A DNA stretch of 64,000 bases from Magnetococcales bacterium (GTDB taxonomy: Bacteria > Pseudomonadota > Magnetococcia > Magnetococcales > JADFZT01). A program made the translations under genes and the position numbers. The notes under the pieces were generated by a model. That model worked only from the letters and a program-made list of their open reading frames with translations. It was not told the DNA's origin and did no database searches. The stretch is taken from contig JADFZT010000020.1 in assembly GCA_015232395.1 (NCBI GenBank), positions 338 to 64,337 on the forward strand, read 5' to 3'. This document shows, one piece after another, positions 1 through 64,000 of this stretch. How positions within the stretch are numbered: the stretch's first letter is position 1; each line of letters begins with the position of its first letter.

Positions 1-49
1 AACGGACGGCGTGGGCGGCAAAGCGTCATCAAGGGACAAAAACACGATC

Positions 50-325
50 ATGGACGTCATCATCGCCTACGACATCCACTTGAACAAGACCCGCCGCGCG
101 GTCTTGAAAATATTGCGCGAATGGCGGCTGGACGGGCAGAAATCGGTGCATGAATGCCGCCTGATGCGGGCGGCGGCGGAAGAGTTGTTCATCCAGTTGG
201 GCAGCGCCATCCACCCACGGGACGACAGCCTGCTGCTGGCGCGGGTGGATGGTCGACGGCGCGTATTGAGTCGGGGTACGGGAAGGAGCGATGCCTTTTC
301 CACCTCCTTGCGGTTGGTCGGTTGA
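50..325 (+). CDS. cas2: CRISPR-associated endoribonuclease Cas2
   Basis: 91 aa from ATG 50 (an in-frame GTG at 11 is also possible). MDVIIAYDI...KSVHECRL...DSLLLARVD follows the Cas2 pattern (beta1 YDI, SVFEC-like segment, late D-S-hydrophobic strand). It lies directly upstream of the RT, leader and array. Confidence 0.8.
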   Translation: MDVIIAYDIHLNKTRRAVLKILREWRLDGQKSVHECRLMRAAAEELFIQLGSAIHPRDDSLLLARVDGRRRVLSRGTGRSDAFSTSLRLVG

Positions 326-347
326 TGAGGCGTGAAGGATTGCATGG

Positions 348-1286
348 ATGAGCAGCGGGCAGCCTGGCTGGTATCTGGTCGGATATGACATCTCCTCGCC
401 GCGTCGTCTGCGAAAAATTCACCGGTCCCTGAAAAAACGGGGGCTGGCGCTGGCGCCCCAAACCCTCAACGCCGCCTGGAAAAGTCTCAAGGGGGATAAT
501 GCCGTCTGGATTCCCGGGCTCTCCCGGGCCGACATGGAAAAGAACATTGCGCTGCATTTGATCCAACTGGCCGATGAGTTGCGGACCGGCGCCTATCGAC
601 CCCATCCGACGCGCATGTTCCCGGTGGCCAAGGCCGACGGCGGAAAACGAATCATCTCCGCCTTGACGTTGCGGGACAAACTGGCTCAAAAAACCGTTCT
701 GTGGGCGTTGCGACCCTTGGGAGAGTCGCTTTTTCATTCCGACAGTTACGGTTACCGGCCTGGTCGGTCGGTGGAAATGGCGGTCTCGAAGGCGCGCGAA
801 CATATCCTTTGCGGCCTGGAATGGTTGGTGGACGCCGACATCCGACAATTTTTCGACCGCATTCCCCATGGTCCGCTACGCAAGGTTCTCAAGCGGACAA
901 TCGATGATCGCGAAATGTTGAAATTGATCGACATGTGGTTGGATGTCGGCGCGCCGCGTACCGGTTTTTTGACCAAACGTCGGGGCGTTCCGCAGGGCGG
1001 CGTTCTTTCGCCATTTTTCTGTAACCTCTACCTGACCGGCTTTGATCAGCGGTTGGCGGCGGCCAATCTCCCCTTCGTCCGCTTCGCCGACGATTTTCTC
1101 GTTTTCGCCCCGACCCAAAGGGCGGCGGAGGCGGCACGGACATTCGTCGGCAAAGAACTGAACCGGTTGGATCTGGAACTGCATCCCGACAAGACCCGCG
1201 TGGTTCGCAGTGGTCCAGCCGTCCGATTTCTCGGTCGAAAAATGCCCCGCGCGCCAAAATATGACGCCCCGGATGGCCGCGGGTGA
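348..1286 (+). CDS. CRISPR-associated group-II-intron-like reverse transcriptase with Cas2-like N-terminal segment
   Basis: 312 aa. RT blocks are readable in order: KADGGKRIISALTLRDKLAQKTV (RT1-2), WLVDADIRQFFDRIPH (RT3), RGVPQGGVLSPFFCNLYL (RT4), FVRFADDFLVF (RT5 catalytic xADD box), LELHPDKTRVV (RT6), FLGRKM (RT7). The N-terminus WYLVGYDISSPRRLRKIHRSLKKRG resembles Cas2 beta1-alpha1. No thumb/X, Cas1 or endonuclease domain is seen. Confidence 0.85.
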   Translation: MSSGQPGWYLVGYDISSPRRLRKIHRSLKKRGLALAPQTLNAAWKSLKGDNAVWIPGLSRADMEKNIALHLIQLADELRTGAYRPHPTRMFPVAKADGGKRIISALTLRDKLAQKTVLWALRPLGESLFHSDSYGYRPGRSVEMAVSKAREHILCGLEWLVDADIRQFFDRIPHGPLRKVLKRTIDDREMLKLIDMWLDVGAPRTGFLTKRRGVPQGGVLSPFFCNLYLTGFDQRLAAANLPFVRFADDFLVFAPTQRAAEAARTFVGKELNRLDLELHPDKTRVVRSGPAVRFLGRKMPRAPKYDAPDGRG

Positions 1287-1507
1287 GGGACATGGAAAGC
1301 TATTTTTTTTGTGGAAGCGAAATATTGTTTATGCCTGATTGTCTCTTGTGGGTGTTTTTTTTAAAATTTGTTTGTATTCAATATGTTGCGCATGATAAGC
1401 TGTTTCTTGGCAAACAAGAAAATGACGCAAAAAAAGCTAACTTTATTTGCCTGTTTCTTAGGCAATTTTTGTTCTTTGAAAATCAAACAGTTGCATGGAT
1501 GGAGGGG
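1287..1507 (+). promoter_or_regulatory. CRISPR leader (AT-rich)
   Basis: 221 bp between the RT stop and the first repeat. It is visibly AT-rich with long A/T runs compared with its flanks. Repeat polarity (3' ATTGAGAC handle) places it upstream of the array. No exact promoter is assigned. Confidence 0.6.
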
Positions 1508-3863
1508 GTCCGGACCCCACCCTGATTTCGAAGGGATTGAGACCAAATTAGTATAAGCATAAAAACCCAGCTGTTTTTGTCCGGACCCCACCCTGATTTC
1601 GAAGGGATTGAGACTCATCTAAGGGAGGAAGTTTGTATGCATTGATAAACGTCCGGACCCCACCCTGATTTCGAAGGGATTGAGACCCCTCAGGAGAGGC
1701 TACAAAAACATGTTTCTCTAAGTCCGGACCCCACCCTGATTTCGAAGGGATTGAGACTCACTTGCTTGGTTTGTAGCCCTGGCAATGTAACGTCCGGACC
1801 CCACCCTGATTTCGAAGGGATTGAGACTTGCGATAGAAACCTATCTTGTGTTTCATTGTTTCTGTCCGGACCCCACCCTGATTTCGAAGGGATTGAGACC
1901 ATATCCTACTCCATCTTTATCCTCTGCTTTGTCCGGACCCCACCCTGATTTCGAAGGGATTGAGACTTTTGTGTTCGATGGTTACATTGCCGCCCTGATA
2001 GTCCGGACCCCACCCTGATTTCGAAGGGATTGAGACTTAGGTCAAGCTGGGCGTCAGGCTGTTTGCAACTGCGTCCGGACCCCACCCTGATTTCGAAGGG
2101 ATTGAGACATCATGAGTGCATCGGTGGAGCTTTGGGCGGCAGTGTCCGGACCCCACCCTGATTTCGAAGGGATTGAGACTTTTTCCTCCGCTCATAAAAA
2201 ATGCTTCTCCGAGTCCGGACCCCACCCTGATTTCGAAGGGATTGAGACATGTTGGGAATACGTGATATAATCCCCATTTTCCGTCCGGACCCCACCCTGA
2301 TTTCGAAGGGATTGAGACCGGACAATTTTGGAATGACGGCACTGGGATTAAATGTCCGGACCCCACCCTGATTTCGAAGGGATTGAGACAAAACATCAAC
2401 GCACTCTTTGTCGAAATGGCGATGTCCGGACCCCACCCTGATTTCGAAGGGATTGAGACCTTGCGGGGGGGTAGGCAGGAGACCAAGACCCGCCTGTCCG
2501 GACCCCACCCTGATTTCGAAGGGATTGAGACTTTTTGTATTCCTGCAACCTGCTCCCCCAGTTTTTGTCCGGACCCCACCCTGATTTCGAAGGGATTGAG
2601 ACACTGAAATCTTCCAGTTGTTTAACGATCAATTCAGTCCGGACCCCACCCTGATTTCGAAGGGATTGAGACTCTTAAAATAGGTTTATTTGTTTTTTCA
2701 TCCCAGTCCGGACCCCACCCTGATTTCGAAGGGATTGAGACTCCAGTTGACGGGCGGCACCGAAGGAACCACGTGTCCGGACCCCACCCTGATTTCGAAG
2801 GGATTGAGACCGTTCCCAGGCTGGGTGCTACGAAAAACGTCGCAACGTCCGGACCCCACCCTGATTTCGAAGGGATTGAGACGGTCGGATATACTACAAC
2901 CTTATCCAACGTTGCGTGTCCGGACCCCACCCTGATTTCGAAGGGATTGAGACTTGGGGAATCATAATGGCGAAGATAAAGACGAAGTCCGGACCCCACC
3001 CTGATTTCGAAGGGATTGAGACTCACCAACCGATCGATGGACATCTTGGCGTCGTCCGGACCCCACCCTGATTTCGAAGGGATTGAGACTTATAAAATTG
3101 AGATGCCTTTATTTCCTCCTCTTCGTCCGGACCCCACCCTGATTTCGAAGGGATTGAGACCCTTTGCTGATCGTCCCAATGTAATCACCGTCAGGTCCGG
3201 ACCCCACCCTGATTTCGAAGGGATTGAGACCGCCTTTTCATGAGTACGTAGACACCAAGCTTGGTCCGGACCCCACCCTGATTTCGAAGGGATTGAGACT
3301 GCTCAAAATCGATCCAAAGCACCCGCTCACCCTCGTCCGGACCCCACCCTGATTTCGAAGGGATTGAGACGCCAATAAACACAACGATATTCTTATTGAT
3401 CGTCTGTCCGGACCCCACCCTGATTTCGAAGGGATTGAGACTGCAGGTCTGGGGCATTCCATCCCCGGAATTCCGTCCGGACCCCACCCTGATTTCGAAG
3501 GGATTGAGACCTGGAAGAAGTAGGCCAGTTCAACATTGATGCTCATGTCCGGACCCCACCCTGATTTCGAAGGGATTGAGACTCACGAGCCAAGTTCCAA
3601 CCAACCAGTTCACCGGGTCCGGACCCCACCCTGATTTCGAAGGGATTGAGACGATGGGAAGGGATTTGAGGGTTCCCCGAACTGTATGGTCCGGACCCCA
3701 CCCTGATTTCGAAGGGATTGAGACCTTAAAATAAGATCACATTTTTCTTGGCAGATGTCCGGACCCCACCCTGATTTCGAAGGGATTGAGACAGCCTGAT
3801 GCCGGCGCAGTAGCGTTCCGCCGCGTCGTCCGGACCCCACCCTGATTTCGAAGGGATTGAGAC
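1508..3863 (+). CRISPR. CRISPR array, 34 repeats / 33 spacers, 36-nt repeat GTCCGGACCCCACCCTGATTTCGAAGGGATTGAGAC
   Basis: Repeat starts counted by eye: 1508, 1579, 1651, 1722, 1792, 1864, 1931, 2001, 2073, 2144, 2213, 2283, 2354, 2424, 2496, 2567, 2637, 2706, 2775, 2847, 2918, 2987, 3054, 3125, 3195, 3264, 3335, 3406, 3475, 3547, 3617, 3689, 3757, 3828. All copies look identical. Spacers are ~31-36 nt and all differ. The 3' ATTGAGAC matches the canonical 8-nt Cas6-type crRNA handle. Confidence 0.98.
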
Positions 3864-3878
3864 TGAAGGGCGCTGGAC

Positions 3879-4883
3879 ATGGCTGACATTGCCCATCCAC
3901 ACGACCGCTTTCTGAAGATCCTGCTCTCGAATCCTGTGACGGCGGGAACTCTCTTGCGGGAGCGTCTGCCCAAAGAGATAGCAGAATGCTTGTCGCTGGA
4001 GCCGCCCAGCTTGGTGGATGGGACTTTCATCGACGGTGAGTTTCGTCAGCATCTGACAGATCGGCTGTTCCGGGTGAAGACGGTGGCAGGTGGTGAGGCC
4101 TACGTATACGCGCTCATCGAACACAAAAGCCATCCGGACGACTGGATAGCATTGCAACTTCTGCGGTATATGGTCCGGATCTGGGAGCAGATGCGGGAGG
4201 AGACAGATAGTGGGGGGCGTCTGTCACCCATTGTGCCGCTATTGGTGTACCATGGGAGGCAGACTTGGCAGATCCCACCCCTGTTTTCTGCGTTAGTGGA
4301 TGCAGAGACTTCCTGGCAGAAGCATCTGCTGGATTTTAGGTTTTCGGTGGTGGATCTGGGACGAATCGATGATGCTGCACTTTCTAGGGATGATCGGCTG
4401 CGTGGTGGGTTCCTGGCCCTAAAATGTGTATTTAAAAAGGGATTGAGGCCTGAGACGGTTGCCGGAATCGGTAAAGTTTTGCAGGTTGATCAAGAGCTTG
4501 CCAAGCGAACCTTGCTCTATCTGATTCAAACCTATGAGGAGTTGGATATGGATAGCATTCAGGCGTTTTCGGATGAGGCTTTCCCTGGGAAGGCGGAAGA
4601 ATATAAATCCCTATTTGCCAGGGAGATGATCGCAAAAGGTCGCCTAGAGGGCCGACAGGAAGGCCGACAGGAAGGCCGACAGGAAGGCCGACAGGAAGGC
4701 GAGCAGATCGGCGAGCGGCGAGGTGAAACCAAAGTCCTTCGTCGCCTCCTCTATAAAAAATTTGGAAGCACTCCCCTACCCTCTTGGGTCGAGGACAAAC
4801 TTACTGCCGCCTCCTTGGGTGAAATCGAGGAGTGGTCTGATCGGATTTTGGACGCTCAATCCTTGGACGAGATCTTTGTGTAG
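3879..4883 (+). CDS. Rpn-family recombination-promoting nuclease / putative transposase (YhgA-like PD-(D/E)XK), copy 1
   Basis: 334 aa. HPHDRFLKILLS...GGEAYVYALIEHKSHPDDWIALQLLRYMVRIW...IVPLLVYHG matches the RpnA/YhgA N-terminal nuclease domain pattern. The C-terminus has GRQEG repeats and a LPSWVEDKL...IEEWSDRILDAQSLDEIFV tail. A close paralog lies at 34382-35323. Confidence 0.8.
   Translation: MADIAHPHDRFLKILLSNPVTAGTLLRERLPKEIAECLSLEPPSLVDGTFIDGEFRQHLTDRLFRVKTVAGGEAYVYALIEHKSHPDDWIALQLLRYMVRIWEQMREETDSGGRLSPIVPLLVYHGRQTWQIPPLFSALVDAETSWQKHLLDFRFSVVDLGRIDDAALSRDDRLRGGFLALKCVFKKGLRPETVAGIGKVLQVDQELAKRTLLYLIQTYEELDMDSIQAFSDEAFPGKAEEYKSLFAREMIAKGRLEGRQEGRQEGRQEGRQEGEQIGERRGETKVLRRLLYKKFGSTPLPSWVEDKLTAASLGEIEEWSDRILDAQSLDEIFV
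4650..4697 (+). repeat. In-frame 12-bp tandem repeat (GGCCGACAGGAA x4) inside Rpn copy 1
   Basis: Four perfect head-to-tail units encode (GRQE)x4. Rpn copy 2 has only two related units (GGACGACAGGAA x2) at the same place. Confidence 0.9.
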
Positions 4884-5073
4884 TAATTTCGACTTCACCT
4901 CGGGTACCAAGGCGCAATCGGAAAATGGCCAAAACCTCGTGACTGACAAAATTTACAAGTTGTTGATTTTATTGGGTCTGAGTTTGAACCGGGTTCGTTC
5001 CGCATACCGAGCGTAACCAAAACTTTCTCTGTTTCCGTTTTTTGATATACACAAAAAAACGGAGATTGTTCGA

Positions 5074-5106
5074 ACCGGGTTCTTCCCGGTGCACCATTTC
5101 TTTTTT
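5074..5106 (+). terminator. Possible weak Rho-independent terminator downstream of Rpn copy 1
   Basis: ACCGGG-TTCTT-CCCGGT forms a 6-bp stem. It is followed, after 8 nt, by TTTCTTTTTT. The stem is short and the T-run is displaced. Confidence 0.3.
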
Positions 5107-5317
5107 CAGAGATATTCTCAGGCCGCCCACCCCCAAATGATGCGGTTTTTTTTACGCCAAAATTCCCCAATATTTTCAATGGTTACGGGCATACCCCCCT
5201 ACCCTGCCCCACCAACCTCGTGTCGACCCTCCAACAAAAAATCCCCCATTTTCTCTCTTCTGGCCCAAACTCTCTAAAACCTCGTGTCGATGGATAATCA
5301 AATACTTACGGCAATTT

Positions 5318-5358
5318 GTCCGGACACCGAGTTGGGAATGCGAGTGGGTGACCGAGAC
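5318..5358 (+). repeat. Candidate degenerate CRISPR repeat relic
   Basis: GTCCGGACaccgagttgggaatgCGAgtGGGtgaccGAGAC shares the first 8 nt (GTCCGGAC), an internal CGA..GGG and the terminal GAGAC with the array repeat. A second 3'-end-like piece, GGGTTGAGAC, lies at 5443-5452. Confidence 0.3.
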
Positions 5359-5491
5359 GAACCGGGTTCAAACTTTTATTGAAGAAACGTTCTGGAATCC
5401 CTCCCATGGTTGGTGGGATCGGCTGTAGGTGGATGATGTCCTGGGTTGAGACTTGGCTCGTAATAGGATATGGATAATTATTGGTGGCTCC

Positions 5492-8188
5492 ATGAGGGAG
5501 CACGAAAAATTTCTGGAAACCCAAATTACATTCATGTCAGGCATGGCCAAACGCCACAAACGAAAGAAACGTACCCGCTCGGCAACGCCCGGACAGCTTT
5601 TTCAGAAGGGCAAGGATTTGCTGGCAGCCGGACAATTTCGTCAGGCCATTGAAAATCTCAAATCCCTGAACAAACAGGAACCGGGTGGGCAAGGTTGCGA
5701 GCTTCTGATAACGGCCTATTGGGGGCGTGCCAAGGAGTTGTTTGATAAGGGATTGTTTCGAGAGGCGGCGGTGACATTGGAACAGGCTGACCGTCTGAAT
5801 GGCGCAAGGATCGATACGTCGCTCTTGCTCTCTGCTTGGTGTAATGCCGGGCTTCATGTCAAGGCAGCGCGTCTGTGGGGGGAAAAGAATACGGATACCC
5901 CAGAATTCTCCCACACCCCGGTGGCCGAACTGTTGGCCTGCTTGGCGGTGGTGGATGAAGAAATAGCCAATGCCTTGGGAACGGATCACCCAGTTGGACG
6001 TCATCTGATCCATGCCAGACAGGCTATACAAGCATTGATATTGGATCGACAGCAAGAGGCCCGGGAGGCCACCAAACAGATTCCTGTGCGTTCTTCCCTA
6101 CGGTCTCTGCGTCTGCTCCTGCTTGGAATTTTGGCAACCCGGAGTAATCCCGAATCGGCCATGGGGATCCTGGAAAGAATTCCGGTGGACTCCCCGTTAT
6201 CCCCCATCGCGCGTGTCCTGATCCCCCTTGCCCAGGGTAAACAACCTCAACCGGATTCGGAGGGGGACTCTGAAGGATCCGCCTACAAGATGGCCTTGTT
6301 TCTCGAAGGGGTGGAAAAACCAGCCCAGGAGCTGCTAGGGCAGATTGAACGGTCTCGATCGCGGCCCGATAGGTTGTTCTCAATATTGTTGAACGACAGG
6401 TGGGCCAACTTAATCCCTGAGCAGATTGGACGACAAATTTGCGGTAGCCTGCTGGACCAACATCCCAGAGGGTTATCGAAATATAATAAAAAATTCGGTT
6501 TATTGCCGGCTTGGCGTCGGCACCGCATGGCCGCCCTTGAGGAGGAACGGAAAGGCTATTTGGACACCGCTCTGGATCAGTGGCAGCTCTGCGTGGGACG
6601 CTTAGAAGCGGAAGATGAGGATCTGCCAGAAGCCGAAAAAGGTCCTGTCCGGGCCGCCCTTTTTCGCCACATGGGCGACCTGGCAAATAAAGTCAGTCAG
6701 CTGGATGAAAAGGACCATTGGGCCGATTCCTGGTCTGAACCGATTGCGGAGCAGCGTTTTTCTGAAATCAAATATTTGGAAAGGAGCCTGGAGTCTGACC
6801 CTTCCGACCGCCAGGTTTATCTGCGGTTAATTCACCTCCATGAAAAAAAAGGGAATGCCAAACAGCGCCGCCAAGCCGTGCAACGTGCGGTGAAACACTT
6901 CCCTGAAGATCCCGAGGTACTGGAGGCGGCGATGAACGAAGCCTTCGACGGTGGTGCCTTCAAAAAAGCCGTAAAACTGGCTGGTCAAATCCTTGAGCGC
7001 AATCCAATCAACAATCCGGTGCGCCGTCAGGTGGTGAAGGGCCACCTGATGCATGCCCGGAAAAAGATTAAATCCGGACGCCAGGATTTAGCTGAAAAGG
7101 AACTCAAACTTGCCGAAACGGTAGAACGCCCCCAGATCCGCGATGGTTCAGTTCAAATTTGCCGAGGGGTTATGGCGTTGATGGCAGGAGACAAACGCCA
7201 AGCCGACATCCATATGAAACAGGCTCGCCAAGAGGCCAATCATGCATGTGTAGCGGATTTGATGGCCCTGATGGAGGCCGAACGGATAATCGTGTCCCAG
7301 TCCCTGTTTGGTGCCTTAAAGAAAAAGCTCACTGCAAGCCTGAAAGACACTTCACCGGAACCTGGGTTGCTATTGGATTTGATAGAACGCATAGAAGCGA
7401 GCGGGCGGGAACCATCCTTGAATCCAAAAGCGTGGATACCGGCACTCTCCACCTGGTTAAACAAATGCGCCCGTCTGCCCCTTCCGGTTGATCAACGCCG
7501 TTTGGTCTGCCACTTTCTAGCCGATCATGAAGGGTTCAAGCCACTTGGCGCTTTTGCTCGTGAAGGGATAAAAAAATGGCCTGGAGATCCCTCGTTTCTG
7601 TTCTTCCAGTTGTTTGCGAAATATGAAGGGGATGAATACCGGGTGCCGTATCGGGATCTGAACCGTTTGGACGATGCCATGATGGAAGCAGGTTCGACGC
7701 TGGATCATCGTACCCAGGATCGCATCGGGCATTTCATGTATAACTCCGGTCCCCCCATGCCCTTTGGCTTGCCTGAAATACCTGGAGGAATACCGTTTGA
7801 TTACGAAGAACATCTTGATAACGAAAAATTCCCTATCTTCCCTGAATTTTTTGATCAGCTGGAAGAAAGTCTTGAAGGAGCCAAAAGTGACCCTGAAGAA
7901 GCCATCCAGGCCTTTTTCTCTCTGAAGGCTCTGCAGATATTGGCTGAGTTGGCTCCCCAGGATCGGGGCTTGACGCTGGCAGAGATCAAGGCACACCTCT
8001 ATCGGGAGCTTGTCCCCAGCTTTCCTCTGGGTCCGACTGAAGCCAAACGGTTGATCGATCAATTTATGGAAAACACCAGTTTCGATGAGCCCAACCCGCC
8101 AGTCATTCCACCAGTGCCGCGAAAGCCCCGTAAACCGAAAAAGACCCTGCACAATCCCAGACAGTTGGAATTTGATTTCGATGATTGA
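5492..8188 (+). CDS. Large helical-repeat (TPR-like) protein, first gene of accessory Hsp70 module
   Basis: The open frame runs 5453-8188. Possible starts are TTG 5453 and ATG 5492, 5534 or 5543. It has a basic N-terminus (KRHKRKKRTRS) and TPR-like helical hairpins (e.g. AGQFRQAIENLKSL, KGLFREAAVTLEQADRL, LERSLESDPSDRQVYLRLIHLHEKKGNAKQ). The tail is basic-proline then acidic (PRKPRKPKK...LEFDFDD). Its stop overlaps the next start (ATGATTGA at 8181-8188). Confidence 0.55.
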   Translation: MREHEKFLETQITFMSGMAKRHKRKKRTRSATPGQLFQKGKDLLAAGQFRQAIENLKSLNKQEPGGQGCELLITAYWGRAKELFDKGLFREAAVTLEQADRLNGARIDTSLLLSAWCNAGLHVKAARLWGEKNTDTPEFSHTPVAELLACLAVVDEEIANALGTDHPVGRHLIHARQAIQALILDRQQEAREATKQIPVRSSLRSLRLLLLGILATRSNPESAMGILERIPVDSPLSPIARVLIPLAQGKQPQPDSEGDSEGSAYKMALFLEGVEKPAQELLGQIERSRSRPDRLFSILLNDRWANLIPEQIGRQICGSLLDQHPRGLSKYNKKFGLLPAWRRHRMAALEEERKGYLDTALDQWQLCVGRLEAEDEDLPEAEKGPVRAALFRHMGDLANKVSQLDEKDHWADSWSEPIAEQRFSEIKYLERSLESDPSDRQVYLRLIHLHEKKGNAKQRRQAVQRAVKHFPEDPEVLEAAMNEAFDGGAFKKAVKLAGQILERNPINNPVRRQVVKGHLMHARKKIKSGRQDLAEKELKLAETVERPQIRDGSVQICRGVMALMAGDKRQADIHMKQARQEANHACVADLMALMEAERIIVSQSLFGALKKKLTASLKDTSPEPGLLLDLIERIEASGREPSLNPKAWIPALSTWLNKCARLPLPVDQRRLVCHFLADHEGFKPLGAFAREGIKKWPGDPSFLFFQLFAKYEGDEYRVPYRDLNRLDDAMMEAGSTLDHRTQDRIGHFMYNSGPPMPFGLPEIPGGIPFDYEEHLDNEKFPIFPEFFDQLEESLEGAKSDPEEAIQAFFSLKALQILAELAPQDRGLTLAEIKAHLYRELVPSFPLGPTEAKRLIDQFMENTSFDEPNPPVIPPVPRKPRKPKKTLHNPRQLEFDFDD

Positions 8189-8501
8189 TCCCTATCAAAT
8201 TCTCCAGGTTCCGGCCAATACCGACGACGAAGAGGTTCGCCAAGCCTACTTGGCCCAGTTGCGGCTTTACCCGCCAGAGCACCACCCTGAACGATTCCGG
8301 CAAATCCGCGAGGCTTTCGAGCTGCTGGCCAGTGAACGCAACCGGCGTGATTTTTCCCTGTTCCAGACAGCCAGCCCTGACTTGCATCCCCTGGTTCAAC
8401 ACCTGCTGAAGCAGAAGAGCAACCCGGAACCCATGACTGCCGAGGTTTTTTCCAACCATTTTGGAACCGTGTTGAAACAACACCGCTTAAAACGGGAGTG
8501 A
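8181..8501 (+). CDS. J-domain-like protein (non-canonical, no HPD)
   Basis: 106 aa. DPYQILQVPANTDDEEVRQAYLAQLRLYPPEHHPERFRQIREAFELLASERNRRDF aligns with J-domain helices I-III (DYYxILGV...AYrkLAlkYHPDk...FkeInEAYevLsD). The HPD position reads PPE, with a shifted HPE nearby. Confidence 0.75.
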   Translation: MIDPYQILQVPANTDDEEVRQAYLAQLRLYPPEHHPERFRQIREAFELLASERNRRDFSLFQTASPDLHPLVQHLLKQKSNPEPMTAEVFSNHFGTVLKQHRLKRE

Positions 8502-8504
8502 TCC

Positions 8505-9170
8505 TTGGACGATGCCGACAAACAGCTCCTAGTAGAGCGTTTCCAATCCTATCTGGACCAACTGCCCGAAGAAGAATCCACTTTGAATGACGTCTCCGGA
8601 CAGGCTGATCTGGCCAATGTGTACATGGAGATGGCTGGACTGCGCAATGAGGTGGCCCGTGAGGCCCGCCAGGTAAAGGGGGCTTTGGATAAATTCGGAG
8701 AACTTTTCAACACTGTCACCGAAAATCAATCCACTCTGGCGCGCCAGACCCGGGAGATCCACCAAGCCCGTGGCGAAGGCCCCCGGGAGGCGCAACACCA
8801 TCTGCTCCTCCAAATGCTGGACTTTAGGGACCGGTTTGCCGAAAGCCTCAACACCCTCGATGGGTATGCGCTCCCGTGGCGGGTCCGGAGTTTTGGAGGT
8901 AAGGCCCATGCGGCTTGGCTGACAGGGCTGGTTCAAGGCCAGCGGATGTTGTTAAAACGGCTGGACAGAATTCTGGATGCCCAGCGTGTGCAACGTCTGG
9001 AAACCCTGCACCGCCCCTTTGATCCAGAGCGAATGCGGGCAATGGGTACATCATGGGATCCAGATCATCCACCGGGGGTGGTGATTGCCGAAGAGCGTCC
9101 TGGCTACCTGTTGGCTGGCCAAGTCCTACGGCTTTCAGAGGTGACCGTCAACCGGCAAGGGGAAGACTGA
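8505..9170 (+). CDS. GrpE-like nucleotide exchange factor
   Basis: 221 aa from TTG 8505, with GGGAG ~9 nt upstream. It has a coiled-coil N-terminal half. The C-terminal FDPERMRAMG...VVIAEERPGYLLAGQVLRLSEVTV resembles the GrpE beta-domain (FDPnxHeAv...v.v.qkGY.l.grvlRpA.V.V). Confidence 0.65.
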   Translation: MDDADKQLLVERFQSYLDQLPEEESTLNDVSGQADLANVYMEMAGLRNEVAREARQVKGALDKFGELFNTVTENQSTLARQTREIHQARGEGPREAQHHLLLQMLDFRDRFAESLNTLDGYALPWRVRSFGGKAHAAWLTGLVQGQRMLLKRLDRILDAQRVQRLETLHRPFDPERMRAMGTSWDPDHPPGVVIAEERPGYLLAGQVLRLSEVTVNRQGED

Positions 9171-9172
9171 TC

Positions 9173-10951
9173 GTGAATGATATTATTATTGGCATCGACC
9201 TGGGTACTACCAACTCCGAGGTGGCGGTATTTGAAAACGGCCAGCCGCGCCTGATTGGCGACTCCGGGGGCGATCCCATCCTCCCCTCTTTCGTGGGGCT
9301 GTCCGAAGACGGGGTACTGCTGGTGGGACAGAGTGCCAGCAACCAGTATGCGGCTGCCCCTGAGCGCAGTGTCAAGTCAGTCAAACGGCTCATGGGACAG
9401 GATACCCGGATCGATCTGGGTGGAACCAACTATGCTCCCCAGGAAATTTCAGCGATCATCCTCAAAAGGCTCAAGGAGATGGCCGAATCCGACCTGGGAC
9501 AACCGGTCAACCGAGCCGTCATCACCGTACCGGCCTACTTTTCGGATGCCCAGCGGCAGGCTACTCGCGAGGCTGGGACCATTGCCGGATTGGATGTGGT
9601 TCGGATGATCAATGAGCCCACTGCCGCCGCCCTGGCCTATGAGGCCGGGCATGAAGGAATGCGTGACATTCTGGTTTACGACCTGGGGGGTGGGACCTTC
9701 GATGTCTCGATTGTGCGTATGGAACAGGACGTGGTGGAGGTGATTGCAAGTCACGGCGACAATCACCTGGGGGGGGATGATTTTGACCAACTCATCACCA
9801 GCCACCTGCTGGAGCAACTCGAAACCACCCATGGGGTGACGCTTTCTCCAGAAAGTCCCGCTCATGCCCGACTGCTGCGTGCCTCCGAAGCTGCCAAACG
9901 GGTACTGTCGGAATATCCTTTTGTCAACATCGAAGAGGAATTCATCACCGAAAAGGATGGGGTACCGGTTCATCTGAGCCTGGAATTGTCTCGGGATGAT
10001 TATGAGGAAATGATCCAGGAACTGGTGGAACGCACCCTGGAGTCGGTACATGCTACCCTGGATGACGCCAAACTGACCCCGGATGCCATCCAGGAAATTC
10101 TACTCGTGGGCGGTTCAACCCGCACGCCACTGGTGAGGCGGCGACTGGAGGAGATTTTTCATCGTTCGCCCCGGGGGGAGATCCATCCGGATTTGTGCGT
10201 GGCCCTGGGGGCGGCTATCCAGGGGGGAATTGTCAAAGGCGAAGCCGCCAGTGCCGTGCTGGTGGATGTAACCCCCTACACCTTTGGCACCAGCGCCCTG
10301 GGGTTTTTGGATGGCATTGAGACCCCTTTCGTCTACGTTCCCATCATCCACCGCAACACGCCGATTCCGGTCAGCCGCGGCCAAGTGTTTTATACCGTGC
10401 AGGACGATCAGAAGGTGGTGGATGTAAAGGTCTATCAGGGCGAAAATCCGGATGCCTCGCACAACATTCTGATTGGATCTTTTCGTATCGAAGGATTATC
10501 CAAAGCACCAGCCAACAATCCCATCGTCATGACGTTCGATCTGGATCTCAACGGAGTTCTACATGCCTCGGCCCGAGAGAAGATCAGCGGACTGGAGCGC
10601 AGCATTACCATTGACAACGCCATGACCCACTTTGAAGCCGAAGAGATGGACCAGGCCCGTTCCCGGGTGGAAGCCTTGTTCGAAAACGAGGAGGTAATCG
10701 ACAGCACACCCCAGGAGAACATCCCCCAAGGCCAAGAGGATGTCACCCCTGCCCAGCGGCAGCAACATACCGAAGCCCGCGCTCTGGTGGAGAAGGCTGA
10801 ACGAATGCTTGAAGAGGCCAGTGACGAGGATCGCGACGACATGATCAATTTGATCGAAGAGATCCTTCAGGCTCTGGATAAGGAAAATTTCACGGCGTTG
10901 GCAGAAGCCCGGGAGCAGTTGGCGGACATCCTCTACTACATGGAGACCTGA
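9173..10951 (+). CDS. Hsp70-family ATPase (DnaK/HscC-like paralog)
   Basis: Starts at GTG 9173, 3 nt after the GrpE-like stop. Motifs: IGIDLGTTNSEVAV (phosphate-1), DLGGGTFDVSIV (phosphate-2), LVGGSTRTPLVRRRLEE (adenosine) and a substrate-binding domain (VLVDVTPYTFGTSALG), plus a helical lid. Confidence 0.9.
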   Translation: MNDIIIGIDLGTTNSEVAVFENGQPRLIGDSGGDPILPSFVGLSEDGVLLVGQSASNQYAAAPERSVKSVKRLMGQDTRIDLGGTNYAPQEISAIILKRLKEMAESDLGQPVNRAVITVPAYFSDAQRQATREAGTIAGLDVVRMINEPTAAALAYEAGHEGMRDILVYDLGGGTFDVSIVRMEQDVVEVIASHGDNHLGGDDFDQLITSHLLEQLETTHGVTLSPESPAHARLLRASEAAKRVLSEYPFVNIEEEFITEKDGVPVHLSLELSRDDYEEMIQELVERTLESVHATLDDAKLTPDAIQEILLVGGSTRTPLVRRRLEEIFHRSPRGEIHPDLCVALGAAIQGGIVKGEAASAVLVDVTPYTFGTSALGFLDGIETPFVYVPIIHRNTPIPVSRGQVFYTVQDDQKVVDVKVYQGENPDASHNILIGSFRIEGLSKAPANNPIVMTFDLDLNGVLHASAREKISGLERSITIDNAMTHFEAEEMDQARSRVEALFENEEVIDSTPQENIPQGQEDVTPAQRQQHTEARALVEKAERMLEEASDEDRDDMINLIEEILQALDKENFTALAEAREQLADILYYMET

Positions 10952-10953
10952 GG

Positions 10954-11199
10954 GTGGCTGCGCGTTGCGGCCTGTGTCGGGGCTCAGTGGACGACCAGAC
11001 CGCCATCTGTCGGCGTTGTGGAGCGGATCTGGGGCTTGTTTGGCAGGCCAAATCGACTGCCAATGCCCTCGTCACTTCCGCCATTGGCACCTTGGCCCAG
11101 GGTGATTTGGATAAAGCTCGCCATCTCACCAGCCAAGCAGCCCTATATCATAACGACTTTTTTATCCGTCACCTGAATAGCTTCCTGAACCATTCCTGA
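10954..11199 (+). CDS. Small zinc-ribbon protein, last gene of Hsp70 module
   Basis: 81 aa from GTG 10954, 3 nt after the Hsp70 stop. CGLCRG...CRRCG forms CxxC-N11-CxxC, followed by a helical segment. Confidence 0.45.
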   Translation: MAARCGLCRGSVDDQTAICRRCGADLGLVWQAKSTANALVTSAIGTLAQGDLDKARHLTSQAALYHNDFFIRHLNSFLNHS

Positions 11200-11523
11200 C
11201 AAACTATTCCTCACTATTGTCCTCCCCTACGCCTTCCAAAAAAAGGTCTGCTGCTCCTCCCACTCCACTGGAAACGGCTTTTTCAGTTCCGAAATGGTGA
11301 TCCCCTCCGGCTGACGGCCATCGAGGATGGTATTGCTATCGGTTTCAATATGTCAGATAATTTTGCCAACTGGTACCAAACGGAAATTCACCGTAGCTCG
11401 AACATTCAAAGGTAAGCGCTCAATAAAGGGCAGGGTTCCACTATTCATGGCGATCTTTCATTCTGGCTGAAAACCAGACGAATGGAGGCCGGAATGGAAG
11501 AAACCAGGCATGATGATCTTTCC

Positions 11524-12985
11524 CAGGACTTTCCCCAAAAATTTTCACTCAAAATCAAACGCCAGTTGCCCATAGTCCTGTAATTCCGCAACTGGGCCTC
11601 ACCTGGGAGATCGAGCGCAAACTTCCCGGATTCCGTCGGCCAGGGCATAGAAGCGAAAATCAGGCACGCCGAACACCCGCTTTGATGCTTTCGTCAAATG
11701 CGTGGCCAGGATATCCAACTTCAGCCTCGTCCCCAGGATTACAGTCGTGAAAAAGGCTACGGCGTTGACCAGAACCACCATGTTTTGCAGACGCTCATAG
11801 GTCAAAACTCGAATATCTTCGAGGCTATAGCTTTGTTTAACAAAACGGATCGCCTCCTCAATGCGCCATCTTGAAAAATAGGCGTTTACCACCCATGCCA
11901 CATCCTTATGCCGCCGACGAAGGGGAGTATTCGTCAGCAACATCAGTGGCTCTTTACCCAGCCCCTGCACCACCACCATCCACAGGTGGACTTCGGGACG
12001 TTCAGGCAAACGGACGGGCCGAAAGCCATATTCCAGATCCACCCTGACCTCTTTGCCATGCTCTTCACGCACGATCCATGATGAGTAGCGTAGCGGGCAG
12101 TCCCTGGCCAAATCCGAGGTCGCACGGTGACGCTGGCCCCAAATCAAATGGCGGTTTCCTTTCAGGCGAATGATGAAAGATCTCGAAGCATCCACCATGG
12201 GCTCAAGCAGCGCACCACGATCACCACCACGGTCCATTATCCAAACGCCTCGATTTTCACAGGCCGCAGACACTTGCTCCACTGCCATCAGGATTTCCGC
12301 ATTTTCGCTCAAAAAACCCGGAGCCTCCTGAGAGTATAGGTGGGAGTGGAGCGGAATAATGGCGTTATCCCCATTCTCGACGCCCACCACCTGGCACAAC
12401 CAATAACCAGAGGCAATCTTTCCCGCGCTGCCATCCCTGACTTTTGCCAGAAATTCCATCTTCTTGGCGTAAGGTTTGGTCAGATCAGATGGATCCAGGA
12501 TCAGCAAGGTTCGATCCTGGATCCTGCCGGCTCCTTCCCGTAACACTGAAGCGCCCACCTCTTGGCCTATGGTTTCACGAGCTAGATTACGGGATAACCG
12601 GGTTTCGGTCTTGGACAGAGGTATCCGCTCTTCCAGCGCACGTCCAATCTCAGTCAGACGAACGCTGCCACGGGCCGCAACGCCATACATCACCTCATCC
12701 ACCAACCGCCGTGCCACTTTTCCTAAACCGACTGAAAATCTCCCCGAAAAATGGGGCATCTGGGAGCGGATTTTGGTCGCAGTCTGCGGTATCATGAGAT
12801 GGGGCCTCCTTTTGGTGAGTTGGTGTTCCTGGCTTCGCAACCGGAATCCTACCCCACCGGGGAGCGCCCCTCATCCTGCAAAAAGTCTCTCCAAAAATGC
12901 CCATTTCACTTCCAAACCAACATTTTCTCCCATTGAATCATCGTGTTGCGCGCATCAAACCCTGTTTTTTTTGGGGAAAGTCCTG
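11524..12985 (-). mobile_element. IS4-family insertion sequence (intact, ~1.46 kb)
   Basis: It has perfect 18-bp terminal inverted repeats, CAGGACTTTCCCCAAAAA at 11524-11541 and its reverse complement at 12968-12985. These flank a single DDE transposase ORF. Confidence 0.85.
11599..12795 (-). CDS. IS4-family DDE transposase
   Basis: The frame is open from TTG 12840, and the first ATG is at 12795. The C-terminal YFSRWRIEEAIRFVKQ is the Y-x2-R-x3-E-x6-K signature of IS4-type transposases. Acidic triad candidates are LILDPSDL and WIMDRGGD. Confidence 0.85.
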   Translation of the reverse strand: MIPQTATKIRSQMPHFSGRFSVGLGKVARRLVDEVMYGVAARGSVRLTEIGRALEERIPLSKTETRLSRNLARETIGQEVGASVLREGAGRIQDRTLLILDPSDLTKPYAKKMEFLAKVRDGSAGKIASGYWLCQVVGVENGDNAIIPLHSHLYSQEAPGFLSENAEILMAVEQVSAACENRGVWIMDRGGDRGALLEPMVDASRSFIIRLKGNRHLIWGQRHRATSDLARDCPLRYSSWIVREEHGKEVRVDLEYGFRPVRLPERPEVHLWMVVVQGLGKEPLMLLTNTPLRRRHKDVAWVVNAYFSRWRIEEAIRFVKQSYSLEDIRVLTYERLQNMVVLVNAVAFFTTVILGTRLKLDILATHLTKASKRVFGVPDFRFYALADGIREVCARSPR

Positions 12986-13250
12986 TCATCCCCAGGTTGA
13001 CCCTGCCTGGATCGGATCTTTTTGGCGTAATCCTCACCGAAATGGAGGGACCATTGGCGAATGGATTCGTAAGTCACGATAACCCCTCGTGAGGCCAGGG
13101 TTTTCTCCACGTCTCGAAGCTGAAGGCGAACCGGTGATAGAGCCAAACTGCGTGGCAGATGATCTGGCCTGGAAACCGAAATCCATGGTTAAAGTGAGGC
13201 GTCTTATCCATTGGGAAAATCTACCATGGATGCCGTATGGACGCCAAGTT
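12986..13250 (-). pseudogene. IS6-family transposase, N-terminal fragment (frameshifted, truncated by the IS4 element)
   Basis: Minus-strand reading gives HGFRFPGQIICHAVWLYHRFAFSF, then a 1-nt frame change, then RDVEKTLASRGVIVTYESIRQWSLHFGEDYAKKIRSRQGQPGD. This resembles the IS26-type N-terminus. Homology stops exactly at the IS4 right end (12985/12986). Confidence 0.65.
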
Positions 13251-13286
13251 GACAGTCGCGTAGGGAGGCACACCCCTTCCCTCAAT

Positions 13287-13967
13287 TCATTTTCTCCCGC
13301 CGGCTCGTTCCACTGCGTCCTGACGCCTCTCTATCGCATCCTTTTTCGCGCGCGCAGATGCCTTTCGGCGTTGATCAACAGCAACCGCTTCTGCCCGTTT
13401 CAATGCGCAGTGATGTTTTTCGATTGCCTCTTCTTCCGCTTGTTCCGATGCTTCCACGCGCTTCTTCATCGCCTCATTTTCCGCGCGTAGTTCCTCCTTT
13501 TCAAATGCTTGACGGCGGTAATGTCTGAAAAAAATTGGGCACAGAGCCTTGGTCAGCTTGGATAGCTCTTTTTTGCTTGCAGGGATTAATTTATCGCCAG
13601 ATCCATCTTGGCTGCATATGGATCTGGCTTTGTCATGCATTGAACTTAAAAATTCCTCTCCATATTCCTTCAAACAGTCAGGCGCTCTTTTTTTATTCTC
13701 TTCCATAATTTTAGCACTCCCAAATATCAACCAGTCCAGACTTGCTCCTGTTTTATTATGAATGAGAATAAGATGCTCCAAACTTGGCGTTAAACCATCC
13801 GTCCAAATCCCAGTGAATTCCTGTTTGGAAAGGCCAATTTTTTCAGCCCAGGCCAATGGATTCTGTTGACCTATCAATCCACCAAGTCTTTTATGGAACG
13901 CTACTCTATTAAAGGATTCAGGCATGAGCCCACCCAAACTCTGCATGAGCGTATCTACGAATGACAA
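13287..13967 (-). CDS. CI-repressor-like HTH protein with C-terminal charged coiled coil
   Basis: 226 aa. AWAEKIGLSKQEFTGIWTDGLTPSLEHLILIHNKTGASLDWLIFG resembles the phage CI repressor-type HTH domain. The C-terminus is rich in E/K/R/A (EELRAENEAMKKRVEASEQAEEEAIEK...). The gene is visibly more AT-rich than its neighbours. Confidence 0.6.
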   Translation of the reverse strand: MSFVDTLMQSLGGLMPESFNRVAFHKRLGGLIGQQNPLAWAEKIGLSKQEFTGIWTDGLTPSLEHLILIHNKTGASLDWLIFGSAKIMEENKKRAPDCLKEYGEEFLSSMHDKARSICSQDGSGDKLIPASKKELSKLTKALCPIFFRHYRRQAFEKEELRAENEAMKKRVEASEQAEEEAIEKHHCALKRAEAVAVDQRRKASARAKKDAIERRQDAVERAGGRK

Positions 13968-13988
13968 CTACTGAATGAGCTGAGTTAT

Positions 13989-16592
13989 TCATCCGTCAAA
14001 CACCATGCTTTCAAGGAACTTTTCAATGGATTCCCTTGCATTTATTATATCATGTTCAAGTGTTTCCGCAATAACAGATATATCTCCAACAGAACCATTC
14101 CGGCTTGAGCGCTCCAGGCTTTCTGCAATACTTCCAACCTTTACTGCACCCAACTGCCAGCATGTTCCTTTCAGTCTATGAGATGAGGCCTTTAAGGATT
14201 TTACATCATCTTTTTTTATATTATTAAGAATGGCATAGGCTTGTTCAAACATGCCGATGAGGGACACGCGTACAACAGATTCAAAATCTTCTCCTCCCAC
14301 ATCATCTCTAAGCTTCCAAAGCCTTCTTTCATCCACGTCAACCATGCCATCATAGGGCTTTTCGATATTTGCCAACATGGTTCCAGCTTTATTTTCATTG
14401 CCCTGCCAGCGGTAGAGAATACGTCGAAGATCGTGCCCACTGACGGGCTTGCATAAATAATCATCCATCCCCGCTGTAATGCAAATGCCCTCATCTCCAT
14501 CCAGTGCAAACGCTGTCAGAGCGATAACGGTGGAATGATGGGAATGGCCAGCGGATTTTTCCCGGTCCCGTAGATGCTTGACCGCCGTAATGCCATCCAT
14601 TTTCGGCATTTGAATGTCCATAAAAATGAGTTCATACTTCTTGCGCGATGTCATTTCCAGAACTTCAAGACCATTCTGGGCTAAATCTGGAGACAACCCC
14701 ATTTTCTTGAAAATTTTCAGGAACACGATTTGATTGACTGGATCATCTTCAGCCAACAGAATCGACGTTGATGGTGAAATAACGGGCTCGGTGATTGCGC
14801 GGTTTCGACCTGACTTTATAGCGCGTTTTCTTGTATCGACGGATTCTATTGACGGCTCAATCGATGACTTGCGCTGAAAGGAGTGGTCAAGGTCAACCAT
14901 CTCCGAGGGAACTCTGCAGAAAAACGCACTGCCTTTTCCCTCCGCGCTTTCTACCCAGATGGTTCCCCCCATGATTTCAATCAGGCGCTTGGAGATGGCC
15001 AGCCCCAGACCGGTCCCTCCAAAACGGCGGTTGGTGGTTTTGTCCGCCTGAACAAAATTCTCAAAAATGGCCTCAAGTCTGTTTTCAGGGATGCCAATAC
15101 CGGTATCCTGAACGATATAGAGCAGAGACGCCGTATCATCATTGCTCTCCGCCATTTTGACGGAAATGGCAATATGACCGTTTTCCGTAAATTTAACCGC
15201 ATTGCCGACCAGGTTGATCAGGACTTGACGAATTCTGCGAAAATCTCCCTTGACCACATCAGGGACATCCGGGTCCACATATTTTTCCAAAGCGAGTTTT
15301 TTTTGCTCAACAGCTGGATAGCGCATGATACTGCGCACGCTTTCGACCAGATCTCTTGGGGAAAACTCCTCTGACAGCAGACCAATTTCGCCGGACTCGA
15401 TTTTCGCCAGATCGAGGATGTCGTTGATCAAAGTCAACAACGCCTGTCCCGACTCTTTGATGACAGCCATGGCCTCGGCTCTCTCCTCCAAGGAGGTAGA
15501 GGCATCCACAAAGTCCGCCATGCCGATGATCGCATTCATCGGCGTGCGGATTTCATGGCTCATGGTCGCCAAAAAGGCGCTTTTGGCCTGGTTGGCCTCC
15601 TCGGCCTGCTCTTTGGCGGTTTTCAGCCTTTCTTCAATCTCCTTTCTCTCCGTATCATCACGGAACGTAAAGACCAAACCGGAAACGCCTTTTTCGTGAA
15701 ATGTGGGAGAAACCGTATAGCTGGCGGGAAAACGGGCCCCTCTTCGACGGTGTAAATATCCATCCAGCACGGAGCGGGGCCTGCCATCCTGCAACGTTTC
15801 AACGACCGGGTCATCTTTCAGGCCGATTTTCTCACCTTTGGATGAGACCGGCCTCAAAATTTTCCGTATGTCTTTGCCATGCAGATCTTCCACGGGCCAG
15901 CCAAGAAGGTTTGCGGCCGAAGGATTTGAGAAGATGATTCTGCGATGATCGTCAACGCCAAGAATCCCCTCCGCCGCCGAGTCCAGTATCCTGGCGTTGC
16001 GTTCAGCAAGCTCGGCAATTTGATCTTCCGTCCGTTTGCGCTCGGTAATGTCAAAAACGACCGTCAGGCAAAGGGCCTGGTCTTTTCCCGGATCTCGCGT
16101 CAAACGGCTCTGCAAAAGACAGTGGACAGGCTCTTTCAGCTTTCGTAGAAGTTGCAACTCATCGCTGGCGCTTTCAAACCTGAACGCCCGTTGAAAATGT
16201 TCACCCAGTTTTTTGCGCATCTCTCTGGGAACATAAGGAAGAAACGGCTTTCCCATGAGTTGGCTTTTGGCGATGCCAAGAAGTTCAGCAGCCGCATGAT
16301 TGGTCTCAATAACTTTTTGCCAGTGGTCCACAACAAAATAGGCCACTGGTGAATCCAGAAAAAGCAGTGAATATTTTTCCAGGAGGGTTTCCATCCGTTC
16401 CCGGGTCAGAAGCAACTCGTCATTCTGACTGCGCAACTCTTCCTGATGGGTATTGAGATCTTCCAGGGTGCGTTCGAGTTGAGCCTCCAGGTCAGAGAAA
16501 CGGGATTCCCGCAGCTTAAAGTCGGCGACCTGTTCTTTCAGGCGTTTGACCTCCTGCTCAACCTCTTTCCGGCTTTTGGTGGTTTTAGACAT
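13989..16592 (-). CDS. Hybrid sensor histidine kinase (coiled coil-PAS-PAS-HisKA-HATPase-REC-HPt)
   Basis: H-box [20 protein letters not shown]-box [13 protein letters not shown]-boxes DTGIGI and [13 protein letters not shown]. Receiver: [11 protein letters not shown]...[13 protein letters not shown]. HPt: [13 protein letters not shown]. Confidence 0.9.
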
Positions 16593-16785
16593 GGCCTAAC
16601 AATTTCTCATCATCGAAAATGGTTGAAAAGCCCAGACATGCGGGCTGAAAATAATATACACTTCAATGACGAAATGCGATACGGTTTCAGGGACTTGATT
16701 CCGTTTTTAGTAGACTTTAAGTAGAGCTGATAGATCTTTAACGTAGAAAATAGAGGTTTTTATTCTTCAACCTCTGGAGGAAACC

Positions 16786-19700
16786 ATGCCCCCTCGTAAA
16801 ACAGGCGCAACGCGCAAAGCCACCGCAAAACGGAAAACCGCCTCCGACCTGGACGCCTCAAAAAAGCCAAGCGCGGGCGGGGAAAAGTCGACGAAGAAAA
16901 GTTCGGCCGTGAAAGATAAAATTTTCGTGGTGGGCATTGGCGCGTCAGCGGGCGGCTTGGAGGCCCTGCGCCCATTGGTGGCCAAACTTCCCGCCAATGC
17001 GCACATGGGCTATGTGGTCGTCCAACATATGGCCCCTCAATACCGGAGCATGATGGTGGAGCTTCTGGCGCGGGAGACTAAAATTCCCGTCATGGAGATC
17101 AAGGACAAAACGCCCATTTCCCCTGGCGTCATCCACATCACGCCTCCCAACCACGATGCGGACATCAAGGATGGCGTCCTTTTTCTCAAACCCCCCACCA
17201 ACCCGGTGGGCCCCAAACCCTCCATCGATAACTTCTTCTCCGCCCTTGCGGAAGATCAGGGTGAAAAAGCCATCGGTGTCATCCTCTCTGGTACAGGCTC
17301 CGACGGCGCGCTTGGCATGCGCACCATCAAGGCGCATGGCGGATTTACTCTGGTCCAGGACCCGGAAACGGCCAAATACAACGGAATGCCTTTGGCGGCC
17401 ATTGAAACCAATCTGATCGACTTGATCCTCTCCCCGGACAAGATAGGCATCAATCTACCTGATATTGTCCAGACTCCCGGCAAGCTTCTTGAGCTGATGG
17501 ATGATGAAAAGTCCGGCTTGTCGGGTCTTGATGAAATTTTCGCCCTGGTCCGTAAACGTACGGACATCGATTTTTCGAAATACAAACAGACCACCCTATG
17601 CCGCCGTATCGAACGCCGCATCAACGCCACGGGAACCAGGGATCTTCCCAGCTACGTCCTGCACATGCGGGACAACCCCGCCGAGGCTGAAAGCCTGGCC
17701 AAGGACGTTCTTATCTCAGTTACGGGTTTTTTCAGAGATAAAGAAGCCTTCCTGGTCATGAAAGAGGTTCTTCAGGAGATCGTCCATAACAAGGAACCTG
17801 GAGATGAAATACGCTTTTGGGTTCCCGGTTGCGCCACCGGTGAGGAGGCCTACTCCATCGCCATTCTGCTTTCGGAACTTCTGGGCATCAAAGTGGGAAG
17901 TTACAAGGTGCAGATATTCGCCACCGATATCGACCTGGAGGCGTTGGAAGCGGCGCGGAAGGGCATTTATCTGGAAGCGGCGCTGAAAGAGGCGCCGCCA
18001 CAATACATCGACCGTTATTTTACCAAGAAGGGCGACAAGTTTCACGTCTCCAAGGATTTGCGCGAGTTGGTCGTTTTTGCCCGCCAGGATCTCGCCAAGG
18101 ACCCACCGTTTGTCCGCGTGGATCTCATCACCTGCCGCAACGTTCTGATCTATTTCAATCAGGAACTCCAGGATCGGGTTTTTTCATCCTTCCATTTTGC
18201 TTTGGCTTCCTCCGGTTACATGTTTCTTGGCAAATCGGAAGCCCTGGGTCAGAGCGCGGACCTTTTTTCGACCTCCAATGCCAAATACCGTATCTACCAG
18301 AAAAAGGTCGGCGTCGGTGATCGATTCGGTCGCGCCCCGCTTTCGGATCGTCCCAAGCCCATCTGGCCGGGGTCGCACAAATCGCCGGATCAGAAAAAAA
18401 TCAGCGTCGAAGAGGCCATGCGCACCACCATCATGCGCATTTACGCCCCGAAAAGCCTGATGGTGGGAGATGACGGTTCGGTCTATCAGATCAATGGCGA
18501 TGTGACCGGATATATGATTTTGGGCTCCGGCAAGGGGGATCTCAACGTCACGCGCATGTTGATTCCGGAATTGCGTGGCGAATTCTGGGCTCTGTTCTCT
18601 CAAGTCAAGAAAACCGGCGACTCGGCCATCGGCTCCATCAAGCCGATCGTTTTCGGCGGAATGCGCAAAGGCGTGCGCATGGGCATTCACCCCGCCACGA
18701 GGGTTTCACAAATCAGCAGTCTTTATCTCATTGGCTTTGAAGAGTTCGACATCCCGGAGAAAAACGATTCTACCGAAGCGAGCGATGGCGTCAATTTAGA
18801 CACGACCAGGGTTCCTGAACTGGAGCAGGAGTTGGTGGCCACCAAGGAGCATTTGCAAACCGTCATCGAGGAGTTGGAAACCTCCAACGAGGAACTGCAA
18901 GCCTTGAATGAGGAGTTGCAGGCTTCCAATGAGGAGATGCAATCCACCAATGAGGAGTTGGAAACTGCCAATGAAGAGTTGCAATCCACCAACGAGGAAC
19001 TGACCACCGTCAACGAGGAGTTGCAGACCCGGACCTCGGAGTTGATGGTCGCCAACAGCGACCTTGAAAACATGCAGAAAAACGTCGGTTACTCCCTCAT
19101 CATCGTCGACCCCAAATTGCGAGTAAAACGGTTTTCGCCGGCCGCCGTAAAATATTTCGGGTTGGCGGCGGAAGATATCGGAGAGGTTATCACTGCCGCC
19201 CCTTCCCATCTGGATATCAAATATCTGAAACAAAAATTGGCGAAGGTCATCGCCTCCGGCAAGGAACACCAGGAGGAAATCCTGACCGACACGCTCTCCT
19301 TGTGGTTCAGAATCGTGCCCTACTACTCTTTGGAGAACAAAATCGAGGGGGCGGTCATCGTCATCATCGATCAATCTGAAATCTACAACATTCGCCAGGA
19401 GTTGGCCCACAGCGAACGCCTGCAACGCCTGATATCCGACTCCATGCCCATGGGCGTGGCGTTGATTGGGCCGGATCAGCGGGTCGTCAATGTCAATCAC
19501 AGGCTTCTGGAGTGGTTTGGCAGCGGTAAGGATATTCTCGGAAAACGCCTTTTTAACGCTTTTGGACGAAAAATCTACGATCACTTGAAACCAGGCGTTG
19601 CCAAAGCTTCCGAGGGCGAATCAACCAGCATTGAGTTGGAACACTCCCCCACAGGGAAGGATATCCAGACGTTTCAACTGCTCATGGTTCCCCACCTGGA

Positions 19701-20145
19701 TGAAAAAAGGCGGTCTACCGGCGGTTTTATACTGATTTTTGAAAATGTGACCGCACTGACGACGGCTCGAAAGGAGCTTCAGCTCTCTCGGGAAAGATAC
19801 CGCACTCTGGCGGAGTCCGGCATCCAGGGCGTATTGATCCACCGAAAAGGCGTGCCTGTTTACTGCAACCACGCCTTCGCCCGTTTTTTCGGTTATACGG
19901 ACCCGGAACAGGTGGTGGACATGAAAGACGTCAACAACCTTCTGCCCACCAAAGAGCGCCGAAAGGGGATCGCTAAATCCAAACTGTTCGGTTCAGGACA
20001 TGCGCCCGCCGTTCATGAGGCCCGGGGGCTGGACAAGGATGGCAAGGCCGTTTCCTTGATGGCCTCGTCCCGGGTGGTCAATTGGGAGGGACAATTGGCG
20101 ATTCAGACGGCTGTCGTGCGCTCGGAACCTGAATCCGGAGCTTGA
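16786..20145 (+). CDS. CheB methylesterase-CheR methyltransferase-coiled coil-PAS fusion protein, paralog 1
   Basis: CheB-like VVGIGASAGGLEAL...GTGSDGALG. CheR-like FFRDKEAF...[20 protein letters not shown]...CRNVLIYF. A heptad NEEL repeat follows ([31 protein letters not shown]...), then PAS-like modules. GGAGG lies 6 nt upstream of the ATG. Confidence 0.9.
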   Translation: MPPRKTGATRKATAKRKTASDLDASKKPSAGGEKSTKKSSAVKDKIFVVGIGASAGGLEALRPLVAKLPANAHMGYVVVQHMAPQYRSMMVELLARETKIPVMEIKDKTPISPGVIHITPPNHDADIKDGVLFLKPPTNPVGPKPSIDNFFSALAEDQGEKAIGVILSGTGSDGALGMRTIKAHGGFTLVQDPETAKYNGMPLAAIETNLIDLILSPDKIGINLPDIVQTPGKLLELMDDEKSGLSGLDEIFALVRKRTDIDFSKYKQTTLCRRIERRINATGTRDLPSYVLHMRDNPAEAESLAKDVLISVTGFFRDKEAFLVMKEVLQEIVHNKEPGDEIRFWVPGCATGEEAYSIAILLSELLGIKVGSYKVQIFATDIDLEALEAARKGIYLEAALKEAPPQYIDRYFTKKGDKFHVSKDLRELVVFARQDLAKDPPFVRVDLITCRNVLIYFNQELQDRVFSSFHFALASSGYMFLGKSEALGQSADLFSTSNAKYRIYQKKVGVGDRFGRAPLSDRPKPIWPGSHKSPDQKKISVEEAMRTTIMRIYAPKSLMVGDDGSVYQINGDVTGYMILGSGKGDLNVTRMLIPELRGEFWALFSQVKKTGDSAIGSIKPIVFGGMRKGVRMGIHPATRVSQISSLYLIGFEEFDIPEKNDSTEASDGVNLDTTRVPELEQELVATKEHLQTVIEELETSNEELQALNEELQASNEEMQSTNEELETANEELQSTNEELTTVNEELQTRTSELMVANSDLENMQKNVGYSLIIVDPKLRVKRFSPAAVKYFGLAAEDIGEVITAAPSHLDIKYLKQKLAKVIASGKEHQEEILTDTLSLWFRIVPYYSLENKIEGAVIVIIDQSEIYNIRQELAHSERLQRLISDSMPMGVALIGPDQRVVNVNHRLLEWFGSGKDILGKRLFNAFGRKIYDHLKPGVAKASEGESTSIELEHSPTGKDIQTFQLLMVPHLDEKRRSTGGFILIFENVTALTTARKELQLSRERYRTLAESGIQGVLIHRKGVPVYCNHAFARFFGYTDPEQVVDMKDVNNLLPTKERRKGIAKSKLFGSGHAPAVHEARGLDKDGKAVSLMASSRVVNWEGQLAIQTAVVRSEPESGA

Positions 20146-20161
20146 ATACGATATATTGATA

Positions 20162-20328
20162 ATCCTAAATCCGGCAGTTGGGCGTGTGTGGCTGGTGCAG
20201 GATATTGGTTCGCATAGTGAATTGGGAGAAATCGCCGTCACCTGATTGGTCACAAGATTTTCTCCCGATTTGCTTGGTGGATCAAGAGGCTGGGGCATGT
20301 GCGTACGCCCAACTGCCGGATTTAGGAT
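20162..20328. mobile_element. MITE-like element, copy 1 (167 bp, perfect 24-bp TIR)
   Basis: ATCCTAAATCCGGCAGTTGGGCGT at 20162-20185 has its exact reverse complement at 20305-20328. The interior is collinear with, and in inverted orientation to, a second copy at ~41309-41472. Confidence 0.75.
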
Positions 20329-20375
20329 AATGTACCAGATGGACTTTTCCATCCACGAATGCCCTGGAGGCTCCA

Positions 20376-23300
20376 ATGGCTGAAAAAGGCCGAACCACGA
20401 AACGACGTTCCGCCAAAACGTCTTCCACCAAAGGTCGGCGTCCCAAAGCCAGGACAGAGAAAAACGATCTTTTCGTCGTCGGCATCGGCTCCTCGGCTGG
20501 CGGGCTGGAGGCCATCCGGCCGCTTGTTTCTCACCTTAAACACCCCAAACCGCTGACCTACGTCATCGTTCAGCATATGGCCCCCCAATACAGAAGCATG
20601 ATGGTTGATCTGGTGGCGCGGGAAACGGAACTTCCCGTGGTTCAGGTCACCGACGGAATGCCTCTGGAGCCCGACAAGATCTTCATCACCCCACCCAACT
20701 CGGATATCGAGATCAAACAAAGCGTTCTCTATTTGAAGCCGACATCCAATCCGGTGGGCCCAAAGCCTTCCATAGACAACTTTTTTTCCTCCCTGGCCGA
20801 GGATCAGGAGCAGAACGCCATCGGCGTCATTCTATCCGGCACCGGTTCGGACGGCTCCATGGGCATCCGTTCCATCAAAGCCCACGGCGGTTTTTGCGTG
20901 GTCCAGGATCCCAAGACCTCCAAATACAACGGCATGCCTCTGGCGGCTCTGGAGACCAATCTGGTGGACGTGGTTCTGCCCCCGGACCAGATCGGAACAC
21001 ATCTGGCGGAGATGATCCAGTTTCCCACCCGGGCCTACGAATTGATGCAGGAACGGGAGAGCGGAAAATCGGCCCAGGACGAAATACTCGCCCTGGTCAA
21101 GAAACGGACGGAGATCGACTTTTCCAACTATAAGGTCGCCACTGTCTGCCGCCGGATCGAGCGCCGCCTGGTGGCCACGGGCAAGCGCGACATCGACGAC
21201 TATCTGGCCTACATGAAGGAAAATCCCCAGGAGGCCGAGGCGCTTTCCAAGGACGTACTCATCTCCGTCACCTCCTTTTTCAGGGACAAAGTCGCCTTCA
21301 ACCAGCTTGAGGAGGCCATTCGCGTCTTCGCCAATGAAAAATCCTCCGGGGATGAAATCCGGATCTGGGTTCCCGGCTGCGCCACCGGTGAGGAGGCCTA
21401 CTCCATCGCCATCCTTCTTGCTGAAGAGTTGGGCGCGCGCCTGGGCAGCTTCAAGGTTCAGATTTTCGCCACGGACATCGACATGGAGGCCCTGGCGCGG
21501 GCCCGGCAGGGCATTTTTCTGGAATCCTCCCTCAAGGAGGTGGAACAGGAACTGATCGACAGGCATTTCACCAAACATGGGGACAAGTTCCAGATTTCCA
21601 AGAATCTTCGGGATATCATGGTCTTTGCCCGCCAGGACCTGATCCAGGATCCGGCCTTCGTGCGTTTGGACCTCGTCAGTTGCCGCAACGTCCTGATCTA
21701 TTTCAATCAGGAGCTGCAAGATCACGTATTCAGGCAATTTCAATTTTCCCTGAACACCAACGGTTATCTGTTGTTGGGCAAGTCCGAATCCCTGGGCTTC
21801 AACGCCGAAATGTTCATCCGCGTCAGCGCAAAAGGGCGACTGTTCAGGCGAAAGCCCGGCATGCCAAAAACTCTGCTTCGTACCGTGCTGCCAGCCATGC
21901 CGCGTGGCAAATCCATCCCCGAGGCCAAGCGAAAACGGACCATTGAAGAGGTGATGCAGGCGGCCTATCTGAAAGAATTCGCGCCCAAGGGCATGATCAT
22001 CAGTGAAGACGGCCTGATCCACCAGATAAATGGCAAGATCAGTCCTTACCTTGATATTTCCTCCGGTCGCGCCGAGATGAATTTGACCCGTATCCTGATT
22101 CCGGAGTTGAGGGGCGAGTTCTGGGCCGTTTTTACCAAGGCCAAGAAGGAGGGAAAAAGCGCCAAAGGCATCTCTCGGATCGTCAGCGTCGGCAGGAAAG
22201 AGCTGGTGGTCAGCCTCTCCATTCATCCCTGTGAACAGGTGGAAGAGTACACGCCTCTTTTCCTGGTCTGTTTCAACGAAACGCCGCTGGACGCCAAAGC
22301 GGAAAACGTCGCCGATGCCAACGACGAAGCCGCCAAAAATGGTGCGGTCAGGGTGACGGAACTGGAACAGGAACTGGTCGCCACCAAGGAGCATCTGCAA
22401 ACCGTCATTCAGGAACTGGAAACCTCCAATGAAGAGTTGCAGGCCCTGAACGAGGAGTTGCAGGCTTCCAACGAGGAGATGCAGTCCACCAACGAGGAGT
22501 TGGAAACCTCCAACGAGGAGTTGCAGTCCACCAACGAGGAGTTGACCACCGTCAACGAGGAGCTGTCCGTCCGCACCACCGAATTGCTGGAGACCAACAA
22601 CGACCTGGAGAACATCCAACGCAACGTCGGTTATTCACTGGTCATCCTGGACACGAAGCTGCGCATCAAACGCTATACCCAGCAGGCCGTTCGTCTTTTC
22701 GGTCTGACGCCGGACGATCTCGGCCAACTCATCACCTCCGTGCCGGGCCCCGTGGAGATCAAGGACTTACGGAAAAAACTGGTGGAAGCCATGGGTATGG
22801 AGAGCGAAATCAGCGAGGCGGTTCATGCGGGGGGACGTGCCTATTGGATGCGCATCGTTCCTTACCGCACTAAGGAGAATGAAATTGATGGCGTGGTCAT
22901 CGTCCTGGCGGACCAGACGGAACTGATGGAGGCGCGGGCGACACTCGAAAAGAGCGAACGGCAACTTCGCTTGGTCACCGACGCGCTGCCCATAGCGGTC
23001 GCCTTTGCTGGAGACGATCAGAAGATCAATCTGGTTAACGCCGTGTTTCAAAAATGGTTTCAGCCCAACAAAAAACCGGCGGTCAACCGAAAACTCTCCG
23101 GAGTCATCGGTCGCAAGCTTCACGGCGTATTGAATCCACTGATCAAGGAGGTTATTGGAAAGAACGTGATGCGTGGAGCCGAATTGGAAGTGAACATGCC
23201 CAAGATCGGTCCTAGAACGTTGCACGCCCAGATCGCCCCCCTGGCCGCAAAGGATAAGGGGAAAGCTTCCTCTTTCATCCTCATTTTTGAAGATACGACG

Positions 23301-23684
23301 AATCTCCGGGAAGCTATAAAGGATCTGAAAACGACGCGGGAACGCTACCGAACTTTGGCGGAGGGATCACTCCAAGGCCTCGTCATCCATCAGGAGGGCC
23401 GGTCTATCTACGCCAATCACGACGTGGCGAAAATTTTTGGATACGCCGAACCGGAGGAGATCCTCAAGCTTGATGGCGTTGGCGCGCTCTTCAGCGACGC
23501 CGTGGGCAAGGGCGGTTCCACGCGGAATTATCCGTTTCCGACCGGGCACGCGCCGAAAAAGGTCCGGGCGATGGGACGAAAAAGGGATGGAAAAAACGTT
23601 CCCCTGCTGGTTTCATCCCAGATCGTGAAATGGGATGGAAGACTGGCGATCAAGACCGCCGTGGTGGATCTGTCGAATGAATGA
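20376..23684 (+). CDS. CheB-CheR-coiled coil-PAS fusion protein, paralog 2
   Basis: It has the same architecture and motifs as 16786-20145 ([38 protein letters not shown] heptad block). Confidence 0.9.
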
Positions 23685-23726
23685 AGCCGAGGAATAGACG
23701 CCGCGAGCTGAGGTTGATGTAAAACC

Positions 23727-24134
23727 CTATTTAGGCATCAGCTCGAGCTGTTCCAGAATCTCCACGAGTTGATTGAAATCGACCGGTTTTCTCAGATAGC
23801 TGTTCGCGCCCAGATCATACCCCCGAACCACGTCGCGCTCCTCATCCGAGTTGGTGAGAATGATCACCGGCGTGTCCCGGGTGCTCTTCTCTTCCCGGAT
23901 CCGTTTCAGAACCTCCAGACCATCAATTTTGGGCAGCTTCAGATCCAATAAAACCAGTCGAGGAAGAGGATTTCCGGCCGATTCTGCCGCAAACAGATAG
24001 TCCAGCGCTTTCTGCCCATCCTTGGCGACCGTAATCCGTTTTTTATCCACGCCACTTTTTGAGAAAGCATGCATGGCGATTCGGACGGCCGCCGGATCAT
24101 CTTCCACCAACAAAATGATGTCGTTAGGAGTCAT
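23727..24134 (-). CDS. Single-domain response regulator (CheY-like receiver)
   Basis: 135 aa. ILLVEDDPAA...LVLLDLKLPKIDG...PVIILTNS...ANSYLRKP are the receiver-domain hallmarks. Confidence 0.9.
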   Translation of the reverse strand: MTPNDIILLVEDDPAAVRIAMHAFSKSGVDKKRITVAKDGQKALDYLFAAESAGNPLPRLVLLDLKLPKIDGLEVLKRIREEKSTRDTPVIILTNSDEERDVVRGYDLGANSYLRKPVDFNQLVEILEQLELMPK

Positions 24135-24212
24135 GATCGATAACCTCTCTGGAAAAAATGGAATGATATCACAAAAAAAGCATGATGCGCCAAATATCGC
24201 CGCGGTTTCATC

Positions 24213-26849
24213 TTAAGGCTCTTTGAAGCGCTTTCCCAAAGTAAAATAAAAAACGGCTCCCTCACCGGGGGCCGATTCCGCGCGAATGGTTCCACCGTGC
24301 CTATGGATGATGCGTTGAACGGTGGTCAAGCCGATACCCGACCCCTCGAATTCCTCCGGCTCATGCAGGCGCTCAAAGGGCTCAAACAGGCGATTTGAAA
24401 ATTTTGGATCAAATCCACAGCCATTATCCCGAACATGAAATTCCATCCGGCCCTGGTCGACCTCGCTCCCACCGAAAACAATGCGGCCATTTTTGGTTCC
24501 AACCGTAAATTTCAAAGCGTTGGAAATGAGATTTTCAGCCACAACCGCCAACAGGTCCGCATCCCCTTCGACCTTCAGGTCGGGCGTTATTTCCACAAGG
24601 ATAGGCTCTGTTTCAGGATGCGCCGTTTTGCGCTCCCGTACGGCCTTTTCCATCAAGGCGGACAGATCGACCTGCTGTTTTTTGAACAAAACTCTTGTGG
24701 AACGGGCCAGTTGGAGATAATCACCCACCCGTTTTTTCATCTGCAGGGCGCTACCATTGAGCCATTCAAGGTGTTCCCGGCCGTCAGGATCAAGCTGATC
24801 CAGGTGCTCTTCGAGAAGTATTTTTGAAAACCCCAAGGCGTTATTGATCGGAGCCCGCAGATCGTGGGCCACCGAGTAGGAAAAAGACTCCAACTCCTTG
24901 TTGGCCGCCTCCAGTTGCCGGGTTCGCTGGGCCACGCGGTTTTCCAGGTTGAGATTCAAATCCCGCAGTTTTTCCTCGGTCTCCTTGAGTTCGGTTATAT
25001 CGTGAACCGTGCCCACCATGCGCACCGCCTTGCCCGCATTATCGCGCGTGATCTCCCCCTGTTCGTGGACGATTCTTTGTTCGCCGTCCGGACGAACCAC
25101 ACGATGCTGAACTATGTAGGCCGTATCGGGATCCCGTAAAGCGGTGTCAACCGCTTGAACAACCATCTGGCGATCCTCTGGATGGACAGCACCAAGGAAC
25201 GCTTCATAGGTTGCAGCAAAGGTCTGGGAATCCAGTCCAAAGATTCGGAAGACTTCTCCAGACCAATACAAGGTATTACCAGCGATATCCCAATCCCAAT
25301 GGCCAAGATGAGCGATCTCCTGGGCTTTGGCCAACCTGGCCCGACTCTCCCGCAGGTCATCATCGGCTTTTTTGCGTTCCGTCACATCCCTGAATATGCC
25401 TTGAATGACCTTCCTCTCCCCCAAGTCGGTCACGCCGGCGCGGATTTCCACGGGAATATGCCGTCCATCACGATGGAGCACGACAATATCCGTGACCACC
25501 CCTGAGCCGGAGTTCACATGCTCTTTAAAGAGGGATTGGTAAATTTCCGCTTTTTCAGGAGGATGGAGTTGGGTTTGAGACATGCCGATGATCTCTTCGA
25601 CGGGACGCCCCAATAGATTGGCACCCGCCTTGTTCGCATCCAGAATCACGCCCGTTTGAGCATCCGCCACGAATATGGCGTCATTGGCGAACTCCATGAG
25701 CAGGCGGTATTTTCTCTCCGACTTGCTCAAAGCCTCCTCGGCCTGTTTTCTCTCTGTGATATCCTTCGACATGAGAACGTAGCCCAACAGATCGCCCGCT
25801 TCATCCAGAATGCCGGAGGCCCTGGATTCGATGATTTTACGTGCGCCATCCTCTTCCTTGTCCACCTGATAGATATGCTCGCCATCAGTGTGAATCCGGC
25901 CTATACCACGTTCGAAACGGGGCAGAGCCACGCCTTCCCATTCATGAATCTCCATCACTGTGTGACCAATGACCTGATTGGGCGCATAGCCGAACAGCTT
26001 TTCCGCAGTGGGGTTAAAATAACGAATGACAAATATTTCATCGGTGGCGATGATGGCAGTATCCAAGGCGGAACGGAGGATGTTGTCCAGATAGACCGCC
26101 TTTTCCCGTATTTCCCGTTGGGCGCGCTCAAGCTCCTCACCGCTTTTGCGCAACACTTCCGTCTCCATGATTTTCTGGACCATCGGCTCGGAAACGCGGA
26201 AAAAAACAAATGCGCCAACGCCAATGATCACTATGGAAATCACCAAAAGGACCGCACCGGCGCGTATGAAAGGTCCCTGGATCTCTGTCAGATCGATTTT
26301 GGCAACGACGCCCAGGTTCAAAACGGCGACCGGCTCATGGGCGGCCAGAACGGTCACGCCCCGATAGTCGGGGGCGATGATCGTTCCCGACTGCCCCAAG
26401 AGCGCGCGCCGCATGGGTTCCGCGAGGTGAAGCTCTCCAAGTTCCTTGTGAAACGGAACGGATTCAGGCTGATCCAGATCATGATGACGATGTCGGAGAA
26501 CAAAAGCGATTTCTTCTCCATCGCGGCGCGCCAGGACAAACTCCCCAGACTCCCCAAAACCTTTAAAATCATCATGGGCCTGGCGTATCTGATCAATCGT
26601 GGCCTTGAAGGCGCCTCCCGGATAGTCCTGATTGTGCGTTTGATTGAATCGGGCAACCGCTTCCATCAACCTTGTCCGGCTTTGGGCGGTCTCGGTCAAA
26701 CGCGCCCGAGCCTCCTCGAAAGCCGTTTCATAAAGAACGACCAATGAAATCCCACCAATGGTCATGGCTACGACGGCCATGATCAAGATCAACGGAACAA
26801 TCCGCCGCCATTCCGTAGAGCGTGGGCTCATCACGTCATCATCCCCCAT
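24213..26849 (-). CDS. Sensor histidine kinase (TM-Cache-like periplasmic domain-TM-3xPAS-HisKA-HATPase)
   Basis: The frame is open to 26876. ATG 26849 or 26831 is a more likely start, because 26876 overlaps the upstream gene by 38 nt. H-box FSYSVAHDLRAPIN; ATPase boxes VRDNGCGFD and GSGIGLTTVQRII. Two hydrophobic segments flank a ~170-aa extracytoplasmic domain. Confidence 0.9.
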   Translation of the reverse strand: MGDDDVMSPRSTEWRRIVPLILIMAVVAMTIGGISLVVLYETAFEEARARLTETAQSRTRLMEAVARFNQTHNQDYPGGAFKATIDQIRQAHDDFKGFGESGEFVLARRDGEEIAFVLRHRHHDLDQPESVPFHKELGELHLAEPMRRALLGQSGTIIAPDYRGVTVLAAHEPVAVLNLGVVAKIDLTEIQGPFIRAGAVLLVISIVIIGVGAFVFFRVSEPMVQKIMETEVLRKSGEELERAQREIREKAVYLDNILRSALDTAIIATDEIFVIRYFNPTAEKLFGYAPNQVIGHTVMEIHEWEGVALPRFERGIGRIHTDGEHIYQVDKEEDGARKIIESRASGILDEAGDLLGYVLMSKDITERKQAEEALSKSERKYRLLMEFANDAIFVADAQTGVILDANKAGANLLGRPVEEIIGMSQTQLHPPEKAEIYQSLFKEHVNSGSGVVTDIVVLHRDGRHIPVEIRAGVTDLGERKVIQGIFRDVTERKKADDDLRESRARLAKAQEIAHLGHWDWDIAGNTLYWSGEVFRIFGLDSQTFAATYEAFLGAVHPEDRQMVVQAVDTALRDPDTAYIVQHRVVRPDGEQRIVHEQGEITRDNAGKAVRMVGTVHDITELKETEEKLRDLNLNLENRVAQRTRQLEAANKELESFSYSVAHDLRAPINNALGFSKILLEEHLDQLDPDGREHLEWLNGSALQMKKRVGDYLQLARSTRVLFKKQQVDLSALMEKAVRERKTAHPETEPILVEITPDLKVEGDADLLAVVAENLISNALKFTVGTKNGRIVFGGSEVDQGRMEFHVRDNGCGFDPKFSNRLFEPFERLHEPEEFEGSGIGLTTVQRIIHRHGGTIRAESAPGEGAVFYFTLGKRFKEP

Positions 26850-29571
26850 CGGCACCGCTCTTCGCAGGCGCGACATCCGATTTTTTCAGGTATTCCACAA
26901 GCTCGGGCACGGGCAAAGGGCGACTGAAGAAAAATCCCTGCATGCGTTGGCACGCGTGATTGTTCAAAAACTCCCCCTGACTTTGCGTCTCGATCCCTTC
27001 AGCCACCGTCCCAAGTCCCAAACTGTGGGCCATGGAGATGATGGCGCGCACAATCGCCGCATTGTCCGAGTCGTCTGGAAGATCCTGAACAAATGAACGG
27101 TCGATTTTCAACGTATGGATGGGAAACCGTTTCAGATAGCTGAGGGACGAGTAGCCCGTGCCAAAATCGTCAACGGAAATGGCAACGCCCATCTTCCGAA
27201 TCTCATTCAACTTGACGATGGCCGCATCCACATCATTGGCCAACATGCTTTCGGTGATCTCAAGCTCCAGAAGTTGGGCGGGTAGACCTGATTTATTTAG
27301 CGCCGCTTGCAAATGTTCAATCAGTTTTGGATGTTGCAGTTGGTGGACGGAAAGGTTGACTGAAACAGGTAAAGCCGGAAGGCCTCCCTTCATCAAATCA
27401 ACCACTTGACGGCACGCCGATTCAAGTACCATTTGTCCAATTTCACGGATTAATCCCGTCTCCTCGGCTACAGGAATGAACTTTTCTGGAGAGATCAACC
27501 CCGCGCCGGGCCGGTTCCACCGAACAAGTGCTTCCAGGCCGATGATCCGGCGGGTCTTAAAATCCACTTTGGGTTGGTAGTGTAACGTAAACTGCTGCTG
27601 GTCGATCGCCTGCCGCAAGCCATTTTCAATATCCATGCGCCGCACGGCCCGGACATTGAGTTTTTCAGTAAAAAAAGCATAAGCGTTGCGGCCTGAATCC
27701 TTGGCGTGATACATGGCAGCATCGGCATTTTTGATCAACGTTTCGGAATTCTCCCCATCCTCGGGATGGATCGCGATGCCAATGCTGCAACCCGCCACGA
27801 TATTTTGTCCTTCCAACTCCACGGGACGCTTGAGCGCTTCCAAAATATTGTGCGCCACATGGGAGACAGCGGCGGCGTCATCCACATCGGTCACAATCAC
27901 GGTAAATTCATCCCCGCCCAATCGGGAGACCGTATCGGACTCGCGCACGCAGGAACATATCCGCTTGGCCATGACCACCAGCAATTGGTCTCCGGCCGCA
28001 TGCCCCAGGGTGTCATTGACATTTTTGAAATGATCCAAATCGAGAAACAGCAACGCCACCTTGGTCTTGCGCCTGTGCGCGGTCTTGAATTCATGTTCCA
28101 ACCGCGTTTTAAAAAGCGTTCGATTGGGTAGATTGGTCAATCCGTCATAAAAGGCGAGCCTCTCCAGTTCTTCCTCGGCGTTTTTTACGACGCTGATATC
28201 CGAAAAAACGCCAATGCACTGGGTTGGCTTTTGAGAGTTGTTTTTTACCGTATTGATGGTCAACCACTTGGGATAGACCTCACCATTTTTACGGCGATCC
28301 CAGATTTCCCCCTGCCAATATCCCTCTTTCCATATTTTTTGCCACATATCGGCGTAAAACGCGCGATCGTGACGGCCCGATTTCATGAAGCCTGGATCCC
28401 GGCCCACAACCTCGTCGGAAGCGTATCCGGTAATTTTCGTAAAAGCCGGATTCACCTCAATGATCTTATTGGCCGCGTCCGTAATGACGATGGCCTCAGC
28501 CGTGCTGTCGAACACCTGAGCCGTCAGTCGGAGCCGGTCATTGAGCATGCGCAACTCTCGGGTTCTCTCATCGACCCGGCGCTCAAGATCGTCGTGCGCT
28601 CGTTGAAGAGCCTCCTCGGAACGTTTTCGCTCGGTGATGTCCCGGAAGGTCATGACCAGGCCGGAAACGGCGTTCTCTTCCATGGTCGGCGCCGTCACGT
28701 ACTCCACCGGGAACAGGTCGCCGTTCCGCCTTTGAAAGCAGTGTCCGCTGACAGAGTGAACCGCGCCATCCCGGAGCGTACGGGTTACGGCGAAGTCCTT
28801 GTCCGAAACAAGAGCGCCGTCGAGGTTTCTCGGCCTTAAAATTTCTCTGGAATTTTTCCCAAGAAGGGAGGAATCCGCCCACTGCAACGCCTTTTCCGCC
28901 GCCGGATTGGCGAAAACGATCCGCCCATCGCCGCCAATGCCCACAATTCCTTCCTCGGCGGCATCCAATATGCGCCGGTTGCGCTCGGACAGTTGGGCGA
29001 TGCGCTGTTCATTGCGTTTACGTTCGGATATGTCGAACACCACGGTAAGACAGACCGGTTTTCCACTTTCCGGATCGGTAATCCGATGGCTTCGCACGAT
29101 ACAGGGAATCGGATCTCCATCAGCGGGAGACAGCTCGATTTCATCCACCGCCTGGTCACCGTCGAATACCCGCTTGAAATGATGTCCGAGCGTTTCGGCG
29201 TGAGTACGATTCACAAGGGAGATGAGAGGTTTTCCCAACAGGAACTCTTTGGCGACGTTGAGAAGCCGCGCCCCGGCCTGGTTGGATTCCACAACCCGCT
29301 GACGCTGGTCGAACACAAAATATCCTACGGGAGAGTCCTCAAAGAGGACGGAATATTTACTGAAAAGAGATTCCAGTTTTTCCCGGGACCGCGCCAATTC
29401 CTCATTCTGAACGCTTAACTCTTCCTGGTGAATGCCCAGATCATACAATGTGGCGTCCAGTTGCCGCTCAAGATCGACCAGCCGCAACTCATTGCCTTTA
29501 TATTTTTCCAGTTTGATCCTGAGACCGTCAATTTCGCTCCGAATCTCTTTTTTGCTTTTGGTGGTTGTCAT
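26839..29571 (-). CDS. Coiled coil-PAS x3-GGDEF-EAL signalling protein
   Basis: Motifs RLGGDEFTVI (GGDEF) and EALVRWNRP...DDFGTGYSSLSYL (EAL). The N-terminal coiled coil/PAS module is shared with the two hybrid kinases. Confidence 0.9.
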   Translation of the reverse strand: MTTTKSKKEIRSEIDGLRIKLEKYKGNELRLVDLERQLDATLYDLGIHQEELSVQNEELARSREKLESLFSKYSVLFEDSPVGYFVFDQRQRVVESNQAGARLLNVAKEFLLGKPLISLVNRTHAETLGHHFKRVFDGDQAVDEIELSPADGDPIPCIVRSHRITDPESGKPVCLTVVFDISERKRNEQRIAQLSERNRRILDAAEEGIVGIGGDGRIVFANPAAEKALQWADSSLLGKNSREILRPRNLDGALVSDKDFAVTRTLRDGAVHSVSGHCFQRRNGDLFPVEYVTAPTMEENAVSGLVMTFRDITERKRSEEALQRAHDDLERRVDERTRELRMLNDRLRLTAQVFDSTAEAIVITDAANKIIEVNPAFTKITGYASDEVVGRDPGFMKSGRHDRAFYADMWQKIWKEGYWQGEIWDRRKNGEVYPKWLTINTVKNNSQKPTQCIGVFSDISVVKNAEEELERLAFYDGLTNLPNRTLFKTRLEHEFKTAHRRKTKVALLFLDLDHFKNVNDTLGHAAGDQLLVVMAKRICSCVRESDTVSRLGGDEFTVIVTDVDDAAAVSHVAHNILEALKRPVELEGQNIVAGCSIGIAIHPEDGENSETLIKNADAAMYHAKDSGRNAYAFFTEKLNVRAVRRMDIENGLRQAIDQQQFTLHYQPKVDFKTRRIIGLEALVRWNRPGAGLISPEKFIPVAEETGLIREIGQMVLESACRQVVDLMKGGLPALPVSVNLSVHQLQHPKLIEHLQAALNKSGLPAQLLELEITESMLANDVDAAIVKLNEIRKMGVAISVDDFGTGYSSLSYLKRFPIHTLKIDRSFVQDLPDDSDNAAIVRAIISMAHSLGLGTVAEGIETQSQGEFLNNHACQRMQGFFFSRPLPVPELVEYLKKSDVAPAKSGADGG

Positions 29572-29618
29572 TGCGTAGATTTTTACGTTTAAAGTTTACT
29601 GTTTTATTGCGGACAATT

Positions 29619-32126
29619 TCAGGCGGAGGCCAACTCTGAACGGAGCATCTTTTCCGCCTGATCACATTCCTTTACTAACTTCGGCATAAGCTTGGCCGCT
29701 TTCTTGACCTTCCCGGACCGTGCCAGATCATCTATTTCCTCCACCAGTTTGGCCAATCCTTCCATGCCCACTTGGCGGCTGGCGCTCTTGAACGGATGGG
29801 TTTCAAGATGCATGGCCTCGCCATCCAACTGTTCCGCCGCTCTCCGTATGGCCTTGCACCGCTGCGGCAGGACCTCAAGAAAAAGGTCGACAACCATGGA
29901 AAAATCCTCGCCCATATCCTGCCGCAAACGCTCCAGAACGGAACGATTGATGGAGGGTTCCTCCGACGGCAATGGAAGCGCATCCGTTTCTGGCGCCAGC
30001 CACCGCAGGAGCGCCATCTTCAGATCCCGGGGCATGAGCGGTTTGGTCAGAAAGTCATCCATGCCCGCCTTGAAAGAGGCGTCCCGATGTTCCTCCAGAG
30101 AGTAGGCGGTCACGGCAATGACGGGAGTGCGCTGATCCGTCTTTCGCTTTGTTTCAAACTTTCGGAACAGCTTGCATGCGGTCAACCCGTCCATTTCGGG
30201 CATCTGTATATCCATCAATACCAGGTCAAAATGGGTGTTCTTCATTTTGTCGAGGGCCTCACGCCCATTTTTAACGACATCGGCGACCACGCCACACTTC
30301 CTCAATATGCCCAGTGTCAAAGCCCGGTTGACCGGGTCGTCTTCGGCGACGAGGATTTTAGCTTCGGGGGGAATCTCCTGGTGGGTATCGGTCTGAAATG
30401 TCAATGGAGCGGGCTGGACCAGTGGCTGGCATGCATCGGAAGTAGTCAGCGGGAAAGTAAATGAAAAAGCGCTGCCTTCGCCCAGAACGCTCTCCACGTG
30501 AACGTCTCCGCCCATCCAGCGGACAAACCTTCGGCAGATGGCCAGCCCCAATCCCGTTCCGCCATGACGCCGCGTGTCCGAGGAGTCCACCTGAGTAAAA
30601 GGGTGGAATATCCGTTCCAGGTTTTCCTTGGCGATGCCGACGCCTGAGTCCGTAACGGTAAATTTCAAAGCGTGTATTTCCGAGGGATCTTCTACCACGC
30701 CCACCGAAAGCCGTATCTCTCCATCGGATGAAAACTTAACGGCGTTGCTCAACAAGTGCAAAAGCACTTGCCTGAGGCGTCTCTCGTCACCGTTGATGAT
30801 TGCAGGAACGCCATCATCAACGGATGAGACCATTGAAATCCCCTTTTTCTTGACTACGGGAGACAAAATAGACAACACACCCCGTACCAGTTCAGATAGA
30901 TTGATGGAGGATCGCGCCAACACCTGTTTCCCCGAGTCCAGACTCGAAAGCTCCAGAATATCGTCAATGAGGGTTAGCAATCCGCGTCCGGATTGTTGAA
31001 TCGTGCCAACGAAATCCAATTGCTCCTCATCAAGATCGGAACCGGCGAGAAACCCCGCCATGCCCATGATGGCGTTCATGGGGGTGCGTAACTCATGACT
31101 GGCGATGGAAAGAAACTCCGACTTGGCCCGGTTTCCCGCTTCAGCCTCGTCTTTGGCCTGTACCAAAGCCTCCTCAAACAATTGACGCTCGGTGATGTCC
31201 CGGAAAGTGATCACCAGGCCGGAAATGTTTCCTCCATCAAAGGTGGGAGCAACAACGTACTCAACAGGAAAACGCCGTCCGCTCTTCCGCTTGAACTTCT
31301 CGCCCGTGACTTGTCGGACATCTCCATCCAATTGGGTTTGAACAATAGCCCATTGCCCCTTGGAAACCTTCTTTCCGTTCTGCCCAAGAGGTTTGAAGAG
31401 TTGAAACGGCTCCTGCCCCAACATGTTTTCAATGCCCCATTTCAGGATTTTTTCCGCCGCCGGATTGGCAAAGGCGATCAGACCTTCGCCATCGATGCCA
31501 ATAATACCCTCTCCAGCCGAGTCAATGATTCTCCGGTTTTGCTCGGCCAGATAGGCGATCTTCTGTTCGGCCTTTTTTCTTTCTGAAATATCAAAAACAA
31601 CAGTCAGGCAGACCGGTTTTCCCGTTCCCGGGTCCGTGATTCTCTGGCTGTGAAAAATAGTGGGAATGGGCAACTGCTGTTTCGAGCCAAGGATAATTTC
31701 ATCGGTGGCATGGTTGGACTGCATGACGCGGCGAAAATGCTCGCCAATCACCGAAATGGACTTTCTTGGCAAATGTCTTATAAGGGTTTTTCCGACAAGA
31801 TCAGATCCAGCGCTCTGTAGAAGAAAAACGGCGGCTCGGTTGGCTTCAAGAACCCTTTGCCGGGTATCAAAAACGAAGTATCCAACGGGAGAATCTTCAA
31901 AAAGGACCGAATATTTAGCCAGAAGTCCCTCAAGCTTTTCATGGGCCTGGTTCAGTTGCTCATTCTGGGTTCGCAACTCCTCCTGGTGAATTCCAAGATC
32001 GTAAAGCGTTCTTTCAAGTTGGGTTTCCACATCTTTAAGGCGTAGCTTATCTTTCTTGTACGCCTCCATCTGCTTGCGCAGCCGGGAGATTTCCGCATCA
32101 ATTTCATGGCTGGTTTTCGTCGTCAT
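29619..32126 (-). CDS. Hybrid sensor histidine kinase (coiled coil-PAS-PAS-HisKA-HATPase-REC-HPt), paralog of 13989-16592
   Basis: H-box [48 protein letters not shown]. Receiver: ILVAEDDPVNR...LVLMDIQMPEMDG. HPt: THPFKSASRQVG. Its start overlaps the upstream stop (ATGA at 32123-32126). Confidence 0.9.
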   Translation of the reverse strand: MTTKTSHEIDAEISRLRKQMEAYKKDKLRLKDVETQLERTLYDLGIHQEELRTQNEQLNQAHEKLEGLLAKYSVLFEDSPVGYFVFDTRQRVLEANRAAVFLLQSAGSDLVGKTLIRHLPRKSISVIGEHFRRVMQSNHATDEIILGSKQQLPIPTIFHSQRITDPGTGKPVCLTVVFDISERKKAEQKIAYLAEQNRRIIDSAGEGIIGIDGEGLIAFANPAAEKILKWGIENMLGQEPFQLFKPLGQNGKKVSKGQWAIVQTQLDGDVRQVTGEKFKRKSGRRFPVEYVVAPTFDGGNISGLVITFRDITERQLFEEALVQAKDEAEAGNRAKSEFLSIASHELRTPMNAIMGMAGFLAGSDLDEEQLDFVGTIQQSGRGLLTLIDDILELSSLDSGKQVLARSSINLSELVRGVLSILSPVVKKKGISMVSSVDDGVPAIINGDERRLRQVLLHLLSNAVKFSSDGEIRLSVGVVEDPSEIHALKFTVTDSGVGIAKENLERIFHPFTQVDSSDTRRHGGTGLGLAICRRFVRWMGGDVHVESVLGEGSAFSFTFPLTTSDACQPLVQPAPLTFQTDTHQEIPPEAKILVAEDDPVNRALTLGILRKCGVVADVVKNGREALDKMKNTHFDLVLMDIQMPEMDGLTACKLFRKFETKRKTDQRTPVIAVTAYSLEEHRDASFKAGMDDFLTKPLMPRDLKMALLRWLAPETDALPLPSEEPSINRSVLERLRQDMGEDFSMVVDLFLEVLPQRCKAIRRAAEQLDGEAMHLETHPFKSASRQVGMEGLAKLVEEIDDLARSGKVKKAAKLMPKLVKECDQAEKMLRSELASA

Positions 32127-32740
32127 CGTTCTTCCAACCCTATTTTTTTCAGGTTGGCCCGCTGCCGGACGATCTCCTTGAGCCAGGAAAACTGAACCGG
32201 TTTTTGCAGAACCATCACATCATCGGGAACGCCTCCCTTCGCCTGGATCTCCCGGGCTTCTAGAATGGTGATCACAATCAAATGAATGGCGCGCATTTCA
32301 TGGTCGTTTCTCAATTCCTTAATCATGCGGAACCCATCGAGATCCGGCATGGCAAGATCGGTAATGATCAGATTGGGCCTTTTCTTGGCGACCTGGATGA
32401 GCGCTTCGACTCCGCTGGAGGCGACATCAAGATGAATGGGAAACTCCCATTTCCTCAAATGCATTTTGTACGTCGCCAACATTCTTGGATCATCATCGAC
32501 GACCAGCAGGTGGAAAGGGCTTGAGTCCCTGTTGCCCCTGGTCCCGCCAGCCCGCTGATCCAGAAGAGCCAAGGCTGATTTTTTCAAAATACGGCGATGC
32601 CCGCCAGGGGTTCTCCAGGCCTCAAGAAGCCCTTTTTCAACCCACTGATGGATGGTCTGAACCGCCACGCCAAAAAGTTTTGCCGCTTCACTTGCGGTCA
32701 GGACAGGTTGCTCGCCCGGTCTGGTCATCAGAGATGTCAT
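32123..32740 (-). CDS. Response regulator with N-terminal excisionase/MerR-type HTH and C-terminal receiver domain
   Basis: LTASEAAKLFGVAVQTIHQWVEKGLLEAWRTPGGHRRI is an HTH_17-type segment. LLVVDDDPRM...LIITDLAMPDLDG is the receiver. Confidence 0.85.
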   Translation of the reverse strand: MTSLMTRPGEQPVLTASEAAKLFGVAVQTIHQWVEKGLLEAWRTPGGHRRILKKSALALLDQRAGGTRGNRDSSPFHLLVVDDDPRMLATYKMHLRKWEFPIHLDVASSGVEALIQVAKKRPNLIITDLAMPDLDGFRMIKELRNDHEMRAIHLIVITILEAREIQAKGGVPDDVMVLQKPVQFSWLKEIVRQRANLKKIGLEER

Positions 32741-32910
32741 GATTGCTCACCTGCTCGCAAATGAACTATAAGGTGAAATATAGAGGTTTAGTAGAGATTT
32801 TGGAAAAAAATGTTATACATGAATATTTAAACCACGGCAAGGGGATCAGTTAACCGCCAAAAACAGATGATTACATTTAAAAGCAATGCGTTGATTAGTT
32901 TTTTGTAGCA

Positions 32911-32963
32911 TCATGATTTGCAAGAAATCGTTATTTCTCCAGCCATTATCTTGCAAATCATGA
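32911..32963. repeat. Perfect 15-bp inverted repeat (TCATGATTTGCAAGA / TCTTGCAAATCATGA) with 23-nt loop
   Basis: Arms lie at 32911-32925 and 32949-32963. The repeat sits between the signalling operon start and the 3' tail of the rve-type IS. Confidence 0.8.
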
Positions 32964-33320
32964 AGCCGACAAGAAGCCGAATCGACCCTCAGAACAGGTT
33001 GTTTGACACCTGTCCCTCCCGAAAACTTCGTATGGCCCAATTTGGGGTGCCAACCCAGGGACCCTGCGCCACATTTCTCTGGACATAAGGACTGATAGAC
33101 AGGTGTCCATTCCGAATACCCAATCTGGCCCAATTTCGGACGCCGACCGACAGGCCATTGGCCACATTTCGCTGGACGTAGCGGATGATTTTCGGGACAA
33201 TTTGGTCAGGCAGTGAGGTTTCTGGACCGTTGCACGTCCTCTTCCCAGCGGATCAGGCATAGGAAAACGGAACCTCCAACAAGCCGAGGCTCTTTGACAT
33301 TCCGAAATCGATAGCGTCGT

Positions 33321-34355
33321 TTAGGCGGTTTTGCGCAGGTACTCGTGGTGAAGCCCACCAACGTGAGGGAAGGCAATAACCTCCCCGACCCCTCTTGGCT
33401 GAACTGGTCGGTATACAGGGCATTCTTTCCCCAATCCCAAATGAGTCCGGGCCCCGTGATAGTAGACCACATACTCCTTGAGCACCCGACGCAGATGCCC
33501 TTCATCCAGTACGATCATGTGATCCAGACACTCCCGGCGCAGGGACCCGAACAAGCGCTCCACGTACGGATTTTGCCAAGGTGAGGCTGGTGCTGTGGTC
33601 ACTGACTTGATCCCCATTCCCTTCAGGGTGGCCTGACATTCCCCTTGAAATGCTGGATCTCGGTCATAGATCAGATAGCGTGGTGCGATATCCCATGGAA
33701 AGGCCTCTCGAATCTGTTGGGCAACCCAGGTGGATGTGGGGTTGGTGGTCACATTGAAGAAGACAATCCTGCGGCATTCATGGTGGAGGATGACCAGGAC
33801 GTGGAGGACCTGGAAAAAGATTGTCGGGACGGTGAAGAAATCCAATGAGGCCAAGGAGCTGGCATGGTTTTCCAGGAAGGCTTTCCAGGTCTGTGATGGA
33901 GGCTTTTTCACCGTCACCATGTACTTTGAAACGGATGACTGAGCCACCTCAAACCCAAGTTTCAATAATTCACCGTGGATACGAGGGGCTCCCCATAACA
34001 GATTTTCCTGGTTCATCCGCTGGATCAACTCCCGGATTTCCTGGGTTACCGTAAGTCGCCCCCCTCCCCTCCTCCGTCGTGATTTCCATCTCCAAAATAA
34101 TCTGAATCCGTTACGATGCCATTTGATCACGGTTTGAGGCTTGACGACGACCAGGGATTCACGCCACTTTGGCCAGAACCTGGACAAACAGACCCAAAGT
34201 AAGCGGTCAAACCCGATCAAGTGAAGCCGTTTTGGCCTCTTTCTCTGCAGCACCAGCACCTGATGCCGCAGGGCCAGGATTTCCATTTGAAGCGCAACTC
34301 GGGTGTAGAGAGTATCAGCAACGGATACGATGATGAGTTTCAACAATGATTTCAT
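33321..34355 (-). CDS. rve-type (IS481/IS3-superfamily-like) DDE integrase/transposase, full length
   Basis: 344 aa. The integrase-core pattern is LASLDFFTVPT (D), RYLIYDRDPAF (D) and PWQNPYVERLFGSLRRE (E). The N-terminal LALRHQVLVLQRK...VKPQTVIKWHRNGFRLFWRWKSR is typical of this transposase group. Confidence 0.85.
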   Translation of the reverse strand: MKSLLKLIIVSVADTLYTRVALQMEILALRHQVLVLQRKRPKRLHLIGFDRLLWVCLSRFWPKWRESLVVVKPQTVIKWHRNGFRLFWRWKSRRRRGGGRLTVTQEIRELIQRMNQENLLWGAPRIHGELLKLGFEVAQSSVSKYMVTVKKPPSQTWKAFLENHASSLASLDFFTVPTIFFQVLHVLVILHHECRRIVFFNVTTNPTSTWVAQQIREAFPWDIAPRYLIYDRDPAFQGECQATLKGMGIKSVTTAPASPWQNPYVERLFGSLRRECLDHMIVLDEGHLRRVLKEYVVYYHGARTHLGLGKECPVYRPVQPRGVGEVIAFPHVGGLHHEYLRKTA

Positions 34356-34381
34356 AAAGGTATTTTCCCAGCAGGTTGATA

Positions 34382-35323
34382 ATGGCTGACATTACTCATC
34401 CCCACGATCGATTCCTGAAGATCCTGCTCTCAAATCCTATGACGGCGGGAACTCTCCTGCGGGAGCGTCTGCCCAAAGAGATAGCAGAGTGTTTGTCATT
34501 GGAGCCGCCCAGCTTGGTGGATGGGACCTTCATCGACGGTGAGTTTCGCCAGCATCTGACAGATCGACTGTTCCGGGTGAAAACGGTGGCAGGCGGTGAG
34601 GCCTATGTGTACGCACTCGTCGAGCACAAAAGCCATCCGGACGATTGGATCGCATTTCAGCTTCTACGGTATATGGTCCAAATTTGGGAGCGAATGGGGG
34701 AGGAGACAGGTCGTGGAGGGCGTCTATCACCCATCGTACCGCTGTTGGTGTACCATGGGAGGCAGGCTTGGCAGATCCCGCCCCTGTTTTCCGCGTTGGT
34801 GGATGCAGAGACGTCGTGGCAGGGACATCTGCTGGATTTCCGGTTTTCGGTGGTAGATCTAGGACAAATTGATGATACGGCGCTTTCTCGGGATGATCGA
34901 CTGCGTGGCGGATTCCTGGCCCTAAAATGTGTCTTCCAAAAGGGAGTGAAACCTGAAACAGTTGCTGGAATCGGCAAAGTTTTACAGGTTGATCAAGAGC
35001 TTGCCAAGCAAACCTTGCTCTATCTGATTCAAACCTATGAGGAGTTGGATATGGATAGCATTCAGGCGTTTTCAGATGAGGCTTTCCCAGGAAAGGCGGA
35101 AGAATATAAATCCTTATTTGCCAGGGAAATGATTGCCAAAGGACGACAGGAAGGACGACAGGAAGGTGAATCCAAAATTCTCCATCGGCAGCTGCAACGA
35201 AAATTTGGACCCAGCCTTCCAGACTGGGTCGAGGACAAACTTGCCACCGCCTCCTTGGGTGAAATCGAGGAGTGGTCTGACCAGATCTTAGATGCTCAAT
35301 CCTTGGACGAAGTCTTCGTGTAG
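34382..35323 (+). CDS. Rpn-family recombination-promoting nuclease / putative transposase, copy 2
   Basis: 313 aa from ATG 34382. It is near-identical to copy 1 over most of its length. Shared sequence continues ~85 bp past the stop (...GGCCAAAACCTCGTGACT...). Confidence 0.8.
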   Translation: MADITHPHDRFLKILLSNPMTAGTLLRERLPKEIAECLSLEPPSLVDGTFIDGEFRQHLTDRLFRVKTVAGGEAYVYALVEHKSHPDDWIAFQLLRYMVQIWERMGEETGRGGRLSPIVPLLVYHGRQAWQIPPLFSALVDAETSWQGHLLDFRFSVVDLGQIDDTALSRDDRLRGGFLALKCVFQKGVKPETVAGIGKVLQVDQELAKQTLLYLIQTYEELDMDSIQAFSDEAFPGKAEEYKSLFAREMIAKGRQEGRQEGESKILHRQLQRKFGPSLPDWVEDKLATASLGEIEEWSDQILDAQSLDEVFV

Positions 35324-35405
35324 TCATTTCGATTCTGCCTCGGGCACCAAGACGGCATCGAAACATGGCCAAAACCTCGTGACTACCAAAATTTGCAACT
35401 ACTTC

Positions 35406-35528
35406 GGTCAGTATGACGCCAAAAAAATCCGCTCCAGGCAGGGTCAACCTGGGGATGAGTGATTCCTGGATGAAGTGTTTATCAAGATCAAGGGCAAGCT
35501 ACACTATCTCTGGCGGGCCGTGGATCAT
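35406..35528 (+). pseudogene. IS6-family transposase internal fragment with in-frame stop
   Basis: It reads GQYDAKKIRSRQGQPGDE*FLDEVFIKIKGKLHYLWRAVD, with TGA where Trp is expected. It overlaps in sequence with the 12986-13250 fragment, so it derives from a different copy. Confidence 0.6.
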
Positions 35529-35672
35529 AGAACGCCCAGGCACCCAAAAGCCGGAAGAGCCGATTTTGGTCGTAAGGCTTGGCTTGCAGTTTTTGAGAGT
35601 CGCAGCATATTCAGGCAACAGAAAGCTGTGTAACGCTGCATCAAGGCCAAAAGCGGCCTATTGCGACAGGTT

Positions 35673-35732
35673 CTTGAAATACTGGATCCCGGTCGTGGAT
35701 CAGATAGCATGGGGCTGAATCCCAGGGAAAGG
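35673..35732 (-). pseudogene. Short fragment of a third rve-type transposase copy
   Basis: CTTGAAATACTGGATCCCGGTCGTGGATCAGATAGCATGGGGCTGAATCCCAGGGAAAGG aligns with 33641-33705 of the full copy (the RYLIYDRDPAF region, antisense). Confidence 0.5.
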
Positions 35733-35737
35733 AAAGA

Positions 35738-35845
35738 GTGGAAGGAGGTCACCGGAGTGACGTCCGAAAACTGAAAAAAACCAAACCTGCGTGCTGGGCT
35801 TTGGAGATCAGCTCGGTCCTATATTGCTTAATCTGACAGAACGTT
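35738..35845 (+). repeat. Dispersed repeat family 1, copy A
   Basis: GTGGAAGGAGGTCACCGGAGTGACGTCCGAAAACTGAAAAAAACCAAACCTGCGTGCTGGGCTTTGGAGATC... has related copies at 37240-37345, ~52336-52445 and ~59044-59110. Confidence 0.7.
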
Positions 35846-35881
35846 GGGGACTTCATTGACCCATGCATACTTGATGATTAT

Positions 35882-35911
35882 TTGCGAAGGGTATAGTTTC
35901 CAATAGATAAT
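35882..35911 (+). promoter_or_regulatory. Candidate sigma70-type promoter for the orphan ORF
   Basis: TTGCGA-N18-GATAAT lies ~50 nt upstream of ATG 35963. The call rests on pattern match only. Confidence 0.3.
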
Positions 35912-35962
35912 TTTTTACGTACTCACGTCCATTGGATCACGTTGAACAAGGAGCCCTAAACC

Positions 35963-36280
35963 ATGGCTGGCAATTCCCAAAACATCACCGTCTCTTCCTG
36001 CTCGGAACCCGGTTCTTCATCTGTGGGGTATGTGGAAGGCCTCAGTATCCAACTGGGTTCGCCCTGCTCGGAAACCGAGGTGACCATGAAATTCAACTCC
36101 TGCGAAGATGAAGAACAAGCCGCCACGGTCAAGGAAACCAAAGCCACGAGAATTTTAAAATTTGATTTTGGCCGCGCCAATTCGAAAAAGGTCAGGGCCA
36201 AGAATTCCTACAAGGTCAAGCTGGTAAGCGTCAATAAAGGGCCGGATTGCTTCTCCTATGATTTTTTGGTGGAGTGGTAA
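35963..36280 (+). CDS. Hypothetical small protein (105 aa), no recognisable domain
   Basis: It has a strong SD (AAGGAG at 35948-35953, 9 nt before the ATG) and a hairpin terminator ~100 nt downstream. The N-terminal half is rich in Ser/Cys/Glu and the C-terminal half is basic. Confidence 0.5.
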   Translation: MAGNSQNITVSSCSEPGSSSVGYVEGLSIQLGSPCSETEVTMKFNSCEDEEQAATVKETKATRILKFDFGRANSKKVRAKNSYKVKLVSVNKGPDCFSYDFLVEW

Positions 36281-36381
36281 GCGGCGACTCTTTGCAAAAA
36301 GCCGGAAACCTGTCCCTTGGGCCATGGGCATTTCTTCCTATTTGCCGGACATGCCGCCCCAAGACATAAAGCTCAAAAAAA

Positions 36382-36419
36382 CCTCTTCGCCGCCAGGATA
36401 AATACCTGCGGCGAAGAGG
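36382..36419. terminator. Bidirectional Rho-independent terminator
   Basis: CCTCTTCGCCGC (36382-36393) pairs perfectly with GCGGCGAAGAGG (36408-36419). A7 precedes the stem (a T7 tract on the minus strand) and GCTGTTTTGTCTGATTTT follows it on the plus strand. Confidence 0.65.
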
Positions 36420-36439
36420 GGCTGTTTTGTCTGATTTTC

Positions 36440-36900
36440 GCACTCCAGGGCCGTCTGGACTTGGAGGAAGGTTTGGATAGAGTCCATTTCCGCAAACACA
36501 ATCCAGCCTGATTTCGGGGACCAACCGAATCGACCTTGAGCCACATTTTTATGGACGTAGCGACAGATTTTCAGGACAATTTGCTCTGGTGGTGATATCT
36601 CCGGTTTCTGGTGCACTCTTTTTTCCATCGAGTAGACAGGAAAAATCGGCACCTTCTCCAAGCCGAGGCTCTTTGACATTCCGGGATGAGAATGATTTTT
36701 AAGCGGCTTGTCGTGGGCACTCGTGGTACAGCCCAGATTTTCCTGGTTCATCCGCTAGGATCAACTATCAGCTCTCCTCGGCTACCGGCATCCACCCCCT
36801 CCCCTTCTTCTTCGTGGTTTCATCTCGAAAATAATCTAAATCCATCACGATGCCATTGGATCACGGTTTGAGGCTTGACGATCACGTTTGCAGTATGGCT
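36440..36900 (-). pseudogene. Internally deleted copy of the rve-type IS
   Basis: It retains ...VKPQTVIQWHRDGFRLFSR and ...MNQENL (equivalent to residues ~75-110 of the full transposase). These are joined directly to the ~250-bp post-ORF tail, which is homologous to 33130-33310. The catalytic core is missing. Confidence 0.6.
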
Positions 36901-36940
36901 GGGAAGGGTGCTTTTGCCCCGGCGGGTTCCCGGGCAATCC

Positions 36941-37237
36941 ATTCCAGAAGTTTCGGCTTTGCAGGAGGTAGATGCCATGTTAGCGGAAGCAGTGCAGGAG
37001 TGGACAAAGAGTGGGAGGCCAAAGGGCGACAGAAAGGACAGCAGGAAGGCGAACAGATCGGTGAGCGGCGAGGTCAAGCCAAACTCCTTCGGTGCCAATT
37101 GCACCAAAAAATCGGGTCAAACTTACCCAGCTGGGTAGAAGAGAGGCTCGTCAAGGCCTCTTTTGGATAAAATCGAGGAATGGTCTGACCGACTTTTAGA
37201 TGCTCAATCCTTGGACGCAGTCTTTGTGTCGTCATAG
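36941..37237 (+). pseudogene. C-terminal fragment of a third, more divergent Rpn-family gene
   Basis: It reads IPEVSALQEVDAMLAEAVQEWTKEWEAKGRQKGQQEGEQIGERRGQAKLLRCQLHQKIGSNLPSWVEERLVKASFG, then a frameshift, then IEEWSDRLLDAQSLDAVFV. This parallels the tail of copies 1 and 2. The 5' end is cut by the deleted IS. Confidence 0.6.
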
Positions 37238-37239
37238 AC

Positions 37240-37345
37240 GTGGAAGGAGGTCACCGGAGTTACGTCCGAAAGCTGAAGAATAACAAGCCTGCGTACTGGG
37301 CTTTGGAGGTCATGTTCGACCCTATTCTTCTCAACTTGATGAAGC
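37240..37345 (+). repeat. Dispersed repeat family 1, copy B
   Basis: GTGGAAGGAGGTCACCGGAGTTACGTCCGAAAGCTGAAGAATAACAAGCCTGCGTACTGGGCTTTGGAGGTC... ends 8 nt before the cyclase start codon. Confidence 0.7.
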
Positions 37346-37352
37346 CAGAAAC

Positions 37353-39515
37353 ATGCCTATAAAAAAGCCATTTTCCATCTCGTTTCAAGTCAAATTGACC
37401 AGCATATTTTTGGTCATCATCCTCACCCTGACCAGTGGTTTGATTATCCAGGGCTACCGCAGCTCGTCAATCATGGTGATGGAATCGGCGCGAAACCTCC
37501 TACTCTCAACCAATGAAATCATCTTGGAACGGTTTGGGCGTATTTTTGATCCGGTATTTTCCATCGTCGCCATCTCTGCATCCACCCATGAAATTTCCAG
37601 GAGCGCAGCTCTTCAGGCCGCCCATCCAGCCATTCCCTTCATGCTCAAGGCACTGGAACTCAACCCGCAGCTGTATGCGGTCAACATGGGCTATGAAAAT
37701 GGCGATTTTTATGAAATTGCCCGCATCAACAATCAGGATGAGCTGAAGGCACGTATCGGTGCACCGCCTGAAGCCTACTATGGGTTATTGACGATAATTG
37801 GTCGAGAAGGGGATGAAACAAAAGAAAAAGTCTGGATCTATCTAAATCGATCCGGAACAGAAATCAGTCGCGGCAAAATAGTTGAATCCACCTATGATCC
37901 CCGAAAACGCCCCTGGTATCAGATTGCCGAAGAGAAGAGTGGGGTGGCCATGACCGACATGTACTTCTATTCTGATCTTAAAAAACCGGGGGTCTCCTTT
38001 TCACATCTGTTTAACGCCTCTTCCAAAGGGGTATTTACGGCCAATTTGACCCTGACCGAACTATCGAATTTTTTATCCAGCCAACTGGTCAGCAAATCAA
38101 GCCGTATTTTTCTGTTTGACGAGTATGGAAAGCTGTTTGCCCACCCGGATGAAATGCGCACCATGAAACCGGTGGTCGATGGCAAGACTGGAATAACGCG
38201 CTTGGAAGTGGCCAAGGTATCGGATCTGCAGGATCCAGTGGTGACTGAGGTTATCGATCGCTATCAAAACGGCAGCTGGGATGACCTTTCGACCATTGAC
38301 GTGGCGGGGGAAACCTATATCGCCAAAGTCACACCCATTCCTGAGCGATATGGCGACAATCTGGCGATTGTCCTGATTGTTCCGGTCAGTGAATTTCTCG
38401 GCCCCATTGCTGAAATGGGCATTGAGAGCGCCATCATATCGATCCTCTTTATCCTGTTTTTTCTGCCGCTGGTCATTTTGATCTCCAAGTGGTTTTCAAC
38501 CTCTCTGCAAGCGTTGGCGGATGAGGCTGAGCAGATTCGACTTTTCAACCTGGATGGCACAGCCACCATTTCTTCACGGATCAGTGAGATTCAGCAGCTG
38601 GCCGGGTCGATTGCCACCATGAAAATCACCCTGCGCAGTTTTAGCAGCTACATGCCCAAGGCGTTGGTACGCAATATTGTGGAATCGGGTCTGGTGCCGA
38701 AACCGGGCGGTGAACGGCGGGAGGTAACCATCCTGTTTTCAGACATACAGGGGTTTACATCGTTATCGGAAAAGCTGGAACCAGAGGAAATTTTGATTCA
38801 AACATCCAGATATTTTGAAATGTTGACCCTGGCCATTTCAAAGCACAATGGGGTCATCGACAAATTTATCGGGGATGCCGTCATGGCTGTCTGGAACGGC
38901 TTGATTCCAAATCCAAACCATGCCGCTGACGCCTGTATGGCCATGCTGGCCTGTCGTGAAGAGAGCCACGCTTTAAACAGGCGGTTTGCCGCCGGGGGCA
39001 AACCGATTTTTTATTCCCGTTTTGGTCTCCATGGTGGCGATACGGTGGTTGGCAATGTGGGCTCTTCGGAACGGATTGATTTTACTGCCATCGGATCAAC
39101 CGTCAATATGGCCGCCCGAACCGAGGGGCTCAATAAGTTTTATGGTACCCAACTTCTGGTCACCAAAAATGTGCGCGATGGGGCTGGGCCACGTTTTGTG
39201 TTCCGTTCCATGGATAAGGTGGTCGCCAAAGGAACCACACAGCCGATGGAAGTCTATGAACTACTCGGCGAGGACGATCCACAGAGCCCTTATGCCATCG
39301 ATCCTGACCGGAAAAAATGGATCGCGCTATGGGAAGAGGCTTATGCTCTCTATCTCAATCGGCAGTGGCGCGAGGCCATGACGTTGTTCGACGAACTCCA
39401 AATCACTGTGCCGGATGACCAACCGTCAGTGCTCTATCGACAACGATGCGAAAAACACCTGATCCATCCCCCCGGATCATCCTGGGAGGGGGTGGAGCAG
39501 TACGATGAAAAGTAA
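37353..39515 (+). CDS. Membrane-bound class III adenylate/guanylate cyclase (TM-Cache-like-TM-HAMP-CYC-helical C-terminus)
   Basis: Cyclase core: VTILFSDIQGFTSLSEKL...KFIGDAVMAVWN...RFGLHGGDTVVGNVGSSERIDFTAIGSTVNMAARTEGLNK. Two TM segments flank a ~300-aa extracytoplasmic domain. Confidence 0.9.
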   Translation: MPIKKPFSISFQVKLTSIFLVIILTLTSGLIIQGYRSSSIMVMESARNLLLSTNEIILERFGRIFDPVFSIVAISASTHEISRSAALQAAHPAIPFMLKALELNPQLYAVNMGYENGDFYEIARINNQDELKARIGAPPEAYYGLLTIIGREGDETKEKVWIYLNRSGTEISRGKIVESTYDPRKRPWYQIAEEKSGVAMTDMYFYSDLKKPGVSFSHLFNASSKGVFTANLTLTELSNFLSSQLVSKSSRIFLFDEYGKLFAHPDEMRTMKPVVDGKTGITRLEVAKVSDLQDPVVTEVIDRYQNGSWDDLSTIDVAGETYIAKVTPIPERYGDNLAIVLIVPVSEFLGPIAEMGIESAIISILFILFFLPLVILISKWFSTSLQALADEAEQIRLFNLDGTATISSRISEIQQLAGSIATMKITLRSFSSYMPKALVRNIVESGLVPKPGGERREVTILFSDIQGFTSLSEKLEPEEILIQTSRYFEMLTLAISKHNGVIDKFIGDAVMAVWNGLIPNPNHAADACMAMLACREESHALNRRFAAGGKPIFYSRFGLHGGDTVVGNVGSSERIDFTAIGSTVNMAARTEGLNKFYGTQLLVTKNVRDGAGPRFVFRSMDKVVAKGTTQPMEVYELLGEDDPQSPYAIDPDRKKWIALWEEAYALYLNRQWREAMTLFDELQITVPDDQPSVLYRQRCEKHLIHPPGSSWEGVEQYDEK

Positions 39516-39538
39516 GCAACCACTTGTGCTGCAAAACA

Positions 39539-39594
39539 GTGTCAAGTTGCCACCCAGTCGACCCCGTGGTAAATTTCCCACCATAGATACGACG
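39539..39594 (+). repeat. Dispersed repeat family 2, copy 1
   Basis: GTGTCAAGTTGCCACCCAGTCGACCCCGTGGTAAATTTCCCACCATAGATAC resembles 52163-52229 (GTGTCAAATTTGGCAACCAGCCCGCCCCATGGTAAATCTCCCACCATAGACAC...AAGCCACACC). The AAGCCACACA part recurs at ~39707. Confidence 0.6.
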
Positions 39595-39952
39595 CTCTCG
39601 CTCTACCACAGTCGGCCAGTACCAGAATAACAGGACAGAAAACGCGCACCAGCGATTGCATCATCAGGCATCAGCAAGCACACCGATGCGGAAATTCAAG
39701 CCACCAAGCCACACACAGCGTTTTCTCTCAACCACGTACCAATAAACAATCTTTGCACCAAGACCGCCACCTCCTATCAGCTCGTTTCTTTTTTGGAGCT
39801 TCATAAAAGGGTGATGGTGGAATGGAGTTGAGCCACCAGAGTGGTGCCCGAAATGGGATGGCAGGGGGGAGGACGCCTGCCACAGAACCCTTCTTGGCCC
39901 CTTGTTGGAGAGCTTGACGATGCCTCTGGATGACAGAACCGGGAAAAATGCC

Positions 39953-41308
39953 ATGACGATCATTCAAATAAGATGGATGTCGGTCATTTTGATTTTTATT
40001 TCAATCCTGTTCATCACGGGTCCAGGGGCAGGAAAAGCTCTGGCTGATCCCCTGGAAACAAGGACCGAAATAGAACAATTACGTCAGGAGCTCAAAGAGC
40101 TTCGGGCGCACTCGGAGCGGATGGAAAAAAAGCTTTTGGATCTGGAGGTCAAACAAAAGCTGGAAGAAACCGCTGTACAAGCCGAAAAAACCAAGAACGA
40201 GACAGCCTCCCTTAAAAAAGATCCCCCCCCCGCTGCAAAAAAAGAAACCATCAGGGTCCATGGAGCCGCTTCATTCGGATACCGCTATGTTGATCACAAA
40301 GGCGAAAGTCACCGCGATCATCTTGGCAGGGCTGCCTTCGGCCATTTTGACATCGATTTTGATGCAGAGATCAACAACATCCTGTTAGATGCCCAGTATC
40401 GACTCTACACTTGGGACGATATGATTCATCACGCCTCTGTCGGCTACCGCTTCAACGACGCTTGGCGTGTGGATGGGGGCATCCTGCGCGTTCCTTTCGG
40501 CAAGTTGCCCTATGCCTCCCATGATTGGTGGTGGGGCATTCCATACTATTTGGGATACGAGGATGACTTCGATGCCGGGGTCCAGCTCAGCGGGGATTTT
40601 GATGATTGGAATATGAAACTCGCCTTTTTCAAAAATGGTGAATATGGCGATCCAACACGAACAAGCCGCTACTCCATTGATGTGATACAGGATGCTGATT
40701 CCAACCAGAACAACATGGAAAACAATCAGTTCAACCTCTACCTTACTCGGGATGTCCATCTGGGAGAGATCTTCAAGGCAGAGCTTGGCGCCTCCTTGCA
40801 GTGGGGGCAGCTCTATAACGACGCCACCCACGAAAATGGGGATCATTGGGCTGGTGCCTTACACGTCAGCGCCGATTATGGCCCGTTCAACCTGATCCTG
40901 GAGGGTATCCGCTACGAACATGACCCCAAAAATCCGGATGGCGTTTCCAACGAATCCATTCTTCTTGGAGGACAGGGCGGCTCCTATTTGACAGCGGCCA
41001 AGGGGTGGATATGGGATGCCAACCTCCTTTACCGCAAACCCGTTGATTGGGGGCCGATCAACGCCATTGCCTTCTATGAAAACTATTCAATCCTCGACAA
41101 GGATCCCAATGGTTGGGCCAGCTCCCAGATCAATACCATTGGCATGAGCTTTGAAGCCAGTCCATTCTATATCTATATGGATTATACCGTAGGTAAAAAC
41201 GCCATTTGGATCGGCAATTCCACTGACGAACCGACCCCTATGACCACCGGCTCGGCTGATGCTGGCTGGAACGATATGTTCCTGCTTGAATTTGGCTACT
41301 ATTTTTAA
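39953..41308 (+). CDS. Porin-like outer-membrane beta-barrel protein with N-terminal coiled coil
   Basis: Signal peptide MTIIQIRWMSVILIFISILFITGPGAGKALA/DP (the frame is open from 39902). Alternating aromatic/polar strands are present. The C-terminus is ...FLLEFGYYF, ending in the terminal Phe typical of OMPs. Confidence 0.65.
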   Translation: MTIIQIRWMSVILIFISILFITGPGAGKALADPLETRTEIEQLRQELKELRAHSERMEKKLLDLEVKQKLEETAVQAEKTKNETASLKKDPPPAAKKETIRVHGAASFGYRYVDHKGESHRDHLGRAAFGHFDIDFDAEINNILLDAQYRLYTWDDMIHHASVGYRFNDAWRVDGGILRVPFGKLPYASHDWWWGIPYYLGYEDDFDAGVQLSGDFDDWNMKLAFFKNGEYGDPTRTSRYSIDVIQDADSNQNNMENNQFNLYLTRDVHLGEIFKAELGASLQWGQLYNDATHENGDHWAGALHVSADYGPFNLILEGIRYEHDPKNPDGVSNESILLGGQGGSYLTAAKGWIWDANLLYRKPVDWGPINAIAFYENYSILDKDPNGWASSQINTIGMSFEASPFYIYMDYTVGKNAIWIGNSTDEPTPMTTGSADAGWNDMFLLEFGYYF

Positions 41309-41472
41309 CCTGGTTCCGGCAATTGGGCGTGTACACATGGCGCAGCCTCTTGATCTGTCAAGCAAATGGGGGGAAAATCTCATGACCAATCAGGTCACCA
41401 CGATTTTCCCCCCATTTACTATATGAACCAATATGCTACAGCCGCCGTACACGCCCAACTGCTAGATCTGGT
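41309..41472. mobile_element. MITE-like element, copy 2 (inverted relative to copy 1)
   Basis: CCGGCAATTGGGCGTGTACACATGG...CAAGCAAATGGGGGGAAAATCTCATGACCAATCAGGTCACC...ACACGCCCAACTGC aligns along its length with the reverse complement of 20162-20328. It fills the gap between two convergent stops (41308 and 41473). Confidence 0.7.
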
Positions 41473-44343
41473 TTAAAGGGGAGGCAGCCCCAACCATTTA
41501 AAAAACTCGATGATCTTGGGCATGGCCATGGCCAGGGCAATCAGCAGGACCAGATAGCCGTTGACGAGCAGCTTTCTATCCATGCGGCTTTTGACCAGAT
41601 CCAGCTTTTCGTCAATCTTGGCCATTTGACCGCTCAGCTCACTGATCTGGCTTTTGACCTCTTTTTGTACGTTGTTAAAATTATCGCCGCTTTGGGAGTC
41701 CAATTTTTTATGTTGCTGTTCAATGCTGGCTGTAAGCTGCTGGAACTCCTGCTGGATGGTTTCAAAATAAGATTGGGTGGACTGGGAGTTGCTGTTCAAC
41801 CCTTGGCGCAACTGGCTGTCCATCTCCGTCACAACCGATTGCATCTGGCGGCGCTCTTCCTGAGCCTGGGACCAACCCGAGTCCATACGTGTTAAAATTT
41901 GTTCCTGGTGAACTTGGCCCGCCTGCTGATTCAAAACCGATTGTGCTTTGACCTCCTCCAGACGGGTCAAAATCTTCTCTTGGCCGGAGCGGCTGCTCTG
42001 CTGCCCATTTTCCAGGCTCTTGCCCGTTGCAGAAAAAAGGGATTCGAGATGATTTTGAAGCCTCTCCTGGCTGGAGAGGGTTTGGTTTTTCATATCCTCC
42101 AGGCGGAAAAAAATCTGTTCGTGCCCAGCAACGTTACTCTGCTGGAAACTGTCCAGCGTCTTCCCCGATGCCGCAAGAAGCGATTCAAAATGGCTTTGAA
42201 CCCTCTCCTGACTTGAAATCGTTTGTGCCTTGTTTGCTTCCAGGCGGGACAAAACCTTTTCGTGGTTCACAGCACTGATCTGTTGCAGATCTGTGAGATT
42301 TTTTTCCGCGACGGAAAAATTGGCTTCAAGGTCGTCTTGAACTTTTTCCTGATTTGCAACCGATAGAGCCTCTACGTCGTCCAGGCGGGATAAAATCCGC
42401 TCCTCTCCCGAAGCGCTGCTCTGTTGCAGGGTGGTGAGGCTCTTACCTGTCTCAGCAAAACGGCTATCCAGATGGCTTTGGGCCTGCTCCTGATTTAAAG
42501 CCGATTGGGCCTTGGCATCGTCCAGGCGGGACAAAATCCGCTCCTCTCCCGAAACGGTGCTCTGTTGCAGGGTGGCGAGGCTCTTACCTGTCTCAGCAAA
42601 ACGGCTATCCAGATGGCTTTGGGCCTGCTCCTGATTTAAGGCTGATTGGGCCTTGGCATCATCCAGGCGGGATAAAATCCGCTCCTCTCCCGAAGCGCTG
42701 CTCTGTTGCAGGGTGGCGAGGCTCTTACCTGTCTCAGCAAAACGGCTATCCAGATGGCTTTGGGCCTGCTCCTGATTTAAGGCTGATTGGGCCTTGGCAT
42801 CATCCAGGCGAGATAAAATCCGCTCCTCTCCCGAAACGCTGCTCTGTTGCAGGATGGCGAGGCTCTTACCTGTCTCAGCAAAACGGCTATCCAGATGGCT
42901 TTGGGCCTGCTCCTGATTTAAGGCTGATTGGGCCTTGGCATCATCCAGGCGGGATAAAATCTGTTCGTCGCCCGAAGCACTGCTCTGTTGCAGGGTGGTG
43001 AGGGTCTTGCTGGTCGCAGCAAAATGGGCATCCAGGTGGTCTTGAGCCTTTTTCTGGTTCGCCTCAACACTGGTCTGAAACGCCTCTATGTGAGTCTGAG
43101 CCTGCTGAAAACGCTCTTTTATCTCCTGTTGGCTCTGGGCTGCACTGTTTTTATCGAGGTGATGCAACTCCTGCACTTTGGCCATGACATTGGCCAGGTG
43201 CTGCTCACTCTCCTGGCGTATCTGGGTTTGGCTGGCATTGACCTTTTGCCAAAAAGATTTCTGTTCGGAACGAATATTGTTGAACCCTTGCTGATAAACC
43301 AGATGAAATTGATTATCCCGGGCCTCAATCGCCTGGTGGAGTTCCAGCTGTTGTGTTCTGGATTTGTCAAAATCGCGCTCAATTTCCAGCCGAGCTTGTT
43401 TGCGACTGGCATCCAGAGCCTGGGAAAACTGTTTTAACGCCTCCAGGATTTCAAGCTGGCTCTCTTCAATGCGTTTGCGATCCGCCCCGGCCACGGTCAG
43501 ATTCAGCAGCAGTTCCTTGTGCAAACGCTCTGCAACCGACTGCATTTCCTCCAGTCCAGCCTCGTGGGCTGACTGGGCGCTTTGAAACTGCTGAGTGCAC
43601 ATGGCAACAAAGGCATCGATCTGATTCCGAGTCTCTTCACGCCACTGCCATGCCCTGTCGTCAGTCAGCAAATCCTCACGAAAATAGTGCAGGATACGCT
43701 CTACCGTTCTGGCCTGAGAGCGGGCCTCGGCTCTGGTCATGCCGACTTTGATCAAATGTTTGGCATAATACCGGCGATCCAATTTGGCCTTAAGCTTGTT
43801 CTTGCTCTGTTCCAGCTCCTGGTCCAATCCCCCCAGCTGCTGTTCCAGCTCCTGGCCCAGCTCCTGGTTCAACTCCTTCAGCTCTTGGTTCAATTCCTGC
43901 TCATAGGCTTTATCCAGCTCCTGGTCCAGCTCCAGCTCGTGATCAAGTTCCTGGCGCAACTCCTGATCAAGCGCCTCATCCTGATCCAGCTCCTGATCAA
44001 GCTCGTCGTCCTGGTCCAGCTCCTGATCCAGCTCGTCGTCCTGGTCCTCGTCCTCATCCTCGTCCTGGTCCAGCTCCTCATCCTGGTCCAGCTCCTGATC
44101 AAGCTCCTGGCGCAACTCCTGATCAAGCGCCTCGTCCTGATCCAGTTCCTGGTCCGACTCCTGATCCTTATTTTGCTCCTGGTCTGACCCCTGGTCCTGA
44201 TCCTGATACTGATCCTGGTCCAATTCCTGATCTTCCTCTCGGTCCTGATCCTGGTCCTCTTTCATGGTCTCTCCCTCAACGTCAGACAGGGTTTGTATCG
44301 TCATGGGGTTGCTATTGGGGTCACTCGTCATCGTTTGGATCAC
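41473..44343 (-). CDS. Tail-anchored coiled-coil protein with hyper-acidic D/E/Q N-terminus and 47-aa tandem repeats
   Basis: 956 aa from GTG 44343 (GTGA overlap with the upstream stop). The N-terminal ~170 aa are (D/E)Q(E/D)LDQ low complexity. The centre holds ~9 units of SGEERILSRLDDAKAQSALNQEQAQSHLDSRFAETGKSLATLQQSSA. The C-terminal hydrophobic helix is LLVNGYLVLLIALAMAMPKII. Confidence 0.7.
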   Translation of the reverse strand: MIQTMTSDPNSNPMTIQTLSDVEGETMKEDQDQDREEDQELDQDQYQDQDQGSDQEQNKDQESDQELDQDEALDQELRQELDQELDQDEELDQDEDEDEDQDDELDQELDQDDELDQELDQDEALDQELRQELDHELELDQELDKAYEQELNQELKELNQELGQELEQQLGGLDQELEQSKNKLKAKLDRRYYAKHLIKVGMTRAEARSQARTVERILHYFREDLLTDDRAWQWREETRNQIDAFVAMCTQQFQSAQSAHEAGLEEMQSVAERLHKELLLNLTVAGADRKRIEESQLEILEALKQFSQALDASRKQARLEIERDFDKSRTQQLELHQAIEARDNQFHLVYQQGFNNIRSEQKSFWQKVNASQTQIRQESEQHLANVMAKVQELHHLDKNSAAQSQQEIKERFQQAQTHIEAFQTSVEANQKKAQDHLDAHFAATSKTLTTLQQSSASGDEQILSRLDDAKAQSALNQEQAQSHLDSRFAETGKSLAILQQSSVSGEERILSRLDDAKAQSALNQEQAQSHLDSRFAETGKSLATLQQSSASGEERILSRLDDAKAQSALNQEQAQSHLDSRFAETGKSLATLQQSTVSGEERILSRLDDAKAQSALNQEQAQSHLDSRFAETGKSLTTLQQSSASGEERILSRLDDVEALSVANQEKVQDDLEANFSVAEKNLTDLQQISAVNHEKVLSRLEANKAQTISSQERVQSHFESLLAASGKTLDSFQQSNVAGHEQIFFRLEDMKNQTLSSQERLQNHLESLFSATGKSLENGQQSSRSGQEKILTRLEEVKAQSVLNQQAGQVHQEQILTRMDSGWSQAQEERRQMQSVVTEMDSQLRQGLNSNSQSTQSYFETIQQEFQQLTASIEQQHKKLDSQSGDNFNNVQKEVKSQISELSGQMAKIDEKLDLVKSRMDRKLLVNGYLVLLIALAMAMPKIIEFFKWLGLPPL
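42395..42985 (-). repeat. 141-bp near-identical tandem repeats (about 4 units) inside the coiled-coil gene
   Basis: The marker CTCTTACCTG recurs at 42440, 42581, 42722 and 42863, an exact 141-bp period. Flanking units are progressively diverged. Confidence 0.9.
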
Positions 44344-47300
44344 TCAGGCGGCATATGGTGGAACTGTTTGAAAACCGGTTTGATACCCTTCACCCTGAAA
44401 GCTTCCCATATATTTTTCCAGAGTTGATTGGGCACTCCCCAGCGTTTTGAGTAGGGGATCATGAACCAGACCATATATTCCGCCGCCCATTCGTTAAACC
44501 CCATAAACATGACCCAAGGTGTCTTGATGGCATCAATATCCTTCATGGCGGCATAAAAGAGCGCCTCCATCTCATCGGGATCCGCTTCCTGGGGCAGATA
44601 GACGTTAAACCCTTTCCAATAATTTTCATCGGGTTGGGAATAGTTCATGACAACGGATTCAGCGGCGATATTGTTGGGGACGGTCACCAACTCCTGGCAC
44701 ATGGTCAGGATTCGGGTGGTCCGCCAGGTGATGTCCACCACTTTACCGGTGGTTGAGTCCAGTTTGACCTCATCACCGATCTGAAATGGCCGTTCCAGAT
44801 TGATCGCCAAACCGGAAAAAATGTTGGCAATATTCATCTGCACGGCCAAACCAATGATCATCGCCATCAAACCGGAGGTGGCCAACAAACCGGTCAGGGT
44901 TTGGCCAAAAACAAAGGCCACAACAGCAAAAAAGGCGAATAAGAAGATCAGGAAGGTCACCAATCCACGCATCAGATTGGGGATGTTACGATCAGCCTTC
45001 TTTTCCATACGGCGCCAGACCAAAAGTTCAACCAACTGCCTGGTCACCCAGGCCAGCAGCAGGATAATCGCCAGCTTGAGCCCTGCCCAAATGGCGGTTT
45101 TTCGTTGAATTTTGAGTCGGTCCTGGCGGGTCAGGTTGATTTTGCCTTCGATCCGTTGTTGTCGCTCCATAGGGGAGAGAGCGTCAAGAGAGGCGTCCAA
45201 TTCCCTTTGGCGTTCGGGTGAAATTCCATCCAGGCGTTCAATCTGGCTTAGGAGACTGTTTCTCTCTACGGTGAGGGCTCGATTTCGGTTTCGATAAATC
45301 CCTGCTTCCGCCACCATGCCAAAACGGGAGTGACGCACCTTGAGCAGTGTCAGCCAAGTTTCAGCAACGGTTTTGTGAATGTAAAGATCGAATAGGTTTT
45401 TGGCACGCCGATCCAGTTCAGCCCGTTGCTCCTCCTGGGTACCCAACGATTCCAGGAGGGTTTGGCTCTCTTCAGAGGGAGCTGCAAATTCGCTTCTTGG
45501 TTCACTCTCTGTCCCGGTGGTTTTCTGAGAGGCGTTCAGGCGAGCGTTTTGTTCGGACCACTGCTGGGAGAGACGGGCATGGGCCTGTTCGAACATATCC
45601 GTTAACTCGGTCAAAATCGGTCCTTCAGAGTCGTTGAGTCGAAGAAGCCGGTCGGCGGCTTTTTTCTGCTCGGCCAGATTTTCCCGGGTCATTTCAAGTT
45701 CAAGCACCTCTATGTGCAGCGCCTGCAACATGTCCGTCAGTTTTTTCCCTTGTGACGAAACAAACAGGTTCAGAAAGGATTCCAAACCACTTTCAGAGCT
45801 CAGCAATCGCCGTCGCGCATCCTGTTCCAGATTTTTTTGGTCGAGTTCTGAAAGCTTGGCCGTATTTTTCTCAATCAGACGAAGCCATCCATCGAGCAAA
45901 TTGATGCGAACATCCAGCAGAGCCTGCAACTCACCCAGGGGTTGGATGGTCGCATAGCGCGCCTTGTCCGGATCGGAATAGAATGTGATCTGGGCCTCGA
46001 CTTCAGACTTAAGGGCCGAAAACCTGGCCAACTCGCTTTCCAGTGGTGCAATACGGTCGGAATCCAGCAGTTTGCCCAGGTGGGTGGGGGCCTGATCCGG
46101 CTGCATCTCGCCCCGTCCAAGTCGTTTTTGGAGTTCAATCGCACCGGCAAAGGAGGTTTGTGTGGCACTGAGCGTCTGTTCGATCAGATGGATGTGTTGG
46201 GCAAGGGCATCATTCTCCCTGGTCAACAGCTTGACAATACGGGTTTCCTGTTCTTTCTGATCGTTGAGAAGCTGGATCCGACTGACCAGAAGAGCCTGCA
46301 ACTGTTTCAGTTCCAACCCGACGCCTTCCAGCACATCACCCGGCTGATCCCCCCACTGATCCAAAATGGCATAGACCGGAGATCGGACTGTTTCTGAAAT
46401 GGTGGAGGCCTGATTCACTGGGCGACTGGGGTCAGCAAGAGGGGTCATTCCGGCCTGCTGATACAACTGATTGCGAATCAGTTGATGGCGTTGCCCTTGG
46501 GCATTGTGAAGAAAAGCGGAAAAAACATCCTGAGCCGTCTCCAGGTCACGAATTCCCCGAAGGGTCAGTTGACGCATACTGCTCAGCTGGCTGCGACTCG
46601 TTTTCAATTTCCCACTACTTTGGGTAAAAGACTCTTCCGCCACCGCGATGCTTTCAAGGATGGCTTCGGTTTCCAGCTGGCGCAGATGGTTGGATTGATC
46701 GTGCCTCTGGCGGGCATGCTTGAGCAGTCTGGAAAAAGCAATCCGATCCGCTTGGGCCTCCGCCAGAGCGGCCATCTCTGTTTCGATCCTCTGTTCAAGT
46801 TCCGGCAGGCGAAGCTCCGCTTCTGCCATGGCCGCCACAATGTGGGCCGTCTGTTTGGCGCTCTTTTCGCCTATGGTGTCGAGCTTGGCCAATGAGCTAC
46901 CTGGGGGCAACTTCTCTTTGGTATCCGGATGCTTGTTCAACAGGGCAATCAGCACCCGCATATCAACCAGCCGGTCGGCAATACTGCTGTTTTGTTCCAC
47001 CACTTTCTGCCCTCTTTCCAAAAGCAGATTCATGGTGCTGGCCAGCATCTTTTGCTGCTCTAAACGCTCTTCGAGAATATCGTTGCGCTGTTGCAGCTTT
47101 TTGGAGTGCGCTTCCGCCCGGACCAGATCATAGGCGACTGTTTCCTGCTCAGCCTGGTCAATTTTCGGGATCTGCAACTTTTCCAGCGCCTGTTCCAGCT
47201 CCTCCACCTGTTTTTGCAATTGAATGTGTTGACTGTTATTCAGCAAAAACGAACCCATTCTCCAGGTGGTTTCCGCTTCAAGCTGGGAGAGTTGATTGAG

Positions 47301-48080
47301 CTGCTCCTTTGGCGACAGCTGACCAAAATTTTGCTTGAGAGAAGCTTGCTTGCGTAGCCGTTCCTGTTGCTGTTTGAGAAGATCCAGCTTGGCTTGTGCC
47401 TGCCGCTGCTGATCATCATTTTGGATCTGTAGCGCCTGCAAGGTTTTCAACTTTTCCTGAACCGTCGCATTTTCTTCCTGCAGCTTCTTTTGAACCCTCT
47501 TGTAACGTCTTTGGCGTCCATTAAAATCTTTTGAGTTCAGATACTTGGGGATGGTCCAGCGGCGCAGGCTTTTATCATCGACCCGAAATTTGAGTTCCAG
47601 CAATCCCAGATCAATCTGGGGTCGCAACTGGATCCACCCCTCCAACAGAGTCGTCAGGTTTTGGATCAGCTGTTCACGTTCCTGCCAAAGAGCGCGCTCA
47701 TTGTGGATGATCCCCTTCTGCTGCAGGTTGTTCTGGATACGTTGTTCCAAAGCCGTCATACCGACTTCTATGGCCTGGATGGAACTCTCCTGGACAACAT
47801 CCGTGGCAGGAAGCGCAGCACTCAATGCAGCACGCTGTTCCTGAACCTTGAGAAGTTTTTCCAGATTGGTGCGCAGAAGCCGCTGGTCGCTTTTCAAGGT
47901 GGACTCGACCTTGTCATGCAGCGCTTTCATGTGGCTGATCAGCGCTTCGTTGCTCATGCGGTGAAGGGGCAGCTCCTCCTCGGCCTGAACAGGCCCGGGC
48001 ATGGATAACGAACTTAACAACAGAAAGAACGCCACAACGGTAAGGGTGAAGAGCCAGCTGACAGGAGGCGAAAACCGCAT
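44340..48080 (-). CDS. MscK/MscM-like large mechanosensitive channel (MscS family) with long periplasmic coiled-coil domain
   Basis: ATG 48080 gives the signal peptide MRFSPPVSWLFTLTVVAFFLLLSSLSMPGPVQA/EE (the frame is open to 48164). The C-terminal MscS core is IIGLAVQMNIANIFSGLAINLERPFQIGDEVKLDSTTGKVVDITWRTTRILT...VTVPNNIAAESVVMNYS. Confidence 0.85.
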   Translation of the reverse strand: MRFSPPVSWLFTLTVVAFFLLLSSLSMPGPVQAEEELPLHRMSNEALISHMKALHDKVESTLKSDQRLLRTNLEKLLKVQEQRAALSAALPATDVVQESSIQAIEVGMTALEQRIQNNLQQKGIIHNERALWQEREQLIQNLTTLLEGWIQLRPQIDLGLLELKFRVDDKSLRRWTIPKYLNSKDFNGRQRRYKRVQKKLQEENATVQEKLKTLQALQIQNDDQQRQAQAKLDLLKQQQERLRKQASLKQNFGQLSPKEQLNQLSQLEAETTWRMGSFLLNNSQHIQLQKQVEELEQALEKLQIPKIDQAEQETVAYDLVRAEAHSKKLQQRNDILEERLEQQKMLASTMNLLLERGQKVVEQNSSIADRLVDMRVLIALLNKHPDTKEKLPPGSSLAKLDTIGEKSAKQTAHIVAAMAEAELRLPELEQRIETEMAALAEAQADRIAFSRLLKHARQRHDQSNHLRQLETEAILESIAVAEESFTQSSGKLKTSRSQLSSMRQLTLRGIRDLETAQDVFSAFLHNAQGQRHQLIRNQLYQQAGMTPLADPSRPVNQASTISETVRSPVYAILDQWGDQPGDVLEGVGLELKQLQALLVSRIQLLNDQKEQETRIVKLLTRENDALAQHIHLIEQTLSATQTSFAGAIELQKRLGRGEMQPDQAPTHLGKLLDSDRIAPLESELARFSALKSEVEAQITFYSDPDKARYATIQPLGELQALLDVRINLLDGWLRLIEKNTAKLSELDQKNLEQDARRRLLSSESGLESFLNLFVSSQGKKLTDMLQALHIEVLELEMTRENLAEQKKAADRLLRLNDSEGPILTELTDMFEQAHARLSQQWSEQNARLNASQKTTGTESEPRSEFAAPSEESQTLLESLGTQEEQRAELDRRAKNLFDLYIHKTVAETWLTLLKVRHSRFGMVAEAGIYRNRNRALTVERNSLLSQIERLDGISPERQRELDASLDALSPMERQQRIEGKINLTRQDRLKIQRKTAIWAGLKLAIILLLAWVTRQLVELLVWRRMEKKADRNIPNLMRGLVTFLIFLFAFFAVVAFVFGQTLTGLLATSGLMAMIIGLAVQMNIANIFSGLAINLERPFQIGDEVKLDSTTGKVVDITWRTTRILTMCQELVTVPNNIAAESVVMNYSQPDENYWKGFNVYLPQEADPDEMEALFYAAMKDIDAIKTPWVMFMGFNEWAAEYMVWFMIPYSKRWGVPNQLWKNIWEAFRVKGIKPVFKQFHHMPPE

Positions 48081-48390
48081 GATGGATCTGTCCTTAAGGC
48101 TATATTTTTTTGGAAACCATCTGGCCAAAATACCCATACATTTAAAAATCAGCGAACAAAACAAAACGTTATAAACAACAAACCACCACCTACCAGATCA
48201 ACTTTTTTTCAATACGGTCCGTTGTCTAAACCATCAGCGGCCAAAATCCATCTTACCCAGCTTTATTTGATGCGCACCTACCCCGAACAGGTGCTGCATC
48301 CCAAAGTGGTCATCCAGATATTGAATTTCAGCCACTGACGGCTTTTCTGACAGCGTGGCAGGTTATCTAATCCACGCGCCCATCCATAGA

Positions 48391-49065
48391 TTATTTTTCC
48401 CGCACGGCTGGAATCGGAACGGCATGGGCCTTGGCGTTTTCAGGGGCGGAAAACAGTTCAGGATTGGTAAATCTGCCCCCTATGTTCAATACGGAAGGAT
48501 CCTCACCCGGCTCCACCCACCAGCACCACAAAAGATGCAGCGATTCGGTCTCGGATGTGTTGGTAAAACCATGCACCGTATAGGGGCGATGGTACATCAT
48601 GTTGCCGGGTTTCACTTTTTTGTTCTCATCATCAGCCCACCAATCGGCCTCACCTTCCAAGACAAAATACATCTCATTGGCAGGGTGATTGTGTGCGGGA
48701 TAGGTGACGCCCGGTTTCAGATAATAGTCACCACACATGATATTTTCGGGGTTCAACCCCGTACTGGAGCTGGATCCAAGCAGAACACGATAGAAATGGA
48801 GGGAATCTTCATCCGCCATGCCATTGGGCGCATGACCCCGATACCATGCGGGATATTTGGGATTGATCTTTTTATCCACTGTCTCGGCGTCGGCAAAGGA
48901 GGTGGTCCCCTTCAGACGCCCAGGAACCTGATACTCTCCACTATAGAGGCTGGGCTTACTGTCGACGCTCTCCTGTGTGGTGGTCGCACAGCCCCCCAGC
49001 ACCGAAAGTGCCGCAACACAAAGAATCTTGGCTGGACCTTTTACTATTTTAAACATGACATGCAC
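48391..49065 (-). CDS. Cupin-domain lipoprotein
   Basis: Lipobox LSVLGG/C. Cupin motif 1 is YPAHNHPANEMYFVLEGEA (HxHxxxExY) and motif 2 is GNMMYHRPYTVHGF. Confidence 0.7.
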   Translation of the reverse strand: MHVMFKIVKGPAKILCVAALSVLGGCATTTQESVDSKPSLYSGEYQVPGRLKGTTSFADAETVDKKINPKYPAWYRGHAPNGMADEDSLHFYRVLLGSSSSTGLNPENIMCGDYYLKPGVTYPAHNHPANEMYFVLEGEADWWADDENKKVKPGNMMYHRPYTVHGFTNTSETESLHLLWCWWVEPGEDPSVLNIGGRFTNPELFSAPENAKAHAVPIPAVREK

Positions 49066-49104
49066 CTTTGGTCATCGAAATGACAGAGAAGGAAAACCAC
49101 ACAG

Positions 49105-50520
49105 TTATACGGCCTCTTTCCGGGCAAGGACCAAAACCCAACCGAGGGTTCCCCGTTCCGTTGTTTTGGCGCTCTCGGCATAGGCCGTGGCAAGACGGGG
49201 ATAGTTGGCCTTGTTGGCCTGTTGCCCCACACGTTTATAGGTGATGTGCAAATGCTGCGTTAAATCTTCCCAGTTGTCAATCACCAGGCCATTTTGTTCC
49301 ATGGCGGTTTGATAGGCCTCCTGGAGGTGGAGGGTTTCCAGATGGAAGCGATCACAGACCCACTCCCGCACATGGTCGTCCACCTCCCCCCTGGGAGAAA
49401 TCAGGGTATCGAAACTCATCACCCCTCCGGGTTTGAGCACCTGACTGAGCTTTTCAAACAGGGGCTGCATCTCCCGGGCGTGCACATGATAGATGGCCGC
49501 GTTGCTCCAGATATGGGTGAAGCTTTCAGCCGCGAATTCGGCTTCCACCATGCTGGCGCAAAGGAATGAAACCCGTTTTTTAAGTTCTGGAGAGGCCTTG
49601 GCCAGGGCCGCTTCGGCCTGCTCGATGTTGGTCGTGCTCAGATCGAGCCCCACCACCCGACACTGATAGGTCTCAGCCAACCAAAGCGCGGTATAGCCGT
49701 TGCCACACCCCACATCCAACAGCACCGACTCCTCAGTCAAACCGATACGCTCTGCCATTCTTTGTACATGCAGATCGGTGGCGGCTTCCAGGGAGATACT
49801 CTCCTCCTGCCCAGGGGGAAAGTGACCCCAGCACATGGAACCGTTACCGGACCAAACCTCACGCATGATCTGGTTTTGGTGGCGATAGTAGGACTGTTTA
49901 TTGTCATCCAGAGCCCCTTCCAGAGGGCGGCGGGCCAGGAACACCTTTTGCGTTGCAAACGGCACCTGACAGATGCCGTTAAAATGGTTCTGACGCAGCA
50001 GATCCCCCACGCTCTCAGAACGGATCGAACCATCACTATCGCCAACCATCCCATGGACCAAAACACTGCCACCCGGGGCCAGCGCCTTGAACACCCCGTC
50101 AAGCAGCCGGTTCAGGTTGGCTAAAGCCGTGGCCAGCCCCTCTTCCTGGCCTGGATTGTTCCAGTCAAGGGAGAGCAAAAACCGGGATGAAACCTGCAAT
50201 AAAACCAAATCCACCCGGCGGCTGCCCAAGGTTGCGGCCCAATTGGCATCGGTCACACTCTGACAACTCATGGCAGCCACGAAAGGATCCGCTGCCTTCT
50301 GACAGATATCGAGATGCTGCTGACAGCGCTCGGCATCAAAATCAATCATCTCCAGATCTATGCCGCATTGGCGTATTTCCACCAGGGGCAGCGCCAGCTC
50401 CGGCACCACCTGACCACCCGATAGGGAGAGCACGCACTTGCCATGATTTTCATGGATGATATGGAATAGCTGCCTGACCTGCGGGGAAGCGTCCTGGCTC
50501 AGATGCATTTCATTACGCAT
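49105..50520 (-). CDS. Two-domain class I SAM-dependent N-methyltransferase (sarcosine/dimethylglycine-MT-like C-terminal half)
   Basis: The C-terminal half has YYRHQNQIMREVWSGNGSMCWGHF...LLDVGCGNGYTALWLAE...LKPGGVMSF. This matches the betaine-pathway MT pattern (FY..IWGGEDIH.G.Y ... VLDxGxGxG). The N-terminal half is a degenerate MT-like fold (LAPGGSVLVHG). Confidence 0.7.
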   Translation of the reverse strand: MRNEMHLSQDASPQVRQLFHIIHENHGKCVLSLSGGQVVPELALPLVEIRQCGIDLEMIDFDAERCQQHLDICQKAADPFVAAMSCQSVTDANWAATLGSRRVDLVLLQVSSRFLLSLDWNNPGQEEGLATALANLNRLLDGVFKALAPGGSVLVHGMVGDSDGSIRSESVGDLLRQNHFNGICQVPFATQKVFLARRPLEGALDDNKQSYYRHQNQIMREVWSGNGSMCWGHFPPGQEESISLEAATDLHVQRMAERIGLTEESVLLDVGCGNGYTALWLAETYQCRVVGLDLSTTNIEQAEAALAKASPELKKRVSFLCASMVEAEFAAESFTHIWSNAAIYHVHAREMQPLFEKLSQVLKPGGVMSFDTLISPRGEVDDHVREWVCDRFHLETLHLQEAYQTAMEQNGLVIDNWEDLTQHLHITYKRVGQQANKANYPRLATAYAESAKTTERGTLGWVLVLARKEAV

Positions 50521-50589
50521 GGTAGCGGTTTCTTTCCTTCGGCATGAGGGGATGACCGACTGGGGTGGGATGGATCACAAACCGGATCC

Positions 50590-51894
50590 TTATCCTTCCT
50601 CAGGGGGGCGTTCGCCACGGAACAGGAATCCATCGAACGCCTCTGCGGGCTCCAGTTGATCGAACCAAGTCGCATCGGCATCAAAACGGGCAAAAAACGG
50701 CATCCGGGTCAAATGGGGATCCCGGGCCTGGAGATATTGAAAAACAAAGCGTTTTTTGCCGCCCAGCCACCGCGTGCCCAGCACTTGCACCTTGCCATAT
50801 TGTGTAGACATGACGGGGGCACGCACGGTTTTGGCCAAGCCACTCACCTGCCCATACACTTGCTGGACCAGATGCAGCGCCTTGTCGATGGAAATTTCAA
50901 AGCGACCTTTCGCCCCGGTATCCCGGGGAAGAAAGAGATAATAGGGGATGCACCCCAGCTTGATTTCGCTCTCCCAGAGCTGTTTCAGGGTGGCAACTTG
51001 ATCGTTGATGCCGGCCAGCAGGGGCGATTGGGTACGGATCACCACCCCCAAACGGCGAACCACCTGAATGGCCTCACGGGCCTCGTCCGGCTCCAACTCC
51101 CGGGGATGATTGACATTGGCCAGCAAGGTCAGATGTTTGCCACGATCGACAACCTGTTTAAAAAGCGCCAACAGCTCTGGTGTATCTGGATCCTGCAAAA
51201 AACGATTGGGCCAAAAGCCCAGTGATTTGGTACCGATGCGAATATTGGTGATGTGATCAAGATCACTCTGGAGCAGAGGCAGCAGGTAGTCCGATAGTTG
51301 GGAGGCGTTCATGAACAAAGGATCCCCCCCGGTGAGGACCACATCGGTGACCTGAAGTTGGCTCTTCAGATAGTCGATCCACCTGGGAATGTCGTGTGGC
51401 GCCAATTTGTGTTTGCTTTGGGCCCCCTGAATAAACTGTTCCCAACGGAAGCAATAGGTACAGAAGGCAAAACAGGTCTGCCCGGCGTGGGGGAAGGCCA
51501 GCACCGTTTCCTGATATTTATGCTGAACCCCATTCAATGGTTCGCCAGCAAAGAGTGGAATATTCTGGCTCTGCTGACTGGGATCCGGGTTCATGCTGAT
51601 CGTCAGTTCGGCCAGAAGATCCTTTTTTTGACTGGGGCTTATCGTTTCAACCGTGTCCAACCGGCTCAGAGTTTGATAGATCGATGGAGGGACGCAATCT
51701 TTTTCAGGAAAGATCATTTTAAAGATGGGATCATCGGGTACGGCCTGCCAGTCGATGAGCCGCAAAATATGGGCATTGGCTCGAAAAGGAAAAACCCGAC
51801 TGACTGTTTCTATCTGTTTTAGTACGCCAGCTGGCAGCGTTTTCAATTGCTGAAGATCGACAAGGTCAGAGCGATGCATGAGGGAATAGGACAT
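50590..51894 (-). CDS. KamA-family radical SAM 2,3-aminomutase-like protein
   Basis: The CxxxCxxC cluster is CFAFCTYCFRW. Other motifs: VVLTGGDPLF, IRIGTKSLGFWPNRF, LANVNHPREL, IRTQSPLLAGIND, IPYYLFLPRD. The start is uncertain (ATG 51894 or TTG 51906). Confidence 0.85.
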   Translation of the reverse strand: MSYSLMHRSDLVDLQQLKTLPAGVLKQIETVSRVFPFRANAHILRLIDWQAVPDDPIFKMIFPEKDCVPPSIYQTLSRLDTVETISPSQKKDLLAELTISMNPDPSQQSQNIPLFAGEPLNGVQHKYQETVLAFPHAGQTCFAFCTYCFRWEQFIQGAQSKHKLAPHDIPRWIDYLKSQLQVTDVVLTGGDPLFMNASQLSDYLLPLLQSDLDHITNIRIGTKSLGFWPNRFLQDPDTPELLALFKQVVDRGKHLTLLANVNHPRELEPDEAREAIQVVRRLGVVIRTQSPLLAGINDQVATLKQLWESEIKLGCIPYYLFLPRDTGAKGRFEISIDKALHLVQQVYGQVSGLAKTVRAPVMSTQYGKVQVLGTRWLGGKKRFVFQYLQARDPHLTRMPFFARFDADATWFDQLEPAEAFDGFLFRGERPPEEG

Positions 51895-52162
51895 AAACCA
51901 ACCCAAGGAGCGAAATGATAAGGCCCCCTAACGACAAAGAATGATCAGGAGAGGAGCGGCAAAAACAAGGTCGACTGAATAAGATGGCAGATACAGACTC
52001 AGCCAGCCCATTGAGAGACTGCTTACCATATATTAACCGCAATGGCTGCCGACCTCAACTATCGATGCCCACCCGTTTTTAGAAACAGCCTGATAAACAT
52101 CATTGAACTGAAATTCAATGCACGCAAAAACATTGATTCTAGCCGACGCCTGTTTCACGCAT

Positions 52163-52229
52163 GGTGTCAAATTTGGCAACCAGCCCGCCCCATGGTAAAT
52201 CTCCCACCATAGACACAACCAAGCCACAC
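52163..52229 (+). repeat. Dispersed repeat family 2, copy 2
   Basis: See copy 1. It lies in the 0.7-kb divergent intergenic region between the KamA gene and the E2-like operon. Confidence 0.6.
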
Positions 52230-52335
52230 CACCCCAAATTCCGTTTCCCAGGCAAAATCATCGCGCATGAGGTTTGGCCCACCTTCAACTTTACCATAAA
52301 CTATTGAAATATAGATGAAATCGTGGTTTTGCAAA

Positions 52336-52445
52336 GTGGGAGGCCATTATCGGAATTTCGTCTGAAAATTGAAAAAAAATCCGAGCCTGCGTCTTGGTTT
52401 TTGGAGATCGGTTTTGCCGTGTTTGGCTCAACTTGACAGAATCTT
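52336..52445 (+). repeat. Dispersed repeat family 1, copy C (diverged)
   Basis: The sequence is GTGGGAGGCCATTATCGGAATTTCGTCTGAAAATTGAAAAAAAATCCGAGCCTGCGTCTTGGTTTTTGGAGATC... Confidence 0.55.
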
Positions 52446-52611
52446 CAACAGGGTTTTACTCAATGTGATAAAATCTCAAAAGGCTATCACACACCGAAAG
52501 AAAATGTTAACTTTTCAACGTGGACAAAGTTTTAACGAGGGACAGCGGGCTGAGCAATAACATGACAGTATCGACAGCCCCCTCCGGGCTCCTGCAGGAA
52601 ACAATTCAAAC

Positions 52612-53958
52612 ATGATCACCGAATTCAGAGTCCCACAGCTCAACCCCAACGACATAGAGATCCTGGTGGTTCGCTGGAAGGTGAATAACGGAGCCACGGT
52701 CTCCTCTGGCCAGGAGATCGTCGAGGTGGAAACGGCCAAGGCGGTGGTAGAACTCGAAGCGCCGGTATCCGGTCATATCAAGCAGGCTTGCCTGGCTGGG
52801 GATATTCTGAAGGTGGGGAAAATTCTCGCATGGATCGCCGACAGCCAGGAATCGCTGACAGCCCTTGAAGACAAACCCACTGAAATAAATGGGGGAAATG
52901 TCCTTTCGGAAAACCCCGAAAGCTCCCCGGCCTCCAACGAAAATCGACGCCATTCCCCCCTCCCCCCTTCCCGGAAAAAGTCTCAAGAAAGCCGCTTTTC
53001 CCGTTCAGCCCAGGCGCGAATCCAGGCTTTGGGCATTCCGGAATCCCGTTTTGAGGGGATGGGGCTCGTGACCAACCGGGTGGTGGATTCGGTGCTGGAG
53101 GCCACATCCGGGGAGGCCACGACCAAAGGAGGCTCGGAGTTCCAGAGAAACCCCCTTCGCACCCAACGTGTTCCCCCCGGGAAGGCCCTGGAAATCGATC
53201 TGTTGACCCACGGCCAGGCCAATCTGATCAACAGCTCTCTCACAGTGCTGCTTCCCTCTGAAGGAATCCGCCAGACGCTTCGGGATTGGCAGTTTGAAGG
53301 CTCTCTGCTTTCCCTCATTCTCTATGAATTGACCCGACTGCTGAGAGAGCATCCCCGCTTCAATGCGTTCTACCACAATGGTTTCATTCATTTCTACGAC
53401 ACCATCGACGTCAATCTGGCCCTGGATCTGGAGAAGGGCTTGAAAGCGCCCATCATCCGGGATGCCGGGAAGATGACGCTACAGAAGATCAACGAAGCTG
53501 TCCACGCCTTGGTACGGGGCTACCTGGAAAACAGCCTGAGGCCGGAAGAGTTGATCGGCGGCACCGTGACCGTGACCGATCTTTCCGGGGAAAACATTCT
53601 CCATTTTCAACCACTGCGCAACAAAAACCAGGCGATCATCATCGGCATCGGTGGGGATGCCGATCCCCCCGGCCACCCCCTCTCGATCACCTGCGTCTTT
53701 GACCATCGGGTGCTGAGTGGACAGGAGGTGGGACAGTTTTTGAATAGCCTGAAAGAACGGCTCTCGAGTTACACCCTGGAGGGGATGCCGGTGACCGGGC
53801 AGGCTTTTTTGCACCAACGCACCTGCTCCCGCTGTGGCATCGACCTCAAAAGCCTCGAAGCCCAGTGGGGCGACCAAGCCATGCTGGTGCGTATGATCTC
53901 CACCCGAGGGGAAGGGTGGATATGCCACCGCTGTCTGCCCCTGAAATCCGAACCATGA
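52612..53958 (+). CDS. Lipoyl-domain / 2-oxoacid dehydrogenase E2-type acyltransferase with C-terminal zinc ribbon
   Basis: Lipoyl-type motif EIVEVETAKAVVELEAPVSG and an Ala/Pro/Ser-rich linker. The E2 catalytic core is GGTVTVTDLSG...ITCVFDHRVLSGQEVGQFLNSLKERL. The tail is CSRCG...CHRC. Confidence 0.85.
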   Translation: MITEFRVPQLNPNDIEILVVRWKVNNGATVSSGQEIVEVETAKAVVELEAPVSGHIKQACLAGDILKVGKILAWIADSQESLTALEDKPTEINGGNVLSENPESSPASNENRRHSPLPPSRKKSQESRFSRSAQARIQALGIPESRFEGMGLVTNRVVDSVLEATSGEATTKGGSEFQRNPLRTQRVPPGKALEIDLLTHGQANLINSSLTVLLPSEGIRQTLRDWQFEGSLLSLILYELTRLLREHPRFNAFYHNGFIHFYDTIDVNLALDLEKGLKAPIIRDAGKMTLQKINEAVHALVRGYLENSLRPEELIGGTVTVTDLSGENILHFQPLRNKNQAIIIGIGGDADPPGHPLSITCVFDHRVLSGQEVGQFLNSLKERLSSYTLEGMPVTGQAFLHQRTCSRCGIDLKSLEAQWGDQAMLVRMISTRGEGWICHRCLPLKSEP

Positions 53959-54713
53959 ACCGGGCGGAATTGATTCGGCAGGTGGTGGCCCGCTTTTTGG
54001 GACTTTTCCAAGAGGGGGTTCTGCTGGAAGGCCCTCTGCACCGCCACGGCCTACGCTCATCCATCCAGTGTCTCAAGCTCCACGCCCTGCTGGAAGAAGC
54101 CACCAAGCAGCGCGTCCCACCCATCACCACCGACATGACCCTGGCAGAGATCGTGATGCGTTTCAGGGGGGAGGTTATGGAAACAGCTACAGCTGCCACA
54201 ACGGCTAACGCCACAGCGCCGCACACCTCTTCCGCCCGTCCCTCCCCTCCCTCCACTGATGGGCAACACCCAAGCCGGGAAATGGATCCATCGCGCTTTT
54301 CCAGAGAGCCATCCTCTTCCCAATCCCCCCACCAAAAGTGGGAGATTCCCCCTTTTTTTGTTGGCATCGATATCGAAGAGGTAGCCAACCTGCCCGAAAC
54401 CGACCACTACCGGGCCACCCCCTTCTATCGGGATAATTTCAGCAGCCGGGAGATCGCCACCGCACTCCTGAAACCCTCCCCCCGGATCACCTTCTGCGGC
54501 TGGTTTTGCGCCAAGGAAGCCCTCAAGAAGGCACTACCGGAGGTCACACCCTTACGCCTGTCAGAAATCGAAATCCACGAAGCCGCAGGGCGACCCCGGA
54601 TCACCACCATTCACCCCCGGATCAATCAGCGTTACCAACTGCAACTCTCCATCAGCCATACCGAGCACACTGCCGTAGCGGTGGTGCATGCCTTTCAGGT
54701 GCGCCATGGGTAG
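53955..54713 (+). CDS. Carrier-protein-like domain fused to AcpS-type 4'-phosphopantetheinyl transferase
   Basis: The ATG overlaps the previous stop (ATGA). The N-terminal ~75 aa, RAELIRQVVARFLGL...HGLRSSIQCLKLHALLEE, resemble an ACP/DltC helix II region with Ser in the DSL position. After a low-complexity linker comes FFVGIDIEEVANL...FSSREI...FCAKEALKKALPE...LSISHTEHTAVAVV (ACPS). Confidence 0.75.
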   Translation: MNRAELIRQVVARFLGLFQEGVLLEGPLHRHGLRSSIQCLKLHALLEEATKQRVPPITTDMTLAEIVMRFRGEVMETATAATTANATAPHTSSARPSPPSTDGQHPSREMDPSRFSREPSSSQSPHQKWEIPPFFVGIDIEEVANLPETDHYRATPFYRDNFSSREIATALLKPSPRITFCGWFCAKEALKKALPEVTPLRLSEIEIHEAAGRPRITTIHPRINQRYQLQLSISHTEHTAVAVVHAFQVRHG

Positions 54714-56520
54714 GCAATCCGGCTGGCTTCAGCGGTTGATGACTTTTTTTGAAGAGGGGGCGATCTGGAAATGGCGTTTTCTATTCCAGGGAGGCAAACT
54801 CTCCCGTTTTCCCCGGTTGGATCCCTACCGCCGTCTTGCTTTCGACCCCATTGACAAAGGCAGCCGGATCCTGGTGGTGGGAGATGGGGTGGCGGCGTTT
54901 ACCCTGTTGCAGGCGCTGCACCGTTACGGTTTCAGGCATCTCACTTTACTGGCTCCCTTCGATACCCTGGGTGGAACCTGTCTACACCACGGCTGTATGG
55001 TTTCCGCCTGGCTCTCCACCCGGGAAAACCTCGATGCAGCCACTCTGGATGCGGGCCTGACCCAGTTGCGCCAAAAATTGGTCCAGGGCATGACCCACAC
55101 CCTGGAAAATCTGGGGGTCCATTTTGAGCCTGGCTCTCTTCAGGAGATTGACAACCAAACAGCCATCACCCGGGCAGGGGGGCGGATAGCCTTCGATCGA
55201 TTGGTGCTGGCTACCGGCAGTCGCCGGCGTTCCCATCCCATCCTGGGTGAGACCCTCTCACTGCCGCAGTTTTGGTCATTGCGTGAAGGCCATATCGTGA
55301 TCGTCAACGAGGGTTCTCCAGAAATATATACCCTCGCCCACTTGGCCCAACGTCTGGGACTCCGGGTCACCCTGCTCCTCACGGGAAATCGTCCACAGCC
55401 CCGGCCCCCTTCCTTGCTGGATCTCCAATCCCGGTTGCAAGAGCAGGGGGTTGTCATGCATCACTCTGTCCGAATTTTGGAACGGCACAACACCACCCTG
55501 AGCGTCACCGTGGATGGGAGGAGCCTCCAGATTTCCTTCGAGCATCTTTTCCATCTGGGTGCACCCATCCCCAATCTGCCACGGGTGGACGGACATTTTT
55601 TAACCTTGGGGGATCTGGATCTGGAGCGGGGCTCTTTTCGCCACCATGAAAACCTCTACGCCGTGGGTGATGCAGCTGGTTTTTTCACCGCTGCCGAAGC
55701 CCAATGGCACGCTGAAGCCTTGGCCCGGACCTTCTCCCAGGGCACACCCATGCGCTGGGCACCCCTGGAGCGGCTGCCAATGCTCTTCCATGGTGACCCC
55801 CCTCTGGCCATGGTGGGGGAACCCCTCTCTCTGTTTCGCAGCAAAGGCTGGCGTCGGATCGATTTTTCCAGCCTGGGCTGGTCTGCCATCCACGGTATCC
55901 ACGGGCAGCTCTGGTATCTCCCTTGTGCCGATGGTCGCTCTCTTTCAGCGATCCACATCGCCCACCCACAAGCTGATCTTTTGATCGGCCAAGCCGCTGC
56001 TCTGCTGGATTACGCCCTGGACGATCCCCGCTGGCAGCTTAGCGCTCCCCATCCATCGGCAGGAGAGATTTTTCACCTTTTGATCTCGGATTGGCGTACT
56101 TTTAAAAAGCCTTCGCCTGTTGTGGCCAAACCCTCCCGCCTGCCCCGAACCCCCGTCTCCAGGATCCTCCATCTCTCCTCTGGCCTCATCCATTTTTCCC
56201 TGGAAGAGCGACAAGCTGCCCCCCTGCAACCCGACCCGGAGCGCTATCTGAAACTACTCCTGGCCCTTAAAAATCGCCTCGGCCTCACCAGCCAGGAGAC
56301 CCTGCCCCTGATTCCGGATGGGAAGGGGGGATATGTAGCGGATGGAGTTGGACCATTTCGGGATGTGTGGGAGTCTTCGACCGGTATCCTGAAATTTTAC
56401 TGGCAGGAGGAGCAAGACCCCCTCCTCGTCATCGATGATAAGCCCGCAGCCCCCCTCCCCTCTCCGACCACCGATGGGGAGCAGGGAGGGAAGCGGCAAA
56501 CTCATCCATTGCATGGATAG
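54688..56520 (+). CDS. E3-like FAD-dependent pyridine-nucleotide-disulfide oxidoreductase with unassigned C-terminal extension
   Basis: ILVVGDGVAAFTLLQAL (FAD GxGxxA), GGTCLHHGCMVS (E3-type redox disulfide CxxxxC), IVIVNEGSPE (second dinucleotide fold) and YAVGDAAGF. The alternative start ATG 54706 overlaps the upstream stop. Confidence 0.75.
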   Translation: MPFRCAMGRQSGWLQRLMTFFEEGAIWKWRFLFQGGKLSRFPRLDPYRRLAFDPIDKGSRILVVGDGVAAFTLLQALHRYGFRHLTLLAPFDTLGGTCLHHGCMVSAWLSTRENLDAATLDAGLTQLRQKLVQGMTHTLENLGVHFEPGSLQEIDNQTAITRAGGRIAFDRLVLATGSRRRSHPILGETLSLPQFWSLREGHIVIVNEGSPEIYTLAHLAQRLGLRVTLLLTGNRPQPRPPSLLDLQSRLQEQGVVMHHSVRILERHNTTLSVTVDGRSLQISFEHLFHLGAPIPNLPRVDGHFLTLGDLDLERGSFRHHENLYAVGDAAGFFTAAEAQWHAEALARTFSQGTPMRWAPLERLPMLFHGDPPLAMVGEPLSLFRSKGWRRIDFSSLGWSAIHGIHGQLWYLPCADGRSLSAIHIAHPQADLLIGQAAALLDYALDDPRWQLSAPHPSAGEIFHLLISDWRTFKKPSPVVAKPSRLPRTPVSRILHLSSGLIHFSLEERQAAPLQPDPERYLKLLLALKNRLGLTSQETLPLIPDGKGGYVADGVGPFRDVWESSTGILKFYWQEEQDPLLVIDDKPAAPLPSPTTDGEQGGKRQTHPLHG

Positions 56521-56534
56521 CCGGGCCTCATACC

Positions 56535-58076
56535 ATGCTCTTCAACTCCTTCCCCTTTATCCTGGCTTTTCTTCCAGTGACCCTGCTGGGGTTTTATCTC
56601 CTGGGAGAGCGGGGGCATCGGAGCGGGGCGCTGGTGTGGTTGGTTTTCTGCTCACTCTTTTTCTACGGCTGGTGGAACCCACGCTATCTGGCGCTCATCC
56701 TGGGATCCATCGCTTTTAATTATGGGGTGGGAATTTGGCTGGAAAAATGGGGCCATTCCGGGAGAAAAAAACGGACTGGCTGGCTCCTGGCCCTGGGGAT
56801 TTTGGCTAATCTGATCGTTCTTGGCTATTTCAAATACAGCCTTTTTTTTCTGGAAAATCTCAACCTGATTCTGGACAACCGGTTTCACATTGAGGCGATC
56901 ATCCTGCCCCTGGGCATCTCCTTTTTTACCTTTCAACAGATCGCCTGGCTCACCGACATCCATCGGGGGGGAAAAATTCAGGGACATTTTCTCCATTACA
57001 GCTTTTTCGTGGTTTTTTTCCCCCAGCTCATCGCAGGCCCCATCGTGCGCCACAAGGAGATGGTCCATCAATATCAAAATCCGGCCTTCACCCGGCTGGA
57101 TCCAACCAACCTTTCACTGGGTCTTACCCTCTTTTTCATCGGACTTTACAAAAAAGTAGCCATCGCCGACCGGTTGGCCCCCTTCGTGGATCCCCTTTTT
57201 TTGGCCGCTGAGGCAGGCCATGCCCTCAATTTTACCGATGCCTGGCTCGCCGGCCTCGGTTTCGGCTGCCAGATCTATTTCGACTTTTCCGCCTATTCGG
57301 ACATGGCCATGGGCCTTGCCGCCCTGTTCAACTTAAGGCTGCCTGTCAATTTCAACTCCCCCTTCAAGGCCTGCAACATTGTCCAGTTTTGGCAACGGTG
57401 GCACATCACCCTCAGCCGTTTTTTGGCCCACTATCTCTTTGCCCCGATAGCCCTCACCATGCATCGGCTGGCAGAACGTTTGGCAGTGGGTGGCTGGGGC
57501 CGCTTTTGGCTCACGGTTCAGGTGCCGCTCCTTGTCACCTTTCTTCTCTCCGGCCTCTGGCACGGGGCGGGGTGGACTTTTATCTGCTGGGGGGGGCTCC
57601 ACGGCCTATATCTCATCATCCACAACCTCTGGTCGGCCTGGCGGGAGCGATGGGGCAACAAAACAAGACTGAGTTGGCTGGGGGAGCTGGCGGCCCGCCT
57701 GCTCGCCCAAGGCATGACCTTTGCCGCCATCACCGTGGCCTGGATTCTCTTCCGGGCGGAATCATTGGGGGGGGCTGGGGTGATGCTTCGGGCCATGGCC
57801 GGTCAGAGCGGATTTCAAGCGGATCGGATTGACTTTCCCGCCGGGGGGCTGGTGGTGGTCCTCTTGCTGATCACCTGGTTGGCGCCCAATGCCCTGGAAC
57901 TCACCCGCCGCTACCAGCCTGCACTGGAAAACCATCGGGGGGAGATTCGTCAATTTGCGCCAGTGGTGTGGCGTCCCAGTGCGTTTTCCGGGTTGGTCCT
58001 GTCGCTCCTGGCCTTTCTCGGTCTGCTCTATCTTTTTGTCTGGACCCGCGATGAATTCATCTACTTCCAATTCTGA
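56535..58076 (+). CDS. MBOAT-family membrane O-acyltransferase (AlgI/DltB-like)
   Basis: MLFNSFPFILAFLPV... N-terminus and multiple TM helices. The signature is FWQRWHITLSRFLAHYLF and SGLWHGAGWTF. Confidence 0.9.
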   Translation: MLFNSFPFILAFLPVTLLGFYLLGERGHRSGALVWLVFCSLFFYGWWNPRYLALILGSIAFNYGVGIWLEKWGHSGRKKRTGWLLALGILANLIVLGYFKYSLFFLENLNLILDNRFHIEAIILPLGISFFTFQQIAWLTDIHRGGKIQGHFLHYSFFVVFFPQLIAGPIVRHKEMVHQYQNPAFTRLDPTNLSLGLTLFFIGLYKKVAIADRLAPFVDPLFLAAEAGHALNFTDAWLAGLGFGCQIYFDFSAYSDMAMGLAALFNLRLPVNFNSPFKACNIVQFWQRWHITLSRFLAHYLFAPIALTMHRLAERLAVGGWGRFWLTVQVPLLVTFLLSGLWHGAGWTFICWGGLHGLYLIIHNLWSAWRERWGNKTRLSWLGELAARLLAQGMTFAAITVAWILFRAESLGGAGVMLRAMAGQSGFQADRIDFPAGGLVVVLLLITWLAPNALELTRRYQPALENHRGEIRQFAPVVWRPSAFSGLVLSLLAFLGLLYLFVWTRDEFIYFQF

Positions 58077-58995
58077 CGAAGGTTGGCCTTTCGTGGCCTG
58101 GTTCCTCTGGACCCTGGGAGCGCTTCTTCTGTTTTCAGCATTGGCCAGTGAATCGCTCATTCGCCTGAAAGTGGAAAAGCAGGACAATCGCCTGCACCAC
58201 CTGACGATCTACCATACCGACTCAAGCCCCACCGCCATATTTGGCGACTCCCATGGGGCCGTGGATCTGCAACCCAAGGAAGGAGTGGTCAATCTGGCCT
58301 ATGTCAGGGAATCCATAGAGGTGATCGCCATGAAGATCCGCCTTCTTCTGGATCGACGCCCACTCAAGCGGATCATCCTCCAGGCGGATCCATCGATGTT
58401 CGGCCCCTATCGCCTGGATGCCGTTGCCGATGTGGAGGCCTTTCGCCATCTGGACCAAGGCGGTTTCAATACCAGTTTTTTTACGCTCCGCATTGTTCTC
58501 GACCAACACCGCCCCCAAATTCTCAATTATTGGCGGGTTTGGTTCGAGGTGGGCAGTTTCCAAAAGCCGATCCTGCGCCTGCATCCCGGAGGATGGCTCG
58601 AAATGAGACGCCAATGGTTGGAGATGCCCGCTCCCCGCCGCAAACAGGAAACCCTGGCCCGCATCGCCTTACAGCGTCCACCGGCTCACTTTGCCGACCA
58701 CCGGTTTACCTCCATCTACACCCAACTGCTCACTGAATTGATCGATGTGCGCCACATTCCGGTCTGCCTGATCGGCTTTCCCATGTCCCCCGACTATCTG
58801 GCGGAAATGGGCCCCTCTTTCGACCTGGTACAATCCTGGTTTCAAAAAACCGCCTTGGCCCATGGTGCAGCCTATTTCAACTATGTCGATCTCTATGGGG
58901 AACAGCCCCATCTTTTTGCCGACCAGGATCATCTCAATAAGGATGGGGCAGCCATTTTTTCTGAAAGGGTTTTCCACGATTGTGGGGTCGATTGA
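58051..58995 (+). CDS. N-terminally anchored extracytoplasmic protein in the DltD/AlgJ position (SGNH-like block I)
   Basis: ATG 58051 overlaps the MBOAT end by 26 nt. It has one TM helix (WPFVAWFLWTLGALLLFSAL) followed by AIFGDSHGAVDL (GDS-type motif). Homology is not otherwise recognisable by eye. Confidence 0.5.
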   Translation: MNSSTSNSDEGWPFVAWFLWTLGALLLFSALASESLIRLKVEKQDNRLHHLTIYHTDSSPTAIFGDSHGAVDLQPKEGVVNLAYVRESIEVIAMKIRLLLDRRPLKRIILQADPSMFGPYRLDAVADVEAFRHLDQGGFNTSFFTLRIVLDQHRPQILNYWRVWFEVGSFQKPILRLHPGGWLEMRRQWLEMPAPRRKQETLARIALQRPPAHFADHRFTSIYTQLLTELIDVRHIPVCLIGFPMSPDYLAEMGPSFDLVQSWFQKTALAHGAAYFNYVDLYGEQPHLFADQDHLNKDGAAIFSERVFHDCGVD

Positions 58996-59043
58996 GTGGG
59001 CGTCCCTTCCGAAAACCTGTTTTTGCTCGAAAACCAGGAACTC

Positions 59044-59110
59044 GGAAGGGACTGGAATGGCGTCCAAAAGCTGAAGAAAACCGAGCCTGCACACCAAGCC
59101 CTGGAGAGAG
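59044..59110 (+). repeat. Dispersed repeat family 1, copy D (core only)
   Basis: The sequence is GGAAGGGACTGGAATGGCGTCCAAAAGCTGAAGAAAACCGAGCCTGCACACCAAGCCCTGGAGAGAG. Confidence 0.5.
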
Positions 59111-59118
59111 ACAAAGGC

Positions 59119-59520
59119 TTACATTTCAGACTGCAGATACTTGGCCATCTGCATGTCCGTTCCAAGGATGTGTTTGGTCACCCACTCTTTGAGGAAATCC
59201 AAAACCTCTGGTGTAATACCTTCGCCTTCGGCCTTGAACTTATTCTGCAAATTTACCGCCTGTTCCAGCAGGGAGGCATGTTCATTTTTATGCTCCATGA
59301 AACCGTCATATTCATAGGTTTGCATCAACCGTTCTTCATGACGAAAGTGCCACAAGGTATAGCTCAACAACTCCTCAAGCACTATTTCCATCTCTTCGCT
59401 TTCCTTGTTTTCAGCGACAGATTGAATGAGGTCGTTGAGAAGATCAATCAGGCGTTGATGATCTTTGTCGATCTCAGGGATACCAACACTCAGTGAATCG
59501 TTCCAGATAAGCTGTTCCAT
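59119..59520 (-). CDS. Bacteriohemerythrin
   Basis: 133 aa. WNDSLSVGIPEIDKDHQRLIDLLN...HFRHEERLM...HKNEH...WVTKHILGTD carries the hemerythrin His/Asp iron-ligand pattern. Confidence 0.9.
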   Translation of the reverse strand: MEQLIWNDSLSVGIPEIDKDHQRLIDLLNDLIQSVAENKESEEMEIVLEELLSYTLWHFRHEERLMQTYEYDGFMEHKNEHASLLEQAVNLQNKFKAEGEGITPEVLDFLKEWVTKHILGTDMQMAKYLQSEM

Positions 59521-59577
59521 TTCCCCCCCAAAAAAAATTGACTGATTGATTCAGGGCTCCATACCGACTGATAAGAA

Positions 59578-62500
59578 TCAAAAACCTTCGAAACCGATCA
59601 AAGAGACATCGTCTCTGCGTTTGCTATCCCCCTGATAATCGATCAAGGCTTGCAGGATAGGCCCCTCCTGTTGATCCATGGGCCTATCCCGAAGGGTTTC
59701 AAGCAGACGCATAAAACGCCGTTTGCCAAAGCTGCGTTTTTTCTCTCCACCAATTTGATCGATAATGCCATCCGAGGTCATGTAGTAGCGTTTGTCAGCG
59801 CCAAATGCCAAGGTGTGCGCGGTAAAATCAAAATCCCGATCAATACCTCGATATCCAATACCGGATTTGTCCCCTTTGATCTCCTGAACACCCCCTTCAT
59901 CAACGATAAACAGCGAAAATCTGGCCCCGGAATAGACCATTTTTTTCCGGCGTTTATTAATAAAGCAAACCCCCAGCTCCAAACCATCGTCTGAATCCCC
60001 CAGCTCCTTGTCCTGACCGAGAGCCAACTGAATCAGCTGATGCATGCGTTGGATCAAGGTTCCCGTATCTCCGGGGGCCACTTCCAGTATGGCCTGATCC
60101 AGGGCACCGTTGGCAATCAAGGTCATGAATGCCCCGGGCACCCCATGACCCGTGCAATCCCCAAGGATAATGACACTGCCATTAAACCAGGGACGGTACC
60201 AATACATATCACCACCAACCACATCACGAGGCTCCCAAATGAGACAATGTTGAGGCAAAACCGTATTGATGACCTCCGTGGGCGGCATGATGGAGCGTTG
60301 AATCCGGCTGGCATACTGGATGGAGCTGGAAATAATGGCCAGGGCATCCTTCAAGCGATCATCGGCCATTTTTCTCTGGGTGATATCTTCCTTATTGGCA
60401 ACAAAATGGCTGATATTTCCATCCCGGTCCCGAAGGGGAGAAATCGTGGTGGCTTCCCAATACAGCTCCCCACTCTTGCGTTTATTCAGGAATTCACCTT
60501 TCCAGGTTTTCCCCTTGGATAAGGTCTGCCAAAGATCCTGATAGAGGTGGGAATCCATTTCCCCTGATTTCAAAATACGCGGATTGCTGCCGATGGCTTC
60601 TTCCTGGCTATAGCCACTCACCTTGGAAAATTGTGGATTGACGAACTCTATGTTGGCGTCACGATCGGTGATCACGATGGATAGAGGGCTCTGTTCCACA
60701 GTTCTGGACAGCTTTGTCAGCTCGATTTCCAACTCCTGCCGATGGGAAATTTCACGACGCATGCGTCGATTCCAGATAACGATGATCAGAATGATGGTCA
60801 AGGAGACCACAACAGCAGGAACGGCATAAAACAGGATGGTCCTGATATCCAGACCAAGTTTGATCTGGTGGGCCATCCAGGTATTCTTGATGGCTTTCTT
60901 TTCGGAGGTGTCCAGCGAAGCGAGGGCCTTGTCCAGGATGGGAACCAACTCCGGCCAATCCTTGCGCACCCCCATGGAGAGAGCATAATCGTAAGATGTG
61001 GGTGCGGCAATCTGAAGCTGACTCAGACCCAACCGCTCCATTTCATAACTGATAACCCCGAGACTATCGACCACAGCATCGATGGTTCCCGCATCCAGAT
61101 CCTGGAGAAGTTGGGCGACGTCGGTTTTTTCCACCAGTTGTATCGCTGGATAATCATCCGTGAGCCACTCAACGGCGACATTCCCTTTCACCACCCCTAC
61201 CCGCTTGCCCTGGAGATCATCGAGCCCCCCGATCAAAGCCCCCCCCTTACGATTGACAATACCCATGGGGAACGAAACATAAGGCTGGGTAAAATTTAAA
61301 AATGTTTCCCGCTCCGGGGTCCGCACAATCGCGGGCAAAAGATCCAGTTTACCCTGCTTGACTTTTTCGATCACCTGGACCCAGGAGAGTGCTGTGACCG
61401 GCTCCATGGCCACGTTCAAACGCCGTTCAAGGGCCTCGACATATCCGGAGCTTACCCCGGCATAAGCACCCTTCTCATCCACAAATTCAATCGGCGGCCA
61501 GGAGTTGTCGATACCCAGCCGTACCAGATGGTGCTCGGAGAGCCACTGTTTTTCACTGGAGGTCAACCTGACCTTATCCCGTTCGGAATCAACGATGTTG
61601 ATCCATTTACCCTGAATTGCCTGCTCTTCCTCCTCGGTGATGGTGTCCAGCCCTTTTTGCAAAATGGATTGCAGCAGGGGTTCGTCATCCCGGGAAAACA
61701 GATGGATTGAAGAGGCTGCGAATTCAGTTTGAATGATGGCTTTCAAACCAATGATCGCATTGGTTTTGATGGCCTGTTCCACAGCCATCTGAACTTCCAT
61801 CATGGCATCCACTTCCCCATTCAACACCTTGCTGATCGAATCCATCAGATTCTGTGTTTCGACAATGACCGCCTGGGGATATTTTTCCTTGAGTTTGGGA
61901 ATGGTGCCATACCCCTTGACAACAGCTATGCGCCCCTTTGCCAGATCGTCCATGGCGGTGATTGGGGAGCCTTCCTTCACATAAATGAATTCCCGAATAA
62001 AGAAGTAGGGTTTGGAGTAAAGACCATAGGTCGCCCGCTCATCGGTGTAATAGGTTGCTGGCAAGAGATCGATGTTTTTTTCCTGTAGTCCGGTCAGCAA
62101 GGTTTGCCACGCATCACTGACGATCTCCAGCTTGAGCCCGGTTCGTTCTGACAGCAGGTCCAGGTAGGCTCCTGCCAGGCCGCCAACACGACCGTCCTCT
62201 TTGGTGAAAACCACCGGCGCCCACTCCTCGACTCCAACCTTGACGCGATGCTGTTCAATCCAACGTTTTTCCGATTCGGTCAGAGAGACGATCCGCCCCA
62301 ATCCCGACCCGGAGGAGATGCCTGACAAGGAGAGATAACGCCCGATGATCGTGCGCTTTTCCTCCTCCGAGATCGAACCCAGGGCCTTGTCGAGGATATC
62401 TCTCAAAATGGCACGATCTTTTGGAACAGCCATATGGAGGAGTTGTGGTTTATCACCAATAAGGGCAACCGCTTTGACACCAGGCAGTAAATTTTGATCG

Positions 62501-63996
62501 ATCAGATAGGCAGCGACATATTGGGAGCCAACATAGGCCTCTGCTTTCCCAATGGAGACCATTTTCAGCGCCTCCAAAGTGGATTCGACCACCAAAGAAT
62601 GAATGCCCGGATAGTCGGATTTTAAAATCCCCTCCATGGCATATCCCTTCTCAACCGCAACACTCTTACCGGTCAAATCGGCCATGGTCTTGATATTCGA
62701 GTTTTCGGGGTCAGTAAATATGGCGTTGTACAACGGCAGGAAAGGGCGGGAGTAGGCCAAAGCCAGGGCGCGTTCTTCGGTATGGTAAATCTCCGGGGCC
62801 AGGTCGAGTTGGCCTTGTTTGAGCTTCCCGAGCATCTCCCCCCACGGGCCAAACTGTGGCTCCACCTTCAAGCCGACACGACTGGCCACAAGCTTGAGGA
62901 TGTCAGAAGCAATGCCGGTATGCTCGCCATTGGCATCCTGATAATCCACCGGGGGCCAATCGGTCAGGGCGATGGTGCGGATGGTCGGGTTGGTGGCGAT
63001 CCATCTTTTCTCTTCATCGCTCAACGCCACCAACTTGCCCTTATCGACAGGGATCTCCAGAGTGGCCAGAAAATCTTTTTTGGGAATCAGTATCAGCCTC
63101 AGACCCTCGCGATTCTTGAAAATATCGTTCAGGGGATAGGCATAAAGCCCCAACCCGGATGGAGCCACTCCATGGCGTTCAGCATCAAAGCTGTTTCGCC
63201 CGGGGAGATAACGGCTCCAGCGTTTGTCCGGGTCGGGATGCAGGATGATTTCGCCGTCCTGGTCGATCAGGAAAAGATCAAAATCAGCGGAATGGCCCAG
63301 CTGCTCCAAAAAACGGTCCATCATCAGGTTGATGACGACGACGCCACGAAAGCTGCCTTCGACAAAAACGGGGGTGGATATGCGAAAGGTCGGGCGAATC
63401 GGTTTTTCGATTTCACCCTTTTCCATATTCAGATTGAGTTTGGAATGCCAAAGTTTGCCTTGGGGAAGGGATTTTGGGCCCTGAAAATAGGATTTGGCAC
63501 TCTTATCCTGCATGGCCGCAAGGTCAACGACCGTGGGTAGAATCTGGCCTTTATACCTGTCGATTCGAACACGCTCCAAACCGTGTGCATTCAAAAATCG
63601 AACCTGCATGTAATCCAAATTGGCTGACGATATGGCGTGGAAAAAGGTGGTCAGATGATTCCGGTCCGCTTCCGTTTTTTCCCGGGCATAGCGACGGGTA
63701 AATTCACTTTCAGCCAGGGAGAGAACCTGATTTTCCACACTTTGGACGAAATGACTGAGGATACCCAGCTTGAATTTGGACTCGGCTGCCGCTTTGCTCT
63801 CCAAGGCGTGGAGAACGTCAGCAGGAAGCGACCTACTGTCAGTCTCAGCACCCGTTTTGGCAGCAGAGAGAGACTCTCTCCCTGGGTCAACCGGAGTGGC
63901 AGAAGAGAACTCAGCACAAAAGAGGATCATCAGCGCTGCAAAAACAGATCTGACACCCACATTTTTTAGGATCAAAAAAAGATTTTTCTTGCCCAC
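59578..63996 (-). CDS. Giant sensor PP2C (SpoIIE/RsbU-type) phosphatase: signal/TM-Cache-like-3x periplasmic solute-binding domains-TM-PAS-PP2C
   Basis: There are three SBP_bac_3-like units, each opening with (S/T)xxEKxW(I/L) and containing ...DLLP/DLAP...YS(K/R)P(Y/F).... A TM helix (ILFYAVPAVVVSLTIILIIVIW) and a PAS domain (SIVITDRDANIEFVNPQFSKVSGY) follow. The PP2C region is GGDMYWY...ILGDCTGHGVPGAFMT...TSDGIIDQ. Confidence 0.85.
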   Translation of the reverse strand: MGKKNLFLILKNVGVRSVFAALMILFCAEFSSATPVDPGRESLSAAKTGAETDSRSLPADVLHALESKAAAESKFKLGILSHFVQSVENQVLSLAESEFTRRYAREKTEADRNHLTTFFHAISSANLDYMQVRFLNAHGLERVRIDRYKGQILPTVVDLAAMQDKSAKSYFQGPKSLPQGKLWHSKLNLNMEKGEIEKPIRPTFRISTPVFVEGSFRGVVVINLMMDRFLEQLGHSADFDLFLIDQDGEIILHPDPDKRWSRYLPGRNSFDAERHGVAPSGLGLYAYPLNDIFKNREGLRLILIPKKDFLATLEIPVDKGKLVALSDEEKRWIATNPTIRTIALTDWPPVDYQDANGEHTGIASDILKLVASRVGLKVEPQFGPWGEMLGKLKQGQLDLAPEIYHTEERALALAYSRPFLPLYNAIFTDPENSNIKTMADLTGKSVAVEKGYAMEGILKSDYPGIHSLVVESTLEALKMVSIGKAEAYVGSQYVAAYLIDQNLLPGVKAVALIGDKPQLLHMAVPKDRAILRDILDKALGSISEEEKRTIIGRYLSLSGISSGSGLGRIVSLTESEKRWIEQHRVKVGVEEWAPVVFTKEDGRVGGLAGAYLDLLSERTGLKLEIVSDAWQTLLTGLQEKNIDLLPATYYTDERATYGLYSKPYFFIREFIYVKEGSPITAMDDLAKGRIAVVKGYGTIPKLKEKYPQAVIVETQNLMDSISKVLNGEVDAMMEVQMAVEQAIKTNAIIGLKAIIQTEFAASSIHLFSRDDEPLLQSILQKGLDTITEEEEQAIQGKWINIVDSERDKVRLTSSEKQWLSEHHLVRLGIDNSWPPIEFVDEKGAYAGVSSGYVEALERRLNVAMEPVTALSWVQVIEKVKQGKLDLLPAIVRTPERETFLNFTQPYVSFPMGIVNRKGGALIGGLDDLQGKRVGVVKGNVAVEWLTDDYPAIQLVEKTDVAQLLQDLDAGTIDAVVDSLGVISYEMERLGLSQLQIAAPTSYDYALSMGVRKDWPELVPILDKALASLDTSEKKAIKNTWMAHQIKLGLDIRTILFYAVPAVVVSLTIILIIVIWNRRMRREISHRQELEIELTKLSRTVEQSPLSIVITDRDANIEFVNPQFSKVSGYSQEEAIGSNPRILKSGEMDSHLYQDLWQTLSKGKTWKGEFLNKRKSGELYWEATTISPLRDRDGNISHFVANKEDITQRKMADDRLKDALAIISSSIQYASRIQRSIMPPTEVINTVLPQHCLIWEPRDVVGGDMYWYRPWFNGSVIILGDCTGHGVPGAFMTLIANGALDQAILEVAPGDTGTLIQRMHQLIQLALGQDKELGDSDDGLELGVCFINKRRKKMVYSGARFSLFIVDEGGVQEIKGDKSGIGYRGIDRDFDFTAHTLAFGADKRYYMTSDGIIDQIGGEKKRSFGKRRFMRLLETLRDRPMDQQEGPILQALIDYQGDSKRRDDVSLIGFEGF

Positions 63997-64000
63997 CCTG

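Follow-up and report, generated by a model that had tools for sequence, protein, structure and literature searches.

A Cas2-headed reverse transcriptase in a Magnetococcales contig is probably the scar of a deletion in a CRISPR adaptation operon

In the window, which is the whole stretch of 64 kb of DNA analysed here, a reverse transcriptase (RT) gene begins with a piece of cas2. This apparent fusion is best explained, with a probability that we put at roughly 0.85, as the scar of a microhomology-mediated deletion of ~1.37 kb in a cas2a-cas2b-cas1-RT operon, and on this reading the window carries what is left of a CRISPR adaptation module of the type that has an unfused group-II-intron-like RT and two different Cas2 proteins. 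Direct evidence was obtained for the homology of each piece, for their colinearity with relatives, for the interval that is missing, for the junction and for the lack of cas1 and cmr genes in the 64 kb.

Domain composition of the chimeric ORF

The features of the locus were listed in Table 1. The translation of the 312-aa ORF opens MSSGQPGWYLVGYDISSPRRLRKIHRSLKKRGLALAPQTLNAAWK. The Pfam profile CRISPR_Cas2 (PF09827) was matched by residues 8-31/32 at profile positions 2-25/26 of 74, with E = 0.015 for the whole protein and E = 0.001 for the 51-aa fragment alone. The score of 15.9-19.7 bits was below the Pfam gathering score of 23.8, and no match of the head to the NCBIfam model TIGR01573 was found, which leaves it short of full Cas2-fold membership by PF09827 or TIGR01573. 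Residues 1-35 of the head were 74% identical to residues 1-35 of the full-length Cas2b from the closest relative, the metagenome contig L001 (tblastn, E = 4e-14). Taken with the start of the ORF 22 nt after cas2a, as in L001, this resemblance goes beyond chance and shows that the head descends from cas2. The first-pass annotation had described the ORF as Cas2-like over its first ~35 aa, and the weak Pfam match and the identity to L001 Cas2b bore this out.

The remainder of the protein was recognized as an RT by RVT_1 over residues 94-296 (Pfam, E = 1.7e-37) and by TIGR04416, the model of group II intron RT/maturase, over residues 38-300 (model positions 2-268 of 353, E = 4e-70). In the profile searches, which had been proposed earlier for the two parts, the head hit Cas2 below threshold and the RT part hit RVT_1. 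At 236.6 bits the TIGR04416 match fell short of the cut-off of 300, and the model positions 269-353, which correspond to X/thumb, were unmatched. RT motifs 1-7 were present with the catalytic FADD at residues 246-249, and the stop codon lay ~13-18 aa past the FLGRKM block (RT7). No Cas1 domain was matched in the 312-aa protein by Pfam or NCBIfam, which distinguishes it from the RT-Cas1 and Cas6-RT-Cas1 fusions. The initial description of RT blocks 1-7 with FADD and with neither thumb/X nor Cas1 was therefore upheld by RVT_1, by the TIGR04416 coverage and by the end of the ORF. Among the PDB sequence matches, the best was the GsI-IIC RT (6AR1) over residues 37-289 (E = 2.9e-39), Cas6-RT-Cas1 7KFT (E = 1.2e-27) was also among the top structures, and none of these matched residues 1-35. 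A thumb or Cas1 domain in a downstream frame, considered as a further candidate, was ruled out, since the ORF gives way directly to the AT-rich leader and then to the array.

When the codons were read directly, no ATG, GTG or TTG was found between the start codon at 348 and the Met63 codon at 534. The conserved N-terminus of the RT can therefore be translated only from ATG 348, as a fusion.

Table 1. Coordinates of the features at the CRISPR locus of the window
Feature	Position	Strand	Description
cas2a	50..325	+	Open from GTG 11, likely start ATG 50; first Cas2 paralog, complete
Chimeric ORF	348..1286	+	ATG start, 312 aa; Cas2b residues 1-34/35 in frame with RT residues 8-286
cas2b remnant	348..446	+	Start codon and beta1-alpha1, including the WYLVGYD Asp motif
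Putative deletion junction	447..452	+	Hexamer GCGCTG, common to the cas2b side and the RT side
RT part	453..1286	+	Fingers and palm, RT motifs 0-7, FADD; thumb/X absent
CRISPR leader	1287..1507	+	221 nt, AT-rich; repeat-proximal ~70 nt 74% identical to the L001 leader (blastn)
CRISPR array	1508..3863	+	34 identical 36-nt repeats (GTCCGGACCCCACCCTGATTTCGAAGGGATTGAGAC), 33 spacers of 31-36 nt

Other features of the window

The upstream cas2a matched Pfam CRISPR_Cas2 with E = 1.7e-10 over profile positions 1-67 of 74, and it was 73% identical to L001 Cas2a over residues 4-92 (tblastn). The array was defined by a pattern scan and TRF, and weak CRISPR-DR35 matches were added by Rfam. A complete cas2 just upstream and a leader downstream had already been noted in the initial reading, in agreement with this Pfam match, the 22-nt gap between the end of cas2a and the start of the chimeric ORF, the 221-nt leader and the array that follows it. 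Downstream (3') of the array, a Rpn/YhgA-like gene was observed, and then signalling and housekeeping genes.

The RT of the window adjoins cas2a and the array, with cas1 deleted. When the L001 proteins were searched against the whole window by tblastn, no cas1, cmr, cas10 or cas6 homolog was detected in the 64 kb, and Pfam analysis of 30 further long ORFs detected none of them either. The gene set of a type III-B locus (cas10/cmr2 with cmr1, 3, 4, 5 and 6) was complete in L001 and was not found within the window. An Rfam scan of positions 1-6000 at E <= 0.1 returned CRISPR-repeat matches only and no intron RNA. The candidate that the locus is a group II intron remnant was ruled out by this absence of intron RNA in 1-6000 and by the absent X domain.

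The RT family and its N-terminus

More than 3,000 homologs of the RT were obtained in a search of a large protein collection, and almost all of the 120 homologs listed were 275-295 aa in length and covered 84-92% of the query. The aligned homologs (n = 20) all open MGxLLxKAASPxVLNxAWK, with their own Met at query residue ~27, and the Cas2-like head (the WYLVGYD...KKRG segment) was found in 0 of the 20. All 20 also end 10-25 residues past FLGRKLP, which indicates that the missing thumb is a family-wide property (~280 aa) rather than a peculiarity of the window copy. It had been stated at the outset that the fusion idea would fail if homologs started at the internal Met of ADMEKN with the upstream part unconserved. 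The homologs are indeed headless (20/20), but each has a start Met of its own that lies some 7 residues before the junction, and not at ADMEKN.

The chimeric protein itself (P0001, from a Magnetococcales MAG contig of 65.8 kb) was a singleton, in a cluster of 1. Metagenome scans with the exact junction 33-mer and with the 36-nt repeat gave 0 matches each, and no second copy of the window locus was recovered.

Colinearity with the closest relative

Among the homologs listed, the closest was P0002 on L001, whose RT was 80% identical to that of the window. On L001 the order is cmr1-6/cas10 (minus strand), an inverted CRISPR array, cas2a, cas2b, cas1, RT, leader and a second array, in which cas2a encodes 94 aa and cas2b, starting 22 nt after cas2a, encodes 125 aa (MSHDTPGWYLVGYDVASPRRLKKVHRQLKKRGLAVQKSLFF...). 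Comparison by blastn showed that window positions 65-452 correspond to L001 8273-8660 (cas2a and the first 35 codons of cas2b) and that window positions 468-1251 correspond to L001 10043-10826 (RT from codon ~15), while ~1,367 bp of L001 (8661-10026) had no window counterpart. The stretch absent from the window comprises cas2b codons ~36-125, the entire cas1 and RT codons 1-7. When the L001 proteins were compared with the window by tblastn, Cas2b residues 1-35 were located at 348-452 and RT residues 8-286 at 447-1283, the latter with 80% identity.

In a three-way alignment, the junction hexamer GCGCTG matched the L001 RT side at 6/6 positions and the L001 cas2b side (GCGGTG) at 5/6. A hexamer of this kind at the junction is what a deletion between short direct repeats leaves behind. 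With only about 31-33% identity, the two cas2 genes match each other weakly, and cas2b is a conserved paralog that has diverged, not a recent copy of cas2a.

The mechanism that we propose starts from the ancestral order cas2a-cas2b-cas1-RT-leader-array. A single deletion between GCG(G/C)TG hexamers at cas2b codons 34-35 and RT codons 8-9 would have taken the C-terminal ~90 codons of cas2b (its 3' three-quarters), the whole of cas1 and codons 1-7 of the RT, and the two stumps would have been joined in frame by luck. The RT would now depend on cas2b for its ribosome-binding site, its start codon and its first 34 codons. The deletion may have been caused by replication slippage or by microhomology-mediated repair.

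The intact cassette in other relatives

Further relatives, with RTs 40-60% identical, were recovered from a scan of one genome per species. Their hosts belong to Desulfobacterota, Gammaproteobacteria (Thiohalocapsa, Lamprocystis, Thioploca and Thiotrichales), Candidatus Electrothrix and Acanthopleuribacteraceae. The order cas2a-cas2b-cas1-RT was found in eight loci (L005, L006 and L008-L013), and the order RT-cas2a-cas2b-cas1 in L004 and L015; L016 was alike but its contig ends after cas2b, and in L003 the RT is divergent from cas2a, cas2b and cas1. Full-length cas2b and cas1 were present in L003-L006 and L008-L013, and the cas1 frame was uninterrupted in 10/10 checked. In the relatives of at least 40% identity with flanks recovered, the RT always adjoins cas2a and cas2b, as well as cas1 if the contig extends far enough, and the adjacency of the RT to cas1, cas2 and an array was complete in L001, L003-L006 and L008-L013. 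The occurrence of the intact four-gene cassette in Desulfobacterota, Gammaproteobacteria and Acanthopleuribacteraceae shows that the arrangement in the window is derived, by loss.

These relatives also bear on a second possibility, namely that the fusion is the scar of a group II intron or RT gene that landed in a duplicated cas2. The group-II-intron-like character of the RT (236 bits to TIGR04416, with the GsI-IIC RT as best PDB match) speaks for such an insertion. Against this, intron RNA domains (Rfam, 1-6000) and a maturase/X domain are lacking, the RT is a resident gene in the relatives, cas2b is a diverged but conserved paralog, and sequence is missing compared with the relatives while none is added. 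An insertion is thus extremely unlikely. The first-pass annotation had raised this option, and it was right about a scar; the event was wrongly assigned, an internal deletion of ~1.37 kb in an operon with a conserved cas2b paralog being the reading that fits the relatives.

Parallel lesions in sister loci

Only one other homolog of L001 Cas2b could be retrieved (P0122), and it led to L083 (ENA, ERR2281802), a sister sample of the same project as L001; L084 (Logan, ERR2281803) is the same locus from a different run. L083 contains cas2a, a cas2b of 91 aa whose tail is frameshifted, and an RT reduced to a stub of 123 aa, with an inverted array upstream of cas2a. Compared with L001, ~1,635 bp are missing, from cas2b codon ~75 to RT codon ~138, and the join, at a CGG microhomology, does not preserve the reading frame. 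With its different breakpoints, the L083 deletion is independent of the one in the window, and it is plainly destructive. In L001 itself, cas1 carries an in-frame TGA at the position where L005 has Trp. The region matching the inverted array of L001 and L083, together with the cmr genes of L001, would precede window position 1.

Three related loci consequently carry three different lesions that inactivate cas1, namely an in-frame deletion (window), an out-of-frame deletion (L083) and a nonsense codon (L001). In two of the three, a deletion runs from within cas2b into the RT, and only that of the window is in frame, which is about the rate of chance. Long and clean arrays were retained in all three loci, and neither spacers shared among the window, L001 and L083 nor self-targeting spacers were found. 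Type III systems often shed adaptation genes, and the recurrent loss of cas1 agrees with this general picture. These results suggested that spacer acquisition is dispensable or costly in the lineage of the window, L001 and L083.

The parallel in L083 is also relevant to whether the junction is real. If the true genome had an intact cas2b-cas1-RT that was collapsed or mis-joined in assembly or binning, the fusion would be an artefact, and its presence on a single MAG contig (P0001), with no independent copy in the metagenome scans, would be accounted for. However, the two sides share only the 6-nt repeat, which is far under an assembler k-mer, the flanks are perfectly colinear with the relatives, and two assemblies from two runs of one project (L083 from ENA and L084 from Logan) both contain a natural deletion of a comparable kind. 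An artefact of this kind is very unlikely.

Condition of the RT part and of the Cas2-like head

At the 99 columns of the family alignment that are conserved at >=90%, the RT part of the window deviates at 2, and the relatives deviate at 1 to 14. The lineage-specific changes numbered 17 in the window RT and 14 in the L001 RT, with no acceleration. The pairwise dN/dS of the RT against L001 was 0.09 at dS ~1.4, a value that mostly records the history before the deletion. For the cas2b stump, dN/dS against L001 was ~0.5 over 35 codons, which are too few sites to interpret. The undecayed RT and the perfectly uniform repeats agree with a recent deletion; an intact RT and an open frame across the junction are also what a retained and expressed protein would be expected to look like.

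The structure predicted by AlphaFold2 with the family alignment had pLDDT > 90 in the RT core and a pTM of 0.80. In the head, where there is no alignment depth, pLDDT was 32 for residues 1-10, 44 for residues 11-20 and 54 for residues 21-30; residues 1-16 were below 50, and a low-confidence helix was placed at 18-30. A confident Cas2 half-fold, for which a structure prediction of the N-terminus had been suggested, was thus not supported (pLDDT 32-54). The ferredoxin-like fold of Cas2, with the order beta1-alpha1-beta2-beta3-alpha2-beta4, needs beta2-beta4 and alpha2, and a stump that lacks these elements cannot be a Cas2 domain.

The idea put forward at the start, that a Cas2 half-fold docks the RT onto the integrase, has to be weighed against these data. 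In such a functional chimera, the beta1-alpha1 of Cas2b would hold the RT against Cas2a or against an integrase of Cas1 and Cas2 encoded elsewhere, or the fusion would keep a useful RT expressed. The in-frame junction, the undecayed RT, the cas2b start as the sole start available to the RT and the intact neighbouring cas2a are all compatible with it, and CRISPR-linked RTs without cas1 in the locus have precedents in Methanosarcina (PMC5513706) and in one Cas6-RT record (PMC5541045). Nevertheless, the protein is a singleton whose head occurs in 0/20 aligned homologs, and cas1 is absent from the 64 kb. The 25 of 74 Cas2 profile positions that are covered (beta1-alpha1 only), without beta2-beta4/alpha2, provide neither a ferredoxin-like fold nor a dimer interface, and the pLDDT of the head is 32-54. 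An in-frame join is expected in 1/3 of cases by chance, and the frame is broken in the destructive counterpart from L083. The fragment had a dN/dS of about 0.5 compared with 0.09 for the RT, though over 35 codons only. A functional chimera is therefore very unlikely, and the docking proposal finds no support in these comparisons.

Discussion

We conclude that the Cas2-RT arrangement of the window most probably arose by deletion within a four-gene operon, and that the 34 residues from Cas2b most likely form an unstructured leader peptide and play no part in docking. With its integrase gone and its Cas2b incomplete, the locus should no longer acquire spacers by itself. By analogy with Vibrio vulnificus (PMC6821258), acquisition would have been lost, and the array would be a frozen memory that at most feeds effectors encoded elsewhere.

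The competing view that the in-frame Cas2b(1-34)-RT is expressed and under selection, that it has outlived the integrase and that it serves a Cas1-Cas2 encoded elsewhere or a role outside adaptation is improbable. If it were true, the strand-helix piece of Cas2b could pair with Cas2a, and the three cas1 lesions would reflect selection against spacer acquisition in RT-linked type III systems rather than neutral decay.

On the deletion reading, the apparent Cas2-RT fusion is no new CRISPR-RT architecture and should not be catalogued as one. It is a cautionary case: a short and convincing domain fragment at the start of an enzyme can be what a deletion has left, in frame, of the gene next door, and comparing gene order with relatives resolves such cases quickly.

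Comparison with known CRISPR-associated RTs

A literature search returned nothing relevant on natural Cas2-RT or RT-Cas2 fusions. Stand-alone group-II-like RTs beside cas1 in type III systems have been described for clades 1, 9 and 13 and for some of clades 4, 5 and 7 (PMC5541045, PMC6013744), and clade 13 of Toro et al. (2018) is branch 7 of Silas et al. (2017), in which the RT is unfused to Cas1 (PMC6013744, PMC5513706). Clade 6 characteristically has two different Cas2 proteins, a feature that is also frequent in clade 13 (PMC6821258), and the combination of two Cas2 paralogs with RTs unfused to Cas1 has been documented for clades 6 and 13 (PMC6821258, PMC6013744). The RT family studied here matches the description of clade 13, a putative placement made by architecture (PMC6013744, PMC6821258): it has a separate group-II-intron-like RT gene beside cas1/cas2, a leader and an array, with type III effectors in L001. 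The copy in the window belongs, in degraded form, to this unfused kind of CRISPR-RT; unlike clade 13 systems, it has lost cas1 and most of cas2b, and its RT carries the cas2b stump as a fusion.

In the clade 6 system of V. vulnificus YJ016, Cas1, Cas2A and Cas2B are each required for spacer acquisition (PMC6821258). That system resembles the present family in its two Cas2 proteins, in an adaptation operon that has an array on either side, an arrangement also seen in L001 and L083, and in its linkage to a Cmr cassette. Its RT, however, is fused to Cas1, whereas the RT here is separate and the window has neither Cas1 nor a whole Cas2B. With group II intron RTs (6AR1, TIGR04416), the family of the window shares the fingers and palm with RT0-RT7, but its members (~280 aa) have no X/thumb, maturase, DNA-binding or endonuclease domain and no intron RNA. 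The Cas6-RT-Cas1 of Thiomicrospira (7KFT/7KFU; PMC8102632) has a homologous RT domain in a CRISPR adaptation setting; there, whole domains are joined and the fusion is conserved across its clade, whereas in the window a 34-residue fragment heads the RT of a singleton protein.

Lesions of the adaptation genes in related loci

Three different cas1 lesions were found in three related loci, namely the window, the sister locus L083 (assembled a second time as L084 from another run of the same project), and L001, the metagenome contig carrying the closest relative of the RT. In L083, a deletion of about 1.64 kb joined codon ~75 of cas2b to codon ~138 of the RT gene (junction at ~3689-3694). The junction was out of frame, cas1 was gone and the RT was reduced to a 123-aa stub, with a long array on either side of what is left. 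This deletion is independent of that in the window. The cas1 of L001 was divided into ORFs of 184 aa and 167 aa by an in-frame TGA, which occupied the position of a Trp in L005, a related locus with an intact cassette; cas1 was unbroken in all 10 other loci checked.

Features of the window and of the related loci
Locus	Feature	Position	Strand	Remark
Window	CRISPR array	1508-3863
Window	Rpn/YhgA-like (Transposase_31) gene 1	3879-4883	+	E ~2e-54
Window	TPR-containing protein of unknown function	5453-8188	+	911 aa
Window	Hsp70-family gene	9053-10951	+	after TPR gene
Window	DDE_Tnp_1 transposase	11599-12840	-
Window	CheB methylesterase, CheR methyltransferase and PAS, gene 1	16786-20145	+
Window	CheB methylesterase, CheR methyltransferase and PAS, gene 2	20376-23684	+
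Window	rve_3 integrase-core ORF	33321-34355	-
Window	Rpn/YhgA-like (Transposase_31) gene 2	34376-35323	+	E ~2e-54
L001	CRISPR arrays	7360-7882 and 11106-12443
L001	cas1	8950-10017		in-frame TGA at 9502-9504
L083	CRISPR arrays	~129-2793 and 4388-5186
L083	adaptation region with the deletion	3166-4146		same locus as L084

RT family and window array

The CRISPR-linked RTs of about 280 aa formed a very large family with more than 3,000 matches. All members aligned or listed (homologs P0002-P0120) ended 10-25 residues past RT7, and therefore have no thumb/X domain whatever; the primer-template is perhaps held via Cas1 or both Cas2 proteins. In the window, whose locus has no integrase, 34 of 34 repeats were identical, the trailer-end repeat included. 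They terminated in ATTGAGAC, an end that resembles the 8-nt crRNA 5' tag of Cas6-processed systems.

Other genes of the window

The first Rpn/YhgA-like gene followed immediately on the array's trailer end. It contained a perfect (GGCCGACAGGAA)x4 tandem repeat (4650-4700) coding for GRQE repeats. The DDE_Tnp_1 and rve_3 ORFs near the locus look like insertion-sequence remnants. The Hsp70 domain of the Hsp70-family product started only at residue 45. The two CheB-CheR-PAS genes were tandem paralogs of about 1,100 aa each, with all three domains in a single protein, and lay within a block (13989-32740) that also encodes histidine kinases with PAS domains, response regulators and one GGDEF-EAL protein.

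Paired arrays around the adaptation operon

CRISPR arrays in inverted orientation were located on both sides of the adaptation operon in L001 and L083. As the window begins at cas2a, a matching upstream array and effector genes would lie outside it, and the contig likely broke at this array. The same two-array setting has been described for the adaptation operon of Vibrio vulnificus YJ016 (PMC6821258).

Follow-up and report, generated by a model that had tools for sequence, protein, structure and literature searches.

A five-gene operon of a Magnetococcales bacterium encodes a probable second Hsp70 chaperone machine with a TPR scaffold and a J-domain protein lacking HPD

The window, a 64,000-nucleotide stretch of DNA from a Magnetococcales bacterium (GCA_015232395.1 JADFZT010000020.1:338-64337), contains a five-gene operon on the plus strand (5543-11199) that probably constitutes a self-contained second Hsp70 chaperone machine (Table 1). 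The operon is located between a CRISPR array with an adjacent YhgA/Rpn-like gene and an IS element, as a sequence-only reading of the DNA had placed it. The same reading had described five packed plus-strand genes, and all five open reading frames and their four junctions (-8, +3, +2 and +2 nt) were verified on the sequence. The first gene, which encodes a large protein referred to here as BIG, ends with TGA at 8186-8188 and overlaps the J-protein gene, whose ATG is at 8181, by 8 nt (ATGATTGA). The J-protein stop ends at 8501, 3 nt before the TTG (8505) of the GrpE-type gene, and gaps of 2 nt separate the end of the latter (9170) from the GTG of the Hsp70 gene (9173) and the end of the Hsp70 gene (10951) from the GTG of the zinc-ribbon gene (10954). 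The N-termini of homologues match the chosen GTG and TTG starts. Tight packing is common to the whole family, with median junctions of -1, 10, -4 and 2 nt across 47 loci, so this part of the earlier description holds beyond the window.

Table 1. Features of the operon and its flanks in the window
Feature	Coordinates	Strand	Product length	Domain matches and remarks
CRISPR array	1508-3863			34 identical 36-nt repeats
YhgA/Rpn-like gene	3879-4883			
BIG, TPR-superhelix scaffold	5543-8188	+		Pfam TPR_14/TPR_19
J-domain protein	8181-8501	+	106 aa	Pfam DnaJ
GrpE-type nucleotide exchange factor	8505-9170	+	221 aa	Pfam GrpE; divergent
Hsp70	9173-10951	+	592 aa	Pfam HSP70; full-length, non-DnaK clade
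Zinc-ribbon protein	10954-11199	+	81 aa	Conserved Cys, weak DZR_2
DDE transposase	11599-12840	-		

The BIG gene has no firm start: 5492, 5534 (used by the database gene call, 884 aa) and 5543 are all candidates. The last is preferred on the basis of family alignments and would give a protein beginning with MAKRHK. BIG is an all-α protein of ~881 aa. Its AF2 model, calculated from a five-sequence alignment, contains 45 helices and is of medium confidence (mean pLDDT 72.5, pTM 0.44). The best Foldseek matches are the long TPR scaffolds Ctr9, IFT-A TTC21B, Ski3, SPY/OGT and Naa15, and as modelled BIG resembles Ctr9, Ski3 and IFT139 as a TPR scaffold. The N-terminus is polybasic (MAKRHKRKKRTR), and the disordered C-terminal tail finishes with a basic stretch and LEFDFDD; both termini and the matched TPR domains agree with the helical-repeat protein with a basic N-terminus and an acidic EFDFDD end noted earlier. 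Homologues in 54 loci share 21-30% identity with BIG along the full length. The C-terminal motif, in general form a basic stretch followed by (Q/N)(L/F)(D/E)LF, is missing from Alphaproteobacteria, and Competibacteraceae have it in rearranged form.

The J-protein scores 39.8 bits on the Pfam DnaJ profile (cut-off 27.8), covering positions 1-62 of 63, and matches J-domains in the PDB (E 2e-6). A C-terminal tail of ~45 aa extends beyond the J-domain. Helix II and the equivalents of Tyr25 and Phe47 are kept. The protein is a J-domain protein by fold and is without the His-Pro-Asp tripeptide. Alignment with E. coli DnaJ and human DNAJA3 showed that, within the string YPPEHHPE, the position of HPD is occupied by PPE and not by the downstream HPE. 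The absence of HPD, which had been suspected before any alignment, is thus real and extends to all homologues examined: the site reads PPE in 26, PPD in 25, PAE in five and SPD in three of the 59 family J-proteins, and PPE, SPE or TPE in seven further, distant loci, with His found in 0 of the 66 examined. The loop conforms to [P/S/T]-[P/A]-[D/E] in all 66 sequences. Its acidic residue is invariant (66/66) and its central Pro nearly so (61/66), indicating that the loop is under strong constraint.

The module has its own exchange factor, as had been proposed, with 63.9 bits on Pfam GrpE against a cut-off of 25.8 and G. kaustophilus GrpE (4ani) as the best PDB match. The best score on the NCBIfam GrpE equivalogs is 36 bits, with cut-offs of 137 or more. 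Judged from these profile scores, the factor is GrpE-like in fold and family and not an orthologue of the housekeeping GrpE. Its gene occupies the same operon position in 42 of 45 loci. The zinc-ribbon protein comprises CxxC...CxRCGxDL followed by a TPR-like helical hairpin, with weak Pfam matches to the double zinc ribbon DZR_2 (E 0.007) and to TPR_MalT. Four cysteines (CxxC...CxxC) and the hairpin pattern are kept in all of about 50 homologues, whose genes are always located directly 3' of the Hsp70 gene.

The module Hsp70 (501 bits on PF00012) keeps GIDLGTTNS, K70, NEPTAA and DLGGGTFD, and its AF2 model (pLDDT 86.8) shows the canonical arrangement of nucleotide-binding domain (NBD), linker, substrate-binding domain (SBD) and lid, with SBD-β and a four-helix lid. 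By its catalytic motifs, hydrophobic linker, SBD-β and helical lid it is a functional-type member of the Hsp70 superfamily, and the intact ATPase motifs and substrate-binding domain read from the sequence alone are borne out. The equivalents of Arg167, Asn170, Thr173 and Glu217 are kept, with Arg present in 44 of 45 sequences. The protein is not DnaK: its scores of 553.2 and 543.9 on the NCBIfam DnaK equivalogs (PRK00290/TIGR02350) are under the cut-offs of 648 and 822.55, and the canonical DnaK of a related locus (L068), used as a control, scores 1041.9 and 953.3. A DnaK of the proteobacterial type was rejected as well. Alignment with the L068 DnaK and E. coli DnaK chains showed that an insert of ~24 residues is missing from the N-terminal NBD quadrant, such that residue 77 of the module Hsp70 corresponds to DnaK residue 100, and the protein ends in a lid helix (573-591 in the AF2 model; ...LADILYYMET) without an acidic disordered tail. 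The linker is AVLVDVTP, and the family has [AST]VLVD versus VLLLD in canonical DnaK. The SBD-β hairpin is extended in a family-specific manner, and loops of the SBD are altered. In a neighbour-joining tree the module Hsp70s are monophyletic and nested in a broader clade whose Hsp70s have an LFYLE-type end, and the tree broadly follows taxonomy within families. The scores and the separate clade support the earlier view that this is not the housekeeping dnaK-dnaJ-grpE set. An HscA-HscB Fe-S chaperone was also rejected, since the scores on the HscA models (435.3 and 429.2) are under the cut-offs (708.55 and 620) and neither the window nor the related loci contain isc genes.

All five genes occur in identical order in 42 of the 45 related loci with enough downstream DNA to be tested, far more often than expected by chance, and the co-conservation on which the earlier interpretation depended is thereby established. 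The module recurs in order in over 70 bacterial species of several phyla, including Magnetococcales, Methylococcales, Beggiatoa/Thiomargarita, Competibacteraceae, Acetobacteraceae and Desulfobulbia. The five-gene order is also found in L078-L080, and distant five-gene versions are present in L082 (Kiritimatiellia), L083 (Cysteiniphilum) and L084. A planctomycetotal locus (L081) has a reduced version with a core of large protein, J-protein and Hsp70. Clustering of flanking ORFs and a survey of neighbours revealed no sixth conserved gene. In L068 the contig that carries the module also has a dnaK of canonical type (1042 bits) and a grpE (230 bits). dnaK occurs in 98.9% of bacterial genomes (PMC11019930), and genomes with derived paralogues but no bona fide DnaK are not observed (PMC13580251).

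No published description of the five-gene module was found in the literature. Comparison with DnaK-DnaJ-GrpE showed a shared Hsp70 ATPase, J-domain partner and GrpE-type exchange factor, with the catalytic residues and the J-docking residues Arg167, Asn170 and Thr173 conserved. However, the module Hsp70 differs from the housekeeping one in its sub-cut-off scores, missing insert and tail, VLVD rather than LLLD linker and longer SBD hairpin, and the J-protein lacks the G/F region, zinc finger, C-terminal client-binding domains and His of DnaJ. The module further adds two obligate genes, for the TPR scaffold and the zinc-ribbon protein, and its gene order (BIG-J-GrpE-Hsp70-zinc ribbon) is different. 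In the eukaryotic co-chaperones DNAJC3/p58IPK and DNAJC7/TPR2 a J-domain that recruits an Hsp70 comes after a TPR array, an arrangement mimicked by the order and overlap of the BIG and J-protein genes. In the module, however, the two parts are on separate polypeptides, the array of TPRs is much longer (~45 helices) and the J-loop has no His; no sequence relationship was seen past generic TPR and J-domain similarity, and reports of the DNAJC3 and DNAJC7 families are limited to eukaryotes (PMC10410713).

The module also resembles HscA-HscB, HscC-DjlB/DjlC and Myxococcus xanthus DnaK2/SglK-MXAN_6672, in each of which a second Hsp70 with a dedicated co-chaperone serves a narrow task. HscA and HscC are not known to depend on GrpE. 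These systems keep the His as HPD or HPE, unlike the module J-protein, and all of them are without a TPR scaffold and a zinc-ribbon subunit. As compared by description, the private GrpE and the missing His argue against membership of the HscC-DjlB/DjlC group. A J-fold with a degenerate HPD loop is likewise found in mitochondrial Pam16/Tim16 and in DNAJB13. Pam16 acts by pairing with the HPD-bearing J-protein Pam18, whereas the module has no J-protein other than the His-less one, whose own loop is strongly conserved as [P/S/T]-P-[D/E]. The HPE variant is that of DjlB/DjlC (PMC10410713), and DnaK2/SglK works with its own GrpE, MXAN_6672 (PMC11019930).

The operon probably encodes a private Hsp70 machine, insulated from the housekeeping one, whose task would be to remodel a specific client or a scaffold held by the TPR protein. 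The five proteins would be made from one translationally coupled operon, as the junctions suggest. BIG, as a TPR superhelix of ~850 aa, would serve as a scaffold or adaptor that holds a specific client, or would itself be the assembly being remodelled, and the J-protein may sit on BIG via its C-terminal tail, forming a split "TPR + J" co-chaperone. The J-protein would dock on the Hsp70 by helix II, Tyr25, Phe47 and the acidic residue of the [P/S/T]-P-[D/E] loop, the proposed partner of the conserved Arg167 equivalent. Docking would prompt ATP hydrolysis and closure of the substrate-binding domain on a defined segment, for which the disordered tail of BIG, with its basic stretch and (Q/N)(L/F)(D/E)LF motif, is a candidate. 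The private GrpE would then reset the cycle, and the zinc-ribbon/TPR-hairpin protein, as a fifth stoichiometric subunit, would probably cap the scaffold or bridge it. In DnaJ, H33 touches the linker residues L391/L392 and D35 touches R167 (PMC13012618). Both sides of the His33-linker contact are changed here, and the replacement of His33 in the loop and of LLLD by VLVD in the linker may together insulate the module from the housekeeping DnaK and DnaJ, although this pairing is a single clade-level coincidence without statistical power.

A further-reaching version of this reading is put forward tentatively, and we consider it doubtful: the [P/S/T]-P-[D/E] J-family would productively drive the co-evolved VLVD Hsp70 as an orthogonal circuit, powering the ATP-driven assembly or disassembly of a TPR-superhelix scaffold with the basic-(Q/N)(L/F)(D/E)LF tail as the Hsp70 handle. 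If so, the HPD rule for J-domains would not be universal, and the module would be a bacterial counterpart of the scaffold-dedicated eukaryotic Hsp70 machines, such as auxilin-Hsc70 in clathrin uncoating.

A conflict-related role had been suggested from the CRISPR and IS setting. In such an anti-phage system BIG would sense an invader protein, with the Hsp70 cycle as the gate to an abortive or inhibitory response. Long TPR arrays commonly act as sensors in STAND-type immunity. HEPN and PD-(D/E)XK genes are neighbours of the module in L003 and MazE/PIN in L005, and STAND-like AAA_16 proteins adjoin it in L079 and L080. The module is patchily distributed and its place in the genome is not constant even among Magnetococcales, which also fits an accessory, horizontally moving element. 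The GAP1-N2 conflict systems, found mainly in actinobacteria and firmicutes, likewise contain a non-housekeeping Hsp70 with its own GrpE and J- or TPR-fused proteins, along with GAP1, one or two TRAFAC GTPases with N-terminal zinc ribbons and an FNIII-repeat protein (Kaur, Burroughs, Iyer and Aravind 2020; PMC7159879). However, these defining components are neither in the module nor conserved beside it, a lone GTPase being located upstream in L005 only, and membership of this group was rejected. None of the five proteins contains an effector domain (nuclease, protease, pore or NADase). In PADLOC-DB v2, BIG, the J-protein, the GrpE-type factor and the zinc-ribbon protein have no match, and the sole match of the Hsp70 is weak and partial, over the ATPase fold (PDC-M61B, 18.6 bits, E 1.5e-4). 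The neighbours of the module differ by lineage and are mostly housekeeping (TCA-cycle genes, the nusA-infB operon, bacA, transketolase, mur/lpxC, an RND pump and others): among the 133 ORFs closest to the module in 41 loci no Pfam family occurs more than three times, and only roughly 8-10 match PADLOC models (E<=1e-10). A tblastn search of 72,556 plasmids with BIG gave zero matches, and within families the Hsp70 tree broadly tracks taxonomy. An anti-phage system is thus very unlikely, and the CRISPR array and IS elements beside the module in the window are incidental. The non-housekeeping, co-conserved and HPD-less parts of the sequence-only reading stand; the conflict-related part is not supported.

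Two other alternatives were considered. A general back-up DnaK paralogue set would add folding capacity, with the TPR and zinc-ribbon proteins dispensable. In its favour, the full-length Hsp70 retains every catalytic and allosteric residue, M. xanthus DnaK2 also has its own GrpE, DnaK duplication correlates with proteome complexity (PMC11019930), and most of the hosts are bacteria with large genomes and complex cell biology. However, BIG and the zinc-ribbon protein stay with the Hsp70 in 42/45 loci across phyla, which argues for obligate partners; the only J-protein is ~100 aa long, without a client-binding domain or HPD; the extended SBD hairpin is family-specific and the SBD loops are altered; and the operon could not be assigned a sigma-32-type or any other promoter. 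A back-up role is therefore unlikely. Substitutions of H33 abolish J-domain function in DnaJ, and by analogy the J-protein could be non-stimulatory. It would then be a regulator or anchor of the Pam16/Tim16 kind, tethering the Hsp70 to the scaffold without triggering hydrolysis, and the Hsp70 would be a slow holdase or be activated directly by the client or BIG. The absence of His from all 66 loops together with retention of the binding elements (helix II, Tyr25, Phe47 and the acidic loop residue) is compatible with this, and simulated H33A keeps binding while passage to the hydrolysis-competent state is blocked (PMC13012618). Such a regulator is nevertheless improbable, as the module has no second, HPD-bearing J-protein to regulate, the loop is strongly constrained, and retention of the private GrpE implies that the ATPase cycle runs. 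In certain Hsp70/J systems, moreover, changing HPD to AAA leaves some stimulation (PMC13012618).

An ORF listing, with the junctions read off the sequence itself, confirmed five consecutive plus-strand genes, packed with gaps of 0-3 nt or overlaps as the sequence-only reading had described. The stop codon of the gene for the large TPR protein (BIG; TGA, 8186-8188) overlaps the J-protein start (ATG, 8181) in the sequence ATGATTGA, and the three later genes begin at TTG 8505, GTG 9173 and GTG 10954, after gaps of 3, 2 and 2 nt, respectively. The non-ATG starts agree with the N termini of the homologues: those of the Hsp70 read "..IIGIDLGTTNS" there, and those of the small protein "MERCPxC". The BIG start is ambiguous (5492, 5534 or 5543), the other four being not in doubt; family alignments favour 5543, which would give an N terminus reading MAKRHKRKK. 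Pfam searches backed the proposed TPR-like, J-like, GrpE-like, Hsp70 and zinc-ribbon identities, including an exchange factor of the module's own, with a weak match for the zinc ribbon. The CRISPR array, the YhgA/Rpn-like gene and the DDE transposase of the proposed setting were all found. A promoter and terminator scan of 4800-11700 gave counts not above those of shuffled sequence, and an Rfam scan of the window gave no match.

Features in the window and the canonical gene pair of the related locus L068
Feature	Position	Strand	Remarks
Reverse transcriptase, 312 aa	348-1286		precedes CRISPR array
80-aa ORF	1283-1525		extends into first CRISPR repeat
CRISPR array	1508-3863		34 identical 36-nt repeats, GTCCGGACCCCACCCTGATTTCGAAGGGATTGAGAC
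YhgA/Rpn-like gene	3879-4883
Large protein (BIG)		plus	Pfam TPR_14 / TPR_19
106-aa protein		plus	Pfam DnaJ, 39.8 bits
221-aa protein		plus	Pfam GrpE, 63.9 bits
592-aa protein		plus	Pfam HSP70, 501 bits
81-aa protein		plus	weak Pfam double-zinc-ribbon match
DDE transposase	11599-12840	minus
956-aa ORF	within 41473-48164	minus	no Pfam match
dnaK-grpE pair of L068	L068:2178-4755	minus	both above NCBIfam cut-offs

The proposed module recurs as a unit in other genomes. Hsp70 homologues at 57-64% identity are plentiful in Magnetococcales, Beggiatoa, Competibacteraceae, Sulfuricella and Desulfobulbaceae, and the same five genes were present in all six of the contexts inspected directly. One genome of each GTDB species was searched with the BIG alignment as the query, and the resulting 71 loci were all scanned with HMMs made from five seed operons. 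The J-protein, GrpE, Hsp70 and small genes follow in the same order in 42 of the 45 loci that have at least 3.4 kb downstream of BIG. Two of the three exceptions (L048 and L076) are visible deletions joining BIG to the middle of the Hsp70 gene. In these decayed copies (L048:10247-13619 and L076:5926-7509) the deletions are in frame, fusing the N-terminal part of BIG to the Hsp70 middle and removing the J and GrpE genes, with the zinc-ribbon gene still downstream. The median junctions in 47 loci are short (-1, 10, -4 and 2 nt), and the tight coupling is thus a property of the family beyond this window. No conserved sixth gene was found among the flanks of the related loci; an M16 peptidase lies upstream of the module within Competibacteraceae only, and a GTPase in one locus (L005) only.

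A neighbour-joining (distance) tree of the Hsp70s was built after 1.84 billion representatives had been searched exhaustively with HMMER. The module Hsp70s are monophyletic in this tree and nested in a larger clade of ~570-620-aa Hsp70s, apart from the canonical DnaKs. All Hsp70s of the larger clade finish in a helix of the pattern ...[DE]x[LI]L[FY]Y[LVM]E, and its members include proteins from Planctomycetota, Kiritimatiellia and Cysteiniphilum. The full five-gene set is present in L082 (Kiritimatiellia), L083 (Cysteiniphilum sp. 6C5) and L084 (GCA_030429565.1), and a planctomycete locus (L081) carries a reduced set of the large protein, the J-protein and the Hsp70. The J-proteins, GrpEs and zinc-ribbon proteins of these distant loci still match the family HMMs, as do the large proteins of L083 and L084. 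The module is older and wider than the Proteobacteria. Cultured hosts include Methylobacter luteus IMV-B-3098, Methylocaldum sp. GT1BB, Paracraurococcus lichenis LOR1-02 and Cysteiniphilum sp. 6C5. The component identities and their conservation are direct observations.

Comparisons with the NCBI curated models agreed with the view that this is not the housekeeping dnaK-dnaJ-grpE arrangement. The Hsp70 scores 553 and 544 against the DnaK models (cut-offs 648 and 822.55) and 435 against the HscA model (cut-off 708.55). For the GrpE-like protein the best score is 36 bits, where the cut-offs are no lower than 137. The intact ATPase motifs and substrate-binding domain noted from the sequence held up. 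All catalytic motifs and J-docking residues (the R167, N170, T173 and E217 equivalents) are retained, and the AlphaFold2 model from 50 homologues (pLDDT 86.8) has the complete NBD-linker-SBD-beta-lid architecture. Since the model places the C-terminal end inside the last lid helix (573-591, pLDDT ~93), the C-terminus is not a free tail. The conserved L.D[IL]L[FY]Y[LM]E end was accordingly rejected as an EEVD-like ligand for the BIG TPRs.

Hsp70 systems rank among the best-studied molecular machines, and the His-Pro-Asp (HPD) tripeptide of J-domains is regarded as the invariant trigger of their cycle. Alignment of 59 family J-proteins to E. coli DnaJ showed PPE (26), PPD (25), PAE (5) or SPD (3) at this site, and seven more loci, distant phyla included, have PPE, SPE or TPE. 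The J-like protein of the window therefore lacks HPD after proper alignment as well, with PPE at the site and no histidine in the 59 and 7 sequences. A phmmer alignment to human DNAJA3 independently pairs PPE with HPD. The "HHPE" of the window was considered as a shifted HPD or HPE and rejected, as both the family HMM and phmmer place PPE opposite HPD; its second histidine is unconserved (RDAE, RAPE or RDRR in other members). Retained features of the J-domain are Tyr25, Phe47, a basic helix II and an acidic residue at the third position of the site. In a large survey of J-domain proteins, HPE was the only notable natural variant of HPD, at ~1% (PMC10410713). In the DnaJ-DnaK pair, D35 pairs with R167 and H33 touches the linker residues L391/L392; the H33A substitution retains binding and blocks the hydrolysis-competent state (PMC13012618). 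The R167 equivalent is present in 44 of 45 module Hsp70s, and the family linker reads [AST]VLVD, whereas canonical DnaK has VLLLD. Thus, both sides of the lost H33-linker contact are altered, in the J-loop without histidine and in the linker. This joint change counts as one clade-level event and is suggestive only.

The ~900-aa helical-repeat protein of the sequence-only reading, with its basic N terminus and EFDFDD end, was recovered as a TPR match with a 45-helix model and a QLEFDFDD tip. BIG family members share 21-30% identity over their full length. The AF2 model (pLDDT 72.5, best in residues 400-735) was built from a 5-row alignment, as word-index searches, run with BIG alone or with a profile of 54 sequences, had given only four usable homologues. 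Foldseek likenesses to Ctr9, IFT-A TTC21B, Ski3, SPY/OGT, Naa15 and APC subunits have E values of 1e-7 to 1e-5 and low TM-scores, as expected with flexible solenoids. The modelled BIG resembles long TPR-superhelix scaffolds. The N terminus is polybasic and the C-terminal tail disordered. In many lineages the tail closes with basic residues and then (Q/N)(L/F)(D/E)LF, in some cases with DD (QLEFDFDD, QFDLF, QLDLF, NLFDD, KDLFDD); the motif is missing in Alphaproteobacteria and reversed in Competibacteraceae. Acidic-hydrophobic tips such as …DDPDQFDLF, …DRQLDLF, …GNLFDD and …QLEFDFDD occur, for example, in L019, L030, L032, L042, L052, L054, L068 and the window (8120-8185). The BIG tip resembles the C-terminal tip of bacterial SSB (…DDDIPF), through which SSB docks onto many partners. 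The small protein combines an invariant zinc ribbon, CxxC...CxRCGxDL, with a downstream helical hairpin whose residue pattern is TPR-like.

In L068 the module was directly observed to be a second Hsp70 system: the contig that carries it also has a canonical dnaK (1042 bits) and grpE (230 bits), 6-8 kb upstream. dnaK is reported in 98.9% of bacterial genomes (PMC11019930), and derived DnaK paralogues are reported in no genome without a bona fide DnaK (PMC13580251). In the genome of the window, too, the module is probably a second system. The module Hsp70 differs from canonical proteobacterial DnaK in lacking the ~24-residue NBD insert and the acidic disordered tail, in its longer SBD-beta hairpin and in its interdomain linker (AVLVDVTP vs. 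VLLLDVTP). A generic back-up DnaK is an improbable reading. It is similarly improbable that the J-protein is a Pam16-like, non-stimulating one, a reading compatible with the absent histidine. We favour a private, probably insulated Hsp70 cycle organised on a TPR scaffold, with the insulation being our inference. In this cycle, BIG and the J-protein would act as a split TPR-J co-chaperone, whose [P/S/T]-P-[D/E] loop would dock onto the cognate Hsp70 at its R167 equivalent and VLVD linker and stimulate its ATPase. The SBD would close on a defined segment, either of a BIG-bound client or of BIG's own tail, and GrpE would reset the cycle. The zinc-ribbon/TPR-hairpin protein would be a structural fifth subunit of a putative five-protein complex.

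The conflict-related role that had been suggested from the CRISPR and IS setting was not supported, and a conflict system is the least probable of the readings, being very unlikely. The 11 annotated contexts are mixed (TCA-cycle genes, the nusA-infB-pnp operon, bacA/truA, transketolase, mur/lpxC, ABC/RND transporters and a PKS) and share no recurrent neighbour, with defence-like or mobile genes near the module in a minority only. Clustering of the flanking ORFs found no conserved neighbour except for synteny within Competibacteraceae, and no Pfam family occurs more than three times among the 133 nearest-neighbour ORFs of 41 loci. Roughly 8-10 of these 133 proteins match PADLOC at E<=1e-10. A defence-island context was rejected on these surveys. 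Among the module proteins themselves, four have no PADLOC match, the Hsp70 has a weak partial one, and none of the five carries an effector-type domain; a tblastn search with BIG in the plasmid collection gave no match. The Hsp70-GrpE theme of the GAP1-N2 GTPase conflict systems requires GAP1, GTPases and an FNIII protein (PMC7159879), whereas the module has none of these. A defence role for the module thus has no support. A CRISPR array and IS elements adjoining the module in one genome are no evidence of such a role and call for caution in annotation.

Full-text literature searches found no description of this operon, and databases name the module Hsp70s just "Hsp70 family protein" or "molecular chaperone DnaK". 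Dedicated Hsp70/J/NEF machines are known as a type. As judged from the sequences, the new features are the universal loss of the HPD histidine, the co-varying Hsp70 linker and the two obligate extra subunits. Throughout this multi-phylum family, a complete and conserved Hsp70/GrpE set comes with one J-protein only, and that protein is always without the histidine. If active, the J-Hsp70 pair shows how specificity and insulation can be encoded, and could supply an orthogonal chaperone pair for synthetic biology. The two obligatory extras, a ~850-aa TPR scaffold and a zinc-ribbon subunit, hint at a machine that remodels specific clients, a type known to date mainly from eukaryotes.

Several further observations concern the surroundings of the module. 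In PADLOC, the reverse transcriptase best matches a generic RT model and the RT portion of RT-Cas1 (Cas1_IIIb), and no Cas1 or effector genes are visible between the CRISPR array and the window edge. Homologues of this reverse transcriptase lie within 6 kb of the Hsp70 module at L028:4478-5560, L029:605-1687 and L038:18326-19387, two of these loci being closely related; mobile retroelements have probably come to lie there by coincidence. At L079:13320-16322(-) and L080:12056-15946(-), loci unrelated to each other, the opposite strand directly downstream of the module encodes a large STAND-like ATPase (AAA_16 with TPR, or BTAD-AAA_16), which was not seen in the other loci. Short repeats crowd the 600-nt spacer that separates the module from the Rpn-like gene (4884-5490): AGTTTGAACCGGGTTCGT is an 18-nt inverted repeat (4981-4998 and 5357-5374), GAACCGGGTTC a palindrome in three copies, and AACCTCGTGTCGA a perfect 13-nt direct repeat (5214 and 5278). 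They may represent operator sites of the operon or what is left of a MITE-like element.

The window as a whole has an unusual abundance of PAS, histidine-kinase and GGDEF-EAL signalling genes. In the 956-aa ORF, a 141-nt unit is repeated in tandem (4.7 copies, 94% identical, 42380-43039), and a long stretch of acidic, low-complexity sequence shows 12-42-nt periodicity (43812-44258). This ORF and the gene for a 1274-aa protein, whose start it overlaps by 4 nt, lie within 41473-48164 on the minus strand; the sole Pfam match of the 1274-aa protein is an MscS-type channel beta-domain. Two neighbouring paralogous ~1100-aa CheB-CheR-PAS fusion proteins (16786-23684) each have a 21-nt periodic repeat (18842-19029 and 22420-22562), suggesting a heptad coiled-coil segment.

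Follow-up and report, generated by a model that had tools for sequence, protein, structure and literature searches.

A lipoyl-E2 carrier-loading cassette linked to an MBOAT/SGNH pair: a candidate operon for carrier-dependent envelope acylation in a Magnetococcales bacterium

In the D-alanylation of teichoic acids by the Dlt system (DltA, DltC, DltB, DltX, and DltD), a carrier thioester is the cytoplasmic donor of the MBOAT, and the acyl group is relayed by the acyl-Tyr of an FXYXXF motif, then by an SGNH protein, to the extracytoplasmic polymer (PMC12148441). The same work defines this motif and its role, and gives its fused C-terminal form as that of the AlgI/PatA-type MBOATs. PatA-type enzymes were shown to use acetyl-CoA, and AlgI/PatA-type MBOAT-SGNH systems are currently described as acyl-CoA-dependent and carrier-free (PMC12148441).

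Carrier proteins can also be charged by relatives of the 2-oxo acid dehydrogenases. As summarized in PMC6335953, which cites Peng et al. 2012, QncN/QncL/QncM of the quinocarcin pathway make glycolicacyl-S-ACP. The same product is made by SclQ1-4 of scleric acid biosynthesis, whose cassette is adjoined by a dedicated PPTase, SclP (PMC6335953). For the pepteridine pathway of Photorhabdus luminescens, it was proposed that the E2-T-C fusion Plu2796 passes the acyl group straight to its carrier rather than to CoA; the pathway has an E1-like subunit, requires the carrier Ser, and borrows its E3 from the host (PMC5384830), so such systems can have components that act in trans. With these precedents, the transfer from lipoyl to phosphopantetheine that was originally suggested is not without parallel.

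The window analysed here is a stretch of 64 kb, nearly all of a 65.8-kb source contig. The five genes of interest are ORFs on the plus strand, all with intact reading frames (Table 1). Direct reading of the sequence showed that g1 and g2 share an ATGA at 53955-53958, that the ATG of g3 (54706) precedes the TAG of g2 (54711-54713), and that a 14-nt gap (56521-56534) lies before the ATG of g4 (56535). The ATG of g5 (58051) is placed 26 nt before the end of the g4 TGA (58074-58076), and this start is backed by the N-termini of homologues (consensus MxxSTSS). The genes, junctions, and motifs of the original prediction were all re-located, and all its domain assignments hold in profile searches, structure comparison, and family conservation. 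Promoter-like sites in the region were not more numerous than expected from shuffled sequence, and the one upstream of g1 is weak evidence.

Table 1. Coordinates of the genes and features of the locus.
Feature	Position	Strand	Remarks
Promoter-like site	52445..52474	+	TCAACA, 18-nt spacer, TAAAAT, TG-extended; ~140 nt before g1; weakly supported
g1	52612-53958	+	448 aa, E2-like lipoyl acyltransferase
g1 Lys43 of VETAKAV, predicted to be lipoylated	52738..52740	+	invariant in 21 family members
g1 Asp364-His365-Arg366, catalytic DHR motif	53701..53709	+	invariant in family alignment A1; aligned to DHR of PDH E2
g1 C-terminal CxxC...CxxC zinc-ribbon-like tail	53824..53934	+	in 18/21 aligned family members
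g2	53955-54713	+	252 aa, acyl-carrier domain and AcpS-type PPTase
g2 acyl-carrier domain, residues 1-72	53955..54170	+	AlphaFold2 model, Foldseek
g2 Ser36, predicted phosphopantetheine attachment site	54060..54062	+	N-terminus of helix 2 in AlphaFold2 model
g2 AcpS-type 4'-phosphopantetheinyl transferase, residues 134-252	54354..54713	+	Pfam ACPS, TIGR00556
g3	54706-56520	+	604 aa, E3-like flavoprotein; further in-frame ATG at 54688
g3 redox motif GGxCxxxGCM	54970-54996	+	conserved, 12 orthologues
g3 VNEGSPE, in place of NAD GxGxxG	55303-55323	+	glycine motif missing in g3 family
g3 His-Glu dyad HPSxxEIF	56050-56073	+	conserved, 12 orthologues
g4	56535-58076	+	513 aa, AlgI/PatA-type MBOAT
g4 catalytic His290 in WQRWH	57402-57404	+	alignment to DltB 6bug: WQRWHITLS on WNRWHMSLS
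g4 C-terminal FIYFQF, FXYXXF acyl-shuttle motif with acyl-accepting Tyr	58056..58073	+	read from sequence
g5	58051-58995	+	314 aa, membrane-anchored SGNH-fold protein
g5 Ser67 (GDS)	58249-58251	+	invariant in 71 aligned members
g5 DxxH block Asp291...His294	58921-58932	+	His294 invariant in 71 aligned members

The Pfam matches of g1 are to Biotin_lipoyl (residues 4-74, E 7e-13) and, for the catalytic core, to 2-oxoacid_dh (residues 229-387, E 3e-30). Its best PDB matches were PDH E2 cores, and its scores were far below every cutoff of the NCBIfam E2 equivalogs. An E3/E1-binding domain (PSBD) is absent from g1, and PF02817 is missing from the members of its E2 family, unlike canonical E2s. The zinc-ribbon-like tail has a degraded final cysteine pair in one of the 18 members that carry it, and is missing from the short E2 forms; a tail of this type is not known from canonical E2s.

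The N-terminus of g2 had no Pfam match, even at E<=10, and a homologue (P0113) had a weak precomputed match to PF00550. AlphaFold2 modelled the domain as a bundle of four helices (3-15, 28-31, 36-50, and 63-70; pLDDT 84-96), and the best 50 Foldseek matches of this model in the PDB were all acyl or peptidyl carrier proteins, with 1l0h at the top (TM 0.78, rmsd 1.8 A). Ser36 is the sole invariant residue of the domain across 17 homologues and is conserved in at least 90% of 27 sequences; hhalign aligned it with what we take to be Ser36 of E. coli AcpP. The model, the Foldseek matches, and the conservation of Ser36 settle the identity of the carrier domain despite the lack of a Pfam match, and so the fold and the serine on which the original prediction depended were both found. 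A low-complexity linker (residues 73-133) leads to the PPTase domain, where Pfam ACPS covers residues 136-232 (E 8e-9), Foldseek matched the PPT domain of fungal FAS and bacterial AcpS (E 1e-7, TMt 0.77-0.81), and the motifs GIDIEE, AKEALxK, and SISH are invariant.

The third gene encodes a predicted E3-like class-I flavoprotein disulfide oxidoreductase, with Pyr_redox_2 at residues 54-333 (E 2e-13), dihydrolipoyl dehydrogenases as best PDB matches (E 4e-7), an FAD motif that is kept in 12 orthologues, and a C-terminal extension of ~135 residues (about 56113-56520). Its role as an E3 is not straightforward, because the NAD-binding glycine motif is missing in the g3 family.

Pfam placed an MBOAT domain at residues 151-391 of g4 (E 6e-25). 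With the TIGR04091 DltB model, g4 reached 157.6 bits where the cutoff is 375, over residues 9-406 only. Of seven other MBOATs that were compared, six have the same FIYFQF ending, namely those of five loci of the E2 family (L023, L063, L108, L049, and L053) and that of L037, a NeuB/capsule (nonulosonic-acid) locus without carrier, E1, or E2; the seventh (L110) keeps the FXYXXF pattern as FLYRNF. Thus, of the AlgI/DltB-type assignment the MBOAT part stands, but the architecture is not DltB-like, with its fused C-terminal FXYXXF of the AlgI/PatA type.

Like the carrier domain, g5 had no Pfam match even at E<=10, and its identity as an SGNH protein is settled by the conservation among its homologues (415 in a full phmmer search) and by family matches: Lipase_GDSL_2 in 40/71, the AT3-fused SGNH family in 32/71, DltD in 21/71, and also ALGX. 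The profile matches of g5 itself were weak, with E 0.002 for a GDSL protein and E 0.06 for DltD 6o93. It is thus predicted to be an SGNH-fold acyltransferase partner with an N-terminal anchor, in the position that DltD, AlgJ, or PatB takes in other systems.

We put forward, with about even confidence, that the five genes form one operon whose products acylate an extracytoplasmic polymer of the envelope and depend on a carrier protein to do so. In this scheme, the carrier domain at the N-terminus of g2 would be brought into its holo form by the PPTase half of the same protein. A ThDP-dependent, PDH-like E1, expected from the relatives and presumably supplied in trans from elsewhere in the genome, would decarboxylate a small 2-oxo acid or cleave a ketose and reductively acylate the lipoyl-Lys43 of g1. 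QncL/QncM and Plu2796 are the models for the next step, in which the E2 core of g1 would hand the acyl group on from dihydrolipoyl to the g2 phosphopantetheine thiol, and not to CoA; g3 would re-oxidise the dihydrolipoyl arm with its FAD and redox disulfide. At the cytoplasmic face, g4 would take the acyl group from the carrier and pass it by way of His290 to the Tyr of its own FIYFQF, as the PatA and DltB/DltX mechanisms suggest; Ser67 of g5 would accept it and transfer it to a hydroxyl of the polymer. The original proposal of loading by an E2 and export by an MBOAT/SGNH pair is made plausible by fusions of E2 with carrier, as in P0014, a single E2, carrier, and PPTase protein, and in L015, where E2 is fused to a megasynthase in a 2418-aa ORF with an ACP inside, and by MBOATs that share an operon with such genes elsewhere. 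Because both loader and carrier are dedicated, the acyl group suggested is one that lacks a common CoA thioester; glycolyl, another short hydroxy-acyl, or an odd acyl group are candidates, and D-alanine is unlikely here.

The E1 is the missing part. Searches of the 64-kb window by tblastn with three E1 proteins of relatives found none (best E about 1), in agreement with the original prediction, and the 705-nt stretch upstream of g1 (51907-52611) held no credible ORF and no E1 remnant. The acyl source assumed above is for this reason putative, and the module may be crippled. The window also lacks genes for polymer synthesis, a further point against the proposal. Among 96 related loci with enough upstream DNA, 95 have a gene for a fused E1 alpha-beta as the immediate upstream neighbour of the E2; the E1 of these relatives is closest to PDH E1 alpha and beta. 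An E1 next to these genes in relatives had been named in advance as the observation that speaks against an "E1-less" system, and that description is not borne out; the absence is, as judged from these loci, an oddity of contig JADFZT010000020.1 and not a property of the system. Two further loci of the E2 family without an adjacent E1 (L027 and L064) are on short contigs, and their E1 may lie just outside the contig ends.

One explanation of the gap is that E1 was left behind when horizontal transfer or rearrangement brought the operon here, and that the operon is a decaying or non-functional remnant, in which g1-g3 are unproductive and only g4/g5 may work. The loss of E1 against the family rule agrees with this, as do several mobile-element genes found in the window by Pfam scans, a G+C content of 0.57-0.59 at 54-58 kb against ~0.52 in the flanks, and the failure to find another Magnetococcales member of the g1 E2 family. 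We consider it improbable, since all five frames are open, all catalytic and cofactor-attachment residues and the translational coupling are preserved, and the upstream spacer holds no piece of an E1.

Alternatively, g1-g3 could be a CoA-to-carrier transacylase that needs no E1, as the original prediction had allowed: g3 would keep the lipoyl group reduced, and g1 would move the acyl group from acyl-CoA via dihydrolipoyl to g2. E2 cores transfer acyl groups reversibly between CoA and dihydrolipoamide, g1-g3 are intact and coupled although the window lacks an E1, and L027 and L064 could be read in the same way. Set against this are the E1 of the relatives, from whose E2s g1 shows no family-specific departure (alignment A1), and the nature of the route, a redox-neutral detour of no obvious benefit. 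It is conceivable, but nothing positive favours it, and we hold it to be quite improbable.

Our survey showed that g1-g3 are part of a widespread E1/E2/carrier cassette. The carrier-PPTase fusion is downstream of the E2 in 70/89 loci, and 16 of 113 cassette loci include an E3-like gene. Of the co-occurrence originally expected, the E1-E2-carrier part is conserved, but an MBOAT lies within 10 kb in only 8/113 loci. The commonest neighbours are Hexapep acyltransferases (13/123 ORFs), glycosyltransferases, and NRPS modules, so an MBOAT is not the usual consumer of the cassette.

These neighbours favour a reading in which two modules stand side by side: g4/g5 would carry out O-acetylation with acetyl-CoA as any other AlgI/PatA-type pair does, and g1-g3 would feed another acyltransferase encoded elsewhere, such as a cytoplasmic N-acyltransferase of the hexapeptide type or an NRPS, with co-transcription reflecting a shared glycan target and no hand-off. 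The nearest relatives of g4 (43% identity) and g5 (35%) among the sequences compared are paired in the carrier-less locus L037, PatA uses acetyl-CoA, and MBOAT/SGNH systems other than Dlt are viewed as carrier-free (PMC12148441); for the first two reasons g4 may not need a carrier. We nevertheless regard this reading as unlikely. Pfam and NCBIfam searches left g4 and g5 as the sole acyltransferase genes in the operon able to use an acyl-carrier, and found no other acyltransferase, glycan, or NRPS gene there or in the scanned flanks (20 further large ORFs, a part of those in the window).

In at least five other loci, too, an MBOAT is tightly coupled to the cassette on the same strand, and the MBOATs concerned belong to divergent lineages. 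A free-standing ACP shares one operon with the MBOAT in L023 (MBOAT, partner, ACP (PF00550), E1, E2, on the same strand) and in L063 (ACP, E1, E2, E3-like, MBOAT, and a 376-aa partner, on the same strand), and the latter operon sits within a pseudaminic-acid-type cluster. In L096, L101, and L108 the MBOAT starts 0-8 nt from the E2 stop, and L108 has an ACP-like ORF just before its E1. The MBOATs of these loci are only 30-39% identical to one another and to g4, which indicates that the pairing arose repeatedly.

The carrier-dependent operon that we propose can be compared with five groups of known systems. As described for QncN/QncL/QncM, NapB/NapD (naphthyridinomycin), and SclQ1-4, a ThDP E1-like enzyme and a lipoyl-E2 would load a dedicated ACP and not CoA, a likeness in described function. 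Those cassettes feed NRPS assembly lines, whereas the only downstream acyltransferase here is the MBOAT/SGNH pair; the carrier-PPTase fusion, the E3-like gene, the Zn-ribbon tail of the E2, and the lack of an E1 in the window also set the locus apart. The pepteridine pathway is likewise proposed to prime a carrier-protein arm with a PDH-like E1/E2, but there an NRPS condensation domain, and not a membrane MBOAT, uses the acyl group to acylate a cytoplasmic pterin, and a PPTase fusion is absent.

With PDH, OGDH, and BCKDH the locus shares the lipoyl-Lys domain and the DHR of the E2 core, and its E3-like flavoprotein has the same CxxxxC and His-Glu dyad as theirs. It differs in an E2 without PSBD, the absence of E1 from the locus, a dedicated carrier-PPTase, and NCBIfam equivalog scores all far below the cutoffs, and g3 differs from canonical E3 in lacking the NAD GxGxxG and having an extra C-terminal region. 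As in Dlt, a carrier thioester is the proposed MBOAT donor, followed by the FXYXXF Tyr and an SGNH protein, but the loader is a lipoyl-E2, with no adenylating DltA in the operon, as originally noted; FXYXXF lies within g4 itself and not in a DltX microprotein, and g4 is far under the DltB equivalog cutoff. Finally, g4, with its MBOAT His and fused FIYFQF, and the anchored SGNH protein g5, with Ser and His, resemble the PatA/PatB, AlgI/AlgJ/AlgX, and WssH/WssI O-acetyltransferases. Unlike in those types, the operon also encodes a dedicated carrier together with a PDH-like loader, here as in L023, L063, and L108, and this linkage of a carrier-loading cassette to an MBOAT/SGNH pair appears to be the new element of a seemingly undescribed combination.

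We give about an even chance to the reading, drawn from the anatomy, residue conservation and co-occurrence that we observed, that the five coupled genes g1-g5 encode a carrier-dependent envelope-polymer acylation system, for which we infer the following transfer steps. The carrier-PPTase protein g2 would activate its own carrier domain. An E1 supplied in trans and the lipoyl-E2-like g1 would load an acyl group onto that carrier, and the E3-like flavoprotein g3 would recycle the lipoyl arm. The MBOAT g4 would transfer the acyl group to its own C-terminal Tyr, and its SGNH partner g5 would place it on a polymer. The presence of a dedicated loader argues for an acyl group that has no CoA pool; the precedent is glycolyl.

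The five genes and all four of their junctions, each read directly from the sequence, were as the original prediction described them, and its domains Biotin_lipoyl, 2-oxoacid_dh, ACPS, Pyr_redox_2 and MBOAT were matched in Pfam. NCBIfam agreed with Pfam on the domains, with all equivalog scores far under the cutoffs. An adenylating enzyme had been predicted to be missing, and Pfam scans found no AMP-binding domain in g1-g5 or in 20 other large ORFs of the window; those 20 ORFs held no additional acyltransferase. No DltX-like microprotein gene lay between the operon genes. The Rfam search of the operon gave no match, and a promoter and terminator scan returned sites no more frequently than expected from shuffling.

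Features of the window, with the genes of the operon, their junctions and selected motifs
Feature	Position	Strand	Description
Reverse transcriptase	348-1286		RVT_1; mobile-element gene
YhgA-like transposase	3879-4883		Transposase_31; mobile-element gene
DDE transposase	11599-12840	-	Mobile-element gene
Two tandem genes	16786-20145, 20376-23684		~1100 aa each; fusions of CheB methylesterase and CheR methyltransferase with PAS domains
rve integrase	33321-34355	-	Mobile-element gene
468-aa ORF	39902-41308	+	No Pfam match
956-aa ORF	41473-44343	-	No Pfam match
MscS-domain protein	44340-48164		1274 aa
Three divergent genes	48391-51906	-	KamA-like radical SAM (438 aa), CMAS-like methyltransferase (471 aa), cupin (DMSP-lyase-like similarity)
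g1	52612-53958	+	ORF; Pfam Biotin_lipoyl and 2-oxoacid_dh
g1 tail	53824-53934		CxxC...CxxC, zinc-ribbon-like, after the E2 core
g1/g2 junction	53955-53958		Overlapping ATGA
g2	53955-54713	+	ORF; Pfam ACPS in C-terminal half, none at N-terminus
g2/g3 junction	54706, 54711-54713		Start ATG immediately ahead of stop TAG
g3	54706-56520	+	ORF; Pfam Pyr_redox_2
g3 VNEGSPE	55303-55323		Place of the NAD-binding motif
g3/g4 junction	56535		14 nt between genes before ATG
g4	56535-58076	+	ORF, 513 aa; Pfam MBOAT E 6e-25
g4 FIYFQF	58056-58073		Residues 508-513
g4/g5 junction	58051-58076		26-nt overlap
g5	58051-58995	+	ORF; no Pfam match, even at E<=10

The window locus has no glycan context. G+C reached 0.57-0.59 over 54-58 kb against ~0.52 on either side, a rise compatible with the operon having been acquired horizontally. 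For the three genes divergent from the operon, no tie to it was seen in relatives. Elsewhere in the window, several PAS histidine kinases flank the tandem CheB/CheR-PAS genes, and the 956-aa and 468-aa ORFs adjoin the MscS-domain protein, whose long N-terminal region is apparently coiled-coil.

The close relatives of g1 (E 1e-42 to 1e-96) make up an E2 family of their own, which spans cyanobacteria, Bdellovibrionota, Burkholderiales, Bacteroidota, Acidobacteriota and others. The peripheral subunit-binding domain (PSBD, PF02817) was absent in g1 and all 32 close family members, and the same search found it in nearly all canonical E2s among the matches listed. The cysteine tail of g1 may be a docking element in place of the missing PSBD; of the 21 family members aligned, 18 have it, one of them with a degraded last cysteine pair. 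The same alignment showed no variation at lipoyl Lys43 or at the catalytic Asp364-His365-Arg366. The lack of a PSBD and of an E1, the carrier-PPTase and scores far below the equivalog cutoffs ruled out that g1-g3 are a housekeeping PDH/OGDH. The tail was missing from short E2 forms, often those with a free-standing ACP.

A canonical E3 has both FAD and NAD motifs. The flavoprotein g3 and eleven orthologues (at loci L001, L002, L007, L010-L014, L016, L020 and L031) keep the FAD motif, the redox disulfide GGxCxxxGCM (CxxxxC) and the His-Glu dyad HPSxxEIF (HPxxxE), but the NAD-binding GxGxxG is absent in the whole E3-like family. A further region of ~135-170 residues without any match follows the dyad, and Pfam at E<=10 gave no match for the C-terminal 273 residues of g3. 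The lipoamide dehydrogenase model TIGR01350 scored 30.5 bits on g3 against a cutoff of 408.8. Re-oxidising the dihydrolipoyl arm would be the natural role of g3, and its electron acceptor may be other than NAD+.

Pfam at E<=10 found no match for the N-terminus of g2, and profile comparison by hhalign was weak against AcpP (probability 30%, E 6e-4) and not significant against single DltC and L023-ACP sequences (probability 1-2%), so the identity of this region was settled by fold search instead. An AlphaFold2 model of g2 (27-sequence alignment, mean pLDDT 85.6) had a confident N-terminal four-helix domain (helices 3-15, 28-31, 36-50 and 63-70), a disordered linker and a C-terminal domain that matched AcpS and the fungal FAS PPT domain. 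With the N-terminal domain modelled alone, the top 50 PDB matches were all acyl/peptidyl carrier proteins; E. coli butyryl-ACP (1l0h) superposed with TM 0.78 and rmsd 1.8 A. Ser36, which opens helix 2, was the sole invariant residue of the domain across 17 homologues, and one homologue (P0113) had a weak precomputed PP-binding match. The N-terminus of g2 is thus, on the modelled fold, the carrier domain that had been predicted. A sub-family of carrier-PPTases ends in a transmembrane helix (P0123, P0124, P0128, P0132-P0134; L074 1757-2593 and L005 10001-10738); at L074 a g5-family SGNH protein follows directly (2701-3834), and no MBOAT was detected on the contig.

In g4, WQRWH (His290) aligns with WNRWH of DltB at the catalytic His. 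The DltB model covered residues 9-406 and scored 157.6 bits against a cutoff of 375. FXYXXF is an "acyl shuttle" motif whose Tyr is auto-acylated in PatA, from which the acyl group passes to the SGNH partner; in Dlt the motif is carried by a separate microprotein, DltX, and non-Dlt MBOAT/SGNH pathways have no carrier protein because acyl-CoA is used (PMC12148441). With ~100 residues more than DltB and FIYFQF at its C-terminal end, g4 belongs with the AlgI/PatA-type MBOATs rather than with DltB; the fused shuttle motif and the sub-cutoff score ruled it out as a DltB orthologue.

A word-indexed homologue search with g5 returned nothing beyond g5 itself, so a full phmmer scan was needed, and this gave 415 homologues. 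The GDS Ser67 and DxxH His294 were invariant in 71 aligned family members, which matched Lipase_GDSL_2 (40/71), AT3-fused SGNH (32/71), DltD (PF04914; 21/71) and ALGX (3/71) in Pfam. A profile of g5 matched DltD (6o93) weakly (E 0.06), and its N-terminus is a hydrophobic anchor. The invariant residues and the SGNH matches of its relatives bear out the earlier placing of g5 as an anchored protein in the DltD/AlgJ position; judged by sequence, it is a membrane-anchored SGNH protein in the DltD/AlgJ/PatB position. Its first residues (MNSSTSNS) and the end of the MBOAT (DEFIYFQF-stop) are the same DNA in different frames. The MBOAT/SGNH overlap is likewise 26 nt at L037 (4824-4849) and is 29 nt at L023 (6594-6622), and the 71 g5 homologues share the N-terminal consensus MxxSTSS; the overlap therefore looks like a coupling device conserved throughout the family.

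The nearest relatives compared, of both g4 (43%) and g5 (35%), are a pair at L037, a Capsule_synth/NeuC/NeuB/CMP-synthetase locus without carrier, E1 or E2. Such a pair manages without a carrier, as g4 would if the operon were two independent modules and g4 used acetyl-CoA, a reading that we hold to be rather unlikely. The carrier in the same operon argues against a carrier-free acyl-CoA donor for g4, and the operon has no acyltransferase gene besides g4 and g5 that could use an acyl-carrier.

The genes g1-g3 belong to a recurrent cassette of a fused PDH-like E1, a PSBD-less E2, a carrier-PPTase fusion and sometimes an E3-like gene. The metagenome scan alone gave 297 relatives. A tblastn census took in a scan of one genome per species (30 loci) and the best 80 of the 297 metagenome relatives, and contexts in several genomes were also inspected. 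A fused E1 alpha-beta gene (~650 aa) lay directly upstream of E2 in 95 of the 96 loci whose sequence extended 600 nt or more in that direction; an example is the Stanieria protein at L001 (7968-9941). These E1s were closest to PDH E1 alpha and beta, under the equivalog cutoffs. The carrier-PPTase fusion was 3' of E2 in 70 of the 89 loci that had 1.2 kb or more of downstream sequence, and 16 of 113 loci, their metagenome part being the best 80 of 297, had an E3-like gene. Loci without the fusion often had a free ACP beside E1 or E2 (L023, L034, L059, L063 and L108). Protein P0014 joins E2, carrier and PPTase in one chain, and at L015 the E2 forms the N-terminal part of an ACP-containing ORF of 2418 aa (9947-17200).

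In the 64-kb window, tblastn with three family E1s found nothing better than E ~1. Being "E1-less", which had been proposed as a property of the system, is thus an exception of this contig, and an E1 adjoining the arrangement in relatives is an outcome that the original prediction had itself named as refuting it; an adjacent E1 was also absent on two short contigs, L027 (NeuB-like gene before E2) and L064 (NRPS genes after). The missing E1 would be explained if the operon were a remnant that had lost it, which strikes us as improbable; the 705-nt spacer 5' of g1 held no E1 remnant, small carrier or DltX-like ORF. Loading of a carrier by a lipoyl-E2 has precedents. QncN/QncL/QncM and SclQ1-4 (PPTase SclP) take a ketose through a lipoyl intermediate to glycolicacyl-S-ACP, according to a passage of PMC6335953 that cites Peng et al. 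2012. For pepteridine, the proposal is that the E2-T-C fusion Plu2796 works with an E1-like subunit and primes its own carrier "in place of CoA", borrowing the host E3 (PMC5384830). In view of these precedents, the lipoyl-to-phosphopantetheine relay of the original prediction is chemically reasonable but not new. Its E1-independent form, charged from acyl-CoA, would suit a window without E1; with E1 the rule among relatives, we rate it as highly improbable. We prefer loading by g1 with an E1 in trans.

An MBOAT lies within 10 kb of the cassette at eight loci. The order at L023 is MBOAT, 386-aa anchored partner, ACP (PF00550), E1 and E2; at L063 it is CMP-synthetase/aminotransferase, ACP, E1, E2, E3-like, MBOAT, 376-aa partner, PIG-L, PseG-like and NeuB. 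The MBOAT starts 0-8 nt past the E2 stop at L096, L101 and L108, and is nearby on the opposite strand at L049, L053 and L110. These MBOATs share 30-39% identity with each other and with g4, and those readable to the end finish in F[IVL]YFQF, save that of L110 (FLYRNF). BLASTP of g5 against the L023 partner showed no significant similarity, Pfam at E<=10 gave no match for that partner, and the g5-family HMM missed the L023 and L063 partners, so the partners do not form a single family. The low mutual identity of the MBOATs indicates that the pairing arose several times, and we read its repetition as evidence of a functional link rather than chance. Against such a link stand the carrier-free nearest relatives of g4 and g5 and the low frequency of the pairing, 8 of 113 census loci (metagenome part, best 80 of 297).

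For 31 loci we surveyed the two closest ORFs to either side of the cassette. The most frequent families among these 123 ORFs were Hexapeptide acyltransferases (13), GT2 glycosyltransferases (7), PP-binding (7), GT1/GT4 glycosyltransferases (6), Condensation (6), AMP-binding (5) and sugar-nucleotide dehydratases/epimerases (4). Such neighbours are in keeping with a cassette whose acyl-carrier product goes to any acyltransferase encoded close by. NRPS-type megasynthases (Condensation, AMP-binding, PP-binding) are fused to or follow the family E2 at L015 (9947-17200) and L064 (365-5686), and downstream NRPS-type ORFs occur at L022, L024, L026 and L029; the same cassette would thus feed assembly lines too, as happens in the Qnc and pepteridine pathways. 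The NRPS neighbours suggest that the family overlaps the Qnc/pepteridine group, compared here by description. At L027 (12-3548), L063 (5735-18069) and the ENA contig of P0113, the cassette sits inside nonulosonic-acid (pseudaminic/legionaminic type) clusters that also contain NeuB, PseG-like, CMP-synthetase and aminotransferase genes, a setting that hints at a role in providing these sugars with an unusual acyl substituent.

Bacterial MBOAT-SGNH polymer acylation is currently split into Dlt, with an adenylate-loaded carrier, and the rest, which use acyl-CoA and are carrier-free (PMC12148441). Each part described here is of a known kind, and natural-product pathways offer precedents for the E2-to-carrier logic; in the searchable literature we found no description of such a module joined to an AlgI/PatA-type MBOAT-SGNH pair. 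The joining, seen where a dedicated carrier and PDH-like loader share operons with AlgI/PatA-type MBOATs, some inside nonulosonic-acid glycan clusters, contradicts the generalisation that these pairs are carrier-free. We put at slightly short of even the chance that an AlgI/PatA-type MBOAT-SGNH pair is fed by an ACP charged by PDH-like E1 and lipoyl-E2, with no adenylating enzyme or acyl-CoA, of which the extreme form would be the E1-less lipoyl relay of the window alone. If true, bacterial envelope-polymer acylation would gain a third donor logic, and polymers could bear acyl groups for which no CoA pool exists, such as glycolyl or other 2-oxoacid-derived units. A real hand-off would also mean a new way to choose the acyl group on capsules, LPS and other surface polymers, extend the rare E2-to-carrier chemistry of a few antibiotic pathways to cell-envelope biology, and assign a function to a cassette that is widespread yet unannotated (fused E1, PSBD-less E2, carrier-PPTase, E3-like protein without the NAD motif).

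Compared with known systems, the operon differs from Dlt in that the adenylating ligase DltA (AMP-binding) has no counterpart in g1-g5, the counterpart of the small carrier DltC, with its phosphopantetheinylated Ser, is a domain of g2 and not a free protein, and g4 carries the shuttle motif itself, whereas DltB relies on a separate DltX. With a 2-oxoacid dehydrogenase complex it shares the lipoyl-Lys and catalytic DHR core of g1, but the complex has an E2 with PF02817 and a ThDP-dependent E1 encoded with it. Like the Qnc/Nap/Scl and pepteridine loaders, whose lipoyl-E2 is encoded with or fused to a dedicated carrier, it has g1 and g2 overlapping by ATGA; their clusters include a ThDP E1-like partner, absent from the window and the rule in relatives. 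With the AlgI/PatA type it shares an MBOAT with the universally conserved catalytic His (His290), a C-terminal FXYXXF (FIYFQF) and an adjacent extracytoplasmic SGNH partner with Ser-His(-Asp), represented by Ser67 and His294 of g5.
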